From: an uncultured virus (IMG/VR IMGVR_UViG_3300028591_000185)
Lineage: Duplodnaviria > Heunggongvirae > Uroviricota > Caudoviricetes
Virus record (IMG/VR): IMGVR_UViG_3300028591_000185
Strand: one strand, 5' to 3'
Length of the DNA: 64,000 nt
The notes beneath the pieces are model-generated. The model was not told the DNA's origin and made no database searches. It saw only the letters and a program-made list of their open reading frames with translations. This document shows, piece after piece, positions 1-64,000 of the stretch. Position numbers and translations under genes: made by a program. Each line of letters opens with the position of its first letter. The first letter of the stretch is position 1.

Positions 1-2
1 AG

Positions 3-161
3 CAAACACTTGGAAATACTCCAATGGGAGCTAACCTCCTTAATTTAACCTAGTCTCATGATTAGGCCAGCCTTGAAAAAATAGCGCGTAACTTATGCGC
101 GCAGAAGGGATTGGATTTCGATAAAGAATTTACAGCTTTTAAACAAAATCTCGGGCTGTAA
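3..161 (+). CDS. 3' end of hypothetical protein (partial; 2 TAG=Gln)
   Basis: Frame open from the window edge if TAG=Q: ...NLLNLTQSHDQASLEKIARNLCAQKGLDFDKEFTAFKQNLGL, TAA at 159-161, then an AGGAGG RBS for the next gene. Confidence 0.7.
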
Positions 162-175
162 AAAAGGAGGAAAAT

Positions 176-1036
176 ATGTTTAATAGTTCAACAACTGGTG
201 GCTACAGTTTAGCTGACATCGCAGCAGCAACTCGCGGTGGTTCTTATGGTGGAGGAGCTGGTGATGGCTTCTTTGGTAATTCTGGCTGGTGGATTATCCT
301 GCTCTTCTTATTCGCATTAGGCGGATGGGGCAACAATGGTAACTGGGGTAATGGTGGCAACGGTTCTGATACCGCAACTCTTTATCCTTGGATGAATCAG
401 GCTGGCATTACTAACAATGGTTTTGAACATGTCGCAACATCTGCTGCTCTTGGCGATATTAGCACTTCTCTCTGTTCTGGCTTCGCCGGCGTAACAGCAG
501 CTGTTACCGCATCTCAAAACGCAATCACTCAGCAAATGTACGCAAATCAGTTAGCAGATCTTGAACGCTCATTTGCCGCACAAACTGCAACTACTTCTGG
601 CTTAACAAATTTATCAAGCCAGTTAGCATAGTGCTGCTGCGATAATCGTTTAGCAACTGCTCAACTAGATGCTACTATTGCTCGTGAAAACTGTGCTGAT
701 CGTGAAGCACTCAATTATGCTACTCGTGACATTCTTACTAACCAAAATGCTGGTATCCAAAAGATTTTAGACCAAATGTGCAGCGATAAGATTGATGCGA
801 AGAACGAGAAAATTGCCGACTTAGAACGTCAGCTTGCTATGGCTAACTTCTCTGCTTCACAGATTGCGCAAACAGCTCAAATCAGACAGGGACAAAATGC
901 TGAAATTGATGCGATGTATCAACGACTCAGAGATTGCCCCGTTCCAACTATGCCAGTCTATGGTATGACACCAATCTTTACCTGCCCCGGCAATAATGGT
1001 TGCGGTTGTGGCAATTACGGCACTCTCGTCGGTTAA
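176..1036 (+). CDS. Gly/Asn-rich hypothetical protein with one TM segment, QCCC motif and C-terminal CGCG (1 TAG=Gln)
   Basis: ORFs 176..631 and 776..1036 are in frame, separated only by TAG 629-631 (SQLA-Q-CCCDNRL); RBS AGGAGG upstream. Confidence 0.85.
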
Positions 1037-1055
1037 TCAATGAAAGGAGAAAAAT

Positions 1056-1475
1056 ATGGAAATAACAGCGAATACATTACAGACTGTTGCTCCTAATGGG
1101 GTTGTTGTATTTAACGACACAGCCAGTCCAGGTGGTCCTAGTATTATCCATCGGGAAGGCAGCGGATTAGTTTCTTTACGCGGTCTTACTAATCAATGTC
1201 GTGCCAGATTTCGTATAACTTTTGGCGCTAACATCGGATTACCCGCTGACGGCACAGTAGCCCCTATCTCACTTGCTATCGCAATTAATGGCGAACCATT
1301 AGTAACTTCTACTATGATTTCTACCCCAGCGACTGTTGAAGAATTCAACAATGTTGGGCGTGTAGTATTTCTTGATGTAGTAGCAGGTTGCTGCGTACAG
1401 GTAAGTGTAGAAAACACAAGTGATGCTCCAATAGATGTTCAGAATGCGAACTTAATCGTAGAAAGGGTGGCGTAA
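1056..1475 (+). CDS. beta-rich hypothetical protein, possibly BclA C-terminal/jelly-roll-like
   Basis: 139 aa ORF with AAGGAG RBS; the fold guess comes from the sequence pattern only. Confidence 0.6.
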   Translation: MEITANTLQTVAPNGVVVFNDTASPGGPSIIHREGSGLVSLRGLTNQCRARFRITFGANIGLPADGTVAPISLAIAINGEPLVTSTMISTPATVEEFNNVGRVVFLDVVAGCCVQVSVENTSDAPIDVQNANLIVERVA

Positions 1476-1476
1476 T

Positions 1477-2082
1477 ATGGAACGATTGAAAGAGATTAAA
1501 TCTTGTTTAGTAAGTCTTGTATAGACATAGCTTGGCGATGTAGAACATACAGATGCCAAAGAAATGGGTGAAGTCATTGACATGATTAAAGACCTTGAGG
1601 AAGCTATGTATTATTGCGCCATTGTAGAAGCGATGGAAAAATCAGAAAAAGAGGGAACAGAAGATATGCGCATGCGCTCTCACATGGGGTATAAAGAAAT
1701 GTTCCCTCACGGCGAATATGATTGGGATGACATGAGTTGGCGTCCCTATTACTTTTACCAAAACAGTGGACGAGGCAGCGCGAACCAATATGGCGGTTCG
1801 AATTCTGGATCTACTGGCTCTCGCATGGGCTACGGCGAGGGGTCAAGTATGAACGGTAGCAGCCAAGGCGGTTCTAGCGGCAATGGCTCTACTTCTTATT
1901 ATGGCGGACCTAATTACTATTATTCAGAAGGGCATGAAAGCTCTAAAGGAGATATTAAGCAAGTAAATAAATACTTAAATGAATTAAGTGAAGATTTACC
2001 TCATATGATTGAAAAATCAACTCCAGAAGAGAAGAAAATGCTTTCAGAAAAATTACAATAGGTTAGTAATAAGATTAAATAA
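1477..2082 (+). CDS. hypothetical protein with Gly/Ser/Tyr-rich low-complexity centre (3 TAG=Gln)
   Basis: ATG 1477 is in frame with ORF 1564..2061 through two TAGs; a third TAG reads through to TAA 2080-2082, which overlaps the next ATG. Confidence 0.8.
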
Positions 2083-2408
2083 TGGTATTTACAATTAATG
2101 GGGTCGTATGGTAGGTAAAGAAAGTGCCACCATACGACTCTCATTTATTAAGACCTGATGGTTCTTATACTATTGGTATGTGTAATAATGTAGAAAAAGT
2201 AATTTATATCATTGAAGGATTAAACCCAAGTTAGTTTTATAAAGTATTAGCACATGAAGTTACACATGCCGCTATGTATAGTTATAGTGTAGGATTAACT
2301 ATTGATTAGGAAGAATTACTAGCTGATATTATCTCCACATATGGAGGAGAGATTGTAAAAGTAACGAATAAAGTATTTAGGAAAATAAAAAAATAGGGAT
2401 GGTATTAA
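2082..2408 (+). CDS. small HExxH zinc metallopeptidase-like protein (4 TAG=Gln)
   Basis: Manual translation MVFTINGVVWQVKK...YKVLAHEVTHAAMYSY...DQEELLAD; absent from the ORF track because of TAGs. Confidence 0.75.
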
Positions 2409-2426
2409 TACCATCCCTATTTTTTG
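2388..2426. terminator. bidirectional intrinsic terminator
   Basis: Perfect palindrome AAAAAATAGGGATGGTATTAATACCATCCCTATTTTTT between convergent genes. Confidence 0.85.
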
Positions 2427-2439
2427 TTTATATATAAAA

Positions 2440-2847
2440 TTAGTGTGCGCTAGAGGCAAAAGTGCAAGTAGAATCACATGAAGTACCACAAACATTACCA
2501 CAACCAGCACATCCTCCGCTACATCCATTATCACAATTAGAACTACAGTTAGTTGAACAACCACCAGTACAGGCTGTACACCCTGTATAACAACTTGAAC
2601 ATAGATTATTACAATAAATATAACAATTGGTTTCACACCAATCATTACATGATTTAATACAATTACCACTACAACTAGTACTACAATTATCAAATTTACA
2701 AAGTGTATGGCACCCACGAATACAATTACTAGAACAATCACCGCAGGCCTAAGCACAATTTACTCCACAGCCATTACCACAATTATTATAACAACCACCA
2801 ATACAAGCACTGCCACAACCACCATTACAAATACCATCTATTGCCAT
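2440..2847 (-). CDS. CXXX-repeat Cys-rich peptide, putative radical SAM substrate (135 aa, ~32 Cys, 1 TAG=Gln)
   Basis: GGAGG RBS then MAIDGICNGGCGSACIGGCYNNCGNGCGVNCAQACGDCSSNCIRGC...CGTSCDSTCTFASSAH, TAA; Cys every 3-4 residues. Confidence 0.9.
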
Positions 2848-2862
2848 GTTTGCCTCCAATCG

Positions 2863-3612
2863 TTAAGCTGCTATGGGGCCATTGCCACCTGAACAACCAA
2901 AACAAGCTCCAGCACAACCACTACCACAACGATTTGCGCAATTTGATCCACAGACTGCTGCACATGTTGAAGTACAACTTCCACAGCTATTTTTACATTC
3001 ATAACTGCAATTATCAATACATATTGTTGTACATGTTGTTAAACACTCACCAGCACAATTCCCCATACAAACATATCCACAACCACTACATCCATTTTGA
3101 GAATTTTGATTTCCTGTACTGTCATCACTTATAGTCTAATTAGCTTTATTAGTAGTATTCGCGCAGCTTCCCGCACAATACCCTACACATGCTCCATTAC
3201 ATCCAGCATATGTAGATTCACTATTCCCATTATTCCAATAATTTACAACTACATAAAAATCAGTTAATGCTGGAATAATACTATTCTAATTTAAAACATC
3301 AGAATTTTTAATCCGTGTTGCTGCATCACTCTCTGCTGCAGTTCCCATTGGCTTCATATAGCCTTTTTTTAATAAATCCTATATTGTCTTAATACCATTA
3401 ATAAAAGGAGAGGCATTAATTTTATTATTAACTTGTTCCTATGTGGCTGAAATTGATGTATTAATATTTGCTGGAGCAGTATAATTATCAAAATCTGAGC
3501 TACCTAAACCAGTAACTGCTTTACGTGTGTCAATTAAAGTTTTTATGGCACTACGCAAAGATTCAAAATTACGCTCAGAGCCTACAATTTTATCATTTTT
3601 ATTATATCCCAT
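2863..3612 (-). CDS. protein with ~135 aa N-terminal domain and C-terminal CXXX-repeat Cys-rich region, putative radical SAM substrate (249 aa, 4 TAG=Gln)
   Basis: ATG 3612 with AAAGGGG RBS, in frame with ORF 2863..3066; contains GCNGACVGYCAGSC and CSGCGYVCMGNCAGECLTTC... repeats. Confidence 0.85.
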
Positions 3613-3630
3613 TATTACAATCCCCTTTCT

Positions 3631-4959
3631 TTATTCAAGAGGAAATTGTAATAATTTTAAATTGTCAAGCTCCTCTTGACTAATAATTTTTAATGCTTCT
3701 TCATCTGGAAGCCAAAGTTTAAATCGTTTCAAATCCCCATGCTTCCAATATTTCATATTCCAATAGTAGCAATTAGCTAATGCACGAGCCTTATGCATAA
3801 TGCAAATATAAGTAGCACGTTTATTCCAACAGCCGCCACTATCTTGATAGTTATATGCAGCACATTCTGCGCATCCTTCTGCTATTGGACATTCTAAACA
3901 CTCTTGACTAAATTCTGTCAAACGAGTAATTGCGCGCATACAATGAACACAATCCTTCCATTCTTGACGCGCCATAATACCCTCATATACATTACCAATG
4001 ATTACTGGAGGTATATCTGTTCCTAATGAGCTTTCCATATAACGAATACAAGGATAAATATCTCCTTTGTAATCAACGGAAATCATTTTCCCATAACCGC
4101 CACACCAAGTCTATGTATCATCAGGAGATTTGGGTTTAAAAAAGGTATCTACAAAAATAGATAAATCTATTTTATCTTCTAAATCATTTTCAAATAAATA
4201 ATTAGCTAATTCTTTTAACTAATAATATAAAATAGTTGCATGCTCTTCTGTCCAGCCCTTTTCAAATACACAATTAAGATTAATATCATCATAACCAGAT
4301 TCAATTAGCCCAACCACTGCATCTTTTGTATATTGAATATTAGCTGGCGCAAGTGTCATTTTACTACCCATTCGTCTACCCAATGTTTCTGTCCAATGTT
4401 TAACACCAGCCATTGCTATATCATAACTGCCAGTTCCATCTGGAAATACTCGACAACTATCATGTAACTATTTATTTCCATCAATTGAAATATTAAATGA
4501 TAAATGTCGCTCATGCTTTTTCATATAGGCTTGCACTTTTGGGTCAAAATATAAAACACCATTTGAGCATAATGAAATCATATGATTATACTGCCATGGA
4601 TGATCACGTATAATCATCTATTCAAAAAAGTAATCTGTAATTTCATCAATTAAATCTATTTCTAAAAAAGGTTCTCCACCGATAAATTCAATAATACAAG
4701 CAATAGACTCACGTGAATTAATATATTCTGCTGTATCAGGGTCTGGGTCTAAAATTAAATCGATGAACCTTTTTGCAACGTCCATCGACATAACATGAGT
4801 ACCTTTATTTATCTGATAGCAATATGAGCATCTTAAATTACATGCATCTGTTACCTAAAATGTAATATTATGAACTAACTATTTACCGGCGAGAGCTAAT
4901 GGATGATCTTTATATAAACGGGCAATTTCATCCTAATACTACTCAATATGCCGTGCCAT
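3631..4959 (-). CDS. radical SAM/SPASM peptide maturase, CXXX-repeat target type (442 aa, 8 TAG=Gln)
   Basis: ITFQVTDACNLRCSYCYQ (CxxxCxxC), IEFIGGEP, SIDGNKQLHDSCR, and a SPASM-type C-terminus WCGG...GDIYPC...CLECPIAEGCAEC; joins ORFs 4219..4413 and 3631..4086. Confidence 0.92.
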
Positions 4960-4961
4960 AA

Positions 4962-5252
4962 TTAATCCTCCATAGTAATTGTTACAATATTAGTATGATA
5001 ATCTAAACTCCAATTAATAGGATTACTTACGGCCTTACGCACATATTCTCTTTCAACAATTCCTTTAGCCTGTTCAAATGCAAAATACTTTTCATTATAT
5101 TCCTTCTAATAAGCAGCCATGCGCTCTTCAGGTATATTAATATTTTTTTCTAGAATATAAGTGATAATATCTCTACGAGCAGAACATTCAATATCTGCAC
5201 GTTGAGTTGCATTTTTTATCTCTTCTGGAATTTCAATAGTAATAGTTTTCAT
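4962..5252 (-). CDS. small accessory protein of the CXXX-repeat modification cluster (96 aa, 1 TAG=Gln)
   Basis: AAAGGAG RBS; MKTITIEIPEEIKNATQRADIECSARRDII...NWSLDYHTNIVTITMED; lies immediately upstream of the radical SAM gene. Confidence 0.75.
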
Positions 5253-5285
5253 TATCTGAATCTCCTTTATCTCTTATATATAAAT

Positions 5286-5314
5286 ATTATACCTCAAAAA
5301 ATTAAAAAAATCAA
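5286..5314 (-). promoter_or_regulatory. sigmaA-type promoter of the radical SAM cluster
   Basis: TTGATT-17 bp-TATAAT on the minus strand. Confidence 0.75.
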
Positions 5315-5343
5315 GGGGATGCAATTTACATCCCCTACTTTTT
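5314..5343. terminator. intrinsic terminator-like hairpin
   Basis: AGGGGATG-caattta-CATCCCCT followed by a T run, downstream of the holin-like gene. Confidence 0.6.
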
Positions 5344-5915
5344 TAGTCATCTAAATCTTTCTTAAATTTAGCTTCTACCATGCGGAACAACACATCCCCT
5401 TCATGATTTCCGCCTAATTCATTATAAGTCCGATGTTCCATCAGGACATTTTCAAATTCAACTAAACTAATTGTATGTGCTGGATCCAAAAGACGATGAC
5501 AATCATCTTTAAAAGTACGCCCCTGTACAGTTAACATACCATTTTTAACTGACCCAAATTCACTTTTTAAGCTCTATATATCAACACGAATATTTTTATC
5601 TGCGGTTAATAAATCATCATCCCGTTTATCTACAACAGATAATAAATTGCTATAACAAGCCCCCATTTGTGCTTGCATATCAGTTTTCTAATCCTCTAAT
5701 CGCTAATCAAAATTGCGCAAAGATGTATTAATATTCGTATTTTGTTCTTCAAATTTAGTATCAATAGTTTGTAAAAGAGCCTTATCATGCTCTTTTTGAG
5801 CTCCCTCTTGGCTCTCTCTTGTCATTTTTATATAGCGCTTAACCATAAAAGTTAAACCAGATACAATAACGCCAAAAAGCGCTTCTAGCCAATACTTGGC
5901 AATCCACTCTAACAT
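5343..5915 (-). CDS. putative holin-like membrane protein (N-terminal TM, coiled coil, YxxLGGN motif; TAG=Gln)
   Basis: ORFs 5703..5924 and 5343..5537 are in frame via TAGs; TM segment WLEALFGVIVSGLTFMV; YNELGGNHEG. Confidence 0.6.
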
Positions 5916-5952
5916 ATATAGCACCCCTTTATTAACATAAAACTTTTCTATC

Positions 5953-5997
5953 CAATAGTTTTAAAAAACATTGAAGATAAATTAAAAAAAGTCGTCC
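5953..5997 (-). promoter_or_regulatory. putative phage late/middle promoter motif, copy 1
   Basis: GGAC-N8-TTAA-N18-TAAAACTATTG, same spacing as four other intergenic copies. Confidence 0.6.
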
Positions 5998-6471
5998 TTA
6001 AAAGGCCGACTTGTTTTCTTTTATATATGCCGCCCCAATACAAATAGCATCTGCTGCATCCTATGATACTTTTTTATTAAAAGTATTTAATACATATTCT
6101 TGCGCATGCCGTTTCTATTCAGTACGGGCTTTACCTTTAATATTCAAAACTGATTTCCAAGTTTGAGAATGTACTATATGATATTCAATATTTAATTCTG
6201 TTAATAATTCCTATATAACACCAAATACTTCAGCTAATACTTTATATGTTGTTACGCCAACAGCGCCACTCTATAACTAAATATCTTCAAATAATACTAT
6301 ATCAATTTCATTTTCATCAATAAAATCTAATATTGTATTTCTTAACTATACTAATCTATTCCCAACATCATCACTTGATAAAGTAAATGTTCCAACTTCA
6401 ATTAATTCATCGTCTTCAAATATCGCATAACCCGAAGTTCTACTAGCCTAATCTAATGCTAGAATTTTCAA
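5998..6471 (-). CDS. RuvC-like Holliday junction resolvase (7 TAG=Gln)
   Basis: TTG start; KILALDQASRTSGYAIF...VLFEDIQLQ...SQTWKS...QDAADAICIG, matching RuvC catalytic D/E/D-D spacing. Confidence 0.85.
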
Positions 6472-6908
6472 TGTGTAGAACCAAAGCCTCCCGCGCGTTC
6501 AACTAGATTTACATTATCTATATCTAAATTAAAACGAGGCATAACTAAACCTTGCGCGATGCTTTCGCCTTTCTTTATTATTACTGGGGTATCTAATAAG
6601 TTATAGACTTGAACAAAAATTTGGCCTTCATTTTTAGGATTATCTACGTAATCACTATCAATAACTCCAATACCATTCGCAAGAATTAATCCCTTTTTCA
6701 TAGGGGCTGAACTACGTAGTGCTATAAGTAACCACTAGTTTTCCCAAAGATAGCATTTTACTCCAGTAGGAATTAATTTAATACTCCGAGGTAAAACTTC
6801 AGTATCTTCTGCACAAAATAAATCATATCCAGCGCTATTAGTAGTAGAACGTACTGGATACTATGCTTCTGGAAAAGCAGCAACACGTTCAAATTTACTC
6901 CATTTCAT
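6468..6908 (-). CDS. dut: trimeric dUTPase (2 TAG=Gln)
   Basis: Motifs SAGYDL, LIPTG, RSS, GVIDSDY, RAGGFGST. Confidence 0.93.
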
Positions 6909-7123
6909 TACTCTTCTCCCCAAAACTTCTCAAATACTTTGCCAATTTTTACTTCATAACCAGCATCTATAACGATACCCTTCTTTTTCTTTTCTTTTAA
7001 TTTAGAAGAATGAGTTACTAATGTATAATTAATCGCATTAGCTTTCATCTCGTCAATTAAATCACTTACTTCGTCTTCGGTATTTACGCGATAAATTTCA
7101 GTTGTACTCAATAATGTTCTCAT
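6908..7123 (-). CDS. hypothetical protein
   Basis: 71 aa ORF, GAGG RBS, stop overlaps the dut start. Confidence 0.7.
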   Translation of the reverse strand: MRTLLSTTEIYRVNTEDEVSDLIDEMKANAINYTLVTHSSKLKEKKKKGIVIDAGYEVKIGKVFEKFWGEE

Positions 7124-7132
7124 TTTAACCTC

Positions 7133-7429
7133 TTAATTTAATTCTATTTTAATAAAATTACAAGCATATTCTTGTGCTCCAATAGTAGCTATTTCCTATG
7201 CTAAATTTTTAATCAAATCTTCTGGCCCATACAAATGGATAATTAATTCAATATCGTTGTCTTTAGCTTTTGCCTAATATTGCTGATAAGTATTTGCCAT
7301 AATATCAGGCAACGCAGCTAACTCAAATTCACCAAGAGGTAATACTTGATTAGTGGTAGCATTACAAGCATATACTGTTTGATATTTTACTCCTAAATCA
7401 AAATTACATACAATACTTATTTGTGACAT
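7133..7429 (-). CDS. hypothetical protein (2 TAG=Gln)
   Basis: Manual translation MSQISIVCNFDLGVKYQTVY...; fills the gap in the operon and ends in TAA. Confidence 0.7.
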
Positions 7430-7830
7430 TCAATAACCCCCAAGTCATAAACAAAAAATACATACATTAAGGCCTCATCGCCTACTTTAAACCAACATTC
7501 ACAGGCGTCGGTTTGTTCATTTAATTCAATACTAATTAAATCACCTATCGCTCGCATACAATCATCAAGTGCGCCATAAAAGCTTTCTTCAAAAGCGTCT
7601 TGCATATTAAAAATTGTATAATAATGAACATCATTATTTAAAAACATAAAATACTAATTATTATGGTCTTGAATATATTTTGCTAAAATTTGTAACGCAG
7701 CCCCACATTCTGATGAGGCTTGCGTTAAAACAGGCAATTTAGCATATGCTATTTTATTTAGTTCATATGTATTCATTTGCAAATTCATAGGTAATTTTTT
7801 CTTATAAGTAGTTTTTTTAGAACCGCCCAT
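7417..7830 (-). CDS. hypothetical protein (1 TAG=Gln)
   Basis: ORF 7417..7647 extends through a TAG to ATG 7830 with GAGGAG RBS. Confidence 0.75.
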
Positions 7831-8051
7831 TATTCAATCTCCTCTATTACATAACAAAATTCATCTGGTGCATATCCATCAAATTTAGTATATCCTTCTT
7901 CTGGGACATCATGCTAATTTATATCACGGAAGTCATAACCATGAACTGACACTAAAATACGAATAAACTAAATAGCTTCATCCCAAGAAAATGCTTCAGA
8001 AGATAATTTAGTAAAATCATCTTCATTTCTATGATAATATACTTTTAACAT
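7830..8051 (-). CDS. hypothetical protein (2 TAG=Gln)
   Basis: MLKVYYHRNEDDF...; GAGGG RBS; TAA overlaps the next ATG. Confidence 0.65.
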
Positions 8052-8389
8052 TTACAATCCCTCATTAGTCGGTCATACCAGGTTTGGTCCATTGTCTGTA
8101 AATCAGCAAGTTTTAAATAATGCTTTGGTTTGTTCATACGACCTTTCCAATCATAAAATGGGCCATGCTCTGATTCTCCAACAAAGAAATGCCCTACTAC
8201 TGGGTCATAATATACATCCAAATTAAATCGTGAAGCTAGGATATAAGCCATCCAATAACAATTTCCTGTTAACCAATTTTGGTCATTTGGAAAACGACGA
8301 TTAATAAACTCTAATACTTCTAGTTCTTTGGTATCACCCATTTTAATCTGTATATCAACAAGCTTCTAAGCTGCTTCCTCTAATGTCAT
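8045..8389 (-). CDS. hypothetical protein with GNCY...H...DW motif (possible papain/transglutaminase-like; 1 TAG=Gln)
   Basis: ORF 8045..8341 extends through a TAG to ATG 8389 with AAGGAG RBS. Confidence 0.65.
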
Positions 8390-8418
8390 ATAGAAAAACT
8401 CCTTTTATATTATACTTT

Positions 8419-8447
8419 ATTATAACAAATTTTTTTAGAAAAGTCAA
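8419..8447 (-). promoter_or_regulatory. sigmaA-type promoter
   Basis: TTGACT-17 bp-TATAAT with extended TG. Confidence 0.8.
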
Positions 8448-8459
8448 AATAAAAAGATA

Positions 8460-8487
8460 GCGGATTACCAATTTTTTGGTAATCCGC
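8460..8487. terminator. hairpin with TTACCAA-TTTT-TTGGTAA core
   Basis: GCGGATTACCAA-TTTT-TTGGTAATCCGC at the 3' end of the tail block. Confidence 0.7.
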
Positions 8488-8504
8488 AAATTTATTATAA
8501 TTTT

Positions 8505-9113
8505 TTATTTCCAACGGCCAATAGCCATTACTTCTACAACAATTCCAGGACAAGTCTAAGAATTTGCTCGCCAAAAACAGGCTTGACCTGCGCTAGTAGC
8601 AGTAACATCTTTATGTAATTCTGGAATACATGTATATGAATTATATGCCGCTACTCTTACATATGGCGCCACTGGAACATCAATAAATGCTATTGGCCAA
8701 TCTCCTAACTAAAAATAACCTGATTCATATAATGCTCCCCAAGCTGTAGTGCATGTAACTGTACCTAAAGTTACTCTTTTCCAACAAATCTATATACCAT
8801 CAGCAAATCGCACCCAAGAACCGTTATTATTACTACCAGACACTTCTACTGTTTCATTACTTATTGCGCTAGTCTATACTAATACGATATCCCCAGCCGT
8901 GGCCCCATTCGGAATAGTTTCAGCATCTGTTGCCCAAATTTTACGATGCATGCCACTTCCATCAACAACTGGTGCGCTTCCTCCATTAGATGTTACATAT
9001 AAATCATCCGGATTAAAAGTAACTGTAACACCATTAGCAGTTACCGTATTATTAGTAAATAATTCTTCTTTTTGAGCTTCAGTTAAATAAACAATCTTTT
9101 TTAAATCTGCCAT
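8505..9113 (-). CDS. tail fibre-associated protein with C-terminal gp53-like domain (TAG=Gln)
   Basis: ORF 8874..9113 reads through to NGSWVRFADGIQICWK...WPIAF...MAIGRWK, TAA. Confidence 0.8.
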
Positions 9114-9127
9114 ATATAATTATCTCC

Positions 9128-9910
9128 TTATTTCCAACGGCCAATTGCCATAATACATACAATTACATCAGTACAAGTCTCTGAGTTAGGACGCCACCAT
9201 GCAGTCTCACCAGCACTAGTTGATGATACACTGCGAGTAGCTTCTAACATACATATTCCACGAGTACTGGAAACTCGTTGCACAAATACACGTGGAGTAC
9301 TATTAAATGCTATTGGCCATTTTCCCATGTTAAACCATCCACTGTCATATACACTTCCCCAGGCAGTGCTACAATCTACCTCTCCTAATGTTACATCTTT
9401 CCAACAAATCTATGTGCCATCAGCAAAACGCACCCAAGAGCCATTAGAATTAGTACCACTAGTATCTTGAGTTACAGTAACTGCTGTTGCATTAGTCACA
9501 CCCCAAATACGAGTTGGAATAGCGCGATTTGTCCAATCAACATATGCACTGCCATTATAAACCATTTGTCCATTACCGAAAGTAATACTACTTGAAGTTA
9601 CCTATATAGCACGAGATACTCCATTAATCATAGTGGCAGCGCTTGAATTGGTTTCTGTATTTAAATACATATAAAATAATACACCATTTGTACCAATTGT
9701 AAAACGATTAATACAACGAGCAGTATCAGCAAATGGAGCAAATTCAACATCAACATATAAATAATCAGATAAATCACCCAAATTACTTAATGTCTATGCA
9801 GTAAAACCAGCAGTAGGCGTAGGATTTGTCCATAATAAATGTCTTACCTCTGATTCTGGAACTACAACAGTTCCACCATCTAACTAATTTTGTCCTAAAT
9901 AAATACTCAT
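9128..9910 (-). CDS. tail fibre-associated protein with paralogous gp53-like domain (TAG=Gln)
   Basis: ATG 9910 (GAGG RBS) in frame with ORF 9128..9328; NGSWVRFADGTQICWK...WPIAF...MAIGRWK. Confidence 0.8.
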
Positions 9911-11721
9911 GCTAACCTCACTATTTCAATACCTGGGCTTACTGGTAATTTTACTTTAATTGCTGTACTGCCAATAGTAGCAATAGTAGTTTCAGTATTC
10001 CAGGTTAAATCTATGTTATTATTTATTACTGTCTAATGACTAGTTAATACTGCTGTACCACCACTATATAATTTAGTAGCATATAAATATCCATTATAAT
10101 TTAATCTAGTAGTTCCATTTGGCGCTGTGGTTCCAGTATAAAAACCAGCATTGCTTGGTCTTGAACTATAAGGAGCTAAAGCGTAAGTAACTGCATTTAT
10201 TCCATTTGTTCCAGTTAAATCCCAATAACCATCTGTGGCATTAGCAGTAATCGTATGACCATGATTACCGGCGGCGGCATCATTAGCAGTAGTACCAATT
10301 TTGATAATACCAGCTACTGAAGTTGATGCAGTTGGTAATGTTTTTTTAGTAGCTGTAATTTTACCTTTACTATTTTGGCTAATAGTATCAATAAATGTAG
10401 TTGAAGTGGTTGAACTGGCACTAGGGTCGCTAGTGGCTAATGAACCTGCGGTTATTAAACCACCAGTAGTAGTATATACAGCATAATCACTAGTAGAACC
10501 AATTTTACCACCTTTAGAGATATTACCATGTACATGCTCTGATAAAGCAAAGTCGGTAGCCAACCCTAAATTATGCCATTTACCGCTAGTCCAAATATAT
10601 TCTTTTCCGGTAGCATCAATTACTACATTTCCTTCTACTGGAGTTAATGACCCTCCACCTGCTGGGGTAACGGGAGAAGTTGTTCCGTTATCAGTTAATG
10701 TTTGAGTAATAATTCCTTTAAATTCCATTGATGATCCAGCTAATCCTAAATCATCAATATTGACCGTTACATCTGATTGTCCATCAAAAGATTTATCTCC
10801 AATAGTAATACTATGCCCTACTTTAGTTGCTGTACCGGCAAAATTAGTAGCAGTAATTGTATCGGTACTTGGATTTACTGTAATAGCGGTATCATAAACA
10901 GTTTCATAAGCTGTGCCACTAGTAGGACTTACCTAGGCGCTCATTAACAGTTTATATTCTTGATTATCAGATTTTACTGTTTGCTTAACTTTAGTATCAG
11001 TATTATCACTTGCTGGTAATTTAATTTTTATTGCAGTACCACCAATTGTAGCAATGGTAGTTTCTGTATTGCGACTTAAATTAATATTATTATTTGTTAC
11101 TGCTAATTTAGTTTTTACATAATTATATAATTTAATTGCATCACGACGATAAACTTGACCAGTAGCGTTGCTATCCGCAAAACCATCATTACTAGCATAT
11201 GAAGAAAATAGTTCTGTGTTATCAGTAAAATCAGAAGTACCTTCCTAAATATTATTTGCACCACTCTATGAAATTTCGCCCCAATTATATGTAGGTTTAC
11301 TGTGTGATTTTGCCCACGCTGGTACGTCATTAGCAGGCAAAGATGTAATTACACTACCATATGCACTAATATGACCCTACGCATCTATTTTAATTGGATA
11401 TAACCCCTAAGTCGTTTGTGCAGTAATACTATTAGTATGATTAATTGTTCCTGTCGTGGTAAAGTTTCCACCAGGAGTAGTATTAATTGATAATCCAGTA
11501 CCGGCAATAACCTTTGTCACTGTGCCTCCTGAATTATTATCGGCGGCCCAATACACACTTGCTCCATTTGTTTTTAATATATAACCACTAGTGCCTAGTC
11601 CATAGGTTGATCCACCTGCGCTAGTTGGAGCACTAATACTAGTTATCTAAATTTTATTAACAAAAGTGTCGCCAATTAATCTGGAGGCACCGTTTACTAT
11701 TAAATCTTTTAATTGTGCCAT
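9907..11721 (-). CDS. tail fibre-like protein, Thr/Ser/Gly-rich (604 aa, multiple TAG=Gln)
   Basis: MAQLKDLIVNGASRLIG... open through TAGs to TGA 9907; includes ORF 10033..10728. Confidence 0.8.
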
Positions 11722-11733
11722 ATATTCACCTCA

Positions 11734-13047
11734 TTAAAAGTAATTTTCTAAACTAACTCCATCCTCACTAACAATCATTGCATAATGAGGTATTAAAGTG
11801 TTATTATTATCTATAACATATATTTTATAAGTTTTTAATTTTGTTCCTATACGATTTACCATCCTTACAGTATTAATAGGTCGCCACACAGCATAAAGTA
11901 TAATAGGTGTTGACACAGATACTGTAATAGTATCCCCGCCTGTATAACTTACTGTAGATGAATTACTTGTTGTAGCCCATCCTAAACACTCAAAACCTGT
12001 TTTCGTTGGAACGCTATAAGAAATATTAAATGTATAGGATGAATTAGGTGTAGTTGCAGTAACAACTCCGGGCCCTCCAACACCACCATTTGCATTATAA
12101 ATTAATGTAACCGAAGCATTTTGCTCCCAATAGGGATATAATGTAATAGCAGCATTTGCAGTATATGATCCACCTAGATTATATGCCTTTGAACCCCCAT
12201 CGGACGTACTCCATCCTTTTTGTGCATAACCTGAACGAGTAAAAATAGCTCCTTGTAAGGTAAGAGCAACTCCGTATGTTTTTGTTGCACTAGTATTTGT
12301 GCCAGTGCCGTTAGCACCTTTATTATATGAAACAGTATAAGTATTAATAGTCCAATATGGATATAATGTAACACCGGCATTAGTAGTATAGGACCCGCTT
12401 AAATTATATACTTTAGCACCACCATCAGTTGTACTCCATCCTGTTTGAGTATATCCAGTTCGTGTAAATATAGCTCCTTTTAAAGTAAGCGTTACATTTT
12501 CTGTTTTAGTTGCACTCGTATTGGTACCAGTACCATTTGCTCCTTTGTTATATGATACTGTGTATGTATCTGGTTCACTTGTAACGACTGTAAGATGTGA
12601 AGTCGAACAGTTAACCCAACCTCTAGTAGTAGTATTACCTGCAAGACCAACTACGTATCCATATGTTGGAATACCACCAGAAGTTAAAGTAAAATCGGTA
12701 TCAGCATATACGCCACTTGGACATACTGATGCCCAGAATGTCTTAATAGCTGAACCTCTAGTAACAGATGTTGATGAGTTATTAGCTTTATGGCTAATAG
12801 CCAGCTAAACATCACTACCAAATCTATCCATATATATAGTTAATGTAATGGATACGATGGTTTTTCCACGTAATGCTGATAATGATGATGAATCAAACAT
12901 CATAGCACGTGCATAACGCTCTCCGGCATCATATCCAGCACATGAATCTGCATAGTTTGCAAAGTTAGAATAGTTGCTGGACCATGATGTAGCCATACCG
13001 CAGTTATAAGTTGAAGGATATAATGTTGTTGTTACATTATGTGCCAT
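11734..13047 (-). CDS. virion surface protein with three Listeria-Bacteroides (InlB B-type) repeats (1 TAG=Gln)
   Basis: ORFs 12805..13047 and 11734..11916 are in frame; repeats YTVSYNKGANGTG...FTRTGYTQTGWST...TLYPYW. Confidence 0.8.
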
Positions 13048-13154
13048 AATTCATACCTCATGATGGTAACAGCTATTATCTATATTTTATTAGTGAATAC
13101 ATCGCCAATAAGACGAGAAGCCTTATTGACAATAAGGTCTTTTAATTGAGCCAT
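13032..13154 (-). pseudogene. truncated duplicate of the 5' end of tail gene 9907..11721
   Basis: MAQLKDLIVNKASRLIGDVFTNKIQI versus MAQLKDLIVNGASRLIGDTFVNKIQI; own AGGAGG RBS; stops after 40 aa. Confidence 0.75.
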
Positions 13155-13190
13155 GTATTCAACCCTCCTTATATATATTCAACTATTTTT

Positions 13191-13219
13191 ATCATAGTAT
13201 ATTTTTCTAATTTTGTCAA
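13191..13219 (-). promoter_or_regulatory. sigmaA-type promoter
   Basis: TTGACA-17 bp-TATGAT. Confidence 0.65.
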
Positions 13220-13275
13220 GTTGCGGTTTACCAATTTTTTACTAATTTATAGGTAATTTTTTGGTAAACCACAAC
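13220..13275. terminator. hairpin with TTACCAA/TTGGTAA arms and enlarged loop
   Basis: GTTGCGGTTTACCAA...TTGGTAAACCACAAC. Confidence 0.6.
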
Positions 13276-13278
13276 TTT

Positions 13279-13809
13279 TTAATATTCATAAAAATGATTT
13301 GCTAAAGCAGATTCTTTTTCAAATGAAGCTAAAGCTCTCTGTGTTTCATAAAACATATTTGTTTTTATCTATCCATTTTTTTGAACAGATGGAGATTTAA
13401 TGATATTATCATAAACTCTAACATTAGAAACATGCATAATAACACTGTTTCCAGTATTATCTGTTCCCCTAATATTAACTCCAATAAACTATTTTGCTGA
13501 TGAAATGTTAAATCTTACATGATACCAATTCCCGGCTGTTCTCTCCAATGTAAATAATGGAGTCCCATAGGCAATACTATCTAAATTAATTATAAATATT
13601 CCAGTAGGAGATAAATTAGTAATATCTTCTAAATAATAATCAAATTCAAAAATTATATCTTTTCCTACAATATCTGGTAAATTCCAACCAAAAGAACGCC
13701 ATCCATTTGTAGCTGTTAAGATTAATTTTTCTCCATCAAATACTTTTGAGCCAGACCATCCATTCATCTAAATATCATTTAAATTAGTCCAATTACTTAA
13801 ATAATCCAT
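13279..13809 (-). CDS. putative carbohydrate-binding-like virion protein (3 TAG=Gln)
   Basis: ORF 13489..13767 extends both ways through TAGs; its ATG overlaps the upstream TAA. Confidence 0.7.
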
Positions 13810-15485
13810 TATTCCACCAACTCTCTTACATGAATATTTCCATTATTATCAATACTCATACTTGTATTATAAAGCTCTTTAATTTGCTCGGGGGTAAGCG
13901 CAGTAGCATAAATACGAAAATCTGAAATTGACATATCATTAGTAGTATAAGATGTACCACTATCCCAACCATTCATATATATTTTTGTGCCACTAATAGA
14001 TTTATAAGTCTTAGCCTATCCCCATAATTCTCCATCTAAATAAACAACACATGTGGTTCCATTACCAACCATTGCAAAATGATGCCATGAATTTAATGAT
14101 GGTGCTGTTACTTGAGTAGTGGTACCAGGAGTATATAATGGATTATTCGCACCATCACCAGTATTCCATAAGTTACCATTGTAAATACCATTTAATCGTA
14201 CTCCATTAGCAAATCCCCAAAACATTTTATTGGAAAAAGTATTTGTTTTACCCCACCAAATAAAAGAATAAGAATTAGCAAAACCGGACGTATTAAGATT
14301 CTCAATTAATACTTTACTTGTTGTAGCGGTAAAATGAGTAGCACAACCGTATCGTGAACTTGGCACAACAGTTTCTAAAGAACCAACTATTGTACCATTA
14401 TTGCTATAACCAGAAGAGTCATAGACAGTACTTGAACTACGAGATGTACCTCCTAAAACCCAGGGAGTTCTATAACTTTTCTGCTCAACTTGAGCATGAT
14501 ATACCTAAAATGTTGGTGAAGAAGGAACTGCACCCGAAGATCCATTCTAAAAATATAAATAAATACTTCCTGTGTATTTTGTACTGTCAGTTAAATCACA
14601 AGTAACAGATGACCACCCTTCTTCTCCTGGATTAATAATATTACCCTAAAAAGTGCCATAACTACCAGCGACTAACAATGGAGAACAACGTATTCGTACA
14701 GTTACATTAGAAGTATTTTTAATATAAGCGCTATATGTGATAATTGCATTACCACATGTACACGTTGCAGGAGATAATGAACCAACATTTTTCCCTAAAT
14801 TAATATTAGTATATGTTGGACAAGACTAAGTTTCTGTTAATAAATTAGTAGTTGGTTCGCAGAATGGGTCATCTAATTTATAATGTAATACTAATCCTTT
14901 TGCAATTTCTTCTACTTCTTTTGCAGAAAGGGCGTGGTCATAAATACGCACATCATTTAATTTACCATTTAAATAATTTCCATATCCACTTCCATTCGTT
15001 TGAGAAGCCCCTATTGAAGTAGTAGTACCCCACTAGTTAGAAGCAAGGGTTTGTGTTTTCTTTTCTTTAAATTCACCATTAATGTAATAATATACAATAT
15101 TTCCATCATAAGTGACAGTTAAATGAAACCAAGTATTAATTGGATAAGTGTATGCTGTATACCACTATAAACTATTGCCTCCACAATCAATTCGTATCCC
15201 TCCACCAATTAAAAAAATGGAAAATCCAGATCCAACAGTTGTTCTATCACAAATTATTGTCTATGTTGCAGAAGAGGAAGTAGTATATATCCAAGCACAA
15301 ACAGAATATCTATTATTATAAAAATTATATGGAGTATATAAATAATTATTACTTCCATTAAAAGAATAACATTTTCCAATTTTTCCATTATTATCAACTG
15401 TTGCGCTATTATTAGTAACAGTAATATTACTTAACCCCTAATTATGTAAATCCCCATTAAGGGGGAGCCATACTTGTAAACTCAT
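13809..15485 (-). CDS. LamG/concanavalin A-like domain virion protein (multiple TAG=Gln)
   Basis: MSLQVWLPLNGDLHNQGL...WFHLTVTYDG...LNDVRIYDHALS and a second LamG unit WHHFAMV...SDFRIYATALT. Confidence 0.85.
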
Positions 15486-15501
15486 ATAACTCCCTCCTTA
15501 A

Positions 15502-17148
15502 TTAATTAAATATAAAATCAATAGCATTAGTTGTGCTATTAAACATCATATAAGCTTTTTCCGTACCACTTATATTAAATGAGTGCCGGACCGCACTAAT
15601 TTCGCCAGCTGTTGTTGTTAAATATACTCCCGTATCAGCTACACCAGTTAATGCTTGTGCTGTTGAAGTTGGTGCGGTAGTTACACCAGTGAGATAGGCT
15701 TTTGAAGTAGTAGCTAATGTGATATTTTGCTTTATATCCGTATTAGGATTGCTTGGCATTGTCATATTATAACTAGCTACACCAGTAATATGACCACAAG
15801 TGTCATATTTTTCTTCATATAATGTAAAAGTCCCACCCCAAGTTAATGTCTTGGCAGATTGAGCAGCAGCAGTTTTTGCTGTTACACTATTGGTATGATT
15901 GATTGTGCCACTAGTTGTAAAATTACCTTGAGCTGTACTACCAATAGCTAAACCTGTACCGGCAGTAACTTTAGTAACAGTACCAGTATTTGTAGTATAT
16001 GCAGTAGTATCAAGAGTCCAAGTATTAGCAGCAGTTTTCTTTAATAAACCAGAAGTGCCTGAAAGCGCTTCAATAGCCTATACATCGGAAGCTCCGGTAA
16101 TTTCACTTAATGCATAAGAAGGTTTCGTAGATGCTTTTGCCCAGGCAGATACATCACTTGCGGGTAGGCTTGTTACAGCTGTACCATAAGCTGAAATATG
16201 ACCATTTTTATCAATTTTAATTGGGTATAATGCCTATGTTGTCTATGCATTTGTTAAAACATTAGTATGCCCAATTGAAATAGTACCAGAGGTTGTAATT
16301 GGACTACTCGTAACAGTTAAACCTCCATTAGTAGCATTTGAAATACCAACAGAAGTAACGGTACCACTAGGCTCATCACCAGAAGGAATTAATACCCAAC
16401 TTGAACCATTACTTACAAATACATCTCCTACTTTTGCCACCTAATTAGCATATGTATTAGCCGTGATTACTTTGTAAGTATACCCCTAATTACCTGCCGT
16501 GGCTGCTGGTAATGATGTGATTGTACCATCAGTACCCAAACTTCCCATAAATAACATCGCACTAGATAAACCTAAATCAGTTTTTAAAGTAGATGCGGTT
16601 ACAATATCTGATGTACTACCATTAATTATTTTTGTAAGCTTTTTATTTGTTCCATCCCAAGCTACATTTGTTACAGTAGTACTTACAGGAGCTCGTGATG
16701 TATCAGTCGGATGAACGTGATCTTCACGAGCATATTTAGCAGATGTACCAACCGCCGCAGTACCATCCATTAATGGGGCAGCAGAAGCCGCTGTACGCAT
16801 ATCATTATTATTTAACCAACCAACCATCTACCAATATGTACCATCATAGGTAAATGCTACCACTGAACCAGCTTGCCAAGAAGTAGCAGCTGAAGTTGAT
16901 GGAGCAGTTGTTCCATATCTATAAATAGTTTTAGCTCCAGTAGAATTAACATTTAATGTTGGATTAGCTACACTATTGGAGTAAGTAAATTTAACATGAA
17001 TAGTAACACCAGTAATTAATTTATCAAAATTATCACAAGTTACAACTTTAGCCGCAGTCCCAGCAGCCGTTGTACAAGTGCCATATAATGTAGAAGCAAC
17101 TGGGAGGTTATTACCTCCCAGTGCTACTTGACCTATATAAGTTGCCAT
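15502..17148 (-). CDS. tail fibre-like protein (548 aa, multiple TAG=Gln)
   Basis: Four track ORFs (16828..17148, 16486..16827, 16243..16440, 15502..15765) are in one frame joined by TAGs; YAREDHVHP motif. Confidence 0.85.
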
Positions 17149-17165
17149 AAGGTTTTACTCCTTTC

Positions 17166-18674
17166 TTAGGCTGTAAGACTAGATACAACAGTTTTATTTG
17201 AAATTGTTAATGATGGTGTGGTTCCAGCAACCCAAGATTTAACACTATTAACACTAATAGCTGTTCCTAATGTAGGTTTAGAGCCAGCTGACCAAGTTTT
17301 AATACTCTTAACAGCAAATGCTGTGCCTAATGTTGTGGCGCTACCAGCATCCCAACTATCAACACTATTAACGGTGAATGCCGTACCCAAGGTAGGAGCA
17401 GAACCAGCAGACCAGGTTTTTACACCTTTGATACTAAATGCTGTTCCCAGTGTAGGAGCAGAACCAGCAGACCAAGCATTAACACCTTTAATTGTAAATG
17501 CTGTACCTAGTGTAGGAGCAGAACCAGCAGACCAAGTTTTTACTCCATTAATAACAATATCATCGCCTAGAACTGTGGCACTCCCCGCATTCCAAGTATT
17601 TACGCCTGTTACGGTAAATGCAGTGCCTAATGTAGGCGCGCTGCCAGCACTCCAAGTATTTACACCCTTTACACTAAATGCGTCTCCTAAAGTAGGCACG
17701 CTACCAGCACTCCAAGCAGTAATATCATCAGCGGAAATGGCCGTACCTAATGTGGGTGCAGACCCATTAACGATAGTAAGTACTCCTTCAGCCGCACTTA
17801 ATGTTGTCATAGAACCAACACTAGTCACATTAGGAATTGTTCTAGATGTATACGATAAGCTAGGTGCTGTACCAACTCCTGTCACATTAGGAATTGTATA
17901 AGTTGTAGTAGTTAAACTAGCAGCGGAACCTTTATTAGTCACATTTGGAATCGTATATGTTGTTGTAGTTAAGCTTGGAGCTGTCCCAGCAGAAGTTACA
18001 TTAGGAATAGTAAATTCTTCTGTAGTTAGACTTGGAGCAGATCCCGCAGAAGTTACATTGGGAACAGTATATGTAGTTGTTGTTAAACTAGCTGCGCTAC
18101 CAATACTGGTTACATTTGGCACTGTATAAGTAGTTGTACTTAAGCTTGGGGCGCTACCAGCAGAAGTCACATTTGGAATAGTAAGTTCAGATGTTTCTAA
18201 AGTTGGTGCGCTTCCGGCAGAAGTAACATTAGGAATAGAGTAGCTATCCCAGTCTAAACTTGGAACACTACCAGTACTAGTCACATTTGGAATAGTTTTT
18301 GCTTCATATTCTAATACTGGTGTTGTCCCTTGATTCCAACCAGAAGCAGAACCAATAGAAAGAGTATTAATTTTAAATACTTGATTCGTAACACCTGCTA
18401 AAGTTTTAGTTAATTTTCCATTACTACCATCCCAATTAATATCAGTAATATAAGTATCTTTAATAACATTACCTTGACTATCTGCCCAAGCACTTGCTGC
18501 ATTAATTGGATAGCGTTTAATTGTACCATTTCCATCATAATCAGCATCAATATAGAATAATTTTGTGCTTGTATCATAATAAGCATAACCATCTGTAGGA
18601 ATACGATAACCAGCAACGGTAGAATCAGTTAATTTACTAGAATCACTGCCTTTAAATATTTTAAATAGAGCCAT
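17166..18674 (-). CDS. repeat-rich virion fibre protein with two mirrored repeat blocks
   Basis: AAGGAGGG RBS before MALFKIFKG; nine (T/S)(I/V)PNVT-type 19-aa repeats followed by about nine WSAGSAPTLGTAF-type 20-aa repeats; no TAG. Confidence 0.85.
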   Translation of the reverse strand: MALFKIFKGSDSSKLTDSTVAGYRIPTDGYAYYDTSTKLFYIDADYDGNGTIKRYPINAASAWADSQGNVIKDTYITDINWDGSNGKLTKTLAGVTNQVFKINTLSIGSASGWNQGTTPVLEYEAKTIPNVTSTGSVPSLDWDSYSIPNVTSAGSAPTLETSELTIPNVTSAGSAPSLSTTTYTVPNVTSIGSAASLTTTTYTVPNVTSAGSAPSLTTEEFTIPNVTSAGTAPSLTTTTYTIPNVTNKGSAASLTTTTYTIPNVTGVGTAPSLSYTSRTIPNVTSVGSMTTLSAAEGVLTIVNGSAPTLGTAISADDITAWSAGSVPTLGDAFSVKGVNTWSAGSAPTLGTAFTVTGVNTWNAGSATVLGDDIVINGVKTWSAGSAPTLGTAFTIKGVNAWSAGSAPTLGTAFSIKGVKTWSAGSAPTLGTAFTVNSVDSWDAGSATTLGTAFAVKSIKTWSAGSKPTLGTAISVNSVKSWVAGTTPSLTISNKTVVSSLTA

Positions 18675-18799
18675 TGAATAGCCCTCCTTATAAAAAATTC
18701 TAAAATAAAAAATCGGGGTAGTCCCGCAAAAGAGCAGAACTACCCCATATATATAAAAAGTGCTAATATAAAGTCTACACAAAAGGTATCTTACTCTTT

Positions 18800-18844
18800 C
18801 AATAATTTTAAAAATTCATCAAATTTCATTTAAATAAATTGTCC
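18800..18844 (-). promoter_or_regulatory. putative phage late/middle promoter motif, copy 2
   Basis: GGAC-N8-TAAA-N18-TAAAATTATTG upstream of the tail block. Confidence 0.6.
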
Positions 18845-18850
18845 AATTAT

Positions 18851-18879
18851 TTGATTTTTTAAAAAATTTATGATAAAAT
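18851..18879 (+). promoter_or_regulatory. sigmaA-type promoter
   Basis: TTGATT-17 bp-TAAAAT with extended TG. Confidence 0.7.
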
Positions 18880-18944
18880 ATTAATAGAAAATGAGAAAAG
18901 AAATAAACCTCTTGTCCAAGAGGAAAAAGAAAGGAAAAAAAATT

Positions 18945-20459
18945 ATGAATAAGTTTGTTGCTGGTTTGAACGCTGAATATGACCACGTTTTGACTGAAAA
19001 TGGCGGTAAGGCTTATCGGTCTGCGGGTAACGCCCTTATGGACTTATTTGCCCACGGGGGCGCCTATCGTCAGCGCAATGATGTAGATTGTATCAATCTG
19101 TTCAAGAAGGCATATCAGGAAAATCCTGTGTATGCGCTTAAGTGTCTGTTTTACCTTCGAGATATTCTTGAAGGTCAGGGTGAGCGTCGCTTCTTCCGTG
19201 TATGCCTGAACTGGCTTGCCAAGAAGGATACTGATGCGGTTGTCCGTAATATTGAGTCTATTCCTGAACTTGGCCGTTGGGATGACCTCTATGAGCTGGT
19301 AGATACCCCTGCGGAAAAGGCTGCTTTTGACTTCATTAAGAAGCAGCTTGCTCTTGATGTGCAGTCCAAGACTCCTTCTCTGCTCGGTAAGTGGCTCAAG
19401 TCCGAGAATGCTTCTGCAAAGCGTACTCGTTACCTGGGTATGAAGACTCGTAATGCTCTTGGGATGAACGCTCGTTTGTACCGTAAGACTTTGTCTATGC
19501 TACGTAAGCGTATCAACATTGTTGAGCGTCTTATGTCTGCTGGTCAGTGGGACCTTATTGAGTTTGATAAGATTCCTTCCCAGGCCGGTTTCCGCTATCG
19601 GAATGCTTTCGCTCGTCGTGACATTTTGAAGCAGAAGTATGAGAAGTTCGTTAAGGACGAAAAGACTACTGTGAATGCTCGTGCTATGGCGCCTTATGAG
19701 GTAGTCGCACAGGCTCCTCGCGTATATCGTAAGGGCCTTGACGATGTTGAGCGTGTTGCTATCAATAAGTACTGGGATAATCTTCATGATTATTTCGAGG
19801 GGTGTTCTCTGAATGCTCTATGCATGATTGATACCTCTGGCTCTATGACTTGGGGCGGTACTAATAATGTACTTCCTATTGATGTAGCAACCTCTTTGGG
19901 GCTTTATGCGGCTGAAAAGGCACAGGGTCCTTTCCATGGGACTTATATCTCTTTCAGCTCTCGTCCTCAGCTCATTAAGACTGATGGTGTAGATTTCGTA
20001 GATAAGGTTCGTCGTATCCGTGAAACCGACCTTTGCGAAAACACCAACCTGGCTGCTGCCTTTGATATGCTGCTTAACGTAGCTATTAAGAACAGATGCC
20101 GTCAGGACGAGCTGCCTGCAAAGATTGTTGTAATCACCGATGGTGAGTTCGACAGTATGGTCTACAATGACCAGCATACTGATTTCTGGAATTACCGCCG
20201 TACTAGTGCTCTTGAAGGCTGGGAGAGCGTGGCAGAAACTATTACTCGTAAGTGGGCTGATTATGGCTATAAGATGCCAGAACTCATCTTCTGGAATGTA
20301 AATAGCCGTAATGACCAGGTGCCTATGAAGATGCAGCACGGCGTGTCTTTGGTGTCCGGTTTCTCTGCTTCCACCTTCCAGATGGTAATGAGCGATAAGT
20401 CCGGCGTAGACTTAATGTATGAAGTGCTTGACCGTGAGCGCTATGCCAACATTAAGTAA
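18945..20459 (+). CDS. DUF2828-family / TROVE (Ro60)-like protein with C-terminal vWA domain
   Basis: TENGG, LRDILEGQGERR, GRWDDL, KWLKSEN, MIDAS motif DTSGSM, ITDGEFD, IFWNV, VSGFS. Confidence 0.8.
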   Translation: MNKFVAGLNAEYDHVLTENGGKAYRSAGNALMDLFAHGGAYRQRNDVDCINLFKKAYQENPVYALKCLFYLRDILEGQGERRFFRVCLNWLAKKDTDAVVRNIESIPELGRWDDLYELVDTPAEKAAFDFIKKQLALDVQSKTPSLLGKWLKSENASAKRTRYLGMKTRNALGMNARLYRKTLSMLRKRINIVERLMSAGQWDLIEFDKIPSQAGFRYRNAFARRDILKQKYEKFVKDEKTTVNARAMAPYEVVAQAPRVYRKGLDDVERVAINKYWDNLHDYFEGCSLNALCMIDTSGSMTWGGTNNVLPIDVATSLGLYAAEKAQGPFHGTYISFSSRPQLIKTDGVDFVDKVRRIRETDLCENTNLAAAFDMLLNVAIKNRCRQDELPAKIVVITDGEFDSMVYNDQHTDFWNYRRTSALEGWESVAETITRKWADYGYKMPELIFWNVNSRNDQVPMKMQHGVSLVSGFSASTFQMVMSDKSGVDLMYEVLDRERYANIK

Positions 20460-20479
20460 GCAATAACTTTTTGAGAACT

Positions 20480-20528
20480 GCGGTTTCCAGGTCATCCCGA
20501 GCGGATTAAGCTGGAAACCGCACTTTTT
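20480..20528 (+). terminator. intrinsic terminator with structured loop
   Basis: GCGGTTTCCAG...CTGGAAACCGC followed by ACTTTTT. Confidence 0.75.
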
Positions 20529-20530
20529 AT

Positions 20531-20559
20531 TTGAAAATATTAAAAAAATATGATATAAT
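20531..20559 (+). promoter_or_regulatory. sigmaA-type early promoter
   Basis: TTGAAA-17 bp-TATAAT with extended TG; identical to the copy at 23459. Confidence 0.8.
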
Positions 20560-20587
20560 ATTTATAGAAAAAAGGGGAAGGAGAAAA

Positions 20588-21397
20588 ATGATAGATAAAA
20601 ATTTATTCAACACTTTAAAGCTTAATGCTAATGAAGCGACCAATACTTGGACCGCTTTACATGACACTGTTAAGACACTCAATGGTTTTGCCCATTATAA
20701 CGAATGGGATAAAATGTGGGATTTAGTTGAAGAGTATCTCCCTGATGAATCTAAAAATACCCCTTTGGACCAAATAAATGAAAACAAGGAGAATGAAACT
20801 ATGAATTTTAATTTCGGTGGAATGTTTGATGGTATGTTCAAGCCCGTTGCCCGCAGTATGTGTAAGATTGGTATGGACGGTCAGATTGCTATTCGCACGC
20901 CCTCCGGATATAAGACTTTTGATATTAAGAAGCACAAGCTCGTGAATTGCGATAATTTTGCTTTTGACATGGATGGTATGTTCTGGGTAGTTCCTACCTT
21001 TAAGGTAGATATCGGTGATATCATCCTCGTAAATGGTAAACCTCGTGCTGTCATCGAAATCGGCGCTAATTCCATTAAGACTTTCTCTTATGAGAATAGC
21101 ACTATTGATGAAATCGTGCCTGAATATCACGTCTTTATGGGCAAGACTTACTGCTATGGTAAGATTTTTAGCCCCTTCGCCGGTATGGGCAAGGATAATG
21201 GCGAACTTATGACTTCTATGATGAATATGATGATGATGAGTCAGATGTTCGGTAATGGGGATAATAACAATACAGGCTTCAATCCTATGATGTTTATGTT
21301 CCTTAATAACAATGGTAATAATCCGTTTATGAATATGTTTGAAGGAGCTTTTAATTTCGGTGCCCCCGAAGAGAATGAGTCTAAAAAGGAGGACTAA
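20588..21397 (+). CDS. hypothetical protein with Met/Asn/Gly-rich C-terminus
   Basis: AAGGAG RBS before ATG 20588; MMNMMMMSQM...PMMFMF tail. Confidence 0.75.
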   Translation: MIDKNLFNTLKLNANEATNTWTALHDTVKTLNGFAHYNEWDKMWDLVEEYLPDESKNTPLDQINENKENETMNFNFGGMFDGMFKPVARSMCKIGMDGQIAIRTPSGYKTFDIKKHKLVNCDNFAFDMDGMFWVVPTFKVDIGDIILVNGKPRAVIEIGANSIKTFSYENSTIDEIVPEYHVFMGKTYCYGKIFSPFAGMGKDNGELMTSMMNMMMMSQMFGNGDNNNTGFNPMMFMFLNNNGNNPFMNMFEGAFNFGAPEENESKKED

Positions 21398-21400
21398 CCT

Positions 21401-22255
21401 ATGGGCGGTGGCAGTTGGACAACTAAAGCTTTCGCAAGTTATACCTCAGATACTCGTGGTTTGAGTGTTGATGATTTTTCTACTGGGACTTTTACCGCAC
21501 AGGAAGTATATCATTCTCGTCGCCTAGCAAACGAACTTGACCCCAAGAACGTAATGCGTGAGTGTTGTGATAGTGAAGAGCATCCTAATACTCTTCCTGT
21601 TATTCTTGCTCTTGACGTAACTGGCAGTATGGGTGATGCTTCTGTGCGTGTAGCCCAGAAGTTAAATGAAATTATGACTACCCTCTATGCCGATGAAACC
21701 ATTAAAGATATTGAATTCTGTGTAATGGGCATTGGCGACCTTGCTTATGATGATGCTCCTATTCAGATTTCACAGTTTGAGTCTGATATCCGTATCGCTG
21801 AACAGCTTGATAAAATTTATTTTGAGGCTGGTGGCGGTGGTAATCATAGTGAAAGTTATACCGCAGCTTGGTATATGGGGTTAAATCATTGCAAGTTGGA
21901 TTGTTGGAATAGGGGCAAGAAAGGTATTATCATCACAATGGGTGATGAATTGCCTAACCCTTATCTTCCTTATTTTGAATTAGCAGAAAGAGTTGGAGAT
22001 AAACCCCAAGGTGATATTGAAACATCAACTCTCTACAAAGAAGTTGTAGAAAAATTTGATGTATATCACATTTCCATTAAAGACCGGTCTACTAGTTATG
22101 AATGGTATAAGCGATATAATATTGATGACCAATGGACAGAATTACTTGGTGACCATTATTCTATTAGCACTCTGGATGGTCTCCCTAGTCAAATTGTTCA
22201 AATTATTCAAAGCAATACTAATAATTCTACCAATGTTGATGAGGTAAGTTGGTAA
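21401..22255 (+). CDS. vWA domain protein
   Basis: MGGGSW N-terminus, MIDAS motif LDVTGSM, GGGGNHSESY, MGDE. Confidence 0.85.
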   Translation: MGGGSWTTKAFASYTSDTRGLSVDDFSTGTFTAQEVYHSRRLANELDPKNVMRECCDSEEHPNTLPVILALDVTGSMGDASVRVAQKLNEIMTTLYADETIKDIEFCVMGIGDLAYDDAPIQISQFESDIRIAEQLDKIYFEAGGGGNHSESYTAAWYMGLNHCKLDCWNRGKKGIIITMGDELPNPYLPYFELAERVGDKPQGDIETSTLYKEVVEKFDVYHISIKDRSTSYEWYKRYNIDDQWTELLGDHYSISTLDGLPSQIVQIIQSNTNNSTNVDEVSW

Positions 22256-22256
22256 T

Positions 22257-23414
22257 ATGAAAGACATTAAGATTATCATCGGTGCTAATTTTGGCGATGA
22301 GGGAAAAGGACTAATGACACGATACTTCGTGAAGGACGCCCTCCTTCATGATGGTAATCCTATTGTCATTTTTCATAATGGAACCGCACAGCGTGGGCAC
22401 ACCGTTGATTATAATCCCAAATTTCGGCATGTATATCATCACTTTAATAGTGGTACAGCCGATGGTGCGCCCACGTTTTATGCAAAAACTTTCTGGCTTC
22501 ACCCTATGACATTTGCCCAAGAGTATAGAGAATTGCGGTATTTAGGTATTGATGTGCCTAATGGATATTGTGACCCTGAAGCTCTTGTAGTAACACCTTT
22601 TGATATACTGATTGACCATGCGAGTGAAGCGTGGATTGCACTTCAAAATGGTGAACGTGAACATGGCTCATGTGGTTATGGCACATGGTGTGCTACTGAC
22701 CGTTATCCTAAAGCTTGTTTTACAATTAGTGAATATGCTAATCCTGACACATTCAATTTTTTAATGGAACAGGCATGGACCGCTTGTTTAGAACAATTAG
22801 TGATTCGTGGAGTTGATGTAGACCAGCTTCCCGAATATAAAGATTATTTTACTCCAAGTTCTGTAAAAAAGAAAAATCTTATGTTAAGATTTTTTAAAGA
22901 TATTCAGTTCTTCCTTACAAAAGTAAAATTTATTAGTTTCGATAATTTATATAACCAAACTGCCACTTCTAATCTTATTTTTGAAAATGGACAAGGACTC
23001 GGACTTGATAAAGATGTGAAAGCAAAATGGCACACTACTTCTTCTACTGGTTTGACCAACCCTGTAAATATGTTGGCTAATAAAACTGATTTTAATGCCG
23101 AAGTATGTTATGTCACTAGGTCTTATATGACAAGACATGGCATTGGTCCTATGGATAACGAAGTCCAGAAGAAATCAATCAATGCCGAAATGCATGACAA
23201 AACTAATGTACCAAATGAATTCCAAGGCAGTTTGCGCTATGGTTATTTAGAAGATAATGCGCAAAAAAAACGAATTGATACTGATTGGCAGTTTGTAGTA
23301 GATAATCCGCAATTCACTAAAGCTCTTGCTATTACACATTGTAATGAGTTTCCGGAATATGATAATACTGCACAATATTTAAGTTTTAATCCTTATTCGG
23401 TCATGAAGCAATAA
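22257..23414 (+). CDS. divergent adenylosuccinate synthetase (PurA)-like protein
   Basis: GANFGDEGKG, GHTV, HGSCGYG, FENGQGLGLD, TRSYMTRHGIGP, TNVPNEFQGSLRYG. Confidence 0.85.
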   Translation: MKDIKIIIGANFGDEGKGLMTRYFVKDALLHDGNPIVIFHNGTAQRGHTVDYNPKFRHVYHHFNSGTADGAPTFYAKTFWLHPMTFAQEYRELRYLGIDVPNGYCDPEALVVTPFDILIDHASEAWIALQNGEREHGSCGYGTWCATDRYPKACFTISEYANPDTFNFLMEQAWTACLEQLVIRGVDVDQLPEYKDYFTPSSVKKKNLMLRFFKDIQFFLTKVKFISFDNLYNQTATSNLIFENGQGLGLDKDVKAKWHTTSSTGLTNPVNMLANKTDFNAEVCYVTRSYMTRHGIGPMDNEVQKKSINAEMHDKTNVPNEFQGSLRYGYLEDNAQKKRIDTDWQFVVDNPQFTKALAITHCNEFPEYDNTAQYLSFNPYSVMKQ

Positions 23415-23418
23415 ACTA

Positions 23419-23449
23419 AAAACCCCAGGCATAAAATCCTGGGGTTTTT
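23419..23449 (+). terminator. intrinsic terminator
   Basis: AAAACCCCAGG-cataaaat-CCTGGGGTTTT. Confidence 0.8.
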
Positions 23450-23458
23450 CATATTTAT

Positions 23459-23487
23459 TTGAAAATATTAAAAAAATATGATATAAT
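23459..23487 (+). promoter_or_regulatory. sigmaA-type early promoter
   Basis: TTGAAA-17 bp-TATAAT with extended TG. Confidence 0.8.
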
Positions 23488-23520
23488 ATTATATAAGAAA
23501 TGAAAAAGGGGTGAATAACT

Positions 23521-24285
23521 ATGTCTACTTATGCTGTTGCGGATTTACACGGTCGGCTTGATTTGTACAAACAAATTAAAGATTTTCTTAAACCAGAAGA
23601 TATGGTATATTTTCTGGGTGATGCTGGTGACCGTGGTCCTAATTCCTGGGAAACTATTAAGGCTATCTACAATGACCCGCAGTTTATTTATCTCAAAGGT
23701 AACCATGAAGATATGCTGGTTAACCTGATGAAAGCTAACTTAAATAATATGCCTGCTCATGACGAGCTTTGGCTTGTTCAAGTAAACGGTGGCGCAAGCA
23801 CTTATCAAGGATGGCTTGCTGAAAACGAAGATGACCGCAAAGAATGGTATCATAGATTAAAACATCTTCCCACTTGGCGGACTTATTCTAATGCTGATGG
23901 TATTCTTATCTGGCTTACGCACGCTGGTTTTACTCCAGGCAAGCATAATTGGCCCGATGATTATAAGCTACTTTGGGACCGTTCTCATTTCAATGCAGAA
24001 TGGGAAGGTATGGACAATGAATTAGTTGTTCATGGTCATACACCTATTCCTCTTCTCATTAAAGATATTAATGAGTTTTGTGAGTTTTTTGAAGGCTCCG
24101 CTGAAAATTATATCTGGGAAGATTGGGATGGCGGTGCGCTTTGGTACTGTAATAATCATAAAATCTGTATTGATTGTGGGGCTGCCTGGTATGACTGCTG
24201 TGTACTATTGGATTTAGATACCCTTGATGAACATATCTTCCAGGGTGCCGCATTTAAAGAAGAGTTTTTAACAGAAGAGGTGTAA
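23521..24285 (+). CDS. Ser/Thr protein phosphatase (calcineurin-like metallophosphoesterase)
   Basis: DLHG, GDAGDRG, GNHE, HAG, HGHTP, IDCGA motifs. Confidence 0.9.
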   Translation: MSTYAVADLHGRLDLYKQIKDFLKPEDMVYFLGDAGDRGPNSWETIKAIYNDPQFIYLKGNHEDMLVNLMKANLNNMPAHDELWLVQVNGGASTYQGWLAENEDDRKEWYHRLKHLPTWRTYSNADGILIWLTHAGFTPGKHNWPDDYKLLWDRSHFNAEWEGMDNELVVHGHTPIPLLIKDINEFCEFFEGSAENYIWEDWDGGALWYCNNHKICIDCGAAWYDCCVLLDLDTLDEHIFQGAAFKEEFLTEEV

Positions 24286-24286
24286 T

Positions 24287-24571
24287 ATGGGTATTATTTC
24301 ACACAGGTTTTTCTGTTTAAATTGTGGAAAAGAAAATATACCCATTTATCGTAATCCTGGGCATCTTCATAAAAAGAATCATCGTAAAGTTCTTTATTGC
24401 CCGTGGTGTAAAACCAAAGTAAATCATATTGAATGTAGTAATGAATTTGAAGTAACTCAATTTAGAGAAGATTTTAAGGAAGGAGTGTATAAAGATGAAG
24501 CGCAAGAATCTGTATCTTATGGTAGGAGCGCCAGGTAGTGGCAAGAGCACTTGGTTATGCAAGCATGCTGA
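24287..24571 (+). CDS. zinc-ribbon protein resembling ribosomal protein bL33 (ends at 24538 if its TAG is a stop)
   Basis: CLNCGKEN...RKVLYCPWCKTKVNHIE. Confidence 0.6.
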
Positions 24572-25544
24572 TGGCCCAGTAGTATCTCGTGATGCTATTC
24601 GGTTTTCTATGGTAGGAGAAGATGAAGCATATTTCAGCCAAGAAACTGAAGTATTTAATCAGTATATTAAGTTTATTCAGATGTTTCTTGATGATAATGC
24701 TACTGAAAATATTTATTGCGATGCCACTCATCTTACTGAAAATGCTCGCAACAAGGTGCTTGATAGACTTAATTTGAATAATGTAGACCATATCTATGGC
24801 GTAATTGTTCGTCCTTCTTTGGAAACTACTCTTGCTCGCAATGCGCAACGCACTGGTCGTCTTTGCGTTCCGGAAACTGCTATTAAGCGTATGTATAACT
24901 CTTATAGCGATCCCGCAGAAGATAAGAAGTATCATATTACTTCTATTTATGCTGAAATAGAAACAAAAAAGGTGGAACCTATGGAACATAAAATTTGGAT
25001 AACTTCTGATACCCATTTTAATCATAATCGAGAATTTATTTATAAACCTCGTGGATTTGATTCTGTCCAAAATATGAATGAAGCTATCATAAGACGATGG
25101 AATGAAGTTGTAGCTCCGAATGATGAAGTCTATTTACTGGGCGATGTAATGCTTGGTGACTCTAATGCTGGAATTGAATTAGTTAAGCAACTTAATGGAA
25201 CTATTCATATCATTCTTGGTAACCATGATACTGATAATCGGGTAAAACTATATTATAGTTTACCTAATGTTACCGAAGTAGCTTTGGCTACAAAAATTAA
25301 ATATAAAAAGCATCATTTCTTTATGACGCATTATCCTTGTATGACTGGAAACCTGGAAAAAGAAGAGCTATCACAAATGACGCTTAATCTTTATGGTCAT
25401 ACGCACCAAAAGAGTAATTTCTATAATGATATGCCATATTGTTACCATGTTGGTGTAGACTCACATAATTGTTATCCAGTATCTCTTGACCAGATTATTA
25501 AAGAGATGTATAATAAAGTAGAAGAATGTAAGGAGTATCTATGA
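24495..25544 (+). CDS. polynucleotide kinase-like P-loop domain fused to calcineurin-like phosphoesterase
   Basis: GAPGSGKST, SRDAIR, DAT, RNAQR; then SDTHF, LGD, GNHD, THYP, YGHTH. Confidence 0.85.
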   Translation: MKRKNLYLMVGAPGSGKSTWLCKHADGPVVSRDAIRFSMVGEDEAYFSQETEVFNQYIKFIQMFLDDNATENIYCDATHLTENARNKVLDRLNLNNVDHIYGVIVRPSLETTLARNAQRTGRLCVPETAIKRMYNSYSDPAEDKKYHITSIYAEIETKKVEPMEHKIWITSDTHFNHNREFIYKPRGFDSVQNMNEAIIRRWNEVVAPNDEVYLLGDVMLGDSNAGIELVKQLNGTIHIILGNHDTDNRVKLYYSLPNVTEVALATKIKYKKHHFFMTHYPCMTGNLEKEELSQMTLNLYGHTHQKSNFYNDMPYCYHVGVDSHNCYPVSLDQIIKEMYNKVEECKEYL

Positions 25545-25972
25545 AAAATACAGAAACAAAATATACCTGGGATGAAACGACCAAAACAGCTAGAACTGAA
25601 CGTATGATTGATGGTCTGTATATATGCGGGGAAGCTACTGCCTCAAAAGAAGATTGGGCTTATGCAAATGAATATACAGGTTATCATATCGCAGAATGTC
25701 GTATGGATATTGATTTTGCAAAACAGCATATTGAGTATAAATTAAAGCCACAGGTTGAAATCCTTACTCATGTACTTGGTACAATGCAGCGAAGTCCAAA
25801 ATACAATCCTACTAGTTATGAAGCCAAGCGCATCTATGCTGAACGACAAAATCTTCTTGATGATATAGAGCAATTTAAGAGCTTTATTGCCGCAACTAAA
25901 GACTATCTAAATGACTATTTAGCCGAGAAAGACAACCTATATCGGCGTCTTGAACAGGGCAAAATTGATTAA
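25541..25972 (+). CDS. hypothetical protein
   Basis: 143 aa ORF with AAGGAG RBS, ATGA overlap with the upstream gene. Confidence 0.75.
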   Translation: MKNTETKYTWDETTKTARTERMIDGLYICGEATASKEDWAYANEYTGYHIAECRMDIDFAKQHIEYKLKPQVEILTHVLGTMQRSPKYNPTSYEAKRIYAERQNLLDDIEQFKSFIAATKDYLNDYLAEKDNLYRRLEQGKID

Positions 25973-26001
25973 AAAAATTACTCCTTTTTTCATTTATAAG
26001 C
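25957..26001 (+). promoter_or_regulatory. putative phage late/middle promoter motif, copy 3
   Basis: GGGC-N8-TTAA-N18-CATTTATAAGC upstream of the PhoH/lysis block. Confidence 0.55.
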
Positions 26002-26014
26002 GTAGAAGAAGGGA

Positions 26015-26281
26015 GTGATTATCATAACAATTCTTTTATACATGTTTTTAGGTATATTAGCATATACGTTAATTATACCTTTATGCGAGGCTCTTGGCTC
26101 CTATCTCTGTCAATGGTTTGAGCTACAACGAAGTAAATTGGTTGTAAAACAAACTAGATGTAAAAAAGAGATTTCTGATATTGAAGAGGGTGAACAAAAA
26201 CACCATATTAATGTAATTGGTTTCCAAACCACTTCATCCTCTGACGACGAAGAAGAAGAGGAGGAAGAAGAGTATGAGTAA
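26015..26281 (+). CDS. small membrane protein with poly-Glu tail
   Basis: N-terminal hydrophobic segment; C-terminal DDEEEEEEEEYE. Confidence 0.65.
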   Translation: MIIITILLYMFLGILAYTLIIPLCEALGSYLCQWFELQRSKLVVKQTRCKKEISDIEEGEQKHHINVIGFQTTSSSDDEEEEEEEEYE

Positions 26282-27506
26282 GTTTTTTGACACATGCGCT
26301 TTGTTAAAATCGGTAAATCATCTAATGCCTTCTATAACAATTTGTTCAATTACGTTAGAAGAATTAGAAAATATTAAAACTTCTACAACTAAAGATGCTG
26401 ATATTAAGTATGCGGCTCGTGCGGTGTTACGTGATTTAGATGAACATCCCGACCGCTATACTATTATAGTTTTTACAAATTCTATGTTAGCACCTATTAA
26501 TGAAAAAGATTTACCTATCACTAATGATACTAAAATTTTAGCTTGTGCATTATCTATCGCGGAGACTGAATAGATAACATTTTATACAAATGATTATTCT
26601 TTAAAAGCAATTGCGCGATTATTCCCTGACCAATTATATGTTATGTCTATTGATGACAATTGGGATGACTATTATAAAGGTTTCTTTGAAATGCAATTAT
26701 CAGATACCGAATTAGCCGCCCTATATTCATATCCAGAAGCAATTAATTATAATTTAAAAGTGAATGAATATGTACTAGTCTATAATTGGCAACATGAATT
26801 AGTAGATAAATTAGTTTATACCGGAGAAGGCTATCGCCCACTCTCATATAAAGATTTCGATTCGGAGCAGCTCGGTTGTATTAGACCACTGTCCAACGAC
26901 CCACAATAGCAATTTGTAGCAGATAGCTTTACTCATAATAAAATAACTCTTGTAAAAGGCCCAGCAGGGTCTGGAAAAACTCTTTTATCTCTTGGATTTT
27001 TATTTAATTAGTTAGAAAAGCATAAAATTGATAAGATTATTGTCTTCTGTAATACAGTTGCAGCTATGCATGCCGCTAAATTAGGTTATTACCCCGGCAC
27101 AAAAGATGAAAAATTACTTGATTCATAGATAGGTAATTTATTAATTAGTAAATTAGGTAGTCGTGCAGAGGTAGAGCGCTTAATTAGCGAAGAGAAACTA
27201 GTCCTTTTACCAATGTCTGATATAAGAGGTTATGATACTACTGGCATGCGCGCTGGTATATATATTTCAGAAGCACAAAATCTTGACATTCCTTTAATGA
27301 AACTTGCCCTACAACGTATTGGGGATGATAGTATTTGTATTATTGATGGTGATGCAAAAGCCCAGGTTGATGATATTAATTTTGCCGGGGCTAATAATGG
27401 ATTACGACGAGTATCTCAAGTATTTCGTGGACAAGATTTTTATGGAGAAGTAGAATTACAATAGGTGCATCGTTCAAAGATTGGAATGATTGCAGAAAAT
27501 ATGTGA
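26274..27506 (+). CDS. phoH: PIN domain + PhoH-family ATPase (5 TAG=Gln)
   Basis: FFDTCALL...LEELENIK...NDTKILAC (PIN); GPAGSGKT, LGYYPG, IRG, EAQN, HRSKI; three track ORFs in one frame. Confidence 0.9.
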
Positions 27507-27546
27507 GGAGGGAATTTTCCCTCCTCTTTTTATAAGGAGGGAAAAT

Positions 27547-28617
27547 ATGGAAATATTAAAAAAAGGCAGTAAAGGCACAGAAGTAAAAGCCCTGCAAGAA
27601 GCACTTAAAACCCTCGGTTATTCATTAGGTATTTATGGCGTTGATAGTAAATTTGGTTCAGCGACTGAAAAAGCATTAAAAAAATACCAATAGGAACATG
27701 ACCTTCCTGCTACTGGTGAATTAGATGAAGAAACTTGGGGTACAATTGAAATTGATTTAGATATTATGCAAAAGGAAGCGGCAAACCAACCAGCGCCAGA
27801 AAAAGTGGCTCCAGCTACAACCTATACTAGTGTAATGATTGGTGGCGCATCTAGTGATGAAAATAAAAGTGCACGCGGCGGTCAACCAGGTAATCAAACT
27901 GGTAAAGAATTAAAAATTCAAAAATGGTATAATGGTAATTGGCATACTGTATTACGCCCTAAAACTCCTAAACTAGCTGAAGCATTAGCAGTTCAATGTG
28001 AAGGAGCATGCAATAACCCAAATATAGGATATGACCAAAGTGACCGTAATACAATATTAGTGGCAGCAAAAGCAGCAGGTTGGAATTTAGCAAAAATCAC
28101 TACCCCCTGTGAATGTGATTGTAGCTCTTTAATGAGCATGTGTTGTATTTGTTGTGGTTTACCAGAAAATGATTTCTATATTAGTCGTAATTTGCGTACT
28201 ACAAAAACAATTACAGCAGCTTGTAAAAAAACCGATATGTTTGATATTTTATAGTCTGCTGAATATTTAACATCTAAAGATTATTTAAAACGCGGCGATA
28301 TTTTAGTATCTAATACACACACATGTATGGTACTTCAAAATGGAAGTAAAGCAAACAAAGCCCCAACAGAACAGAATCAATCATTAATTAATAAAATTAA
28401 AGATTTAATTAGCCCATCTGCTCCAGTAGAAGGCTATACTGGTATTGTAACCGGCGGATCTGTATATGTCCGTTCTGGCCCCGGTAAAACTAATAAACCA
28501 CTTTATACCGTTCATCGTAATGATAAATTACATATTGTAGAAGAAAAAGATGGCTGGGGTCGCATTGAAGCAGATACTCCTAAATGGATTAGCCTAAAAT
28601 ATATAAAGAAGGTATAA
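27547..28617 (+). CDS. endolysin: peptidoglycan-binding domain + NlpC/P60/CHAP-like catalytic domain + SH3b (2 TAG=Gln)
   Basis: LKKGSKGTEVKALQEAL...DSKFGSATEKALKKYQ; IGYDQ, CDCSSL, RGDILV, HT; VRSGPG...GWGRI. Confidence 0.88.
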
Positions 28618-28621
28618 AATT

Positions 28622-28915
28622 ATGGGTAAGCCAGATAAAGTAGAATTTTCTAAAAAACTCTTAATTCAAGAGTCAATTTTAATTTGGATTAATACCATTG
28701 CGATGTTAATTTTAGCTTTTATCTGCGTATTATTTGGTTATCTTGGAGAATTACCATGGCTCTCAATTATGGTAGGATTACCATGGGGCGCATATGGTGT
28801 AAGCCAAATGGCATATTATCGTAAAGCGCAAGCTGAAAATACAAAAGATGGTATTAAATTTGAAGCTATGCTTCAAGATTATTTAAATGAACACCCTGAC
28901 GATATTGTTGGGTAA
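28622..28915 (+). CDS. putative holin (2 TM segments)
   Basis: Directly after the endolysin; two hydrophobic helices; YYRKAQAENTK. Confidence 0.7.
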   Translation: MGKPDKVEFSKKLLIQESILIWINTIAMLILAFICVLFGYLGELPWLSIMVGLPWGAYGVSQMAYYRKAQAENTKDGIKFEAMLQDYLNEHPDDIVG

Positions 28916-28923
28916 TTTTAACT

Positions 28924-28960
28924 AACCTACTAGAATTTATATTCTAGTAGGTTTTTCTTT
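28924..28960 (+). terminator. intrinsic terminator
   Basis: AACCTACTAGAAT-ttat-ATTCTAGTAGGTT followed by a T run. Confidence 0.85.
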
Positions 28961-28968
28961 TTATATAG

Positions 28969-28997
28969 TTGACAAATATAATAAAATATATTATAAT
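28969..28997 (+). promoter_or_regulatory. sigmaA-type promoter
   Basis: TTGACA-17 bp-TATAAT. Confidence 0.85.
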
Positions 28998-29034
28998 AAT
29001 AATATAAAAGAGAAAATTTACTCTCTATATAATA

Positions 29035-29063
29035 ATTATAAAAAAATTTACTTGAAAAGTCAA
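29035..29063 (-). promoter_or_regulatory. leftward sigmaA-type promoter facing the rightward one
   Basis: TTGACT-17 bp-TATAAT on the minus strand. Confidence 0.65.
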
Positions 29064-29079
29064 GTAGGGCGGTGTGAAG

Positions 29080-29538
29080 ATGAAACCAGTGTGGTACACA
29101 GATGGCGCATGTAGTGGCAATGGAACAAAACATTCAACAGGTGGTTTTGGGGTTGTTTGTGTTGATGAAGACACAAATGCTTTGCTATATCAATACCAAG
29201 AGTTCCAAACAGATACCACTAATAATCGAATGGAAATGAATGCCATTATACATGCGCTTATTCAAGCTTATAACCAGCCATTCACCTAGACAGTTCCAAT
29301 TATTAAATCAGATTCGGCATATGCGGTAAATACATTTACCTCCTGGATGTATAATTGGGCGCGTAATGGATGGCAACGTTCTGGTAATAAAACACCAGAA
29401 AATCTAGATTTAGTAAAACAATTTTATCAGTTACAGCAAGAAGGTAAAGTCTGCGCACTACAACATATACGCGGACACAATAATATCCAATGGAATGAAT
29501 ACTGTGATAAGCTTGCTACTGGTAAATTAAAAATTTGA
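29080..29538 (+). CDS. rnhA: ribonuclease HI (1 TAG=Gln)
   Basis: YTDGACSGN, TTNNRME, SDSAY, NLDL, HIRGH, NEYCDKLA; ORFs 29074..29289 and 29347..29538 in frame. Confidence 0.93.
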
Positions 29539-29563
29539 TTTTTTTTAAAAAATATGATATAAT
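29535..29563 (+). promoter_or_regulatory. sigmaA-type promoter
   Basis: TTGATT-17 bp-TATAAT with extended TG. Confidence 0.75.
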
Positions 29564-29603
29564 ATATTTATAAGAAAAAAATAATGAACGAGGTATTAAC
29601 AAA

Positions 29604-29921
29604 ATGTTGTAGGAACTTTTTGGTTTATATCGTTGTCCTGTTTGCGGTAGGGTATTTCATCATCCCATGAATGGTTGGTGGTGCCCACTTTGTGGTGCTG
29701 ATTTTAGTATTGATGATGCTGTTGAAATAGAAACACCAAAGCGTATTATGGCGCGCGATGCCGAAGGTGTTGCCATATATGTTGGAGATAAAAGCTTTTA
29801 CCCACAGAGCTATATGCCCCAACTTTCACAAGCAGCAGTTCTTGAAATTATGGAACGTCTATGCTGTTGGGAAGAAGGACGATATACACAATTAACAGAG
29901 GAAACAGAAGAAAATGATTGA
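29604..29921 (+). CDS. zinc-ribbon hypothetical protein (TAG at codon 3)
   Basis: GAGG RBS; MLQELFGLYRCPVCG...WWCPLCG completes a CxxC pair only with readthrough. Confidence 0.7.
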
Positions 29922-31821
29922 TAAAACATTATACACAGAAGAAAGTATTGAATCATTAAGTCCACTTGAATTTACCAGACTTCGTCCTGGAGTATATGCT
30001 GGTGATACTACATATGCCACACAACTTGCGGTTGAAATTTTTTCTAATGCCGTTGATGAATTTAGATTGGGGCATGGTAATTTAATCAATGTAACACTCG
30101 ATGGTCCAATAGTAAGAATTAGAGATTACGGTCAAGGCTTTATTCCTAATAGTTTTCGCGAGGATGGAAAAACCATCCTTGAAGCTGCTTTTAGTGTTTT
30201 AAATACTTCCGGTAAATATCGTGAAGATGGTACTTATGAAGGTACCTCACTTGGTTCTTTTGGTATTGGTAGTAAAATTACTACTTATCTTTCTCATTGG
30301 TTAGTAGTAACTACTATTCGTAATAATGAAAGTGAAACTATTCGTTTTGATGAAGGTGTTTTTACCAATAGAGAAACCGAAAAACAGCGTACAGGCGTTA
30401 AACCAGGTACAATGGTTATTTGGGAACCTAGTGAAGAATTTTTTACACATCCAGAGGTGGAAGTAAATGTCCTTAAAAACTTATTTAAAACAGTAGCAGC
30501 TCTTTGCCCCGGTCTTACCATTAATTTAGATGATAATGGCACAAAAACTACCTATTCATCAAAAAATGGCATTATGGATTTGGTGGATGAAGCTGTTGCG
30601 GGAAAAGAATTAATTAAAAATAGATTTGTATTAAATTATACAAATGATAAAAATAAATTAGATATGGTTATGACATATACCGGTAATTATTCATTAACAA
30701 TAGTTCCATATGTCAACACCGGTCTTACGGCTGCTGGTCCGCATATTACGCAAGTTAAAGCTATTTTGACACGAGAATTTAATAAATTCTTCCGCGAAAA
30801 GAAATGGTTAAAAGAGAAAGATGAAAATCTTTCTGGTGATGATATCCAAGAGGGATTATATATTATCTTTAATCTTACTGCTCCTAATGTAGCATATGAT
30901 GCACAGGTAAAAACTCGTATTACAAAGCTTGATATGACACCATTCACGAACGCAATTAGTGATAGTTTACGTTCTTGGATGATGATAAATGAAAAAGATA
31001 TTAAAATGATTGCCGATAAGGCTATCAATGCTAAGAAAGCTCGTCTCGCGGCTCAAAAGGCAAGAGATAGTGTGCGGGAAGTTACCAAGAAAAAAGAAAA
31101 GGCTCTTAAATTTGATAGTAAGCTTGCTGATTGCTACAGTAAAGACCGTAAGAAGTGCGAAATTTATATTACCGAGGGAGATAGCGCAAGTAGTAACCTT
31201 AAAGAAGCTCGTGATAATGAGTTTCAGGCAGTTATGCCAGTTCGTGGTAAAATCCTAAATACACAGAAGGCTACATTAGATAAAATCCAAAAGAATGCAG
31301 AGATTATGTCCATGATTCAGGCTTTTGGATTGGAAATTGATGTAAAAACTATGAAAGTTACATATCATCCCGATCGCATTCGCTATGGTAAGATTATTAT
31401 TATGAGCGATGCTGATGTTGATGGTGCGCATATTAAAAATTTATTCTATACATTTATTTGGAATTTCTGCCCTCAACTTATTAAAGATGGCTATGTATAT
31501 GCTGGGGTGCCTCCTCTTTATAAGATAACAATGGGTAAAAAGTATTATTATTTAAAAAACGATGAAGCACTTGAAGATTTTAAAAAGAAAAATCCAGGTC
31601 GTAATTATACAGTAAATCGTCTTAAAGGTCTTGGTGAAATGAATGTTGAAGAAACAGAAGAAACATTAACCAGTCCAGAAGGTAGAATTATCCGTCAAGT
31701 TACTGTTGAAGATATTGAAACGACTAATAAACTGTTTGATGATTTAATGGGAACTGCGGTTAACCCACGTAAAGCCTATATTAAAGCACATAGTCAGGAG
31801 GCTACTTATAATGCTGAATAA
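29914..31821 (+). CDS. gyrB: type IIA topoisomerase, GyrB/ParE subunit
   Basis: RPGVYAG, EIFSNAVDE, DYGQG, TEGDSA, PVRGKILN, MSDADVDGAHI, RLKGLGEM. Confidence 0.95.
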   Translation: MIDKTLYTEESIESLSPLEFTRLRPGVYAGDTTYATQLAVEIFSNAVDEFRLGHGNLINVTLDGPIVRIRDYGQGFIPNSFREDGKTILEAAFSVLNTSGKYREDGTYEGTSLGSFGIGSKITTYLSHWLVVTTIRNNESETIRFDEGVFTNRETEKQRTGVKPGTMVIWEPSEEFFTHPEVEVNVLKNLFKTVAALCPGLTINLDDNGTKTTYSSKNGIMDLVDEAVAGKELIKNRFVLNYTNDKNKLDMVMTYTGNYSLTIVPYVNTGLTAAGPHITQVKAILTREFNKFFREKKWLKEKDENLSGDDIQEGLYIIFNLTAPNVAYDAQVKTRITKLDMTPFTNAISDSLRSWMMINEKDIKMIADKAINAKKARLAAQKARDSVREVTKKKEKALKFDSKLADCYSKDRKKCEIYITEGDSASSNLKEARDNEFQAVMPVRGKILNTQKATLDKIQKNAEIMSMIQAFGLEIDVKTMKVTYHPDRIRYGKIIIMSDADVDGAHIKNLFYTFIWNFCPQLIKDGYVYAGVPPLYKITMGKKYYYLKNDEALEDFKKKNPGRNYTVNRLKGLGEMNVEETEETLTSPEGRIIRQVTVEDIETTNKLFDDLMGTAVNPRKAYIKAHSQEATYNAE

Positions 31822-32068
31822 ACGTTTAACTAAAATAAATCAATGGGGCGATGTGTTATATTGCGGTCCTCGTGATAGTGATAGTTATAAAAATATGGGT
31901 TTATATCCAAGAGACATGGATGAAGAACAAATTGAACTAGTATTAACTAGATTGTATTGGTTTGAAGATGTGTTTGCAGATTTACAACAAGTTTTACATA
32001 TGCAAACAAAAACAATGGAATTAATGGAAAAATCATATGAGGTAGATAATGATGACAGCACAAGATAA
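31811..32068 (+). CDS. hypothetical protein between gyrB and gyrA
   Basis: 85 aa ORF overlapping both neighbours. Confidence 0.6.
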   Translation: MLNKRLTKINQWGDVLYCGPRDSDSYKNMGLYPRDMDEEQIELVLTRLYWFEDVFADLQQVLHMQTKTMELMEKSYEVDNDDSTR

Positions 32069-34421
32069 TTTAATTATTAATACAAGTGATTTAACCCATG
32101 AAATTGGAACAAATTTTATAGAATATGCTGTTGCTGTTAATACCGACCGTGCTATTCCTGATGCCAAGAGTGGTTTGAAACCAGTAGCCAAACGTATTCT
32201 ATATTGTGCATATGATGAAGGTTATAGCAATAGTAAGCCCCATCAGAAATGCGCGGCCATCGTTGGTGATGTAATGGGTAAATATCATCCACATGGTGAT
32301 AGTTCTATTTATGGTGCATTAGTTCGTCTGGCGCAGCCTTGGGTAATGCGTTATCCTTTAATTGATTTCCATGGTTCATATGGTAATCAAGGCGGTGATG
32401 GACCTGCTGCTCATCGTTATACAGAGGCTCGTTTAGCAAAGCTTGCTGAAGATGGAATGCTTCAGGGCTTGAAGAAAAATGCGGTAGATTTTATACCTAA
32501 TTATTCCGAAACAAAAGATGAGCCTGTAACTCTACCATCTATTTTCCCTAATTTGCTGTGTAATCCTAATGCCGGTATTGGCGTAGCTATGGCTTGTTCT
32601 TGGGCGCCACATAATTTAAATGAAGTTGCCCATGCTATTTTTGATTATATTAATGGCAAAGAACCGATGCTTCCTGGTCCAGATTTCCCAACTGGGGGTA
32701 TTGTCATTAATAAAGATGATATCCCTGCAATTATGAGAACCGGGCATGGTAGTGTAAAAGTACGTGGAAAATATAAAATGGAAGGTAATAATATTGTATT
32801 TTATGAACTTCCATATGGCATTACAACTGAAGCACTCTTGGATGAAATTGGTAAATGTTGTGATGATGGAGATATTGAAGGTGTAACTGATGTGCGTAAT
32901 GAAAGTAATCGTAAAAATGGATTACGAGTAGTTATTGAGTGCGCTAAAGATGCTAATATTCATAAAATTATTGCGCTTCTATTTAAGAATACTGACCTTC
33001 AAACCACATTCTCATATAATCAAGTAGCTCTGATTGATAAGACACCTACTGAACTTACACTTAAAGATTGTTGTAAAATTTATGTAGAACATACAACTGA
33101 ATGTATTCGTAGAGAAACAGAGTATGATTTAGAAAAAACTAAAATTAAATTAGAGATTAGTATGGGCTTACGCAGAGCATTAGAGCATATTGATGAAATT
33201 ATCAAATTGATTAAAACATCAGAAAATACTTCTGCTGCTCAAAAAGATTTAATTATGACATTTAAATTTACTGAACTTCAAGCAAAAGCTATTGTAGATA
33301 TGAAGCTTGGTAAATTATCCCGTTTAGGATTAGAAGAAATTGATGGAGATATATCTGGTTATCAACAAGATATTGACCATTTTATTGACATTTTGGGACA
33401 TCTTACTGGTGAGCTTTGTAATAGACTTAATGCTTTAGTAGTGAAATATGGTGATGAACGTCGTACTGAATTAACTCAAATTGCTGAAGCAACCACTAAA
33501 GAAGAAAAGATTATTGAAGCTATTCCGCCTGAGAAATGTATTGTAATTCTTACTGAAACTGGAAATATCAAGCGAATTCCTGCTACATCTATTATTCCAC
33601 AACACAAAGGCGGTAAAGGTGTAAAAACGCAGAATGATGTTGTTACTGCAATTATTCGCACTAATACAGTTGATAGCTTAATGATATTCACTAATGCTGG
33701 GAAAATGTATCGTTTAATTGTAGATAATATTCCCGTGGGAACTAATACTACTTCTGGTGTTCCAGTAGCATCATTAATTGAAATGGAACCTGGCGAAAAA
33801 GTAGAAACTATTTATTCTATTTACCGAGATACTGACGCAAAATATGTGCTGTTTGTAAGTAAAAATGGTGTGGTTAAAAAGTCTGCATTAAGTGAATATA
33901 CTGGTACAAAGAAGTCAAAGGGTATAGGTGCAGTATCTATTCGTGATGATGATAAACTGGCAGTAGTTACTTTAATTAATGAGGAACCATTGTTAATTTT
34001 AACCAAGTTAGGTTATTGTATTAAATTTAATTCTACTGAAATTAGTACAACTGCTCGTATGACTACTGGAGTTAAGGGCATAAATCTTAATGATGGGGAT
34101 GAGGTTATTGCAGTGCTACCAATACGTAATTCTAATGATACGCTTGCTTTATTCACTACTAATGGTTTTGGCAAGAAAATTAAATTAAGTGAACTTGTAT
34201 TACAGAAACGTGGTGGTAAAGGTGTTGTAGTTATGAAGCCATCTGCGGGAACTGGTAATATGGCTGCTGCACAACTAGTGTCTGATGAAGACGCCATTTT
34301 ACTAACTGGTATGAAACATTCTATTTGCATTAAAGCTACAGAATTACCGCTATTATCTCGTATTTCACTCGGTAATAGTATAATTAAAGGTGATATAATT
34401 AGTAGCGCTAGCAAGGTTTAA
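32049..34421 (+). CDS. gyrA: type IIA topoisomerase, GyrA/ParC subunit with C-terminal pinwheel
   Basis: RAIPDAKSGLKPV, YHPHGDSSIY, AAHRYTEARL, GPDFPTGG; GyrA-box-like QHKGGKG and QKRGGKG. Confidence 0.95.
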   Translation: MMTAQDNLIINTSDLTHEIGTNFIEYAVAVNTDRAIPDAKSGLKPVAKRILYCAYDEGYSNSKPHQKCAAIVGDVMGKYHPHGDSSIYGALVRLAQPWVMRYPLIDFHGSYGNQGGDGPAAHRYTEARLAKLAEDGMLQGLKKNAVDFIPNYSETKDEPVTLPSIFPNLLCNPNAGIGVAMACSWAPHNLNEVAHAIFDYINGKEPMLPGPDFPTGGIVINKDDIPAIMRTGHGSVKVRGKYKMEGNNIVFYELPYGITTEALLDEIGKCCDDGDIEGVTDVRNESNRKNGLRVVIECAKDANIHKIIALLFKNTDLQTTFSYNQVALIDKTPTELTLKDCCKIYVEHTTECIRRETEYDLEKTKIKLEISMGLRRALEHIDEIIKLIKTSENTSAAQKDLIMTFKFTELQAKAIVDMKLGKLSRLGLEEIDGDISGYQQDIDHFIDILGHLTGELCNRLNALVVKYGDERRTELTQIAEATTKEEKIIEAIPPEKCIVILTETGNIKRIPATSIIPQHKGGKGVKTQNDVVTAIIRTNTVDSLMIFTNAGKMYRLIVDNIPVGTNTTSGVPVASLIEMEPGEKVETIYSIYRDTDAKYVLFVSKNGVVKKSALSEYTGTKKSKGIGAVSIRDDDKLAVVTLINEEPLLILTKLGYCIKFNSTEISTTARMTTGVKGINLNDGDEVIAVLPIRNSNDTLALFTTNGFGKKIKLSELVLQKRGGKGVVVMKPSAGTGNMAAAQLVSDEDAILLTGMKHSICIKATELPLLSRISLGNSIIKGDIISSASKV

Positions 34422-34445
34422 ATTTGGGGGCTTATGCCCCCTTAT

Positions 34446-34474
34446 TTGATTATTTTGAATTTTTTTGATATAAT
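34446..34474 (+). promoter_or_regulatory. sigmaA-type promoter, probably giving a leaderless ligase mRNA
   Basis: TTGATT-17 bp-TATAAT, 6 bp before ATG 34481; preceded by a GGGGC-ttat-GCCCC hairpin. Confidence 0.7.
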
Positions 34475-34480
34475 AAAATT

Positions 34481-36505
34481 ATGAAAGAATATGATTTTGT
34501 TGATTTATCCAATGTAATAGAAGTAATTAACTTCTTAAATGATGCGACTATTGCTTACGAAAAAGGCACTCCTATTATTTCTGATAAGCAATGGGATGAT
34601 TTATATTTTAAACTAGATGAATTTGAGAAAAACGTTGGATTTGTATATGCCAACAGTCCTACTCAACGTTTAACACCATACATCATTTCAGTATCATCAT
34701 TAACTAAAGTAAAGCATAATCATCCTATGTTATCATTAGCTAAAACTAAAAGTTTAACTGAAATTGAAGCATTTTGTGGCAATTTTGAAGTTATTGCAAT
34801 GGCTAAAATGGATGGTTTAACTTGTAGTTTAACGTATAAAGATGGTAAACTTATTAGTGCTGAAACTCGTGGTAATGGTGTAATTGGAGAAGACGTATCA
34901 CATAATGTACGACGTATTAAAAACATTCCACTACAAATACCTAATTTAAGTCCAATAGTAGTAATAGATGGTGAAGTAATTTGTACCTATAAAGATTTTG
35001 AGCCATTTGCTGATACATATCGTAACCCACGTAATTTTGCCGCAGGTTCTATACGTTTATTGGATGCAAATGAGAGCGCGAAACGTAATTTAAGTTTTAT
35101 AGCTTGGGATTTAATTCAAGGAGTTAATGTAGATACTTTATCCGATAAATTAGATATATTGACTCAATATGGATTTGATGTAGTACCTTGGATGATAGAA
35201 AATCCTCAACACGCAATTACGGATATCCAACAGTATTGTCAAACGCATTCATATCCAATAGATGGTATAGTATTTAAGTATAATAATTGCGCCGAATATG
35301 AAGCTATGGGGCGCACAGAGCATCATTTTAATGGTGGTATTGCATATAAATTCTATGATGATTTGTATGAAACTCAACTATTAGATATTGAATGGAGTAT
35401 GGGTAAAACGGGTGTATTAACTCCAGTAGCAATATTTGAACCTGTTGAAGCAGATGGTAGCATAGTAGAACGAGCTAGTTTACATAATGTAAGCTTATTA
35501 AAAGATATGTTTAATGGACAACCGCCATTTAAACATCAGGGTATTCGTATTTATAAAGCCAATCAAATTATTCCACAAATATATGATGCTACTGGTCCTA
35601 TAAAAGATGTACCAGTGGAAGACCAAATTACATTTCCAGTTAATTGTCCTTGTTGTGGTAAACCCTTATCATATCGTTATGAAGGAGTATCAGAATATTG
35701 TTTTTGTGATAACCCTGAATGTGATGGCAAGTTAATTAATCGTTTAGACCATTTCTTTGGAAAGAAAGGGTTAGATATTAAAGGATTATCAAAAGCCACA
35801 TTTGAAAAACTTATTGATTGGGGTTGGGTAAATTCTATTCGTGATATATTCCATCTTGATTTATATACAGAACAATGGATAAAGAAACCAGGGTTTGGTC
35901 CAAAATCTGTAGAAAATATATTAAATTCAATTGCTATTGGACGTAAATGTGAATTATCAGCATTTTTATCAGGTTTAGGAATTCCTCTTGTTGGAACAAA
36001 ATATGCTAAATTAATCGCATCAAATGTAGCTGATTACACTGAATTTCGTGATTTAATCATACGTAAGTGTAGCTTTATGAAGTATGATGGTATTGGTCCT
36101 GAAATTAATGATAATATATTAAATTTTGATTATACAGAAGCAGATGCATTAGATATATTTGAATTAAATATTGTAAATAATATTAAATCTAATACTCATA
36201 CTATGAGTCAAGTATTAAAGGGACAAACTTTTGTAATTACGGGAAGATTGCAATTTTATAAAAATCGTGATACATTAGTAAAAGAGATTGAACATTATGG
36301 TGGAAAAGTTGTTAATACTGTAACAAAGAATACGACTTATCTTATTAATAATGATATAAATTCTACATCTTCTAAAAACAAAACTGCCAAACAATTAAAT
36401 ATTCCAATTATTACAGAAGAAACATTGAAACAATTAATAAATGGTGAAATTTTATATGTTGGTACCGCGCAAACAAAAGAAATAACATGTGAGGTGTCTA
36501 TTTGA
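34481..36505 (+). CDS. ligA: NAD-dependent DNA ligase
   Basis: PMLSLAK, KMDG, TRGNG, NPRNFAAGS, DGIVFK, zinc finger CPCC...C...C, C-terminal BRCT. Confidence 0.95.
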   Translation: MKEYDFVDLSNVIEVINFLNDATIAYEKGTPIISDKQWDDLYFKLDEFEKNVGFVYANSPTQRLTPYIISVSSLTKVKHNHPMLSLAKTKSLTEIEAFCGNFEVIAMAKMDGLTCSLTYKDGKLISAETRGNGVIGEDVSHNVRRIKNIPLQIPNLSPIVVIDGEVICTYKDFEPFADTYRNPRNFAAGSIRLLDANESAKRNLSFIAWDLIQGVNVDTLSDKLDILTQYGFDVVPWMIENPQHAITDIQQYCQTHSYPIDGIVFKYNNCAEYEAMGRTEHHFNGGIAYKFYDDLYETQLLDIEWSMGKTGVLTPVAIFEPVEADGSIVERASLHNVSLLKDMFNGQPPFKHQGIRIYKANQIIPQIYDATGPIKDVPVEDQITFPVNCPCCGKPLSYRYEGVSEYCFCDNPECDGKLINRLDHFFGKKGLDIKGLSKATFEKLIDWGWVNSIRDIFHLDLYTEQWIKKPGFGPKSVENILNSIAIGRKCELSAFLSGLGIPLVGTKYAKLIASNVADYTEFRDLIIRKCSFMKYDGIGPEINDNILNFDYTEADALDIFELNIVNNIKSNTHTMSQVLKGQTFVITGRLQFYKNRDTLVKEIEHYGGKVVNTVTKNTTYLINNDINSTSSKNKTAKQLNIPIITEETLKQLINGEILYVGTAQTKEITCEVSI

Positions 36506-36530
36506 CACTTTAAAAAAAATTTAGTATAAT
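36502..36530 (+). promoter_or_regulatory. sigmaA-type promoter
   Basis: TTGACA-17 bp-TATAAT. Confidence 0.8.
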
Positions 36531-36560
36531 ATATCTGTAAATAAGATAAGGAAAAAAATT

Positions 36561-36755
36561 ATGAAGAAAAAGGAACTAAAAAACCTAGCAAAACAGATTG
36601 CACAACTAGAATTAATCATTTAGGCAAACATAGATGATGAAGCCGTGAAAAATGCTCAAAACACGGAAATTCGCCTCATTAATAGATTAGATAGTATAGA
36701 AGATATGGATTTGTTAGATGAAATGGTTCAGCAATATATGCAAGAAGAAAATTAA
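36561..36755 (+). CDS. small hypothetical protein (1 TAG=Gln)
   Basis: AAGGA RBS; MKKKELKNLAKQIAQLELIIQANID...; ends in TAA. Confidence 0.65.
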
Positions 36756-36810
36756 TTTTGCTTATATTATATTTACAACATTTTAAAAGATTTAAAGGAG
36801 AAAAACAATT

Positions 36811-37074
36811 ATGATGAAGGAAAATAGCGTAAAGGTTCTTAATTATTTAAAGGAAATCAATGGTTCTAATGTGACTTCCGGTGATGTTGCTGATGCTCTC
36901 GGTCTCGAGAAGCGCCAGGTAGATGGTATTTTTACCTCCGCCATTCAGCGCAAGGGTCTCGGTATTCGCGTTCCAGCCGAGGTTGAGCTTGACGATGGTA
37001 CTCATAAGGCTGTGAAGTTCCTCAAGCTGACTGATGCTGGTATGGCTTTTGATCCCGCTTCTGAAGCTGAGTAA
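36811..37074 (+). CDS. winged-helix DNA-binding protein
   Basis: VTSGDVADALGLEKRQVDGIFT...LKLTDAG; strong AAGGAG RBS; followed by a hairpin terminator at 37093-37122. Confidence 0.7.
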   Translation: MMKENSVKVLNYLKEINGSNVTSGDVADALGLEKRQVDGIFTSAIQRKGLGIRVPAEVELDDGTHKAVKFLKLTDAGMAFDPASEAE

Positions 37075-37129
37075 TTTAGATTTAATGTAAATAAAGGGTA
37101 ACAGATATTGTTACCCTTCTTTTTCTATT

Positions 37130-38221
37130 ATGATATATATACTTTGTGCATGTTCCTTTGCGCTCGGTTTTGCATTTTCTTATATTATTCGTATTTAGAT
37201 AGCAAAGAAGAAAGTCAATCAAGAGTTGCTTGATGAAGAGCAAAAAGTATAGGTGTCTATTTAGCAATTACAAAATTAGTATGCTGCATTACAAACTGAT
37301 GTTAATACAGCAGAATCAAATTTTAAAATTAGATAGCTTGAAATTAAAAATGAAATTGATGCTACATTAGCCCATTATGCTGACTTAAAACACGAGCAAG
37401 AATTAGCAGTTAATGAACTAGTTGCCAAAAGAACAAATCTACTTGTCGCTATTGATGATTTAAAAGAAGCCTAGAAGAAAAATGCCGAAGCTAGTGAATA
37501 GGCAGCGAAAGACATTCAAGTATATGCTATTGCGCTTGCTGCTGAAAATATTGAAAAACGAGCCAAGGAACTCCAATAGGAATATGAACAATATGAATAG
37601 AAATACCATGATGATATGGTAGCTATGATGCAAGAGGCTGTTAAACGCTATCAAGAAATTACAACCAATGCACAAGCAGAATCGGACCATGCATTAGAAA
37701 CATTAGCTGATTTGCGTGCCCGCATTGATACCATTGTTGAGAATAATAAGCGGGCTGCGCAAGAAGCCAGCCAACGTGATTTCTATCGTCTACAGTTAAC
37801 AGAAACTGATATAGCAGAAATTCAAAAAATTCGTTCTATTGAATCATATTTACGTTCCGCAGAGCCTCTTAATAAGGTAATATGGAAAGTATATTATGAA
37901 AAAGCATATGTAGATTTAATTGGACGAGTATTAGGTCCAAATCGTAAAACTGGTATTTATAAAATTACTAATCTCGAAAATGGTATGTGTTATGTAGGTT
38001 AGAGCGTAGATATTGCTGAACGTTGGAAATAGCATATTAAACGTGGTATCGGCGCGGATACACCAACCCGCAATAAACTCTATCCTGCTATGCTGAAAAC
38101 TGGTGTAGAAAATTTCACTTTTGAACTCTTGGAAGAGTGTCCAATATTAAAATTAGATGAACGAGAACAATATTGGCAAGAAGTATTTCACGCAAAAGAT
38201 TTCGGGTATAGTATTAAATAA
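37130..38221 (+). CDS. membrane-anchored coiled-coil protein with C-terminal GIY-YIG nuclease (11 TAG=Gln)
   Basis: Hydrophobic N-terminus, long helical region, GIYKITNLENGMCYVGQSVDIAERWKQH...ENFTFELLEEC...EREQYW. Confidence 0.85.
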
Positions 38222-38232
38222 GGAGTAAATAT

Positions 38233-38520
38233 ATGATACGTATTATTGATGGCCGTGGGACCGGTAAAACAAGTCGGTTAATGCTATTAGCAAAAGAAAA
38301 TAATGCTTTATTCGTATGTAATGACCCTCATGCTATGCAATATAAAGCAGAACGTTATGGTATAACTGGTCTTACATTTGTAAGTTATACTGACTTTTTG
38401 AATCTTAATTACGAAGAAAATGTATTTACAACAGTTGTAGTTGATGAAATAGATAATCTATTGCAATTAGTGGTACGCCCACTACGTCTAGTCGGTTATA
38501 CAATTAGCGCAGATGATTGA
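38233..38520 (+). CDS. small P-loop-like hypothetical protein
   Basis: GRGTGKT and VVVDE motifs. Confidence 0.65.
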   Translation: MIRIIDGRGTGKTSRLMLLAKENNALFVCNDPHAMQYKAERYGITGLTFVSYTDFLNLNYEENVFTTVVVDEIDNLLQLVVRPLRLVGYTISADD

Positions 38521-38545
38521 TTTTTATAAAAAAATATGATATAAT
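38517..38545 (+). promoter_or_regulatory. sigmaA-type promoter
   Basis: TTGATT-17 bp-TATAAT with extended TG. Confidence 0.75.
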
Positions 38546-38578
38546 AATTATAGAAAATGAAGAAAGTGAGTTAAGAAC

Positions 38579-38941
38579 TTGAAACGAGAATTTTTGGATT
38601 TTCTAAATGCGTTGATGGCTGCTGCGCCAGAGACAGCAGAAAAATTAATGACAGATGATATTAGAAGTTATATTGAAGTTTTAAATGAAAGCAAACCTGA
38701 AAAACCAGAAGTGACAGATAATGGCAAACGTATTTTGAAGTATTTACAGGAAAATCCAGATTTTAAAACTTGGAAGGCGCGTGACCTCGCTGATAAAATG
38801 GGCGTAGCCTCACGTGGAGTTTCTGGGACCTTACGGAAACTCGTAAATGACGGATATTGTGAAAAAATTAGCACTGACCCCGTGGTTTATACAGTAACAG
38901 AAAAAGGAATGAATTATATTATTGAAGGAGAAAATGAATGA
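38579..38941 (+). CDS. winged-helix transcriptional regulator-like protein
   Basis: ARDLADKMGVASRGVSGTLRKLVNDGY...YTVTEKG. Confidence 0.75.
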   Translation: MKREFLDFLNALMAAAPETAEKLMTDDIRSYIEVLNESKPEKPEVTDNGKRILKYLQENPDFKTWKARDLADKMGVASRGVSGTLRKLVNDGYCEKISTDPVVYTVTEKGMNYIIEGENE

Positions 38942-39888
38942 AACTTTTAAACGAAACACATATTGAAGGTATTCTTTACAATCACAATCTTGTATTAAAG
39001 ACTGCGGGTGAGAACTCCAAGAACCCCGGTACCCAGTATATTAGTGGAACTATTGATATCGCTACTGATAAAGCGATGACTAATATCATTTAGGTCCATT
39101 TTACTTATGAGACACCCACTTTCGCAAAGTCTGGTCAGACAAATAGCCGTTATACCACTTTATTTAATATTATTAATGGCGTTACAAAGTGCTATATGAA
39201 TTTGAAGGATGGCGAAACTGCTGCGACTATTAAGGTTGATTCACAACTTGCTCTAAATGAGTTCTATTCTAATCGTAATGGTCAGGATGAGCTGGTTAGC
39301 GTAAAGCGTAATGAGGGTGGATTTATTCATATTAATGTTCCTCTGAATGAGGATGAAGATAAACGCAATACATTCCGTTGCAGTATTTTGATTACAGGTT
39401 TCCGTCGTATTGAAGCTGATGAAGACCGCAATATTGAAGAGCATGGCGTAATTAAGGGCTATGTATTTGATTTCCGTAATGTTCCAATGCCTATGGAATT
39501 TAATGTATATAAGCCTGGCGCAATTGATTATTTTGAGAACGCTGAAATCTCCGAGCACAATCCTCTTTTCACCGAAATCCGTGGTAATCAGATTACACAA
39601 ACTGTTGTAACACAGATTACAGAGGCTTCTGCATTTGGCGATGCTTATGTGCGTGAAGTTAATAATAGTCGTAAGGAATTTATTGTAAGTTGGGCACTTC
39701 CTGAGCCTTATCTTTGGGATGATGAAAGCACAATGACCGTAGCTCAGCTCAAAGAAGGTCTTGCTACTCGTGAACTTGCACTTGCCAATATGAGACAGCG
39801 TAATGCTGATTATCAGGCAAGTAAGGCTGCTCCTGCTACAAAGTCTGCATTTGATACAGCCCCTAAAGTAACTGGTTTTAATTTTTAA
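38938..39888 (+). CDS. putative single-stranded DNA-binding protein (1 TAG=Gln)
   Basis: ATG 38938 with GAAGGAG RBS, in frame with ORF 39196..39888; NETHIEGIL OB-type start, flexible tail ending GFNF, next to the Sak4-like ATPase. Confidence 0.65.
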
Positions 39889-39901
39889 TAGGAGGTAATA
39901 T

Positions 39902-40894
39902 ATGGCTATTAATCTTTTAGGTATTCAACCTCACAAGGTAAGCCGGGATTTAAGTGGCTATATTACCTTCATTTATGGCGCTCCTAAAACTGGTAAAACC
40001 ACTTTAGCTACACAAATGCCCGGCGCTTTGCTTCTCGCATTTGAGAAGGGTTATAATGCTTTGCCTGGCGTAATGGCACAAGATATTACAACTTGGGGTG
40101 AAATGAAGCAGGTTTATCGTGAACTTAAAAAGCCAGAAGTTCAAGAAGTTTATAAATCTCTGATTGTTGATACAGTAGATATCGCAGCTGACCTTTGTCA
40201 GAAATATATCTGTAATCAGCTTGGTATTGAAAATATTGGAGATGGTGGCTGGACTAATAATGGTTGGGCACGATATAAGAAAGAATTTGAAGAAGTATTC
40301 CGTGGACTTACGATGATGGGATATGCAGTTGTATTTATCTCTCACTCTAAGGAAACTACACAGAAAGATATGGCTGGTAAAGAGTATACCGCCATTCGTC
40401 CTTCAGTGCAATCTTCAGCTTTGTCTATTATTGAAAATATGGCTGATATTTATGGATATGCGCGCCAGGTTGATAGAGAAGATGGAACTACTGGTGTTGT
40501 ATTAACACTTCGCGCACCCGCAAATGCCAACATCTCTTGTGGCGGACGCTTTAAGTATATCACACCACAGATTGAATTTACATATGATAATCTTGCTAAA
40601 GCATTAGTTGATGCTATTGACAAAGAAGCCAAAGAACACGGTAATCAGTATGTCACTGAACAGCGTGAAACAGTTAATATTGTTAAAGAATATGATTTTG
40701 ATGCTCTTATGTCAGAATTTGAGGTTATCGTTGGTAATCTCATGACTAAAGACCAAGCCTTCTATGCTCCTCGTATTACTCAAATTATTGAGAAATATCT
40801 TGGTAAAGGTAAGAAGATGGCAACAGTTACACGTGACCAAGCTGAACTTGTATATCTTGTAGTTGATGAAATTAAAGCAGAATTAATGAAATGA
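39902..40894 (+). CDS. AAA_24 / Sak4-like ATPase
   Basis: YGAPKTGKTT, LIVDTVD, VFISHSKE. Confidence 0.8.
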   Translation: MAINLLGIQPHKVSRDLSGYITFIYGAPKTGKTTLATQMPGALLLAFEKGYNALPGVMAQDITTWGEMKQVYRELKKPEVQEVYKSLIVDTVDIAADLCQKYICNQLGIENIGDGGWTNNGWARYKKEFEEVFRGLTMMGYAVVFISHSKETTQKDMAGKEYTAIRPSVQSSALSIIENMADIYGYARQVDREDGTTGVVLTLRAPANANISCGGRFKYITPQIEFTYDNLAKALVDAIDKEAKEHGNQYVTEQRETVNIVKEYDFDALMSEFEVIVGNLMTKDQAFYAPRITQIIEKYLGKGKKMATVTRDQAELVYLVVDEIKAELMK

Positions 40895-41121
40895 CACTAA
40901 ATACTTCAATAGAATTTGATCAGAAATTACAATTGCCTTCAACCAATATTAAGTATTTGTGTAATTCCTGTGATTATGATAATGCTTTTTATGGCTTTAT
41001 AGATCCTTCACAATGGATAATTAAAGTAAATACAATCCCTTATGTTAATAACCTAGAAGTATCATTTTGGGCTAAATGTCCTAGATGTGGTAACTTAATA
41101 TATATAGGTCGTATTGATTAA
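40891..41121 (+). CDS. small zinc-finger hypothetical protein
   Basis: CNSC...CPRC; followed by hairpin CCCCGG...CCGGGG at 41131-41153. Confidence 0.6.
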   Translation: MTLNTSIEFDQKLQLPSTNIKYLCNSCDYDNAFYGFIDPSQWIIKVNTIPYVNNLEVSFWAKCPRCGNLIYIGRID

Positions 41122-41153
41122 GATAACTAACCCCCGGTGCACCGAGCCGGGGG

Positions 41154-41182
41154 TTGATTTTTATAAAAAATTATGATATAAT
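41154..41182 (+). promoter_or_regulatory. sigmaA-type promoter
   Basis: TTGATT-17 bp-TATAAT with extended TG. Confidence 0.75.
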
Positions 41183-41212
41183 ATAAAGAGAATAATGAAA
41201 TGGAGGGATACT

Positions 41213-41896
41213 ATGGCAACAGTTACTTGTAAATATTGTAAAAAGAAATTTGACCGTGATAAAGAGCCATATATACAAATCCCTTGGGGAGAAAAAGCAT
41301 TTCGTTATGCGCATGCTGCTTGTTATCTTGATGAAGTAAATCATGGCAGAGAAAAGCAACAATATACAGTTTGGGACCCAGCAATAGCTACAACTTGTTT
41401 CTGGTGTCATCAAGCAATTTATCCAAATCAAGCAGATGTAGAACTGGTTCCGCAGTTAACTGATAGATACATGCACAAAAACTGTGGTCTAGCACATCCT
41501 GCTGATGAAAAAGAAGAATTAATGGTCTTTTTGATTAAACTATTTGGTTTAAAAGAAGATTATATTCTTCCAAAATATATGATACAAATACAAGAATATA
41601 TTAAGAAATATGGATTTTCATATTCTGGTATTAAGAAAACTTTAATCTATTGGTATGAAATAAAGAAACAACCTGTTAATGAAGAATTTAGATTGAGTAT
41701 TGTTCCACGAATATATAATGAAGCTCGTAGATATTATGAAGCATTGTGGAACGCACAGCAAGCTAATCAAGTTAAAAATATAAAAGATTTTATACCACAA
41801 GATATTGAAGTTAATATCAAAGCTCCTCAACGACAATTACAGAAGCGTAAGTTATTTACATTTTTAGACGAGGAAGAAATAAATGGCGACAAGTAA
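41213..41896 (+). CDS. zinc-finger protein upstream of the helicase (possible loader/initiator)
   Basis: GGAGG RBS; two CxxC...HxxC units; position before DnaB. Confidence 0.65.
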   Translation: MATVTCKYCKKKFDRDKEPYIQIPWGEKAFRYAHAACYLDEVNHGREKQQYTVWDPAIATTCFWCHQAIYPNQADVELVPQLTDRYMHKNCGLAHPADEKEELMVFLIKLFGLKEDYILPKYMIQIQEYIKKYGFSYSGIKKTLIYWYEIKKQPVNEEFRLSIVPRIYNEARRYYEALWNAQQANQVKNIKDFIPQDIEVNIKAPQRQLQKRKLFTFLDEEEINGDK

Positions 41897-43412
41897 ATAT
41901 GTAGACACGGCAAGTATTATTCAAGTAATTGGATGCGTCTTTAAGTCACCACAACTCTTGGACCAAACAGATAAGTATATTCTTACGGATGATGATTTTC
42001 CGGACCAGTTTCACAAAATCGTGTTTGGAACTATTTTTAAGTTACACGAGCTAGGAGCACAAACGATTTCTCTTAATGGAATGGGCGATTATTTATCCTC
42101 TCGTCCAACCAGTGAAAAAATATACATTAAAGAAAAAGGTGACGAATGGGTAAGTAAAGCAGTAGAAAATGCAACCTTATCCTCATTTGATTACTATTAT
42201 AATCGTTTAAAAAAAATGACATTATTACGGGCATATGAAGCTTATGGCATAGATGTAAGTGATATATATGACCCCGATACATTAGATATTAAAAGACGAC
42301 AGCTTCAAGAAGACCAATTAGATAATACAGATTTAATTGGTTTAGCTGAAAAAATACAAAATAAATTAGACATTATCACCGCAACCTATGTAGATGGTTC
42401 TTGGGGAGAAGCATTTAAAGCTGGTGATGGTGTAATGGATTTAATTGAAGAATTAGAACAATCACCAGAAGTCGGTATTCCTTTATATGGTCCATTAATT
42501 AATACAGTTACTCGTGGTGCACGTCTTAAAAAGTTTTATTTGCGGTCTGCCCCTACTGGTGTTGGTAAAACCAGAACATTAGTCGCAGATTGTTGTACTA
42601 TTGGTTGTAATCGTATGTATGATGAAACATTTGGTTGGATTAGAAATGGTACAGCTGAACCAGTATTATATATTACAACTGAGCAAGAGTTATCAGAAAT
42701 TCAAACTATGATGTTAGCATTTTTGGCTAATGTAAATGAAGAGCATATTTTAAATGGTAAATATGAAGGAGACGAACGAGATAGAGTAATGGAGGCTGCT
42801 AGATTATTAGAAGCTTCACCCATTTATATTGAAGTTTTACCTGATTTTTCATTACAAGATGTTGAGAATAAAATTAAAAAGAATATACGCGATCATGATA
42901 TTAAATATGTAACTTTTGATTATATCCATACTAGTTTAAAGATTTTAGAAGAAATTAGTAAAAAGAGTGGTGGAGTTAAGTTGAGAGAAGATAGTATTCT
43001 ATTTATGCTTTCTATTCGGCTTAAAGACTTATGTAATAAATATGGGGTATTTATTTTATCTGCTACTCAGCTAAATGGTGATTATGTAATGTCAGAGACC
43101 CCCGACCAGAACTTATTGCGCGGCGCAAAAGCTATTGCAGATAAAATTGATGTGGGTATGATATTACTTCCAGTTACAACTGATGATATAGAAAAGTTAG
43201 GACAAATTTTAGCAAGTAATGCTTTTGATAGGCCTACTTTAAAATTGTCAATATATAAAAATCGGCGTGGTAGATATAAAAGTATTTATCTTTGGTGTAA
43301 AGCTGATTTAGGGACTTGTCGTGTGCAACCTATGTTTGCGACAACATATACCTATGAAATCATACAAATTAATAACTTAAAAATTAACACAGTGGAGCCT
43401 TCTGCATTTTGA
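41883..43412 (+). CDS. dnaB: replicative DnaB-like helicase
   Basis: SAPTGVGKT, ITTE, FDYIH, SATQLN, KNRRG. Confidence 0.88.
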   Translation: MATSKYVDTASIIQVIGCVFKSPQLLDQTDKYILTDDDFPDQFHKIVFGTIFKLHELGAQTISLNGMGDYLSSRPTSEKIYIKEKGDEWVSKAVENATLSSFDYYYNRLKKMTLLRAYEAYGIDVSDIYDPDTLDIKRRQLQEDQLDNTDLIGLAEKIQNKLDIITATYVDGSWGEAFKAGDGVMDLIEELEQSPEVGIPLYGPLINTVTRGARLKKFYLRSAPTGVGKTRTLVADCCTIGCNRMYDETFGWIRNGTAEPVLYITTEQELSEIQTMMLAFLANVNEEHILNGKYEGDERDRVMEAARLLEASPIYIEVLPDFSLQDVENKIKKNIRDHDIKYVTFDYIHTSLKILEEISKKSGGVKLREDSILFMLSIRLKDLCNKYGVFILSATQLNGDYVMSETPDQNLLRGAKAIADKIDVGMILLPVTTDDIEKLGQILASNAFDRPTLKLSIYKNRRGRYKSIYLWCKADLGTCRVQPMFATTYTYEIIQINNLKINTVEPSAF

Positions 43413-44506
43413 TTTCTTATGATAAAACAAAAATCCGTGAAGCAATTACGGTAGATATAGTATTTGATATGCTAGTTGAGTTTGGAGCAGAACCCCAATA
43501 TTCAAGTTTTGGGATTGTGAGCCAGACTATTTGTCATAATATGCCCGGCGAAGGTAGCCGCAAACTTTATTATTATGAAAATACTGGCCTATTTCAATGT
43601 TATACAGAATGTGGTTCATTTGATCCATTTCAATTAGTAATCAAAGTAGCAAACTTACAATGGGGCCGTACATATGACCTAAATGATGCTATTCGGTATA
43701 TAGCTATCAGATATGGTATTAACATTGAAGCAGAAGCGCAAAATGATTCTGATTTAAATGATTGGTTAGTATTAAATAAATATGGACGTATTCAAAGTTT
43801 AGATTTAAAAGATTATCATGTTAAACTTAAACCATTTGACCCATATATTTTAACTCGGTTTAATTATGATATAAAAATCAAACCTTGGTTAGACGAAGGT
43901 ATTGCACAAGACGCTTTAGACACAGCTCATATAGGTTATTATGCCGGAGGAGCTCAGATTACTATCCCGCACTATGATAAGGATGGAGATTTAGTTGGTA
44001 TACGCGGTCGTGCACTTGATGCAACAGAAGCAGAAATATATGGAAAATATCGACCTCTTCTAATTGGACAAACACAATATAATCATTCTCTTGGCATGAA
44101 TTTATATAATATAAATCACAGCAAACCATATATCCAAGAGGCGAAGTGTGCTATTGTATTTGAAGGTGAAAAGAGTTGTTTAAAATATCAGTCTTATTTT
44201 GGATTAGAAAATGATATATCAGTTGCTTGTTGCGGTTCAAATATATCTATGTGGCAACTTCAATTATTATTAGATGCAGGTGCTAAAGAATTAGTTATCG
44301 CATTTGATAGACAGTTTCAAAGTATTGGCGATGATGAATGGAAACATTGGGTTCAACATTTAGTTAATTTAAATAATAAATTTAAGAATTATATTAATAT
44401 AAGTATTTTGTTTGATAAAGACGAAATAACAGGATATAAAGCAGCTCCAGTAGATGAAGGAGTAGATAAATTTTTGCAATTATGGAAAAATAAAATAAGA
44501 TTGTAA
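43409..44506 (+). CDS. DNA primase
   Basis: N-terminal zinc finger ICHN...CYTEC, ITIPHYD...GIRGR, TOPRIM VFEGEKS...IAFD. Confidence 0.85.
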   Translation: MISYDKTKIREAITVDIVFDMLVEFGAEPQYSSFGIVSQTICHNMPGEGSRKLYYYENTGLFQCYTECGSFDPFQLVIKVANLQWGRTYDLNDAIRYIAIRYGINIEAEAQNDSDLNDWLVLNKYGRIQSLDLKDYHVKLKPFDPYILTRFNYDIKIKPWLDEGIAQDALDTAHIGYYAGGAQITIPHYDKDGDLVGIRGRALDATEAEIYGKYRPLLIGQTQYNHSLGMNLYNINHSKPYIQEAKCAIVFEGEKSCLKYQSYFGLENDISVACCGSNISMWQLQLLLDAGAKELVIAFDRQFQSIGDDEWKHWVQHLVNLNNKFKNYINISILFDKDEITGYKAAPVDEGVDKFLQLWKNKIRL

Positions 44507-44518
44507 TGGAGAAATAAG

Positions 44519-46282
44519 ATGGATTATAAGTTAATTGCTCCTCGTCAACCAGGAGTTGGATTGTTAGAATAGATATTATTAAATCGTGGAATTGCGCCAT
44601 AGGAGATTTCTCACTTTCTTCATGCCGATGAAAGCGATGTATATAGCCCTTTGTTACTGGACAATATGTCTGCAGCAGCTAAGTTATTAGCAACACATAT
44701 CGCGGCTAATGACCAAGCATTAATAGTTGTTGATGCCGATTGTGATGGTTATTGTTCTAGCGCGATTTTTCTAAATTATTTTCATCGTTTATTCCCAGCT
44801 TGGGTAGAAAATAATATTAAGTTCTTTATTCACGATGGAAAATAGCATGGTTTAGTGGATGTGATTGAACAAGAATTTGAAAACATCCTAACTGATGATA
44901 GATATTTAATTATTTGCCCTGATGCTGCAAGTAATGATTATGAGCAGCATAAATTATTGCGCGAACACGGTATTGATGTGCTTATATTAGACCATCACGA
45001 AGCAGAACGAGTATCAGAATATGCAGTCACTGTAAATAATCAACTATGCGACTACCCTAATAAATCTTTATGTGGTGGTGCAATCGTTTACAAGTTTTGT
45101 TGTTATTTTGCTTCAATGCTTCATCAAGAAGAACCGTTATGGCTGCGTGATTTAGTGGCATTGAGTTTGATAGGCGATATGATGTCGCAAAAAGACATTG
45201 AAACTCATTATTTAACAACTGATGGATTAAAGCGCATCAATAATCCATTTTTTACTGAAATGATGAACCGCCAAGAACATCAGTTTGAAGGAGAGATTAC
45301 TCCTATTGGAATAGCATTTTATGTAGTTCCTTTTATCAATGCTATGACTCGTTCTGGTACTATGGATGAGAAAACTCTACTTTTTATGAGTATGTTAGAA
45401 TGGCGCGCACAAGAAATGATACCTTCTACAAAGCGAGGTTTTAGAGGACAATTTGAAACTCGTGTTGAATAGGCTGGGCGAACTTGTGTAAATGTTAAAA
45501 GCCGTCAAAAGAGAGCGCAAGATACAAGTTTAGCTAATATTGAGTCTTTAATTGCCGAGAATGATTTATTGCAACATAAGATTTTATTAGTGCAAGTAAA
45601 TCCAGAAGAAGTAGATAAAAATCTAGCTGGTTTAATTGCTAATCAGCTTGCAGCAAAATATGCTCATCCAACTTTAATTTTACGTCGTTGCGAACACGAA
45701 ACTGGAATTACCTGGGAAGGCTCTGGCCGTAACCCTGGTAAGTCACGATTAGATAATTTACGTGAGTTCTTATTGTCTACTGGATTAGTAGAATATGCAC
45801 AGGGTCATGCTAGTGCATTTGGTGTAGGAATTAAAGATGAGAATATAAATAAGTTTCTTGAAGTAACAGATAAACTATTACAAGATTTTGATTTCTCTCC
45901 ATGTTATAGAGTTGATTTGGAACTTGATTATGGTGAACTTCAAGATTTAGATGTGTTTAATATCGCATCTTATAATGATATGTGGGGGCAAGAATTAGAT
46001 GAACCATTAATTGCTATTAAGCATGTGCCTATTAAAGATAGCACAGTAGCATTTCTTGGGGCTAATCAAAAAACTTTACGAATTACATTAGACGGAAAGA
46101 AAACTAATTTAATTAAATTTAATATTACCTCCGAAATGAAAGAAACTCTTAATGCAAATGGACAAGTGTTATATGCTACTATTATTGGAAAATGCAATTT
46201 GAATCATTATATGGGAAATGTAACTCCACAAATAAAAATTGAGGATATGGCGATTACATAGGCTGCAAAGTGGGATTTCTGA
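44519..46282 (+). CDS. recJ: RecJ-like ssDNA exonuclease, DHH family (5 TAG=Gln)
   Basis: DADCDG, GKQHGL, LDHHE, NNQL, PFINAMTR, GSGR, GHASAFG; three track ORFs in one frame ending in TGA. Confidence 0.9.
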
Positions 46283-46360
46283 GCCTGCTCTGGCCGCAGA
46301 CACCAGCACGTACCTTCATCCTAAATCAAAATTGCTTTGGGGATTTTTTGAGGCAAATGA

Positions 46361-46389
46361 TTGACAATAAATAAAATATATGTTATAAT
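46361..46389 (+). promoter_or_regulatory. sigmaA-type promoter
   Basis: TTGACA-17 bp-TATAAT with extended TG. Confidence 0.85.
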
Positions 46390-46417
46390 AAAATATAAAG
46401 AATATAAAAGGTAAAAT

Positions 46418-47656
46418 ATGTCAGATATTGTATTAACAACAAAACAAGAAGAAGCATTAAAAATAGCTGTAGAACGATATAAATTGGGGATGCCCTATAC
46501 CGTTATTTCTGGCTATGCCGGATCTGGAAAATCTACACTTGTTCAATTTATTATCGCCGCTTTACATATTCCAGAAGAAAAAGTAGCATATGTAGCATAT
46601 ACTGGCAAGGCGGCAAATGTATTAAAACAAAAAGGTTGCCCTAATGCTACAACTGCACATAAATTATTATATTATGCTCAAAAAACTCCTTCGGGTATGT
46701 TTGTATTTCGCCCCAAATCAACATTAGAAGTACCATATAAATTAATTGTAGTCGATGAGGTTTCAATGCTGCCAAAAGATATGTGGAAGTTATTACTTTC
46801 TCATCGTATTTATGTATTGGCTTGCGGCGACCCTGGACAACTTCCGCCAATTAACAAAGACCAAGTTAATGATGTACTAGATAATCCACATGTATTTCTT
46901 GATGAGATTATGCGGCAGGCCCAGGAAAGCGCGATTATTCGTTTGTCTATGCATATTCGTGAGGGACTTGATTTTCGTGATTTCCCCACGGTAAGTGGTG
47001 AGGTACGCATTATCCAACATGCTAAAGATTTATATAATAATGTAGAAGATTATAATAACTGTCTTTTAGGAGCTGAACAAATTATATGCAGCACCAATAA
47101 ACAGCGAGTAGCTTTAAATAATGCAGTGCGTAAGCTACAAGGACGAGGCCCTACACCGGAAATAGGAGATAGATTAATTGGATTAACTAATCATTGGGAT
47201 TTTTCTAGTGAGCAGAACACAGCATTAACCAATGGTGCGATTGGAGAACTTATAGACTTTAATATGGTTCATCAAGAATATCCTACTCGTTTACATATTG
47301 CCCCAGTAGATATTATGGTTAGTTCAATTACAATGGACGATGGCGATGAATTTTTTGATGTGCCGGTAGATTATAAACAAATTCTTACAGGCAATAAAAC
47401 ATTAAACTCTGAAGAAGAATATAGGTTAGCTAAATATCTTAAAAATTATAAAGGTATAGATTTACCCCCCTTCATGCCTTTTGACTTTACTTACGGTTAT
47501 GCAATTACCTGTTGGAAAGCGCAAGGTAGTGAATGGAATACTATTTTAGGATTTGACGCTGGATGGGTAAGAACAAAGAATAAAGAAGAATATATCAAAT
47601 ATTTATATACATTAGTCACTCGGGCGTCGCAGAAAGTAATATTAGTTGGAGATTAA
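46418..47656 (+). CDS. RecD/Dda-like SF1B helicase
   Basis: GYAGSGKST, VDEVSM, GDPGQLPPI, EIMRQ, YAITCWKAQGSEW, YTLVTRA. Confidence 0.92.
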   Translation: MSDIVLTTKQEEALKIAVERYKLGMPYTVISGYAGSGKSTLVQFIIAALHIPEEKVAYVAYTGKAANVLKQKGCPNATTAHKLLYYAQKTPSGMFVFRPKSTLEVPYKLIVVDEVSMLPKDMWKLLLSHRIYVLACGDPGQLPPINKDQVNDVLDNPHVFLDEIMRQAQESAIIRLSMHIREGLDFRDFPTVSGEVRIIQHAKDLYNNVEDYNNCLLGAEQIICSTNKQRVALNNAVRKLQGRGPTPEIGDRLIGLTNHWDFSSEQNTALTNGAIGELIDFNMVHQEYPTRLHIAPVDIMVSSITMDDGDEFFDVPVDYKQILTGNKTLNSEEEYRLAKYLKNYKGIDLPPFMPFDFTYGYAITCWKAQGSEWNTILGFDAGWVRTKNKEEYIKYLYTLVTRASQKVILVGD

Positions 47657-47659
47657 ATT

Positions 47660-47827
47660 ATGATAACAGAAAGTATAGATAATGCAATTAATAGTTTACA
47701 AGCATTAAAAAGTGACTTAATGGTCTTTGAAAATAGATTACGGCAATTAGAAAAACAATAGTCGCAAGATAACCAGTTTTTCCGAGATTTAGAGCGGCTG
47801 ATAAAAGATAGAAATAACACATATTGA
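47660..47827 (+). CDS. small coiled-coil protein (1 TAG=Gln)
   Basis: GGAG RBS; 55 aa helical ORF filling the gap. Confidence 0.55.
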
Positions 47828-47852
47828 CAATTACGAAAAAATGTGATATAAT
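47824..47852 (+). promoter_or_regulatory. sigmaA-type promoter
   Basis: TTGACA-17 bp-TATAAT with extended TG. Confidence 0.8.
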
Positions 47853-47875
47853 AAAAAGAAAAAGGAGTTTTTTGG

Positions 47876-50800
47876 ATGTTAAATACTTTCTTTGATGTCC
47901 ATGAACATACAGAATATTCTAACATTCGGTTAATTGACTGTATCAATAAACCGAAGGATTTGATAAATAGAGCGATTGAATTAGGGCTATCTGGTTGTAG
48001 TATTACTGACCATGAGGCCCTATGTGCGCATATGATTGTAAATAAATATGCGAAAGAAATTAAGGAAAAGTATCCGGATTTTACAATTGCATTAGGTAAT
48101 GAAATTTATTTAATTGATACAAGAGGACCTAAACATAAGTATTATCATTTTATCTTATTAGCTAAAGATGCCAAGGGGTATAGAGCCTTAAAAGAATTAA
48201 GCTCAATTGCATGGTATAATAGTTATACAGATAAAGGTAGATTAAGAGTTCCAACTACAAAAGATGAAGTTGCGAACATAATGAAAGATTATAAAGGGCA
48301 TTTGATAGCAACAACAGCTTGTATGGGCGGTGAATTATCAACGGCGTTATATTCTTATCGTGCAGCATTATCTACAGGCAATATAGCATTAGCACAAGAA
48401 AGTTATAACCAAGCTTGTGCGTTTGTAGATTGGTGTATTGCAACTTTTGGAAAAGAAGATTTTTATATTGAGTGTGCACCAGCAGCAAAATCTGACCAGA
48501 TTTTAGTAAATCAAACATTATTAAAGTTAGCTCAATATTATAAATTAAAGTTAGTAGTTGGTACAGATGCACATTATCTTAAAAAAGAAGATAGATATGT
48601 TCATAAAGCATATTTAAACTCAAAAGATGGTGAGCGAGAAGTAGATGAGTTTTATGAATATGCTTATCTGCAAAGTCCAGAAGATGTAAGAAAAAATCTC
48701 AATGCAGCATTTGAGAGCGATGAGATTATAGATTGGATATTTCAAAACTCATTAGAGATAAAAGACAAGATAGAATTTTATAGTTTAGAGAAGCATCAAG
48801 ACATTCCAAGAGTTGAAGTAAAAGATTATCCAAGATATTTGGATATGAAGAAATATGGAATGGAAAAAGAGTTTGATGACGCGCGCTGGCCTATTTTATT
48901 AGATTTATTTTGTAGTGAAGAACCACAAGAACGATATTGGGTAAATCAATGTTTTGAAGCACTGATTGATAAAGGTATCGGTCTTGATGAAAGATATTTA
49001 GATAGATTAGAAGAAGAGGCGCGAGTTAAACGAGTTATTGGAGAAAAGTTGCAAACTTGTATGTTTGCATATCCTAATACATTACAGCATTATATTGATT
49101 TGTTTTGGCGGTGTGGTAGTACAGTAGGCGCAGGACGAGGTTCAGCATGTTCTGGTTTGAATCATTATCTTCTTGGTATCACACAGTTAGACCCAATTCA
49201 ATGGGATTTGCCATTCTGGCGTTATCTAAATGATGAACGCGTTGAGTTAGGTGATATTGACCTTGACTTGGCGCCATCAAAACTTCCAAAGATATTTAAT
49301 GAGATTAGAAAAGAACGTGGTGAACTTGGCTTACTACAGGTTTGTACATTTGGAACAGAAAATACAAAACAAGCTATCTTAACAGCATGTCGTGGTTATA
49401 GAAGTGAAGATTGCCCCGAAGGTATTGAAGTAGGAGAAGCGCAGTATCTATCATCATTAGTTCCACAAGAACGTGGTTTCTCTTGGACAATTAGCGATAT
49501 GGTAGATGGTAATGCTGATAAAGGACGTAAACCATCTGAAACATTTATTAGTGCAGTAAATAAATATCCTGGTTTATTAGATATTATTAAAGGTATTGAC
49601 GGTATTGTTTGTCGTCGCGGTATTCACGCATCAGGTGTTATTTTATTTGATGATGGTGCTACATATGAAACTGCGGCAGTAATGCGAGCGCCGAATGGAA
49701 ATTTAACAACTCAATGGGATTTGCATGACCAAGAAGCAGCAGGAAGTGTTAAGTATGACTTCTTGTTAACGGCAGTTCAAGATATTATTATTAAGACAAT
49801 TAACTTGTTGCAACATGATAATATTCTTGACCCGAATAAAGAATTAAGAGATATATATAATGAATATCTCCATCCAAATAAATTGCCATTAGATGACCAG
49901 CGTATATGGGATGCATTAGCTGATGGTAGTGTAATTGGTTGTTTCCAGTTTGAAGGAGATGTAGGTAAACAAGCATCTAAAAAGATTAAGCCTCAAACAA
50001 TTTTGGAAATGAGCGACGCAAATGGTTTGATGCGATTAATGACAAGTGGGCCGGGAGAAGAACAGCCTCTTGATAAATATGTACGGTTTAAGAATAATAT
50101 TTCATTGTGGTATGATGAAATGTTAAAAGCAGGATTAACATATGAAGAGCAGAAAAACCTCGAACCATATTTCTTACCATCATATGGCGTTCCCCCAAGC
50201 CAAGAGCAGTTAATGCGTATGTTAATGGATAAAAAACTGTGCGGGTTCTCGCTTGGAGAAGCAAATGCGGCGCGTAAAATTGTTGGTAAAAAGCAAATGT
50301 CTAAAATTCCTGAACTTCATCAAAAGGTTTTGGACAGAGCAACAAGTCCCGCGTTGGGAAGATATATATGGAAATGTGGCGTTGGTCCGCAGATGGGTTA
50401 TAGCTTTAGTATTATCCATGCATTAGCATATTCATTTGTAGGAGCGCAAACCTTATATCTTGCAACTCATTTTAATCCTATCTATTGGGATACTGCTTAT
50501 TTGATTGTAAATAGTGGCTCATTAGATACGGAAGAAACTGATGATGAAGGCAATAAGAAGGATGAAAGCTCTAACTACACAAAGATGGCAAAAGCTATTG
50601 GGGCAATTAGAAGCGCAGGAATTAAAGTAAGTTTAGCCGATATAAATAAATCAGATTATGGATTTATGCCAGACCCAGAAAATAATGAAATTTTATTTGG
50701 GTTAAAAGGTATGTTGAATGTAGGCACTGATGTAGTGGATGCTATTATTCAAAATCGTCCATATGCCTCACCACAAGATTTCATTAATAAGGTTCATCCG

Positions 50801-51796
50801 AAAAAGAATACAATGATTTCATTAATTAAGGGTGGAGCATTTGACCATATGATGGACCGTAAGTTATGTATGGCTTGGTATTTATGGACTACTTGCGATA
50901 AAAAGAAACAATTAAATCTGCAAAATATGAATACACTGATTAATTATAAACTTCTTCCAGCTGATACAGATGAACAAATATTAGCAAGAAAAGTTTATGA
51001 GTTTAATAAGTATATTAAAGCAGTATGTAAAGCCCCAAATGGTTATTATTTAAATGATATAACAATTAATTTCTTGGAAAAGAATGGCTATATTGATATT
51101 GTATCATATGATGAAATGACAGGAAGAGTATTCTTAAATGCAAAAGTATGGGATAAAATATATCAAACTCATATGAATGTGTTTAGAACTTGGCTCAAAA
51201 ATAAACAAGAAGAAGTATTAACACAATTAAATAAGTTAATATTTAAAGATGAATGGGATAAATATGCAAAGAAAAGCTCATTATCAGCGTGGGAAATGGA
51301 AGTATTATGTTTCTATTATCACGAACATGAATTAGAAAAAGTAGATATGGAGCGATATGGATTAAAACGTTTTGCAGATTTACCAGAAGAACCAGTAGTA
51401 GAACGAACATTCTATAAAGGTGACCACGCAATAAATATGTTCCAGATTTCAAGAATTTGCGGCACTTGTATTGCGAAAAATAAATTAAAGAGTTCAGTAA
51501 CATTATTAACAACAGATGGTGTTGTAGAAGTTAAGTTTGCGAAGAATTATTTTGCATTATTTGATAAACGAATTTCTGCAACAGGCGAAGACGGTAAGAG
51601 CCATATTGTAGAACACTCTTGGTTTAACCGTGGCAGTATGATAATAGTAACAGGTATCCGATCTGGTGATACATTTATTGCAAAGAAATATGCATCAACT
51701 CCGGGACATACATTATATCATATTGATGAAGTTAATAATGAGGAAATTATAATTAGAACTACACGAGCAATAGGAGATATGGAAGACGATGATTAA
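47876..51796 (+). CDS. dnaE: DNA polymerase III alpha subunit (family C)
   Basis: PHP motifs HEHTEYS, ITDHE, TDAHY; GRGSA, DIDLD, HASGV, KYDFL, YSFSIIHALAY. Confidence 0.95.
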   Translation: MLNTFFDVHEHTEYSNIRLIDCINKPKDLINRAIELGLSGCSITDHEALCAHMIVNKYAKEIKEKYPDFTIALGNEIYLIDTRGPKHKYYHFILLAKDAKGYRALKELSSIAWYNSYTDKGRLRVPTTKDEVANIMKDYKGHLIATTACMGGELSTALYSYRAALSTGNIALAQESYNQACAFVDWCIATFGKEDFYIECAPAAKSDQILVNQTLLKLAQYYKLKLVVGTDAHYLKKEDRYVHKAYLNSKDGEREVDEFYEYAYLQSPEDVRKNLNAAFESDEIIDWIFQNSLEIKDKIEFYSLEKHQDIPRVEVKDYPRYLDMKKYGMEKEFDDARWPILLDLFCSEEPQERYWVNQCFEALIDKGIGLDERYLDRLEEEARVKRVIGEKLQTCMFAYPNTLQHYIDLFWRCGSTVGAGRGSACSGLNHYLLGITQLDPIQWDLPFWRYLNDERVELGDIDLDLAPSKLPKIFNEIRKERGELGLLQVCTFGTENTKQAILTACRGYRSEDCPEGIEVGEAQYLSSLVPQERGFSWTISDMVDGNADKGRKPSETFISAVNKYPGLLDIIKGIDGIVCRRGIHASGVILFDDGATYETAAVMRAPNGNLTTQWDLHDQEAAGSVKYDFLLTAVQDIIIKTINLLQHDNILDPNKELRDIYNEYLHPNKLPLDDQRIWDALADGSVIGCFQFEGDVGKQASKKIKPQTILEMSDANGLMRLMTSGPGEEQPLDKYVRFKNNISLWYDEMLKAGLTYEEQKNLEPYFLPSYGVPPSQEQLMRMLMDKKLCGFSLGEANAARKIVGKKQMSKIPELHQKVLDRATSPALGRYIWKCGVGPQMGYSFSIIHALAYSFVGAQTLYLATHFNPIYWDTAYLIVNSGSLDTEETDDEGNKKDESSNYTKMAKAIGAIRSAGIKVSLADINKSDYGFMPDPENNEILFGLKGMLNVGTDVVDAIIQNRPYASPQDFINKVHPKKNTMISLIKGGAFDHMMDRKLCMAWYLWTTCDKKKQLNLQNMNTLINYKLLPADTDEQILARKVYEFNKYIKAVCKAPNGYYLNDITINFLEKNGYIDIVSYDEMTGRVFLNAKVWDKIYQTHMNVFRTWLKNKQEEVLTQLNKLIFKDEWDKYAKKSSLSAWEMEVLCFYYHEHELEKVDMERYGLKRFADLPEEPVVERTFYKGDHAINMFQISRICGTCIAKNKLKSSVTLLTTDGVVEVKFAKNYFALFDKRISATGEDGKSHIVEHSWFNRGSMIIVTGIRSGDTFIAKKYASTPGHTLYHIDEVNNEEIIIRTTRAIGDMEDDD

Positions 51797-52379
51797 ATTA
51801 GTGGCTTTGATGGGAAAAGCCGGTTCTGGTAAAGACCGGCTTTTAACTGAAATTATAAATAGGGACGAATATAATCATTTTCAAAAAGTAATAAATTGTA
51901 CAACACGCCCTATTAGAGAACATGAAGTAGATGGTGTAAATTATCATTATTTAACTAATGAAGAATTTACAGAAAAAGTATTAAATGGCGATATGATTGA
52001 GGCAACTGATTTTAATCATTGGTTCTACGGCACTATGCTTTCAACATTATCAACAAATAAAATTAATATTGGAGTATTTAATCCAACAGCAGTAGAAATT
52101 TTACAAGCTGACCCACGATTAGATGTTTATGTAATTTATGTAGAGGCTCCTGATAAGTTACGACTATTACGACAACTTAATCGGGAAGAAGAACCAGATT
52201 GTCATGAAATTGTAAGACGCTTTAAAGCTGATGAAGAAGATTTTAATGATACCCGTATATTAAATGGCATCCAACCAGCTTTTGGTATTTATAATGATGA
52301 AATGGTAGAATTATCAATTTTGGTGCCAGTGGTGATGCAAACTATCTACAAGCATATGAATGACCAAGGGCAAAAGTGA
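51789..52379 (+). CDS. gmk: guanylate kinase-like protein
   Basis: GKAGSGKD, TTRPIREHEVDGVNYHY, WFYGT. Confidence 0.9.
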   Translation: MIKLVALMGKAGSGKDRLLTEIINRDEYNHFQKVINCTTRPIREHEVDGVNYHYLTNEEFTEKVLNGDMIEATDFNHWFYGTMLSTLSTNKINIGVFNPTAVEILQADPRLDVYVIYVEAPDKLRLLRQLNREEEPDCHEIVRRFKADEEDFNDTRILNGIQPAFGIYNDEMVELSILVPVVMQTIYKHMNDQGQK

Positions 52380-52412
52380 TTAATTCATTTAATAGAAATA
52401 CCAAATATATTG
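52368..52412 (+). promoter_or_regulatory. putative phage late/middle promoter motif, copy 4
   Basis: GGGC-N8-TTAA-N18-CAAATATATTG upstream of nrdD. Confidence 0.6.
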
Positions 52413-52458
52413 ATACGAAAAAATTATGAAATACAAGATTTTGTATGGAGGTTAAAGA

Positions 52459-54723
52459 ATGTATATTTTAAAACGTGATGGTAAGTTAGTTCCATTTGAT
52501 CATTAGAAGATTGTAGATGCTATTAATAATGCATTTATTGAAGTTGATGGGCAGCTATATGAAAATGATACCGCTTTTGATATTGCGGTTGAGATTGCTA
52601 AAATTGTTGAAGCTAGTACCTATCGTATGAACGTTGAAGAAATTCAAGATTTAGTTGAAAAATATTTAATGCGGTCTGAACGTCCTGATGTAGCCAAAGC
52701 TTATATTAGATATAGATATAAGAAAGAAGTGGCTCGTGAATTTAAACATGATTTCATTGATGCTATTGGCGAAAAACTTGAAGCACGTAATGTTCAAAAT
52801 CAAAATGCAAATATTGATGAACATTCTTTTGGCGGCCGCATTGGTGAGGCGTCCAGCGTTATGACTAAACGATATGCTCTTGATTATATTATGTCTGATA
52901 TGGCAAAACGTAATCATTTGGAAAATCGTATTTATATTCATGATTTAGATGCCTATGCAGTTGGTATGCATAATTGCTTATCTATTCCATTTGATAAATT
53001 ATTAGCAGAAGGATTTAATACTCGTCAAACCGATGTGCGACCAGCGGGTTCCATTAATACTGCATTCCAGCTTGTCGCTGTGATTTTCTAGCTTCAAAGC
53101 TTACAACAATTTGGCGGTGTCAGTGCTACACATTTAGATTGGACTATGGTACCATATGTTCGGAAATCATTTTATAAACATTTTAGAGATGGTATTCATT
53201 ATGTAGAACAAAAAATTTATGATTGTACACCACCAGAAGGAATGGAAGTAAAAGATATTCCAATTGATAGTGAATTTTATACAGATGCAGGATGTCCAAT
53301 GGCATATGATTATGCTATGGATATGACAGAGCGAGAAATTCATCAAGCTGTTGAAGGTATGTATCATAACTTAAATACACTTCAATCGCGTTCTGGCAAT
53401 CAACTTCCATTTACCTCAATTAATTATGGTACTTGTACTCTATTAGAAGGTAGAATGGTTACTCAAGCTCTTTTAGAAGTATCTATTGAAGGTTTAGGCC
53501 GCATCCATAAAACATCTATTTTCCCTTGTGGAATTTTTCAAATGATGAAAGGAGTTAATCGTGAACCAGGAGACCCTAATTACGACCTTTATCAACTTGC
53601 TTTAGCAAGTACAGCCAAACGATTGTACCCTAACTATGCTAATGTTGACTGGTCAGGAAATGCAGGTTACGATAGAAGTGACCCCAAAACCTACTTCTCA
53701 ACAATGGGATGTCGTACTGTCAACGGTGCCGATATTAACGCAGACCCAGGGGTTAATCCCTAGACTAAAGATGGTCGTGGAAATATCTGTCCAGTAACTA
53801 TTATTCTTCCTACTCTTGCTATGGAAGCAACAGAATCTACATTACTCGGTAAGGCAGGAGAGTTTAGTTTTTATGACGATTCTGAAACAAGAATTAATAA
53901 ATTTCTTGAATTATTAGACAAAGCTATTCACGATGCTAAAGATATGTTGATTGAGCGTTTTGAATGGATTTGCGGGCAATCCGCTGAATCGGCTAAATTT
54001 ATGTATGAGAATGGCACAATGAGTGGCTACAAACCAGAAGAAGGAATTAGAAGTGCGCTTAAACATGGTACACTCGTAATTGGCCAATTAGGTCTTGCTG
54101 AAGCTCTTCAAATTCTAATTGGTTGCGACCATACCGAACCAAAAGGAATGGAATTAGCTAAACAAATTGAGGCATTATTTAAGACTCGTTGTGCAGAATT
54201 TAAACAAGCAGAGCATTTGAATTTTGGTGTATATTACACTCCCGCAGAAAATTTATGTTATACTGCTATGAAGAAGTTCCGTGAAAAATATGGTATTATT
54301 AAGAATGTATCAGATCACGAGTTCTTCACTAACTCAATGCATGTACCAGTATGGAAAGAATTGAGCCCATTTGATAAAATTGATATTGAAAGTCAGCTTA
54401 CTGGTTATTCTAATGCTGGATGTATTACCTATGTTGAGCTTCCTTCTACTGTAATGAATAATCTTACAGCATTAGAACAAATTGTAAATTATGCTATGGA
54501 TAAAGATATTCCTTATTTCGCAGTTAATGTTCCTAATGACACTTGCCTTGATTGTGGCTATACTGGCGAGTTTAATGATAAGTGTCCTCAATGTGGCAGT
54601 ACGCATATTCAACAGTTACGCCGTGTAACTGGATACCTTACTGGTAATTATAAAACTGCTTTTAATCTTGGCAAATAGGCCGAAGTTGAAGAGCGAGTAA
54701 AACATGTAGGAAAATTAGAATGA
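52459..54723 (+). CDS. nrdD: anaerobic ribonucleoside-triphosphate reductase, class III (4 TAG=Gln)
   Basis: ATP cone KRDG, YIHDLD, QQFGG, MGCRT, TPAENL, CxxC...CPQC, glycyl-radical loop RRVTGYL; three track ORFs in one frame. Confidence 0.96.
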
Positions 54724-55205
54724 GATATGCAGGAATGATTAAAAATGATGTTGCGGCAGCTCCTGGTGTTTGTGTAACTTTTTACACCCAGGGCTGTCCA
54801 CATCATTGTCTTGGATGCCACAATCCAGAGACTTGGGATTTTAATGGCGGTAAAGAATTTACCCCAGCAACATTATAGGAAATTAAAGAAGCCCTAATAG
54901 CTAATGGTATTCATCGTGATTTTTGTATTATGGGCGGCGAGCCACTATGTCGTGAAAATTTATTTTTAGTATGGGATTTAATTCAAGAAATTCATAGTTT
55001 TGATCCAACAATTAAAATCACAATATGGACAGGCTACACCTATGAAGAATTACTTGACAGAAATGAAAAAATATTATAGAATATATTAGAAAGTATAGAT
55101 ACATTGGTTGATGGGCCATTTATATTAAAACAACGTGATATTACCCTTCCAATGCGAGGGTCCCGCAACCAAAGAATTATTGAGTTAAAGGAGAAAAATA
55201 AATGA
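54720..55205 (+). CDS. nrdG: anaerobic RNR activating enzyme (2 TAG=Gln)
   Basis: QGCPHHCLGCHNPETWDF, GGEP, WTGY, VDGPF, RGSRNQR. Confidence 0.94.
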
Positions 55206-55561
55206 TTATTACAGTTTGTGGTAGTAGCCGTTTTAAGAAAGAAATTCAACAAGTTGCACATGACCTTGCCATTCAAGGTAATACTGTATTGGCTCCTACT
55301 GTATTTCATCATATGGAAGAAGAAGAGCTGCCAACAGAGGTATTAATCCAATTAGATAATAGTCATAAAGAAAAAATTGAATTATCTGATGCTATTTTTG
55401 TTGTGAATGTAAATAAGTATATTGGCGAAAGTACTTATGGTGAAATTGATTGGGCGCAACGAAAAAAGAAACAAATTTATTTCCTCGTTCCAATGGAAGA
55501 AGAAAAGACAGAAGAATCTACTCCTGTTGAATCTGTTGAAGAGCCACCCAAGGAGGATTAA
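55202..55561 (+). CDS. Rossmann-fold protein related to nucleoside deoxyribosyltransferase-like families
   Basis: ITVCGSSRF...KIELSDAIFVVN...YIGESTYGEI. Confidence 0.6.
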   Translation: MIITVCGSSRFKKEIQQVAHDLAIQGNTVLAPTVFHHMEEEELPTEVLIQLDNSHKEKIELSDAIFVVNVNKYIGESTYGEIDWAQRKKKQIYFLVPMEEEKTEESTPVESVEEPPKED

Positions 55562-55564
55562 TTT

Positions 55565-56086
55565 ATGAGAATTTATCTGGCTGGACCTATTTTCTATTAT
55601 GGAGATTATCTTCGTAATATTGAATGGGCGACTAAAATTCGTGAAAAATTCCCTGATGTATATCTCTATTCTCCAGTAGAGAATACTGATATAAATGGTG
55701 TTGAAGGTAAGAAGAAATTTGGAGGCTCATAGGAGATTGCAAATGGAGATAATATTAGATTAGATAATACTGATATACTCATTGCTTGCATTGATGGTGA
55801 TGTATTACCCAGCGGGACTTGTGCCGAAATCGGCAAGTTCCACGAGAAAATTATGCGAGGAGATAATAAGTATATTATTGGTATTTGCACAGATACTCGC
55901 CAGTGTTATCTTACCCACAGTGAGGCCAAGGATATTGGCGGTGCTGCTAGTCTTGGCGAGCAGTAGTATTCTTATCAAAACTTATATGTTACCGGTCTTA
56001 TCAAACAGGCAGGTGTCCTTGTGAGCAATATTGATGAAGTGATTGAAGAATTAGAGCGGGTATATGAACGATACGATAATCTTTGA
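55565..56086 (+). CDS. nucleoside 2-deoxyribosyltransferase-family protein (2 TAG=Gln)
   Basis: IYLAGPIF, YSP, DILIACIDG...SGTCAEIG, NLYV. Confidence 0.85.
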
Positions 56087-56291
56087 TATAGGATATTATC
56101 CAATTGGAGCATATGATATAGATGATTTACAAGGCATTTGCGAATATTATGAAAAAGTAAGCCATCATAAATTAGTCTTATTACCTGATGATATACATGT
56201 AGATACTAATGTCTCTGTGGTAGAACTTAAAAAGATTTAGAATATGCTCACAAAAATAATTAAGGAAAGAAATAACAATAATGATTTATAA
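56064..56291 (+). CDS. hypothetical protein (1 TAG=Gln)
   Basis: 75 aa ORF overlapping both neighbours. Confidence 0.55.
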
Positions 56292-57534
56292 TATTAATGA
56301 TAGATTACCTTTTGGCAAATTATTGATGTTTGCTATTTAGTTAGTACTTTCAGTATTCGTAGCAACAGTTCTTATCGCAAATATTTGCGGAGTAGCTGTT
56401 AGCGGTGCTCTTGTAGGTGCTGGTTTAGCTACTTTAGTATATTTGGTATTAACTAAATTTAAGTCCCCAATGTTTGTATCGAGTTCAGGTGCTTTTGTAG
56501 CACCTGTTATGGCGGCACTTGCGGCCGGCGGATATACTGCTGTTGCTATTGGTGGTTTGGTAACTTGTATTATTTATACAGTATTTGGCTTAGTTTTTAC
56601 AAAAGTACCAGTAGAGAAGATTTATAAAGTATTTCCTCCTGCGCTTATTGGAGCTGTAACTGTAGTAATTGGTGTTAATTTGATGCCCTTTATTCTTTCT
56701 TATGTTTAGATTGCTGGCGTTACTAATATGTGGGGTGTTAGTGTAGCATTAGTTACTATGTTAAGTATTGCTATCATTTCACATTATGCTAAAGGCATCT
56801 GGCGCATTTTACCTTTCTTAATGGGTACACTAATTGGTTATGTATATGCGATTATTTTAACTATTAGCGGCGCATACCAAATTGTAGATTTTAGTGTTTT
56901 TGCCAACTTAAAATTATTTAACGTTCCAGACTTCGCTTTTCTACATTGGACTTCCGTCTCGTTTACAACAGTTCTTCCAGTGATAGTAATTTATATTGCG
57001 TATACAATTTCGGCAATGATGGAATGTTTAAGTGATCATGCTGCATTAGGAGGTATTATTGGAGTTGACTTATATAGAGAACCAGGATTAGGACGACTCT
57101 TTATGGGAGAAGGAGTCGCTAACATCGTCGGCACTTCCGTAGGTGGCTTAGGTATCTGTTCATACGGGGAGGGCGTTGCATGCGTCGGATTTTCAAAAGT
57201 AGCTGCTACAAGAGTTACTGCGACAGCAGCAGGAATCCTTCTTCTCTTAGGATTTTTGGCCCCTGTCCAAGCCTTTATCCAATCCATCCCAAGTTGCGTA
57301 TTTGCAGGAGCCGCGATTATTCTCTACGGTTTTATAGCATGTAGCGGAATTAAAATGCTTCAACGAACAGACTTAAATGTTCAGAAAAATTTAATTATTG
57401 TATCTACTGTTCTTTCTCTTGGCATTAGTGGTTTAGTAGTAGGTGGTACAACAATTAGTTTATCTGCTACTGGTTTAGCACTTGTGGTTGGGGTAATTCT
57501 TAATCTCTTATTAAAGGAGAAGGCTAATGGTTGA
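56281..57534 (+). CDS. nucleobase:cation symporter-2 (uracil/xanthine permease, UraA/PyrP-like; 2 TAG=Gln)
   Basis: TM1 FAIQLVLSVFVATVL, PMFVSSSGAF, FPPALIGAV, SYGEG, FIQSIPSCV, LYGFIACSG, ILNLLL; many TM segments. Confidence 0.9.
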
Positions 57535-57931
57535 TGTTATTTATGTATATGCTGACCCATATGATGATATGGTTCATTTGACTAAAAAAGAATTACAAGA
57601 ATTATTAGATAGGGCATTTAAGCAAGGACATAATTAGGGATATGCAGAAGGTCGGAATTTTTATAATTCTCCATATATTACTACAACCCCTGCAATTACA
57701 TATAAACAAGAACCCGGATATAATCCTTATACTATTACTTGTACTCATACTGGTGATGCTGTAACAATTCCTTATACAAATACTTGTACAGGACTATGTG
57801 ATGCTACAGCGGAAACAGCTAGTACTAAAAGTAGTTTTAGTACTTATACTACTAGTTGTATTGATTCTATTATATTTACCAATTCAGAAGCTGAAGCTAA
57901 TTATGGAATTGATACTAATATGAATAATTAA
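57527..57931 (+). CDS. hypothetical protein, Thr-rich C-terminus (1 TAG=Gln)
   Basis: AAGGAG RBS; open to TAA with readthrough. Confidence 0.65.
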
Positions 57932-57940
57932 TAAAAATAA

Positions 57941-57982
57941 AAAAAATGGCGATTACCAATTTTTTGGTAATCGCCATTTTTT
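57941..57982. terminator. bidirectional terminator with TTACCAA-TTTT-TTGGTAA core
   Basis: AAAAAATGGCGATTACCAA-TTTT-TTGGTAATCGCCATTTTTT between convergent blocks. Confidence 0.85.
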
Positions 57983-57991
57983 ATTTATATA

Positions 57992-59158
57992 TTATTTAAC
58001 ACGTATCCAAATACGTCCATTTACTTTTACATTATCGCTACCCCATTCTTCATATTCAGGAATTTCACTTACAATTCCTATAATACAATCAGGATAATCC
58101 CTAATTTCTTCTCTGGTCATAATATCAACAGTACCACCAGGAGCAGAGCAAACTGCCATCCCGGCATGATAATTATTACGATTTTGATATGGATATACTA
58201 ATACACGACCTGCAACTGCAACAGGAGTTTGTGCGGTTGGGGTTGCGCCCATACAATGACCATATGTATCAGAAATTACTTGGGCTCCTGGCTATAAGCG
58301 GTCAGAAGAACAAACTAATGAACCATCATCTTGATCTATTACGACACAGCCTGGGATAAGGTCTACTGTTGTGCGGAATTCGGCATAGTCATTAAAGACA
58401 GCATTATATACACGCATTGCGCTCAAATTTTTAGCAAAATAAGCGCCACCAGAACACTATAAAGCATTATTATTATAAGTAGTTGTATCTGGTTTTTCTG
58501 CCGCTCCTGTATAACCAGCTGTACTTGTAATTATAAAAGGACCAGAAGAACTTAAACCAGAATTTCCTAATGTTAAATTAGTAATATACGCATTATTGAC
58601 TGGATAAGAAGCACTCCCTAAATTTTTAATATAAGCTGTATGCCATCTTTTGGTACCAGAACCAATATTCCATTCTCCACCATTGGTATCAACCGCATCT
58701 TTACTAGGTAGCAAATGTCCATCAACAGTAGTTGTACCGCCTAATGAAATTTCACCGGCATCACCAGCTAATCCTTTAATAGGAATTTCATATCTATTTC
58801 CATCTATATCTACTCGAAATGTACCAGTAGGCTATTCGCTATATTTATCTGTTATGGGATCTTTTATTAATGGGGTTAATGGCTATTCAACTCCATCAAT
58901 AATTTCACCAGGGAATACAATATCACTACCAACTCCAATAATAGTAGAACTACCATCACCTTTATATAAACGTATATGTTTAGGTCCGCTTCCACTCTAC
59001 CAAGTTTCCCCTTGCGCATCAGTTGGGCCGATTGCATATGTATAAGTAGCAGCCGCTACAGCCTATAAACCAGCTTTACTAATTACATATTGCTATGTAC
59101 TCGCAGGAGCAGGTGATAAATTAGTGCTTCCATCTCTTGTAAAATTTATATCTGCCAT
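57992..59158 (-). CDS. tail-associated protein with C-terminal intramolecular-chaperone/peptidase G2-like domain (multiple TAG=Gln)
   Basis: ATG 59158 with AAAGGAG RBS; VYNAVFNDYAEF...PGCVV...ISDTYG...PVAVAGRVLV. Confidence 0.7.
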
Positions 59159-59200
59159 AAAGGATATATCTCCTTTCTCTCATTATAAAAACTTTTTCTA

Positions 59201-59245
59201 CATACAATGTAAAAAAAGATTAAACTTTCTTAATCATTATAGCCC
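59201..59245 (-). promoter_or_regulatory. putative phage late/middle promoter motif, copy 5
   Basis: GGGC-N8-TTAA-N18-TACATTGTATG. Confidence 0.55.
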
Positions 59246-59261
59246 AAAAGAAGATATAAAG

Positions 59262-59290
59262 AAAAGGGAAGAGTTTAACTCTTCCCTTTA
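59262..59290. terminator. intrinsic terminator
   Basis: AAAGGGAAGAG-tttaa-CTCTTCCCTTT. Confidence 0.75.
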
Positions 59291-59293
59291 TTT

Positions 59294-59911
59294 TTATACA
59301 TCAACCCAATAGAGGCCAGCATTTTGTGCATCAATATATTGCTACATTAATTGCACATAATTAGTATCGCTTGTTAATAATGTAGCATCAATCGCATTGT
59401 AATCATGTTGCGCACCATGTATATGGGCCCAACCTGTTAATACTTTACTTGATGCTGTTAAAGTATTAATTTCATAAAAAAGCTCTGGTGCTTCATCACT
59501 TGAAGTAGGAGCAATTTTAAAGAATTTAATAGAAAAACGAATTGTACCACTCCATTTAGTTACTGGGCTTTGAATATTCCAAGGAAAAATAATTTTTCCA
59601 CTTACTGATGTAGTGTCGTAATAAGGGATAACATAATAGTATTCTTTATTTTTCGCATCACGGAATTGAATCATACCAACCATTTGAGCTAAATCCATAG
59701 AGTCATAATATCTATCAATAGAAAAGAATATGATTTCTGCGGAATGGTCGGCTTCTACGCCTAAAAATGTAGGAGCATTAATTTTTCTAGTATTTAAATC
59801 TACCTCATAGATAGGTTCATCTTGAGGAAGACGAATTCGAATGTCAGGAGGATTATACCCATCCTAAACGTTTTTTAAGAATTGCAGATATTCTTGTTCA
59901 CCAGTAATCAT
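59294..59911 (-). CDS. baseplate upper (BppU)-like protein (2 TAG=Gln)
   Basis: DEPIYEVDLNTRKI...DHSAEIIFFSIDRYYD...IIFPWNI...GTIRFSIKF; paralogous to the N-terminus of the neighbouring gene. Confidence 0.7.
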
Positions 59912-59937
59912 AGGGAATACCTCCTATCCTTAAAAAA

Positions 59938-61959
59938 TTAGATTACGCAACGGAATAAATCGGTATATCCAATACGTCTGGTATTATTATATTCAGCTAC
60001 TGTTTTAATACGATAATATCCGTTATCAGCAGGCATAAATGATTCTGCCATAGAGATTTCAATTTCTGCTGGGTCAGCCTCTTCAACTAACTCTAATGTA
60101 TTCTCATCTACTTCTTGTAAGTAATACTTTAATACACAACCGGAGAAATCAGCATATGGGAGATTATCATCAACCATTGTAAAGGCTAATGCTTGACCTA
60201 AATCTACTTGGAGAATACTATCGTTTTCACCAGTACGAGCACCGCTGTCTAATACTTTTACTGTTCCCTGTTGGCCATCAAGTGCGACATAAACACTAAT
60301 TTGATTTACAGAAGGAGCAACAAATGAAGTAGTAATACTGTCAGATTCGCCTTTTGCATATGTTGCATTAAGACGATTAATAACACCAACTTTATATTGG
60401 CCTTGAGTAGTTAAACCATTAGATACTGGGATTTCTCCTTCATAACGAGCAAAATCATATTCACCAGCAGCAATATCTTCATCAGTTAAATCAGCAAATA
60501 CGGTCTCACTGCCAACAATTTTACCTTCATTATCTAACATCACTACAGCAAGAGCACCTAAATCATCACCGCTTACAGAAGCAGTAATAGTTGGCGCACT
60601 CTCAGGCGCACTCTCATTAGAAATATAAATGAAAGCATTTTGTTCTGGGTCAATAACTTCATAAGAAGCTGGGTCAAGATTTGAAGAAACACTTAAAGTG
60701 ACTTCTGGCTCAGATGCAGCAGGAACTAAACAATAACCAGCATTATTATCAGCACCATCGCGATTAGATGAAATACTCTTTGTTAAAGCCTCAACTTGAG
60801 CCTTATCTTCATCAGATAACCCATTCCAAGTACCATCACTAATATCAACACGAGCATTAGCTTGTACTGAATATCTACCAGCTTTATTAATAGCAAGAAC
60901 GCTAAATAACTCATAAATTGGTTCGGCATCTTCTTCACCAAGAGCAGCAAAAGCATCATCTTTCTCATCACCAACCAATAAAGCATAACCACCAGTTACG
61001 GCTTTATAGTATAACTTATTGGCAGCAGGAGTGGTATCTTCAGTCTCACGATAGGTATCTACACCTACTACTGGAGTAGCTTCTTCGCCTTCAAGTGTGG
61101 CCATCCAAGTATATTGAATACTTACGCCCTTTGTAATACCAGCTTGAGCGGGCAAGTATAAAGTAGATTGAGTATCACCAGCCTCAAATGGCATATTAAT
61201 TTTGGCAGGCAAGTCTAAAATCCATTCAGGCATATCTGGCCCTTCAATTTCATCTACACGATATGAGCTATTGCGTAAACGAAGAGCGAGTTCACTTAAA
61301 TAATTATTATCTACTAATACTGGGTCTTTTAATGTTAAGCTTGTACCAACTTGAATAGTTGCAGGAATTGTGTTAAAGCTATAATCAATTTCACCATTAG
61401 CAACATGATAGAACTGAATAGAGAATGTTAATGTTCCAGCAGCTTGAGTCATTTCCTTTTTAATTGGCCATCCAAATACCAAATAGCCAGGAATTAAATC
61501 ATCGGCAGGACCAAATGCAGCTGTTGTTTGCATATCACCAATGGCCTTAGAACCAGCAGGAGTAAATGCCCAGTTAATAACAACACGACCATTTCCATCG
61601 TCATTTAATAATTTATAAAAGCTTTGATAATCAAAGTATTTATCAATTTTAAAATATACTGTTTCTGCCCAATGGTCACCAATAACAGCAATGCCATTTT
61701 TCTTAAAGACCTGTGGAACTGTGATTACACGGCTATTGGCATCAATTTCAAACACTGGTTCATCAGCTGCCATGGCTAAGCAACGAGCGGTATATTCAGG
61801 ATTTGCAGTAACGAACTCAAGAATGGTTTGAATATTAGCAAAATACTCTTCCAAAGACTTGATTTCAAGGCTTAATCCCTTTTTTGCAAAGGCTGCATTC
61901 ATTAACTCAAAACGAGCTTGATATATCTCATTGTTTTCAGCAGTTAATTTTGTAATCAT
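59938..61959 (-). CDS. structural protein with BppU-like N-terminal domain and acidic Ig-like C-terminal region
   Basis: DEPVFEIDANSRVI...DHWAETVYFKIDKYFD...LVFGWPI...GTLTFSIQF; 673 aa, no TAG. Confidence 0.7.
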   Translation of the reverse strand: MITKLTAENNEIYQARFELMNAAFAKKGLSLEIKSLEEYFANIQTILEFVTANPEYTARCLAMAADEPVFEIDANSRVITVPQVFKKNGIAVIGDHWAETVYFKIDKYFDYQSFYKLLNDDGNGRVVINWAFTPAGSKAIGDMQTTAAFGPADDLIPGYLVFGWPIKKEMTQAAGTLTFSIQFYHVANGEIDYSFNTIPATIQVGTSLTLKDPVLVDNNYLSELALRLRNSSYRVDEIEGPDMPEWILDLPAKINMPFEAGDTQSTLYLPAQAGITKGVSIQYTWMATLEGEEATPVVGVDTYRETEDTTPAANKLYYKAVTGGYALLVGDEKDDAFAALGEEDAEPIYELFSVLAINKAGRYSVQANARVDISDGTWNGLSDEDKAQVEALTKSISSNRDGADNNAGYCLVPAASEPEVTLSVSSNLDPASYEVIDPEQNAFIYISNESAPESAPTITASVSGDDLGALAVVMLDNEGKIVGSETVFADLTDEDIAAGEYDFARYEGEIPVSNGLTTQGQYKVGVINRLNATYAKGESDSITTSFVAPSVNQISVYVALDGQQGTVKVLDSGARTGENDSILQVDLGQALAFTMVDDNLPYADFSGCVLKYYLQEVDENTLELVEEADPAEIEISMAESFMPADNGYYRIKTVAEYNNTRRIGYTDLFRCVI

Positions 61960-62049
61960 AAACCTTATATCTTCCTTTCTTATAAAATAGGGAGGAGAGG
62001 AAGAAGTAAATTCTTCCTCTCCTTATTTATTAAAAAATATTTAATAAAA

Positions 62050-62256
62050 TTATTGAATATTGACCTCTTGCCATTCTGCAAGTTCGTCTTCTGGAATTAC
62101 TATTTGAGAGATAAAAGATTTATTATCTTTCGTAAGCACTTTACCAGGGTCAGCTGTAAGTTTAAAATTTCTTACATAATAAATATCTTCTAAATGAATA
62201 GGAGAAATAATTACTCCATTAGTTCCAAGATATTTATATAACACTTGTTTAGTCAT
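62050..62256 (-). CDS. small hypothetical virion-module protein
   Basis: AAGGAG RBS; LTADPGKVLT...WQEV; followed by a hairpin at 61994-62024. Confidence 0.65.
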   Translation of the reverse strand: MTKQVLYKYLGTNGVIISPIHLEDIYYVRNFKLTADPGKVLTKDNKSFISQIVIPEDELAEWQEVNIQ

Positions 62257-62276
62257 AATTGTATTCTCCTTTATTT

Positions 62277-63998
62277 TTAATCACCATGGTACACAATTGT
62301 ACCATTATAATAATGGTCTTTATTCTGCTCATCTTTAAAGATGATAGTATTTGCATTAGCCCCATTATATACAGTAAATGTTTTTGGCATTGCTTGATAT
62401 GAGTTAGTTAAGAAACCAAACATATCAGCTACTGTAGATTTAATTTCATTAGAAGTGTCATATATATTATCATCACCTGCATAGTTGCTTGAATAGAAAT
62501 CAATATCGCCATATTCTGCACTGTTATTACCAGCAAAATAATAAGCAACACGATTAGGTCTTGCTGAAGGAGCAGGCGTTGGTATCAGTAATTCTGATGG
62601 AACAGAAGGACTGCCAATTTGTAAACCAATCTTAAATGGACTACTAGACCAATCTTGATAAGCAAATGAAGTCCAGCCAAAAGTAATTACGCTACCAGGA
62701 ATATGAATTACATTCAATGAAGCAGGACGATTATTAGCACTAAACGCCTGATTGAAAGCATTATTTCTAATCATAATTAATACTGAATTATCATTACCAA
62801 TTGATTCTACTAAACTTAAATTCTTAACATTAGTAAATGCATTAGTACCAATAATACGTAACTTAGGTAGACCTAAGAAGTCTACATATTTAAGATTAGT
62901 CATTGCTTTACAACAATCTGCCGCAATTTCACGAATTTCATTATTAGCTTCAAAGAAAATATGAGTAATTTCTGTCTAACTATAAAAATCACTAATTGCT
63001 ATAACAGGCTGATTATTCATGCTCTTTGGAACAACAACTTTACCACTAATCATTTTTTCACTGGCAGGAATTAAGCGAATTGTTAAACCACTAGTATTAT
63101 ATAAGCTATCAGCTCCTGCAACATAATATGAAGAATTAGGATCGGAACTTTCACGATATTCAGTGGCATCATTTACAATTTCAAAATATGAACTATAATC
63201 TACATCATAAATGCTTGCTTCTTCGAATACAGCATAAAACTCACGGTCGCGTTGAGACTTGCCTACATTATTATGTGTCCAAGCTTCGGCAGTACCGCCT
63301 TGTCTAAATGCCCAACCAGTCCAATGATAAGTTTGTGTTAATGGTAAATTAGATTCGTTTTTACTTGGAACTACATTTACTGCATAATCTGTAATAAATG
63401 ACTCAGCGGGAACATATACAACTGCTACAACATCATTATTACCGTCATAATAAGTCATCTTATACTTATGTACATAATACACAGCATAAAATACATAATC
63501 ATTTTGACCAGCAGTAGGAGTTTGAGAAGCCCAATTATTATACTGTTGATCGGCAGCAATAATATTTGTATTTGAAGTAGTTTTAATTAAATGTCCTTTA
63601 GATTCTAAATACCATTCTTCATCGTCAAATGCACTTACAGCTGCAGGACTTAAAGCTTCAGTACTCCAGCCATAGAAGTCATATTGAGAACGAGTATCAT
63701 AATTATCTAATAATGTTTGTGAAATTAATGTTGAAGGATCTGGGAAGAAATCATCATTCTCACCTAAACTACGTCTTGCTAATAAATCATATGTTCCATC
63801 ATCATTTAAAATAACATATTTAGCACTAGGTACTTTATTTACGTTTCTAAAGAAGAATTTTACATCTGGATAAGCAAAACTCAAATTAGTTTCAATATCC
63901 TTTTCATTAACTGCAACAGCATTATCTACAAAAATAGTACCAGTAATAATAGGAATTGCATTATCTTCTGATGCTGTGCTAAAGAACTTATCATTTGT
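62277..63998 (-). CDS. 3' part of a large surface/virion protein with B-type repeats and BspA-like leucine-rich repeats (partial; 1 TAG=Gln)
   Basis: Frame open from the window edge; ORFs 62976..63884 and 62277..62903 joined by a TAG; YDFYGWST, YHWTGWA, LRIIGTNAF, IRNNAF. Confidence 0.75.
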
Positions 63999-64000
63999 CT

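What the first reader, a model, noticed from the sequence alone, without database searches (positions are those of the whole stretch)
2440..5314. Phage-encoded radical SAM/SPASM maturase with two CXXX-repeat Cys-rich substrates, hidden by TAG recoding
Seen: a four-gene minus-strand unit with its own sigmaA promoter and a downstream terminator. It encodes a 96 aa accessory protein, a 442 aa radical SAM enzyme (CNLRCSYC plus SPASM-type Cys motifs), a 249 aa protein with a Cys-repeat tail and a 135 aa peptide with ~32 Cys spaced every 3-4 residues. All four contain in-frame TAG (1, 8, 4, 1), so standard gene calling destroys the cluster. Known: radical SAM/SPASM enzymes install thioether or other crosslinks in Cys-rich RiPP precursors. 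From memory, the CXXX-repeat system is described by TIGR04114/04115/04116 in bacteria, and its chemistry is not known to me. Inference: the phage makes post-translationally crosslinked or metal-loaded Cys-rich polypeptides. I see no transporter or leader protease in the unit, so the product may be intracellular or virion-bound rather than a secreted bacteriocin.
Basis: partly seen in the sequence, partly recalled or inferred. Interest (0 to 1): 0.92.

Follow-up and report, generated by a model that had tools for sequence, protein, structure and literature searches.

The report
Radical-SAM-matured cysteine-repeat phage fibre cap
A large gut phage that reads the stop codon TAG as glutamine encodes an iron-sulfur enzyme, a helper and two proteins with a cysteine at every fourth position; related phages suggest that such proteins cap the tip of a tail fibre and are chemically stapled by the enzyme, which no experiment has yet shown.

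Summary
Observation confirmed: four minus-strand genes with 1, 8, 4 and 1 in-frame TAG, read as Gln. The enzyme passes the TIGR04115 cut-off. The 96-aa helper is a distant TIGR04116 relative, fused to the enzyme's N-terminus in three loci. The cassette is not peculiar to recoded phages: 87 of 96 related locus clusters hold a Cys-repeat gene, mostly behind a tail-fibre gene. The scan found it before on at least eight other genomes. Added here: upstream fibres end in an 'AVWG'-like motif (held-out 7 of 19 vs 11 of 205). In a standard-code relative, a modelled complex docks one Cys-repeat N-domain on the three fibre ends (0.79, best control 0.00), like a gp38 adhesin. Against, in this window: the cassette lies 3.3 kb from the fibre genes behind its own sigmaA-type promoter, and its N-domain matches the family only weakly. 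Chemistry untested. Cultured phage SPN3US has unannotated Cys-repeat genes that allow a direct test. Verdict: new variant of a catalogued but unstudied system.

The parts
5286..5314 (-). sigmaA-type promoter (TTGATT-17-TATAAT) of the cassette; same class as promoters in the replication arm
   Evidence: 13 strict sites, 10 on the + strand replication arm, none among the fibre genes 8505-18782; similar site before the helper in L001, L002, L004, L040 (read by eye)
5314..5336 (-). terminator-like hairpin of the upstream gene; its T-run overlaps the -35 box
4962..5252 (-). 96-aa helper (P0004), distant relative of TIGR04116; model: strand, helical hairpin, two strands; probable substrate-recruiting partner of the enzyme
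   Evidence: pLDDT 97.7; hhalign 94%, E 1e-7 vs alignment A6; 8 of 8 A6 members hit TIGR04116; fused to the enzyme N-terminus in L221, L226, L229
3631..4959 (-). 442-aa radical SAM/SPASM maturase (P0001), TIGR04115 member, no N-terminal RRE
   Evidence: C40/44/47 in 119 of 120; C169, 230, 286, 304, 354, 357, 363, 366, 386 in 120 of 120; aligns to 5wgg from residue 83
2863..3612 (-). 249-aa protein (P0002): conserved 137-aa N-domain plus 22-Cys repeat with variable sequence; candidate fibre-tip cap
   Evidence: family model (stand-in locus L013)
2440..2847 (-). 135-aa leaderless 32-Cys repeat protein (P0003); second half of a split arrangement seen in 8 other clusters
   Evidence: (TIGR04117 18.8 bits, below cut-off 50)
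2388..2425 (.). bidirectional terminator shared with the convergent + strand cluster 176-2408
57992..59158 (-). 388-aa fibre-like protein with NAVFN (58391-58405) just before DYAE and a chaperone-like C-terminal part; candidate docking partner of P0002 after self-cleavage (inferred)
   Evidence: (E 1e-13 to a profile of the fibre type found beside cassettes); no Pfam or PHROG hit of its own; family member L028 passes Peptidase_G2 (30.8 vs 25)

Best explanation
The cassette makes a post-translationally cross-linked cap for a tail-fibre tip. SHOWN by sequence: a TIGR04115 radical SAM/SPASM enzyme without an RRE, a TIGR04116-like helper and two Cys-every-fourth proteins, all needing TAG read as Gln. 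MODELLED, in a relative only: one copy of the ~105-aa N-domain uses three short segments to grip the last five residues of each chain of a trimeric fibre, so a monomer closes a trimer, as gp38 does on T2/S16 fibres. INFERRED: the helper takes the place of the RRE and brings substrate to the enzyme. The enzyme abstracts H from residues between the cysteines and forms Cys-to-carbon thioethers, which staple the Gly/Ser/Thr/Asn-rich repeat into a rigid head that needs no disulfide formation. Gly acceptors would have to be linked at C-alpha; the PapB CxxxD pattern is absent. The variable repeat faces outward and probably contacts the host surface. The leaderless 135-aa protein extends or co-assembles with that head. 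In this phage the likeliest partner is the fibre at 57992-59158 after release of its C-terminal chaperone-like part. TAG richness would hold full translation back until the code switch.
For: Enzyme family: (428 bits vs cut-off 350; next PapB 167 vs 340). Co-occurrence: Cys-repeat ORF in 87 of 96 clusters. Context: of 85 clusters I classed as phage-type, 48 hold a tail/baseplate gene, 58 a tail gene or fibre end, 29 a lysis gene and 2 a transporter-like gene; of 11 chromosomal ones 0 hold tail genes and 9 an exporter. The window enzyme groups with recoded relatives (support 0.995), and this group is sister to L022 and L026, where a fibre gene adjoins the Cys-repeat gene (0.909). Terminal motif on the gene upstream of the cassette: 33 of 77 vs 27 of 780 other genes (motif drawn from these data); held-out 7 of 19 vs 11 of 205, p 2e-4. 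The same motif stands before D-x-A-E in 8 of 8 chaperone-bearing fibre genes of the loci, in the window gene, and in its relatives L250 and L251. Complex model for L013: score 0.79, best of 3 controls 0.00; the mark was reached by 116 of 157 solved complexes and 2 of 215 mismatched pairs (counts hold only roughly for this job); runs agree in at least 94% of contacts; partner pLDDT at least 81; the interface is centred on fibre residues 58-62 of all three copies. Neither partner has a sequence relative in the PDB at E below 0.28. The N-domain is tied to Cys repeats: 107 of 117 hits longer than 125 aa carry one (33 shorter hits set aside). Conserved anchor, variable head: among 8 of 9 P0002 relatives the N-domain is 61-81% identical and the non-Cys repeat positions 22-42%; the ninth is near-identical. 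TAG share of Gln codons: cassette 14 of 28, fibre genes 34 of 70, replication arm 43 of 464. Helper-enzyme fusions in 3 of 28 new loci. Precedent for thioethers in a large Cys-rich protein: CrpC/CrpA (PMC13692751, Results and Discussion read).
Against: No experiment. The complex was modelled on a stand-in locus (L013, enzyme 61% identical), not on this window's proteins. P0002's N-domain matches the family only weakly: 8.3 bits to the family profile, hhalign 20% over 24 columns, and the three docking segments are not above shuffles (p 0.24). Here the cassette is separated from the fibre genes by 3.3 kb of other genes (dUTPase, RuvC and others). It has its own sigmaA-type promoter of the class used by replication genes, whereas none lies among the fibre genes. 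The small genes at 5343-8389 are also TAG-rich (18 of 46), so TAG share may follow the region and not the function; the minus-strand genes at 57992-63884 have only 10 of 63. No window gene of the tail region ends in the motif. The candidate partner is about 53 kb away, and its cleavage site before DYAE is recalled from phi29 gp12, not found in a paper here. I had no control set of chaperone-bearing fibres from phages that lack the cassette. 44 of 77 upstream genes lack the terminal motif. L183 has helper and enzyme with no Cys-repeat gene downstream (only 250 bases upstream are held). Variable repeats could reflect low constraint as well as host selection.
Confidence: 0.5

Rival explanations
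1. In this phage clade the cassette has left the tail module and makes a free, intracellular cross-linked or metal-binding protein (metal or sulfur handling, or host interference), expressed from a host-type promoter.
For: Own terminator and sigmaA-type promoter, also seen before the helper in L001, L002, L004, L040; displacement from the fibre genes in the window, L001 and L002; divergent N-domain; leaderless P0003; the CrpA authors suggest metal binding (PMC13692751 Discussion).
Against: The enzyme nests among tail-module enzymes. Close recoded relatives carry recognisable family N-domains (L002:6998 E 1e-7, L004 E 2e-5). The genomes of L001 and L002 keep a fibre with GAVWN before DYAE. TAG load equals that of fibre genes.
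Confidence: 0.22
2. The protein docks on the fibre end only transiently, as an assembly chaperone or protective cap, and is absent from the mature particle.
For: The docking model cannot tell lasting from transient binding. Transient chaperone caps are described for Alteromonas phage fibres (PMC10579305, abstract), and T4 gp38 is a released chaperone (PMC12892980, passages).
Against: A chaperone would not obviously need a variable, enzyme-modified tail of up to 145 Cys; conserved anchor plus variable head fits an adhesin better.
Confidence: 0.1
3. The protein is a fibre-tip part, but the chemistry is not thioether stapling: the enzyme epimerises residues or installs another radical modification, and the cysteines bind metal or form disulfides.
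For: No CxxxD/E motif in either substrate; no TIGR04115 member was found characterised; two further invariant Cys (C169, C230) lie outside the usual cluster motifs.
Against: The nearest models and structure are thioether formers (PapB, SCIFF, QhpD models; 5wgg, CteB by recall and by PMC13692751 for 5WHY). Small residues between the cysteines suit close cross-links.
Confidence: 0.14
4. A secreted bacteriocin-like RiPP, carried by the phage as cargo.
For: The 11 chromosomal family members have short precursors (median 83 aa) and 9 of 11 have an exporter nearby.
Against: Those form a separate clade (support 1.0). The window unit has no transporter, protease or signal peptide. Phage-type substrates are long (median 246 aa, 38 Cys) and domain-bearing.
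Confidence: 0.04

Closest known systems
CXXX-repeat peptide modification system (NCBIfam TIGR04115 maturase, TIGR04116 helper, TIGR04114/TIGR04117 targets; Pfam PF27846 tSAM_targ_Cxxx_rpt, name)
   Same: Enzyme passes the curated cut-off; Cys every fourth residue with small neighbours; helper homologous by profile comparison; PF27846 is precomputed on 5 of 9 P0002 relatives.
   Different: Chromosomal members have short precursors and exporters; the phage form has long substrates with a folded docking domain, sits in tail modules and has no exporter. No biochemical study of the family was found.
CrpC/CrpA of Methanococcus voltae (TIGR04463; PMC13692751)
   Same: SPASM radical SAM enzyme that installs thioethers in a large Cys-repeat protein, engaged partly through N-terminal domains.
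   Different: Other family (58.7 bits vs cut-off 525); CrpC has an RRE; archaeal chromosome; 17-residue repeat. [quoted passage not shown]
PapB/PapA (freyrasin; NF047865)
   Same: Nearest characterised family by score (167 bits).
   Different: Below cut-off 340; PapB links Cys to Asp/Glu (PMC9413430, search listing; CX3D spacing recalled), a motif found 0 times in P0002 and P0003; short leader-core peptide.
gp38 adhesin of T2/S16-type phages
   Same: Works like it in the model: a monomer with a conserved N-terminal attachment domain on the tip of a trimeric fibre, and a Gly-rich variable C-terminal part (PMC12032242 and PMC12892980, passages).
   Different: No homology found: gp38 is not among the fold or sequence hits; gp38 has a polyglycine sandwich and no dedicated modifying enzyme; host binding is untested here.

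Membership tests
TIGR04115 CXXX-repeat system | Radical SAM/SPASM enzyme above the TIGR04115 cut-off | tested here: met
   428.2 bits vs 350
TIGR04115 CXXX-repeat system | Adjacent peptide with twelve or more Cys at every fourth residue and small flanking residues (definition recalled) | tested here: met
   22 and 32 Cys, 83% of gaps equal four
TIGR04115 CXXX-repeat system | Targets pass the TIGR04114/04117 models | tested here: not met
   P0003 TIGR04117 18.8 vs 50; P0002 no hit; low-complexity models, and most relatives also fall below
TIGR04115 CXXX-repeat system | TIGR04116 helper | tested here: inconclusive
   No direct hit; 2 of 49 family members hit at E about 0.05; profile-profile 94%, E 1e-7 to 8 true members: homologue below cut-off
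Thioether RiPPs (sacti-/ranthipeptides) | Enzyme-installed Cys-to-carbon thioether | not testable with these tools
   needs mass spectrometry
PapB-type ranthipeptide | CxxxD/E motifs and NF047865 cut-off | tested here: not met
   0 motifs; 166.7 vs 340
Classical RiPP pathway | RRE on the enzyme, cleavable leader, exporter or protease | tested here: not met
   alignment to 5wgg starts at its residue 83; helper model is not an RRE-type fold by secondary structure (RRE fold recalled); domain lies C-terminal in L007, L129, L131, L137, L144, L164, L165; no exporter
Anaerobic sulfatase maturase | TIGR03942 cut-off | tested here: not met
   53.9 vs 349.45
gp38-type fibre-tip adhesin | Homology to gp38 | tested here: inconclusive
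   not listed; no Pfam hit for P0002
gp38-type fibre-tip adhesin | Monomer bound through its N-domain to a trimeric fibre end | tested here: inconclusive
   model passes for stand-in L013; not run on window proteins; P0002 domain divergent
gp38-type fibre-tip adhesin | Present in the particle and binds a host receptor | not testable with these tools
   no proteomics or binding data
TAG-recoded (code 15) gut phages | In-frame TAG read as Gln, enriched in structural genes | tested here: met
   pattern as in bioRxiv 10.1101/2021.08.26.457843 (passages); no suppressor tRNA within the window

The most novel reading that the evidence does not exclude
Phages use RiPP-type radical chemistry to build a receptor-binding protein: a monomeric adhesin that clips onto the trimeric fibre tip through a three-segment docking domain, with a variable head held in shape by dozens of enzyme-made thioether staples instead of a folded core or disulfides. 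The module is portable across tail types, from gut Firmicutes phages to a distant version in Salmonella jumbo phage SPN3US, and is missed by gene callers and by proteomics.
Probability: 0.38. Interest if true: 0.92.

Novelty: new variant of a known kind. Interest (0 to 1): 0.72.

Why it matters
If right, a virion part is matured by a radical SAM enzyme, which links RiPP chemistry to phage host recognition and gives the unstudied TIGR04115 family a first function. It would also explain why these proteins escape notice: recoding here, missing or wrong-frame gene calls in cultured jumbo phages, and cross-linked peptides that standard searches cannot match. A processive enzyme that staples 20 to more than 100 cysteines in sequence-tolerant substrates, with a separable helper in place of an RRE, would interest peptide engineers. 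I found no paper on this in the held library (searches); subscription journals are mostly not covered.

Tried and rejected
No whole genome is held, so suppressor tRNA, head genes and host could not be checked; no tRNA in the window. Fold searches found nothing clear: family N-domain best Z 5.7, rmsd 3.6, 84 aligned, no Foldseek PDB hit at E below 0.001, viral hits only uncharacterised proteins; helper best Z 7.5, rmsd 5.2, 72 aligned, generic helical hairpins. An internal sequence repeat in the N-domain was not detected by hhalign. The docking-segment scan of P0002 was not significant. The Atlas search of the L013 N-domain gave only unnamed, mostly viral clusters. RNA: two metatranscriptome runs of one sheep-gut sample hold the stretch as contigs, but they cover the whole 19.8 kb laid, so DNA carry-over cannot be excluded and genes cannot be ranked. 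SPN3US papers: gp168 is called a baseplate/fibre protein (PMC5105663, PMC5694885, passages); gp163-167 were not found in the supplement of PMC10052503, and the Supplementary Table 1 virion list of PMC5694885 was not read. PMC11118758 and PMC12801897 (passages) do not describe this system. The SPN3US enzyme is below the TIGR04115 cut-off (125.6 vs 350), so it is a distant version. I draw no direction of transfer from the tree (117 sequences, those under 330 aa left out, long-branch root, sampling biased to the query). The automatic code caller mislabelled several short loci and was corrected by hand. The phage/chromosomal split was made by eye from gene maps before the tree; the TatA/TatC names for clusters c55/c24 are recalled.
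Full report
Observation. The window is part of a large phage genome that reads TAG as Gln: coding coverage is 0.91 under table 15 and 0.62 under table 11. It holds fibre-like genes at 8505-18782 (PHROG tail or virion hits for 3 of the 7 scanned) and a replication arm with DNA polymerase, helicase, topoisomerase and anaerobic ribonucleotide reductase. Runs that hold the stretch are mostly sheep and bovine gut metagenomes. Gln is conserved at most TAG positions in homologues, and contigs from other runs cover the cassette.

Family. The enzyme passes TIGR04115 (428 bits, cut-off 350) and falls short of the cut-off of each of the other 24 models shown; PapB is next at 167. It aligns to the solved enzyme 5wgg only from that protein's residue 83, so it lacks the N-terminal RRE. 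The helper has no direct family hit. Its family alignment (49 sequences) matches an alignment of 8 true TIGR04116 members at 94% probability. In 3 of 28 new metagenome loci the helper is fused to the N-terminus of the enzyme, where other maturases carry the RRE. Its model is a strand, a long helical hairpin and two strands, with no clear PDB match. I infer that it recruits substrate.

Distribution. 170 loci from viral, genome and annotated collections fall into 96 clusters at 85% enzyme identity; 87 hold a Cys-repeat ORF, and several of the 9 without are cut short. Two layouts appear. Eleven chromosomal clusters have short precursors and, in 9, an exporter; they form one clade. The other 85 are phage-type: baseplate, fibre, Cys-repeat protein, helper, enzyme, lysis genes; 58 show a tail gene or fibre end and 2 a transporter-like gene. 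Most use the standard code, so recoding is incidental to the system. The window enzyme sits among the phage-type ones.

The substrate. Most phage-type substrates join a ~105-aa helical domain (model pLDDT 83.6) to the repeat; in seven loci the domain lies C-terminal, which is hard to square with a cleavable leader. A profile search finds 681 representatives; of the best 150, 107 of the 117 longer than 125 aa carry a repeat. Among P0002's relatives the N-domain is conserved and the repeat varies in length and sequence. Residues between the cysteines are mostly Gly, Ser, Thr, Asn and Ala, and PapB's CxxxD is absent. A domain-bearing gene followed by a leaderless one, as here, occurs in 8 other clusters.

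Docking. Genes just upstream of the cassette often end in an 'AVWG'-like motif, even when the rest differs: 33 of 77 vs 27 of 780 other genes (motif drawn from these data) and, on held-out loci, 7 of 19 vs 11 of 205. A second fibre type carries the motif just before D-x-A-E and a chaperone-like C-terminal part (8 of 8; one passes Peptidase_G2); cleavage before that Asp is recalled from phi29 gp12. I modelled three fibre ends with one N-domain from the standard-code locus L013: score 0.79, best control 0.00. The mark was reached by 116 of 157 solved complexes and 2 of 215 mismatched pairs, counts that hold only roughly for this job. The runs agree in at least 94% of contacts and the partner's pLDDT is at least 81. 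The contacts centre on fibre residues 58-62 of all three chains, against N-domain segments 2-9, 43-54 and 73-84. This supports binding; it does not show it. It is the arrangement described for gp38 adhesins (PMC12032242, PMC12892980, passages), without detectable homology. Notes from this scan report a similar idea for a different, Asn-Cys family; they are leads, not support.

This window. The case is weaker here than for the family. The cassette lies 3.3 kb from the fibre genes, behind a terminator and a sigmaA-type promoter of the class found before replication genes; a similar site precedes the helper in four recoded relatives. P0002's N-domain matches the family only in its first helix, and its docking segments are not above chance, though it shares the first repeat motif (CNGACVGYC against the commonest CRGACTGLC). 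In favour: recoded relatives carry recognisable domains; the window has a fibre of the chaperone-bearing type at 57992-59158 with NAVFN before DYAE, as do the records of L001 and L002; and half of the cassette's Gln codons are TAG, as in the fibre genes and unlike the replication arm, although neighbouring small genes are TAG-rich too.

A cultured test case. Salmonella phage SPN3US and Cronobacter phage CR5 have two Cys-repeat ORFs between virion genes and a distant radical SAM pair; neither is annotated in GenBank. Proteomic searches based on the annotation could not have reported them.

Literature. Searches found no study of TIGR04115 or of radical-SAM-modified phage fibre proteins. The nearest chemistry is CrpC/CrpA (PMC13692751; Results, Discussion and supplement search). 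Seen as passages: PMC11118758, PMC5105663, PMC5694885, PMC12801897, PMC12032242, PMC12892980, PMC8326128, bioRxiv 10.1101/2021.08.26.457843 (supplements closed). Abstract only: PMC10579305. Supplement search only: PMC10052503. Search listing only: PMC9413430.

Verdict. A real member of a catalogued but unstudied system, in a phage form that probably matures a fibre-tip cap: about 0.7 for the family, about 0.5 for the whole mechanism in this copy. The scan has reported the tail association on at least eight other genomes.

Noticed in passing
window 176-2408 (+): Cluster of four genes convergent on the cassette (phrog_16490, phrog_20016, phrog_1233 with an HExxH motif), conserved beside it in L001, L002, L004, L183, and near it on the same strand in L068; function unknown.
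   Followed up: partly
L010 (JN641803 143191-144220) and L008 (JX094500 136233-137038): Unannotated Cys-repeat ORFs in cultured jumbo phages SPN3US and CR5; the GenBank calls there are in another frame or on the other strand. A third, short paralogue follows.
   Followed up: partly
window 18891-57931: A 39-kb + strand, TAG-poor replication block lies between two minus-strand fibre regions; in the record of L002 the homologue of 57992-59158 directly precedes the next fibre gene, which suggests a rearrangement.
   Followed up: partly
window 37130-38221 (+): TAG-rich gene (11 TAG) inside the TAG-poor arm: N-terminal hydrophobic stretch, long helical part and a C-terminal GIY-YIG-like endonuclease domain.
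   Followed up: no
window 27490-28617 (+) and 28622-28915 (+): Endolysin-like gene with peptidoglycan-binding hits (2 TAG) and a small hydrophobic gene inside the replication arm.
   Followed up: no
L004 7986-10331, L018, L076, L202; P0113: Several relatives of the enzyme are 130-350 aa longer through an insertion, probably an intein (PF13403 precomputed on P0113).
   Followed up: no
L076, L202, L142: Extreme expansions: five or six Cys-repeat genes in a row with a duplicated helper (L076, L202); one 650-aa protein with 145 Cys (L142).
   Followed up: no
L149, L153, L162, L167: Bacteroidales chromosomal version with three radical SAM genes, precursors with an SRREFF-type start and Tat-like genes (names recalled).
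   Followed up: no
P0178: Database protein in which N-domain, Cys repeat and a helper-like C-terminus are in one chain (read by eye); real fusion or assembly error not checked.
   Followed up: no
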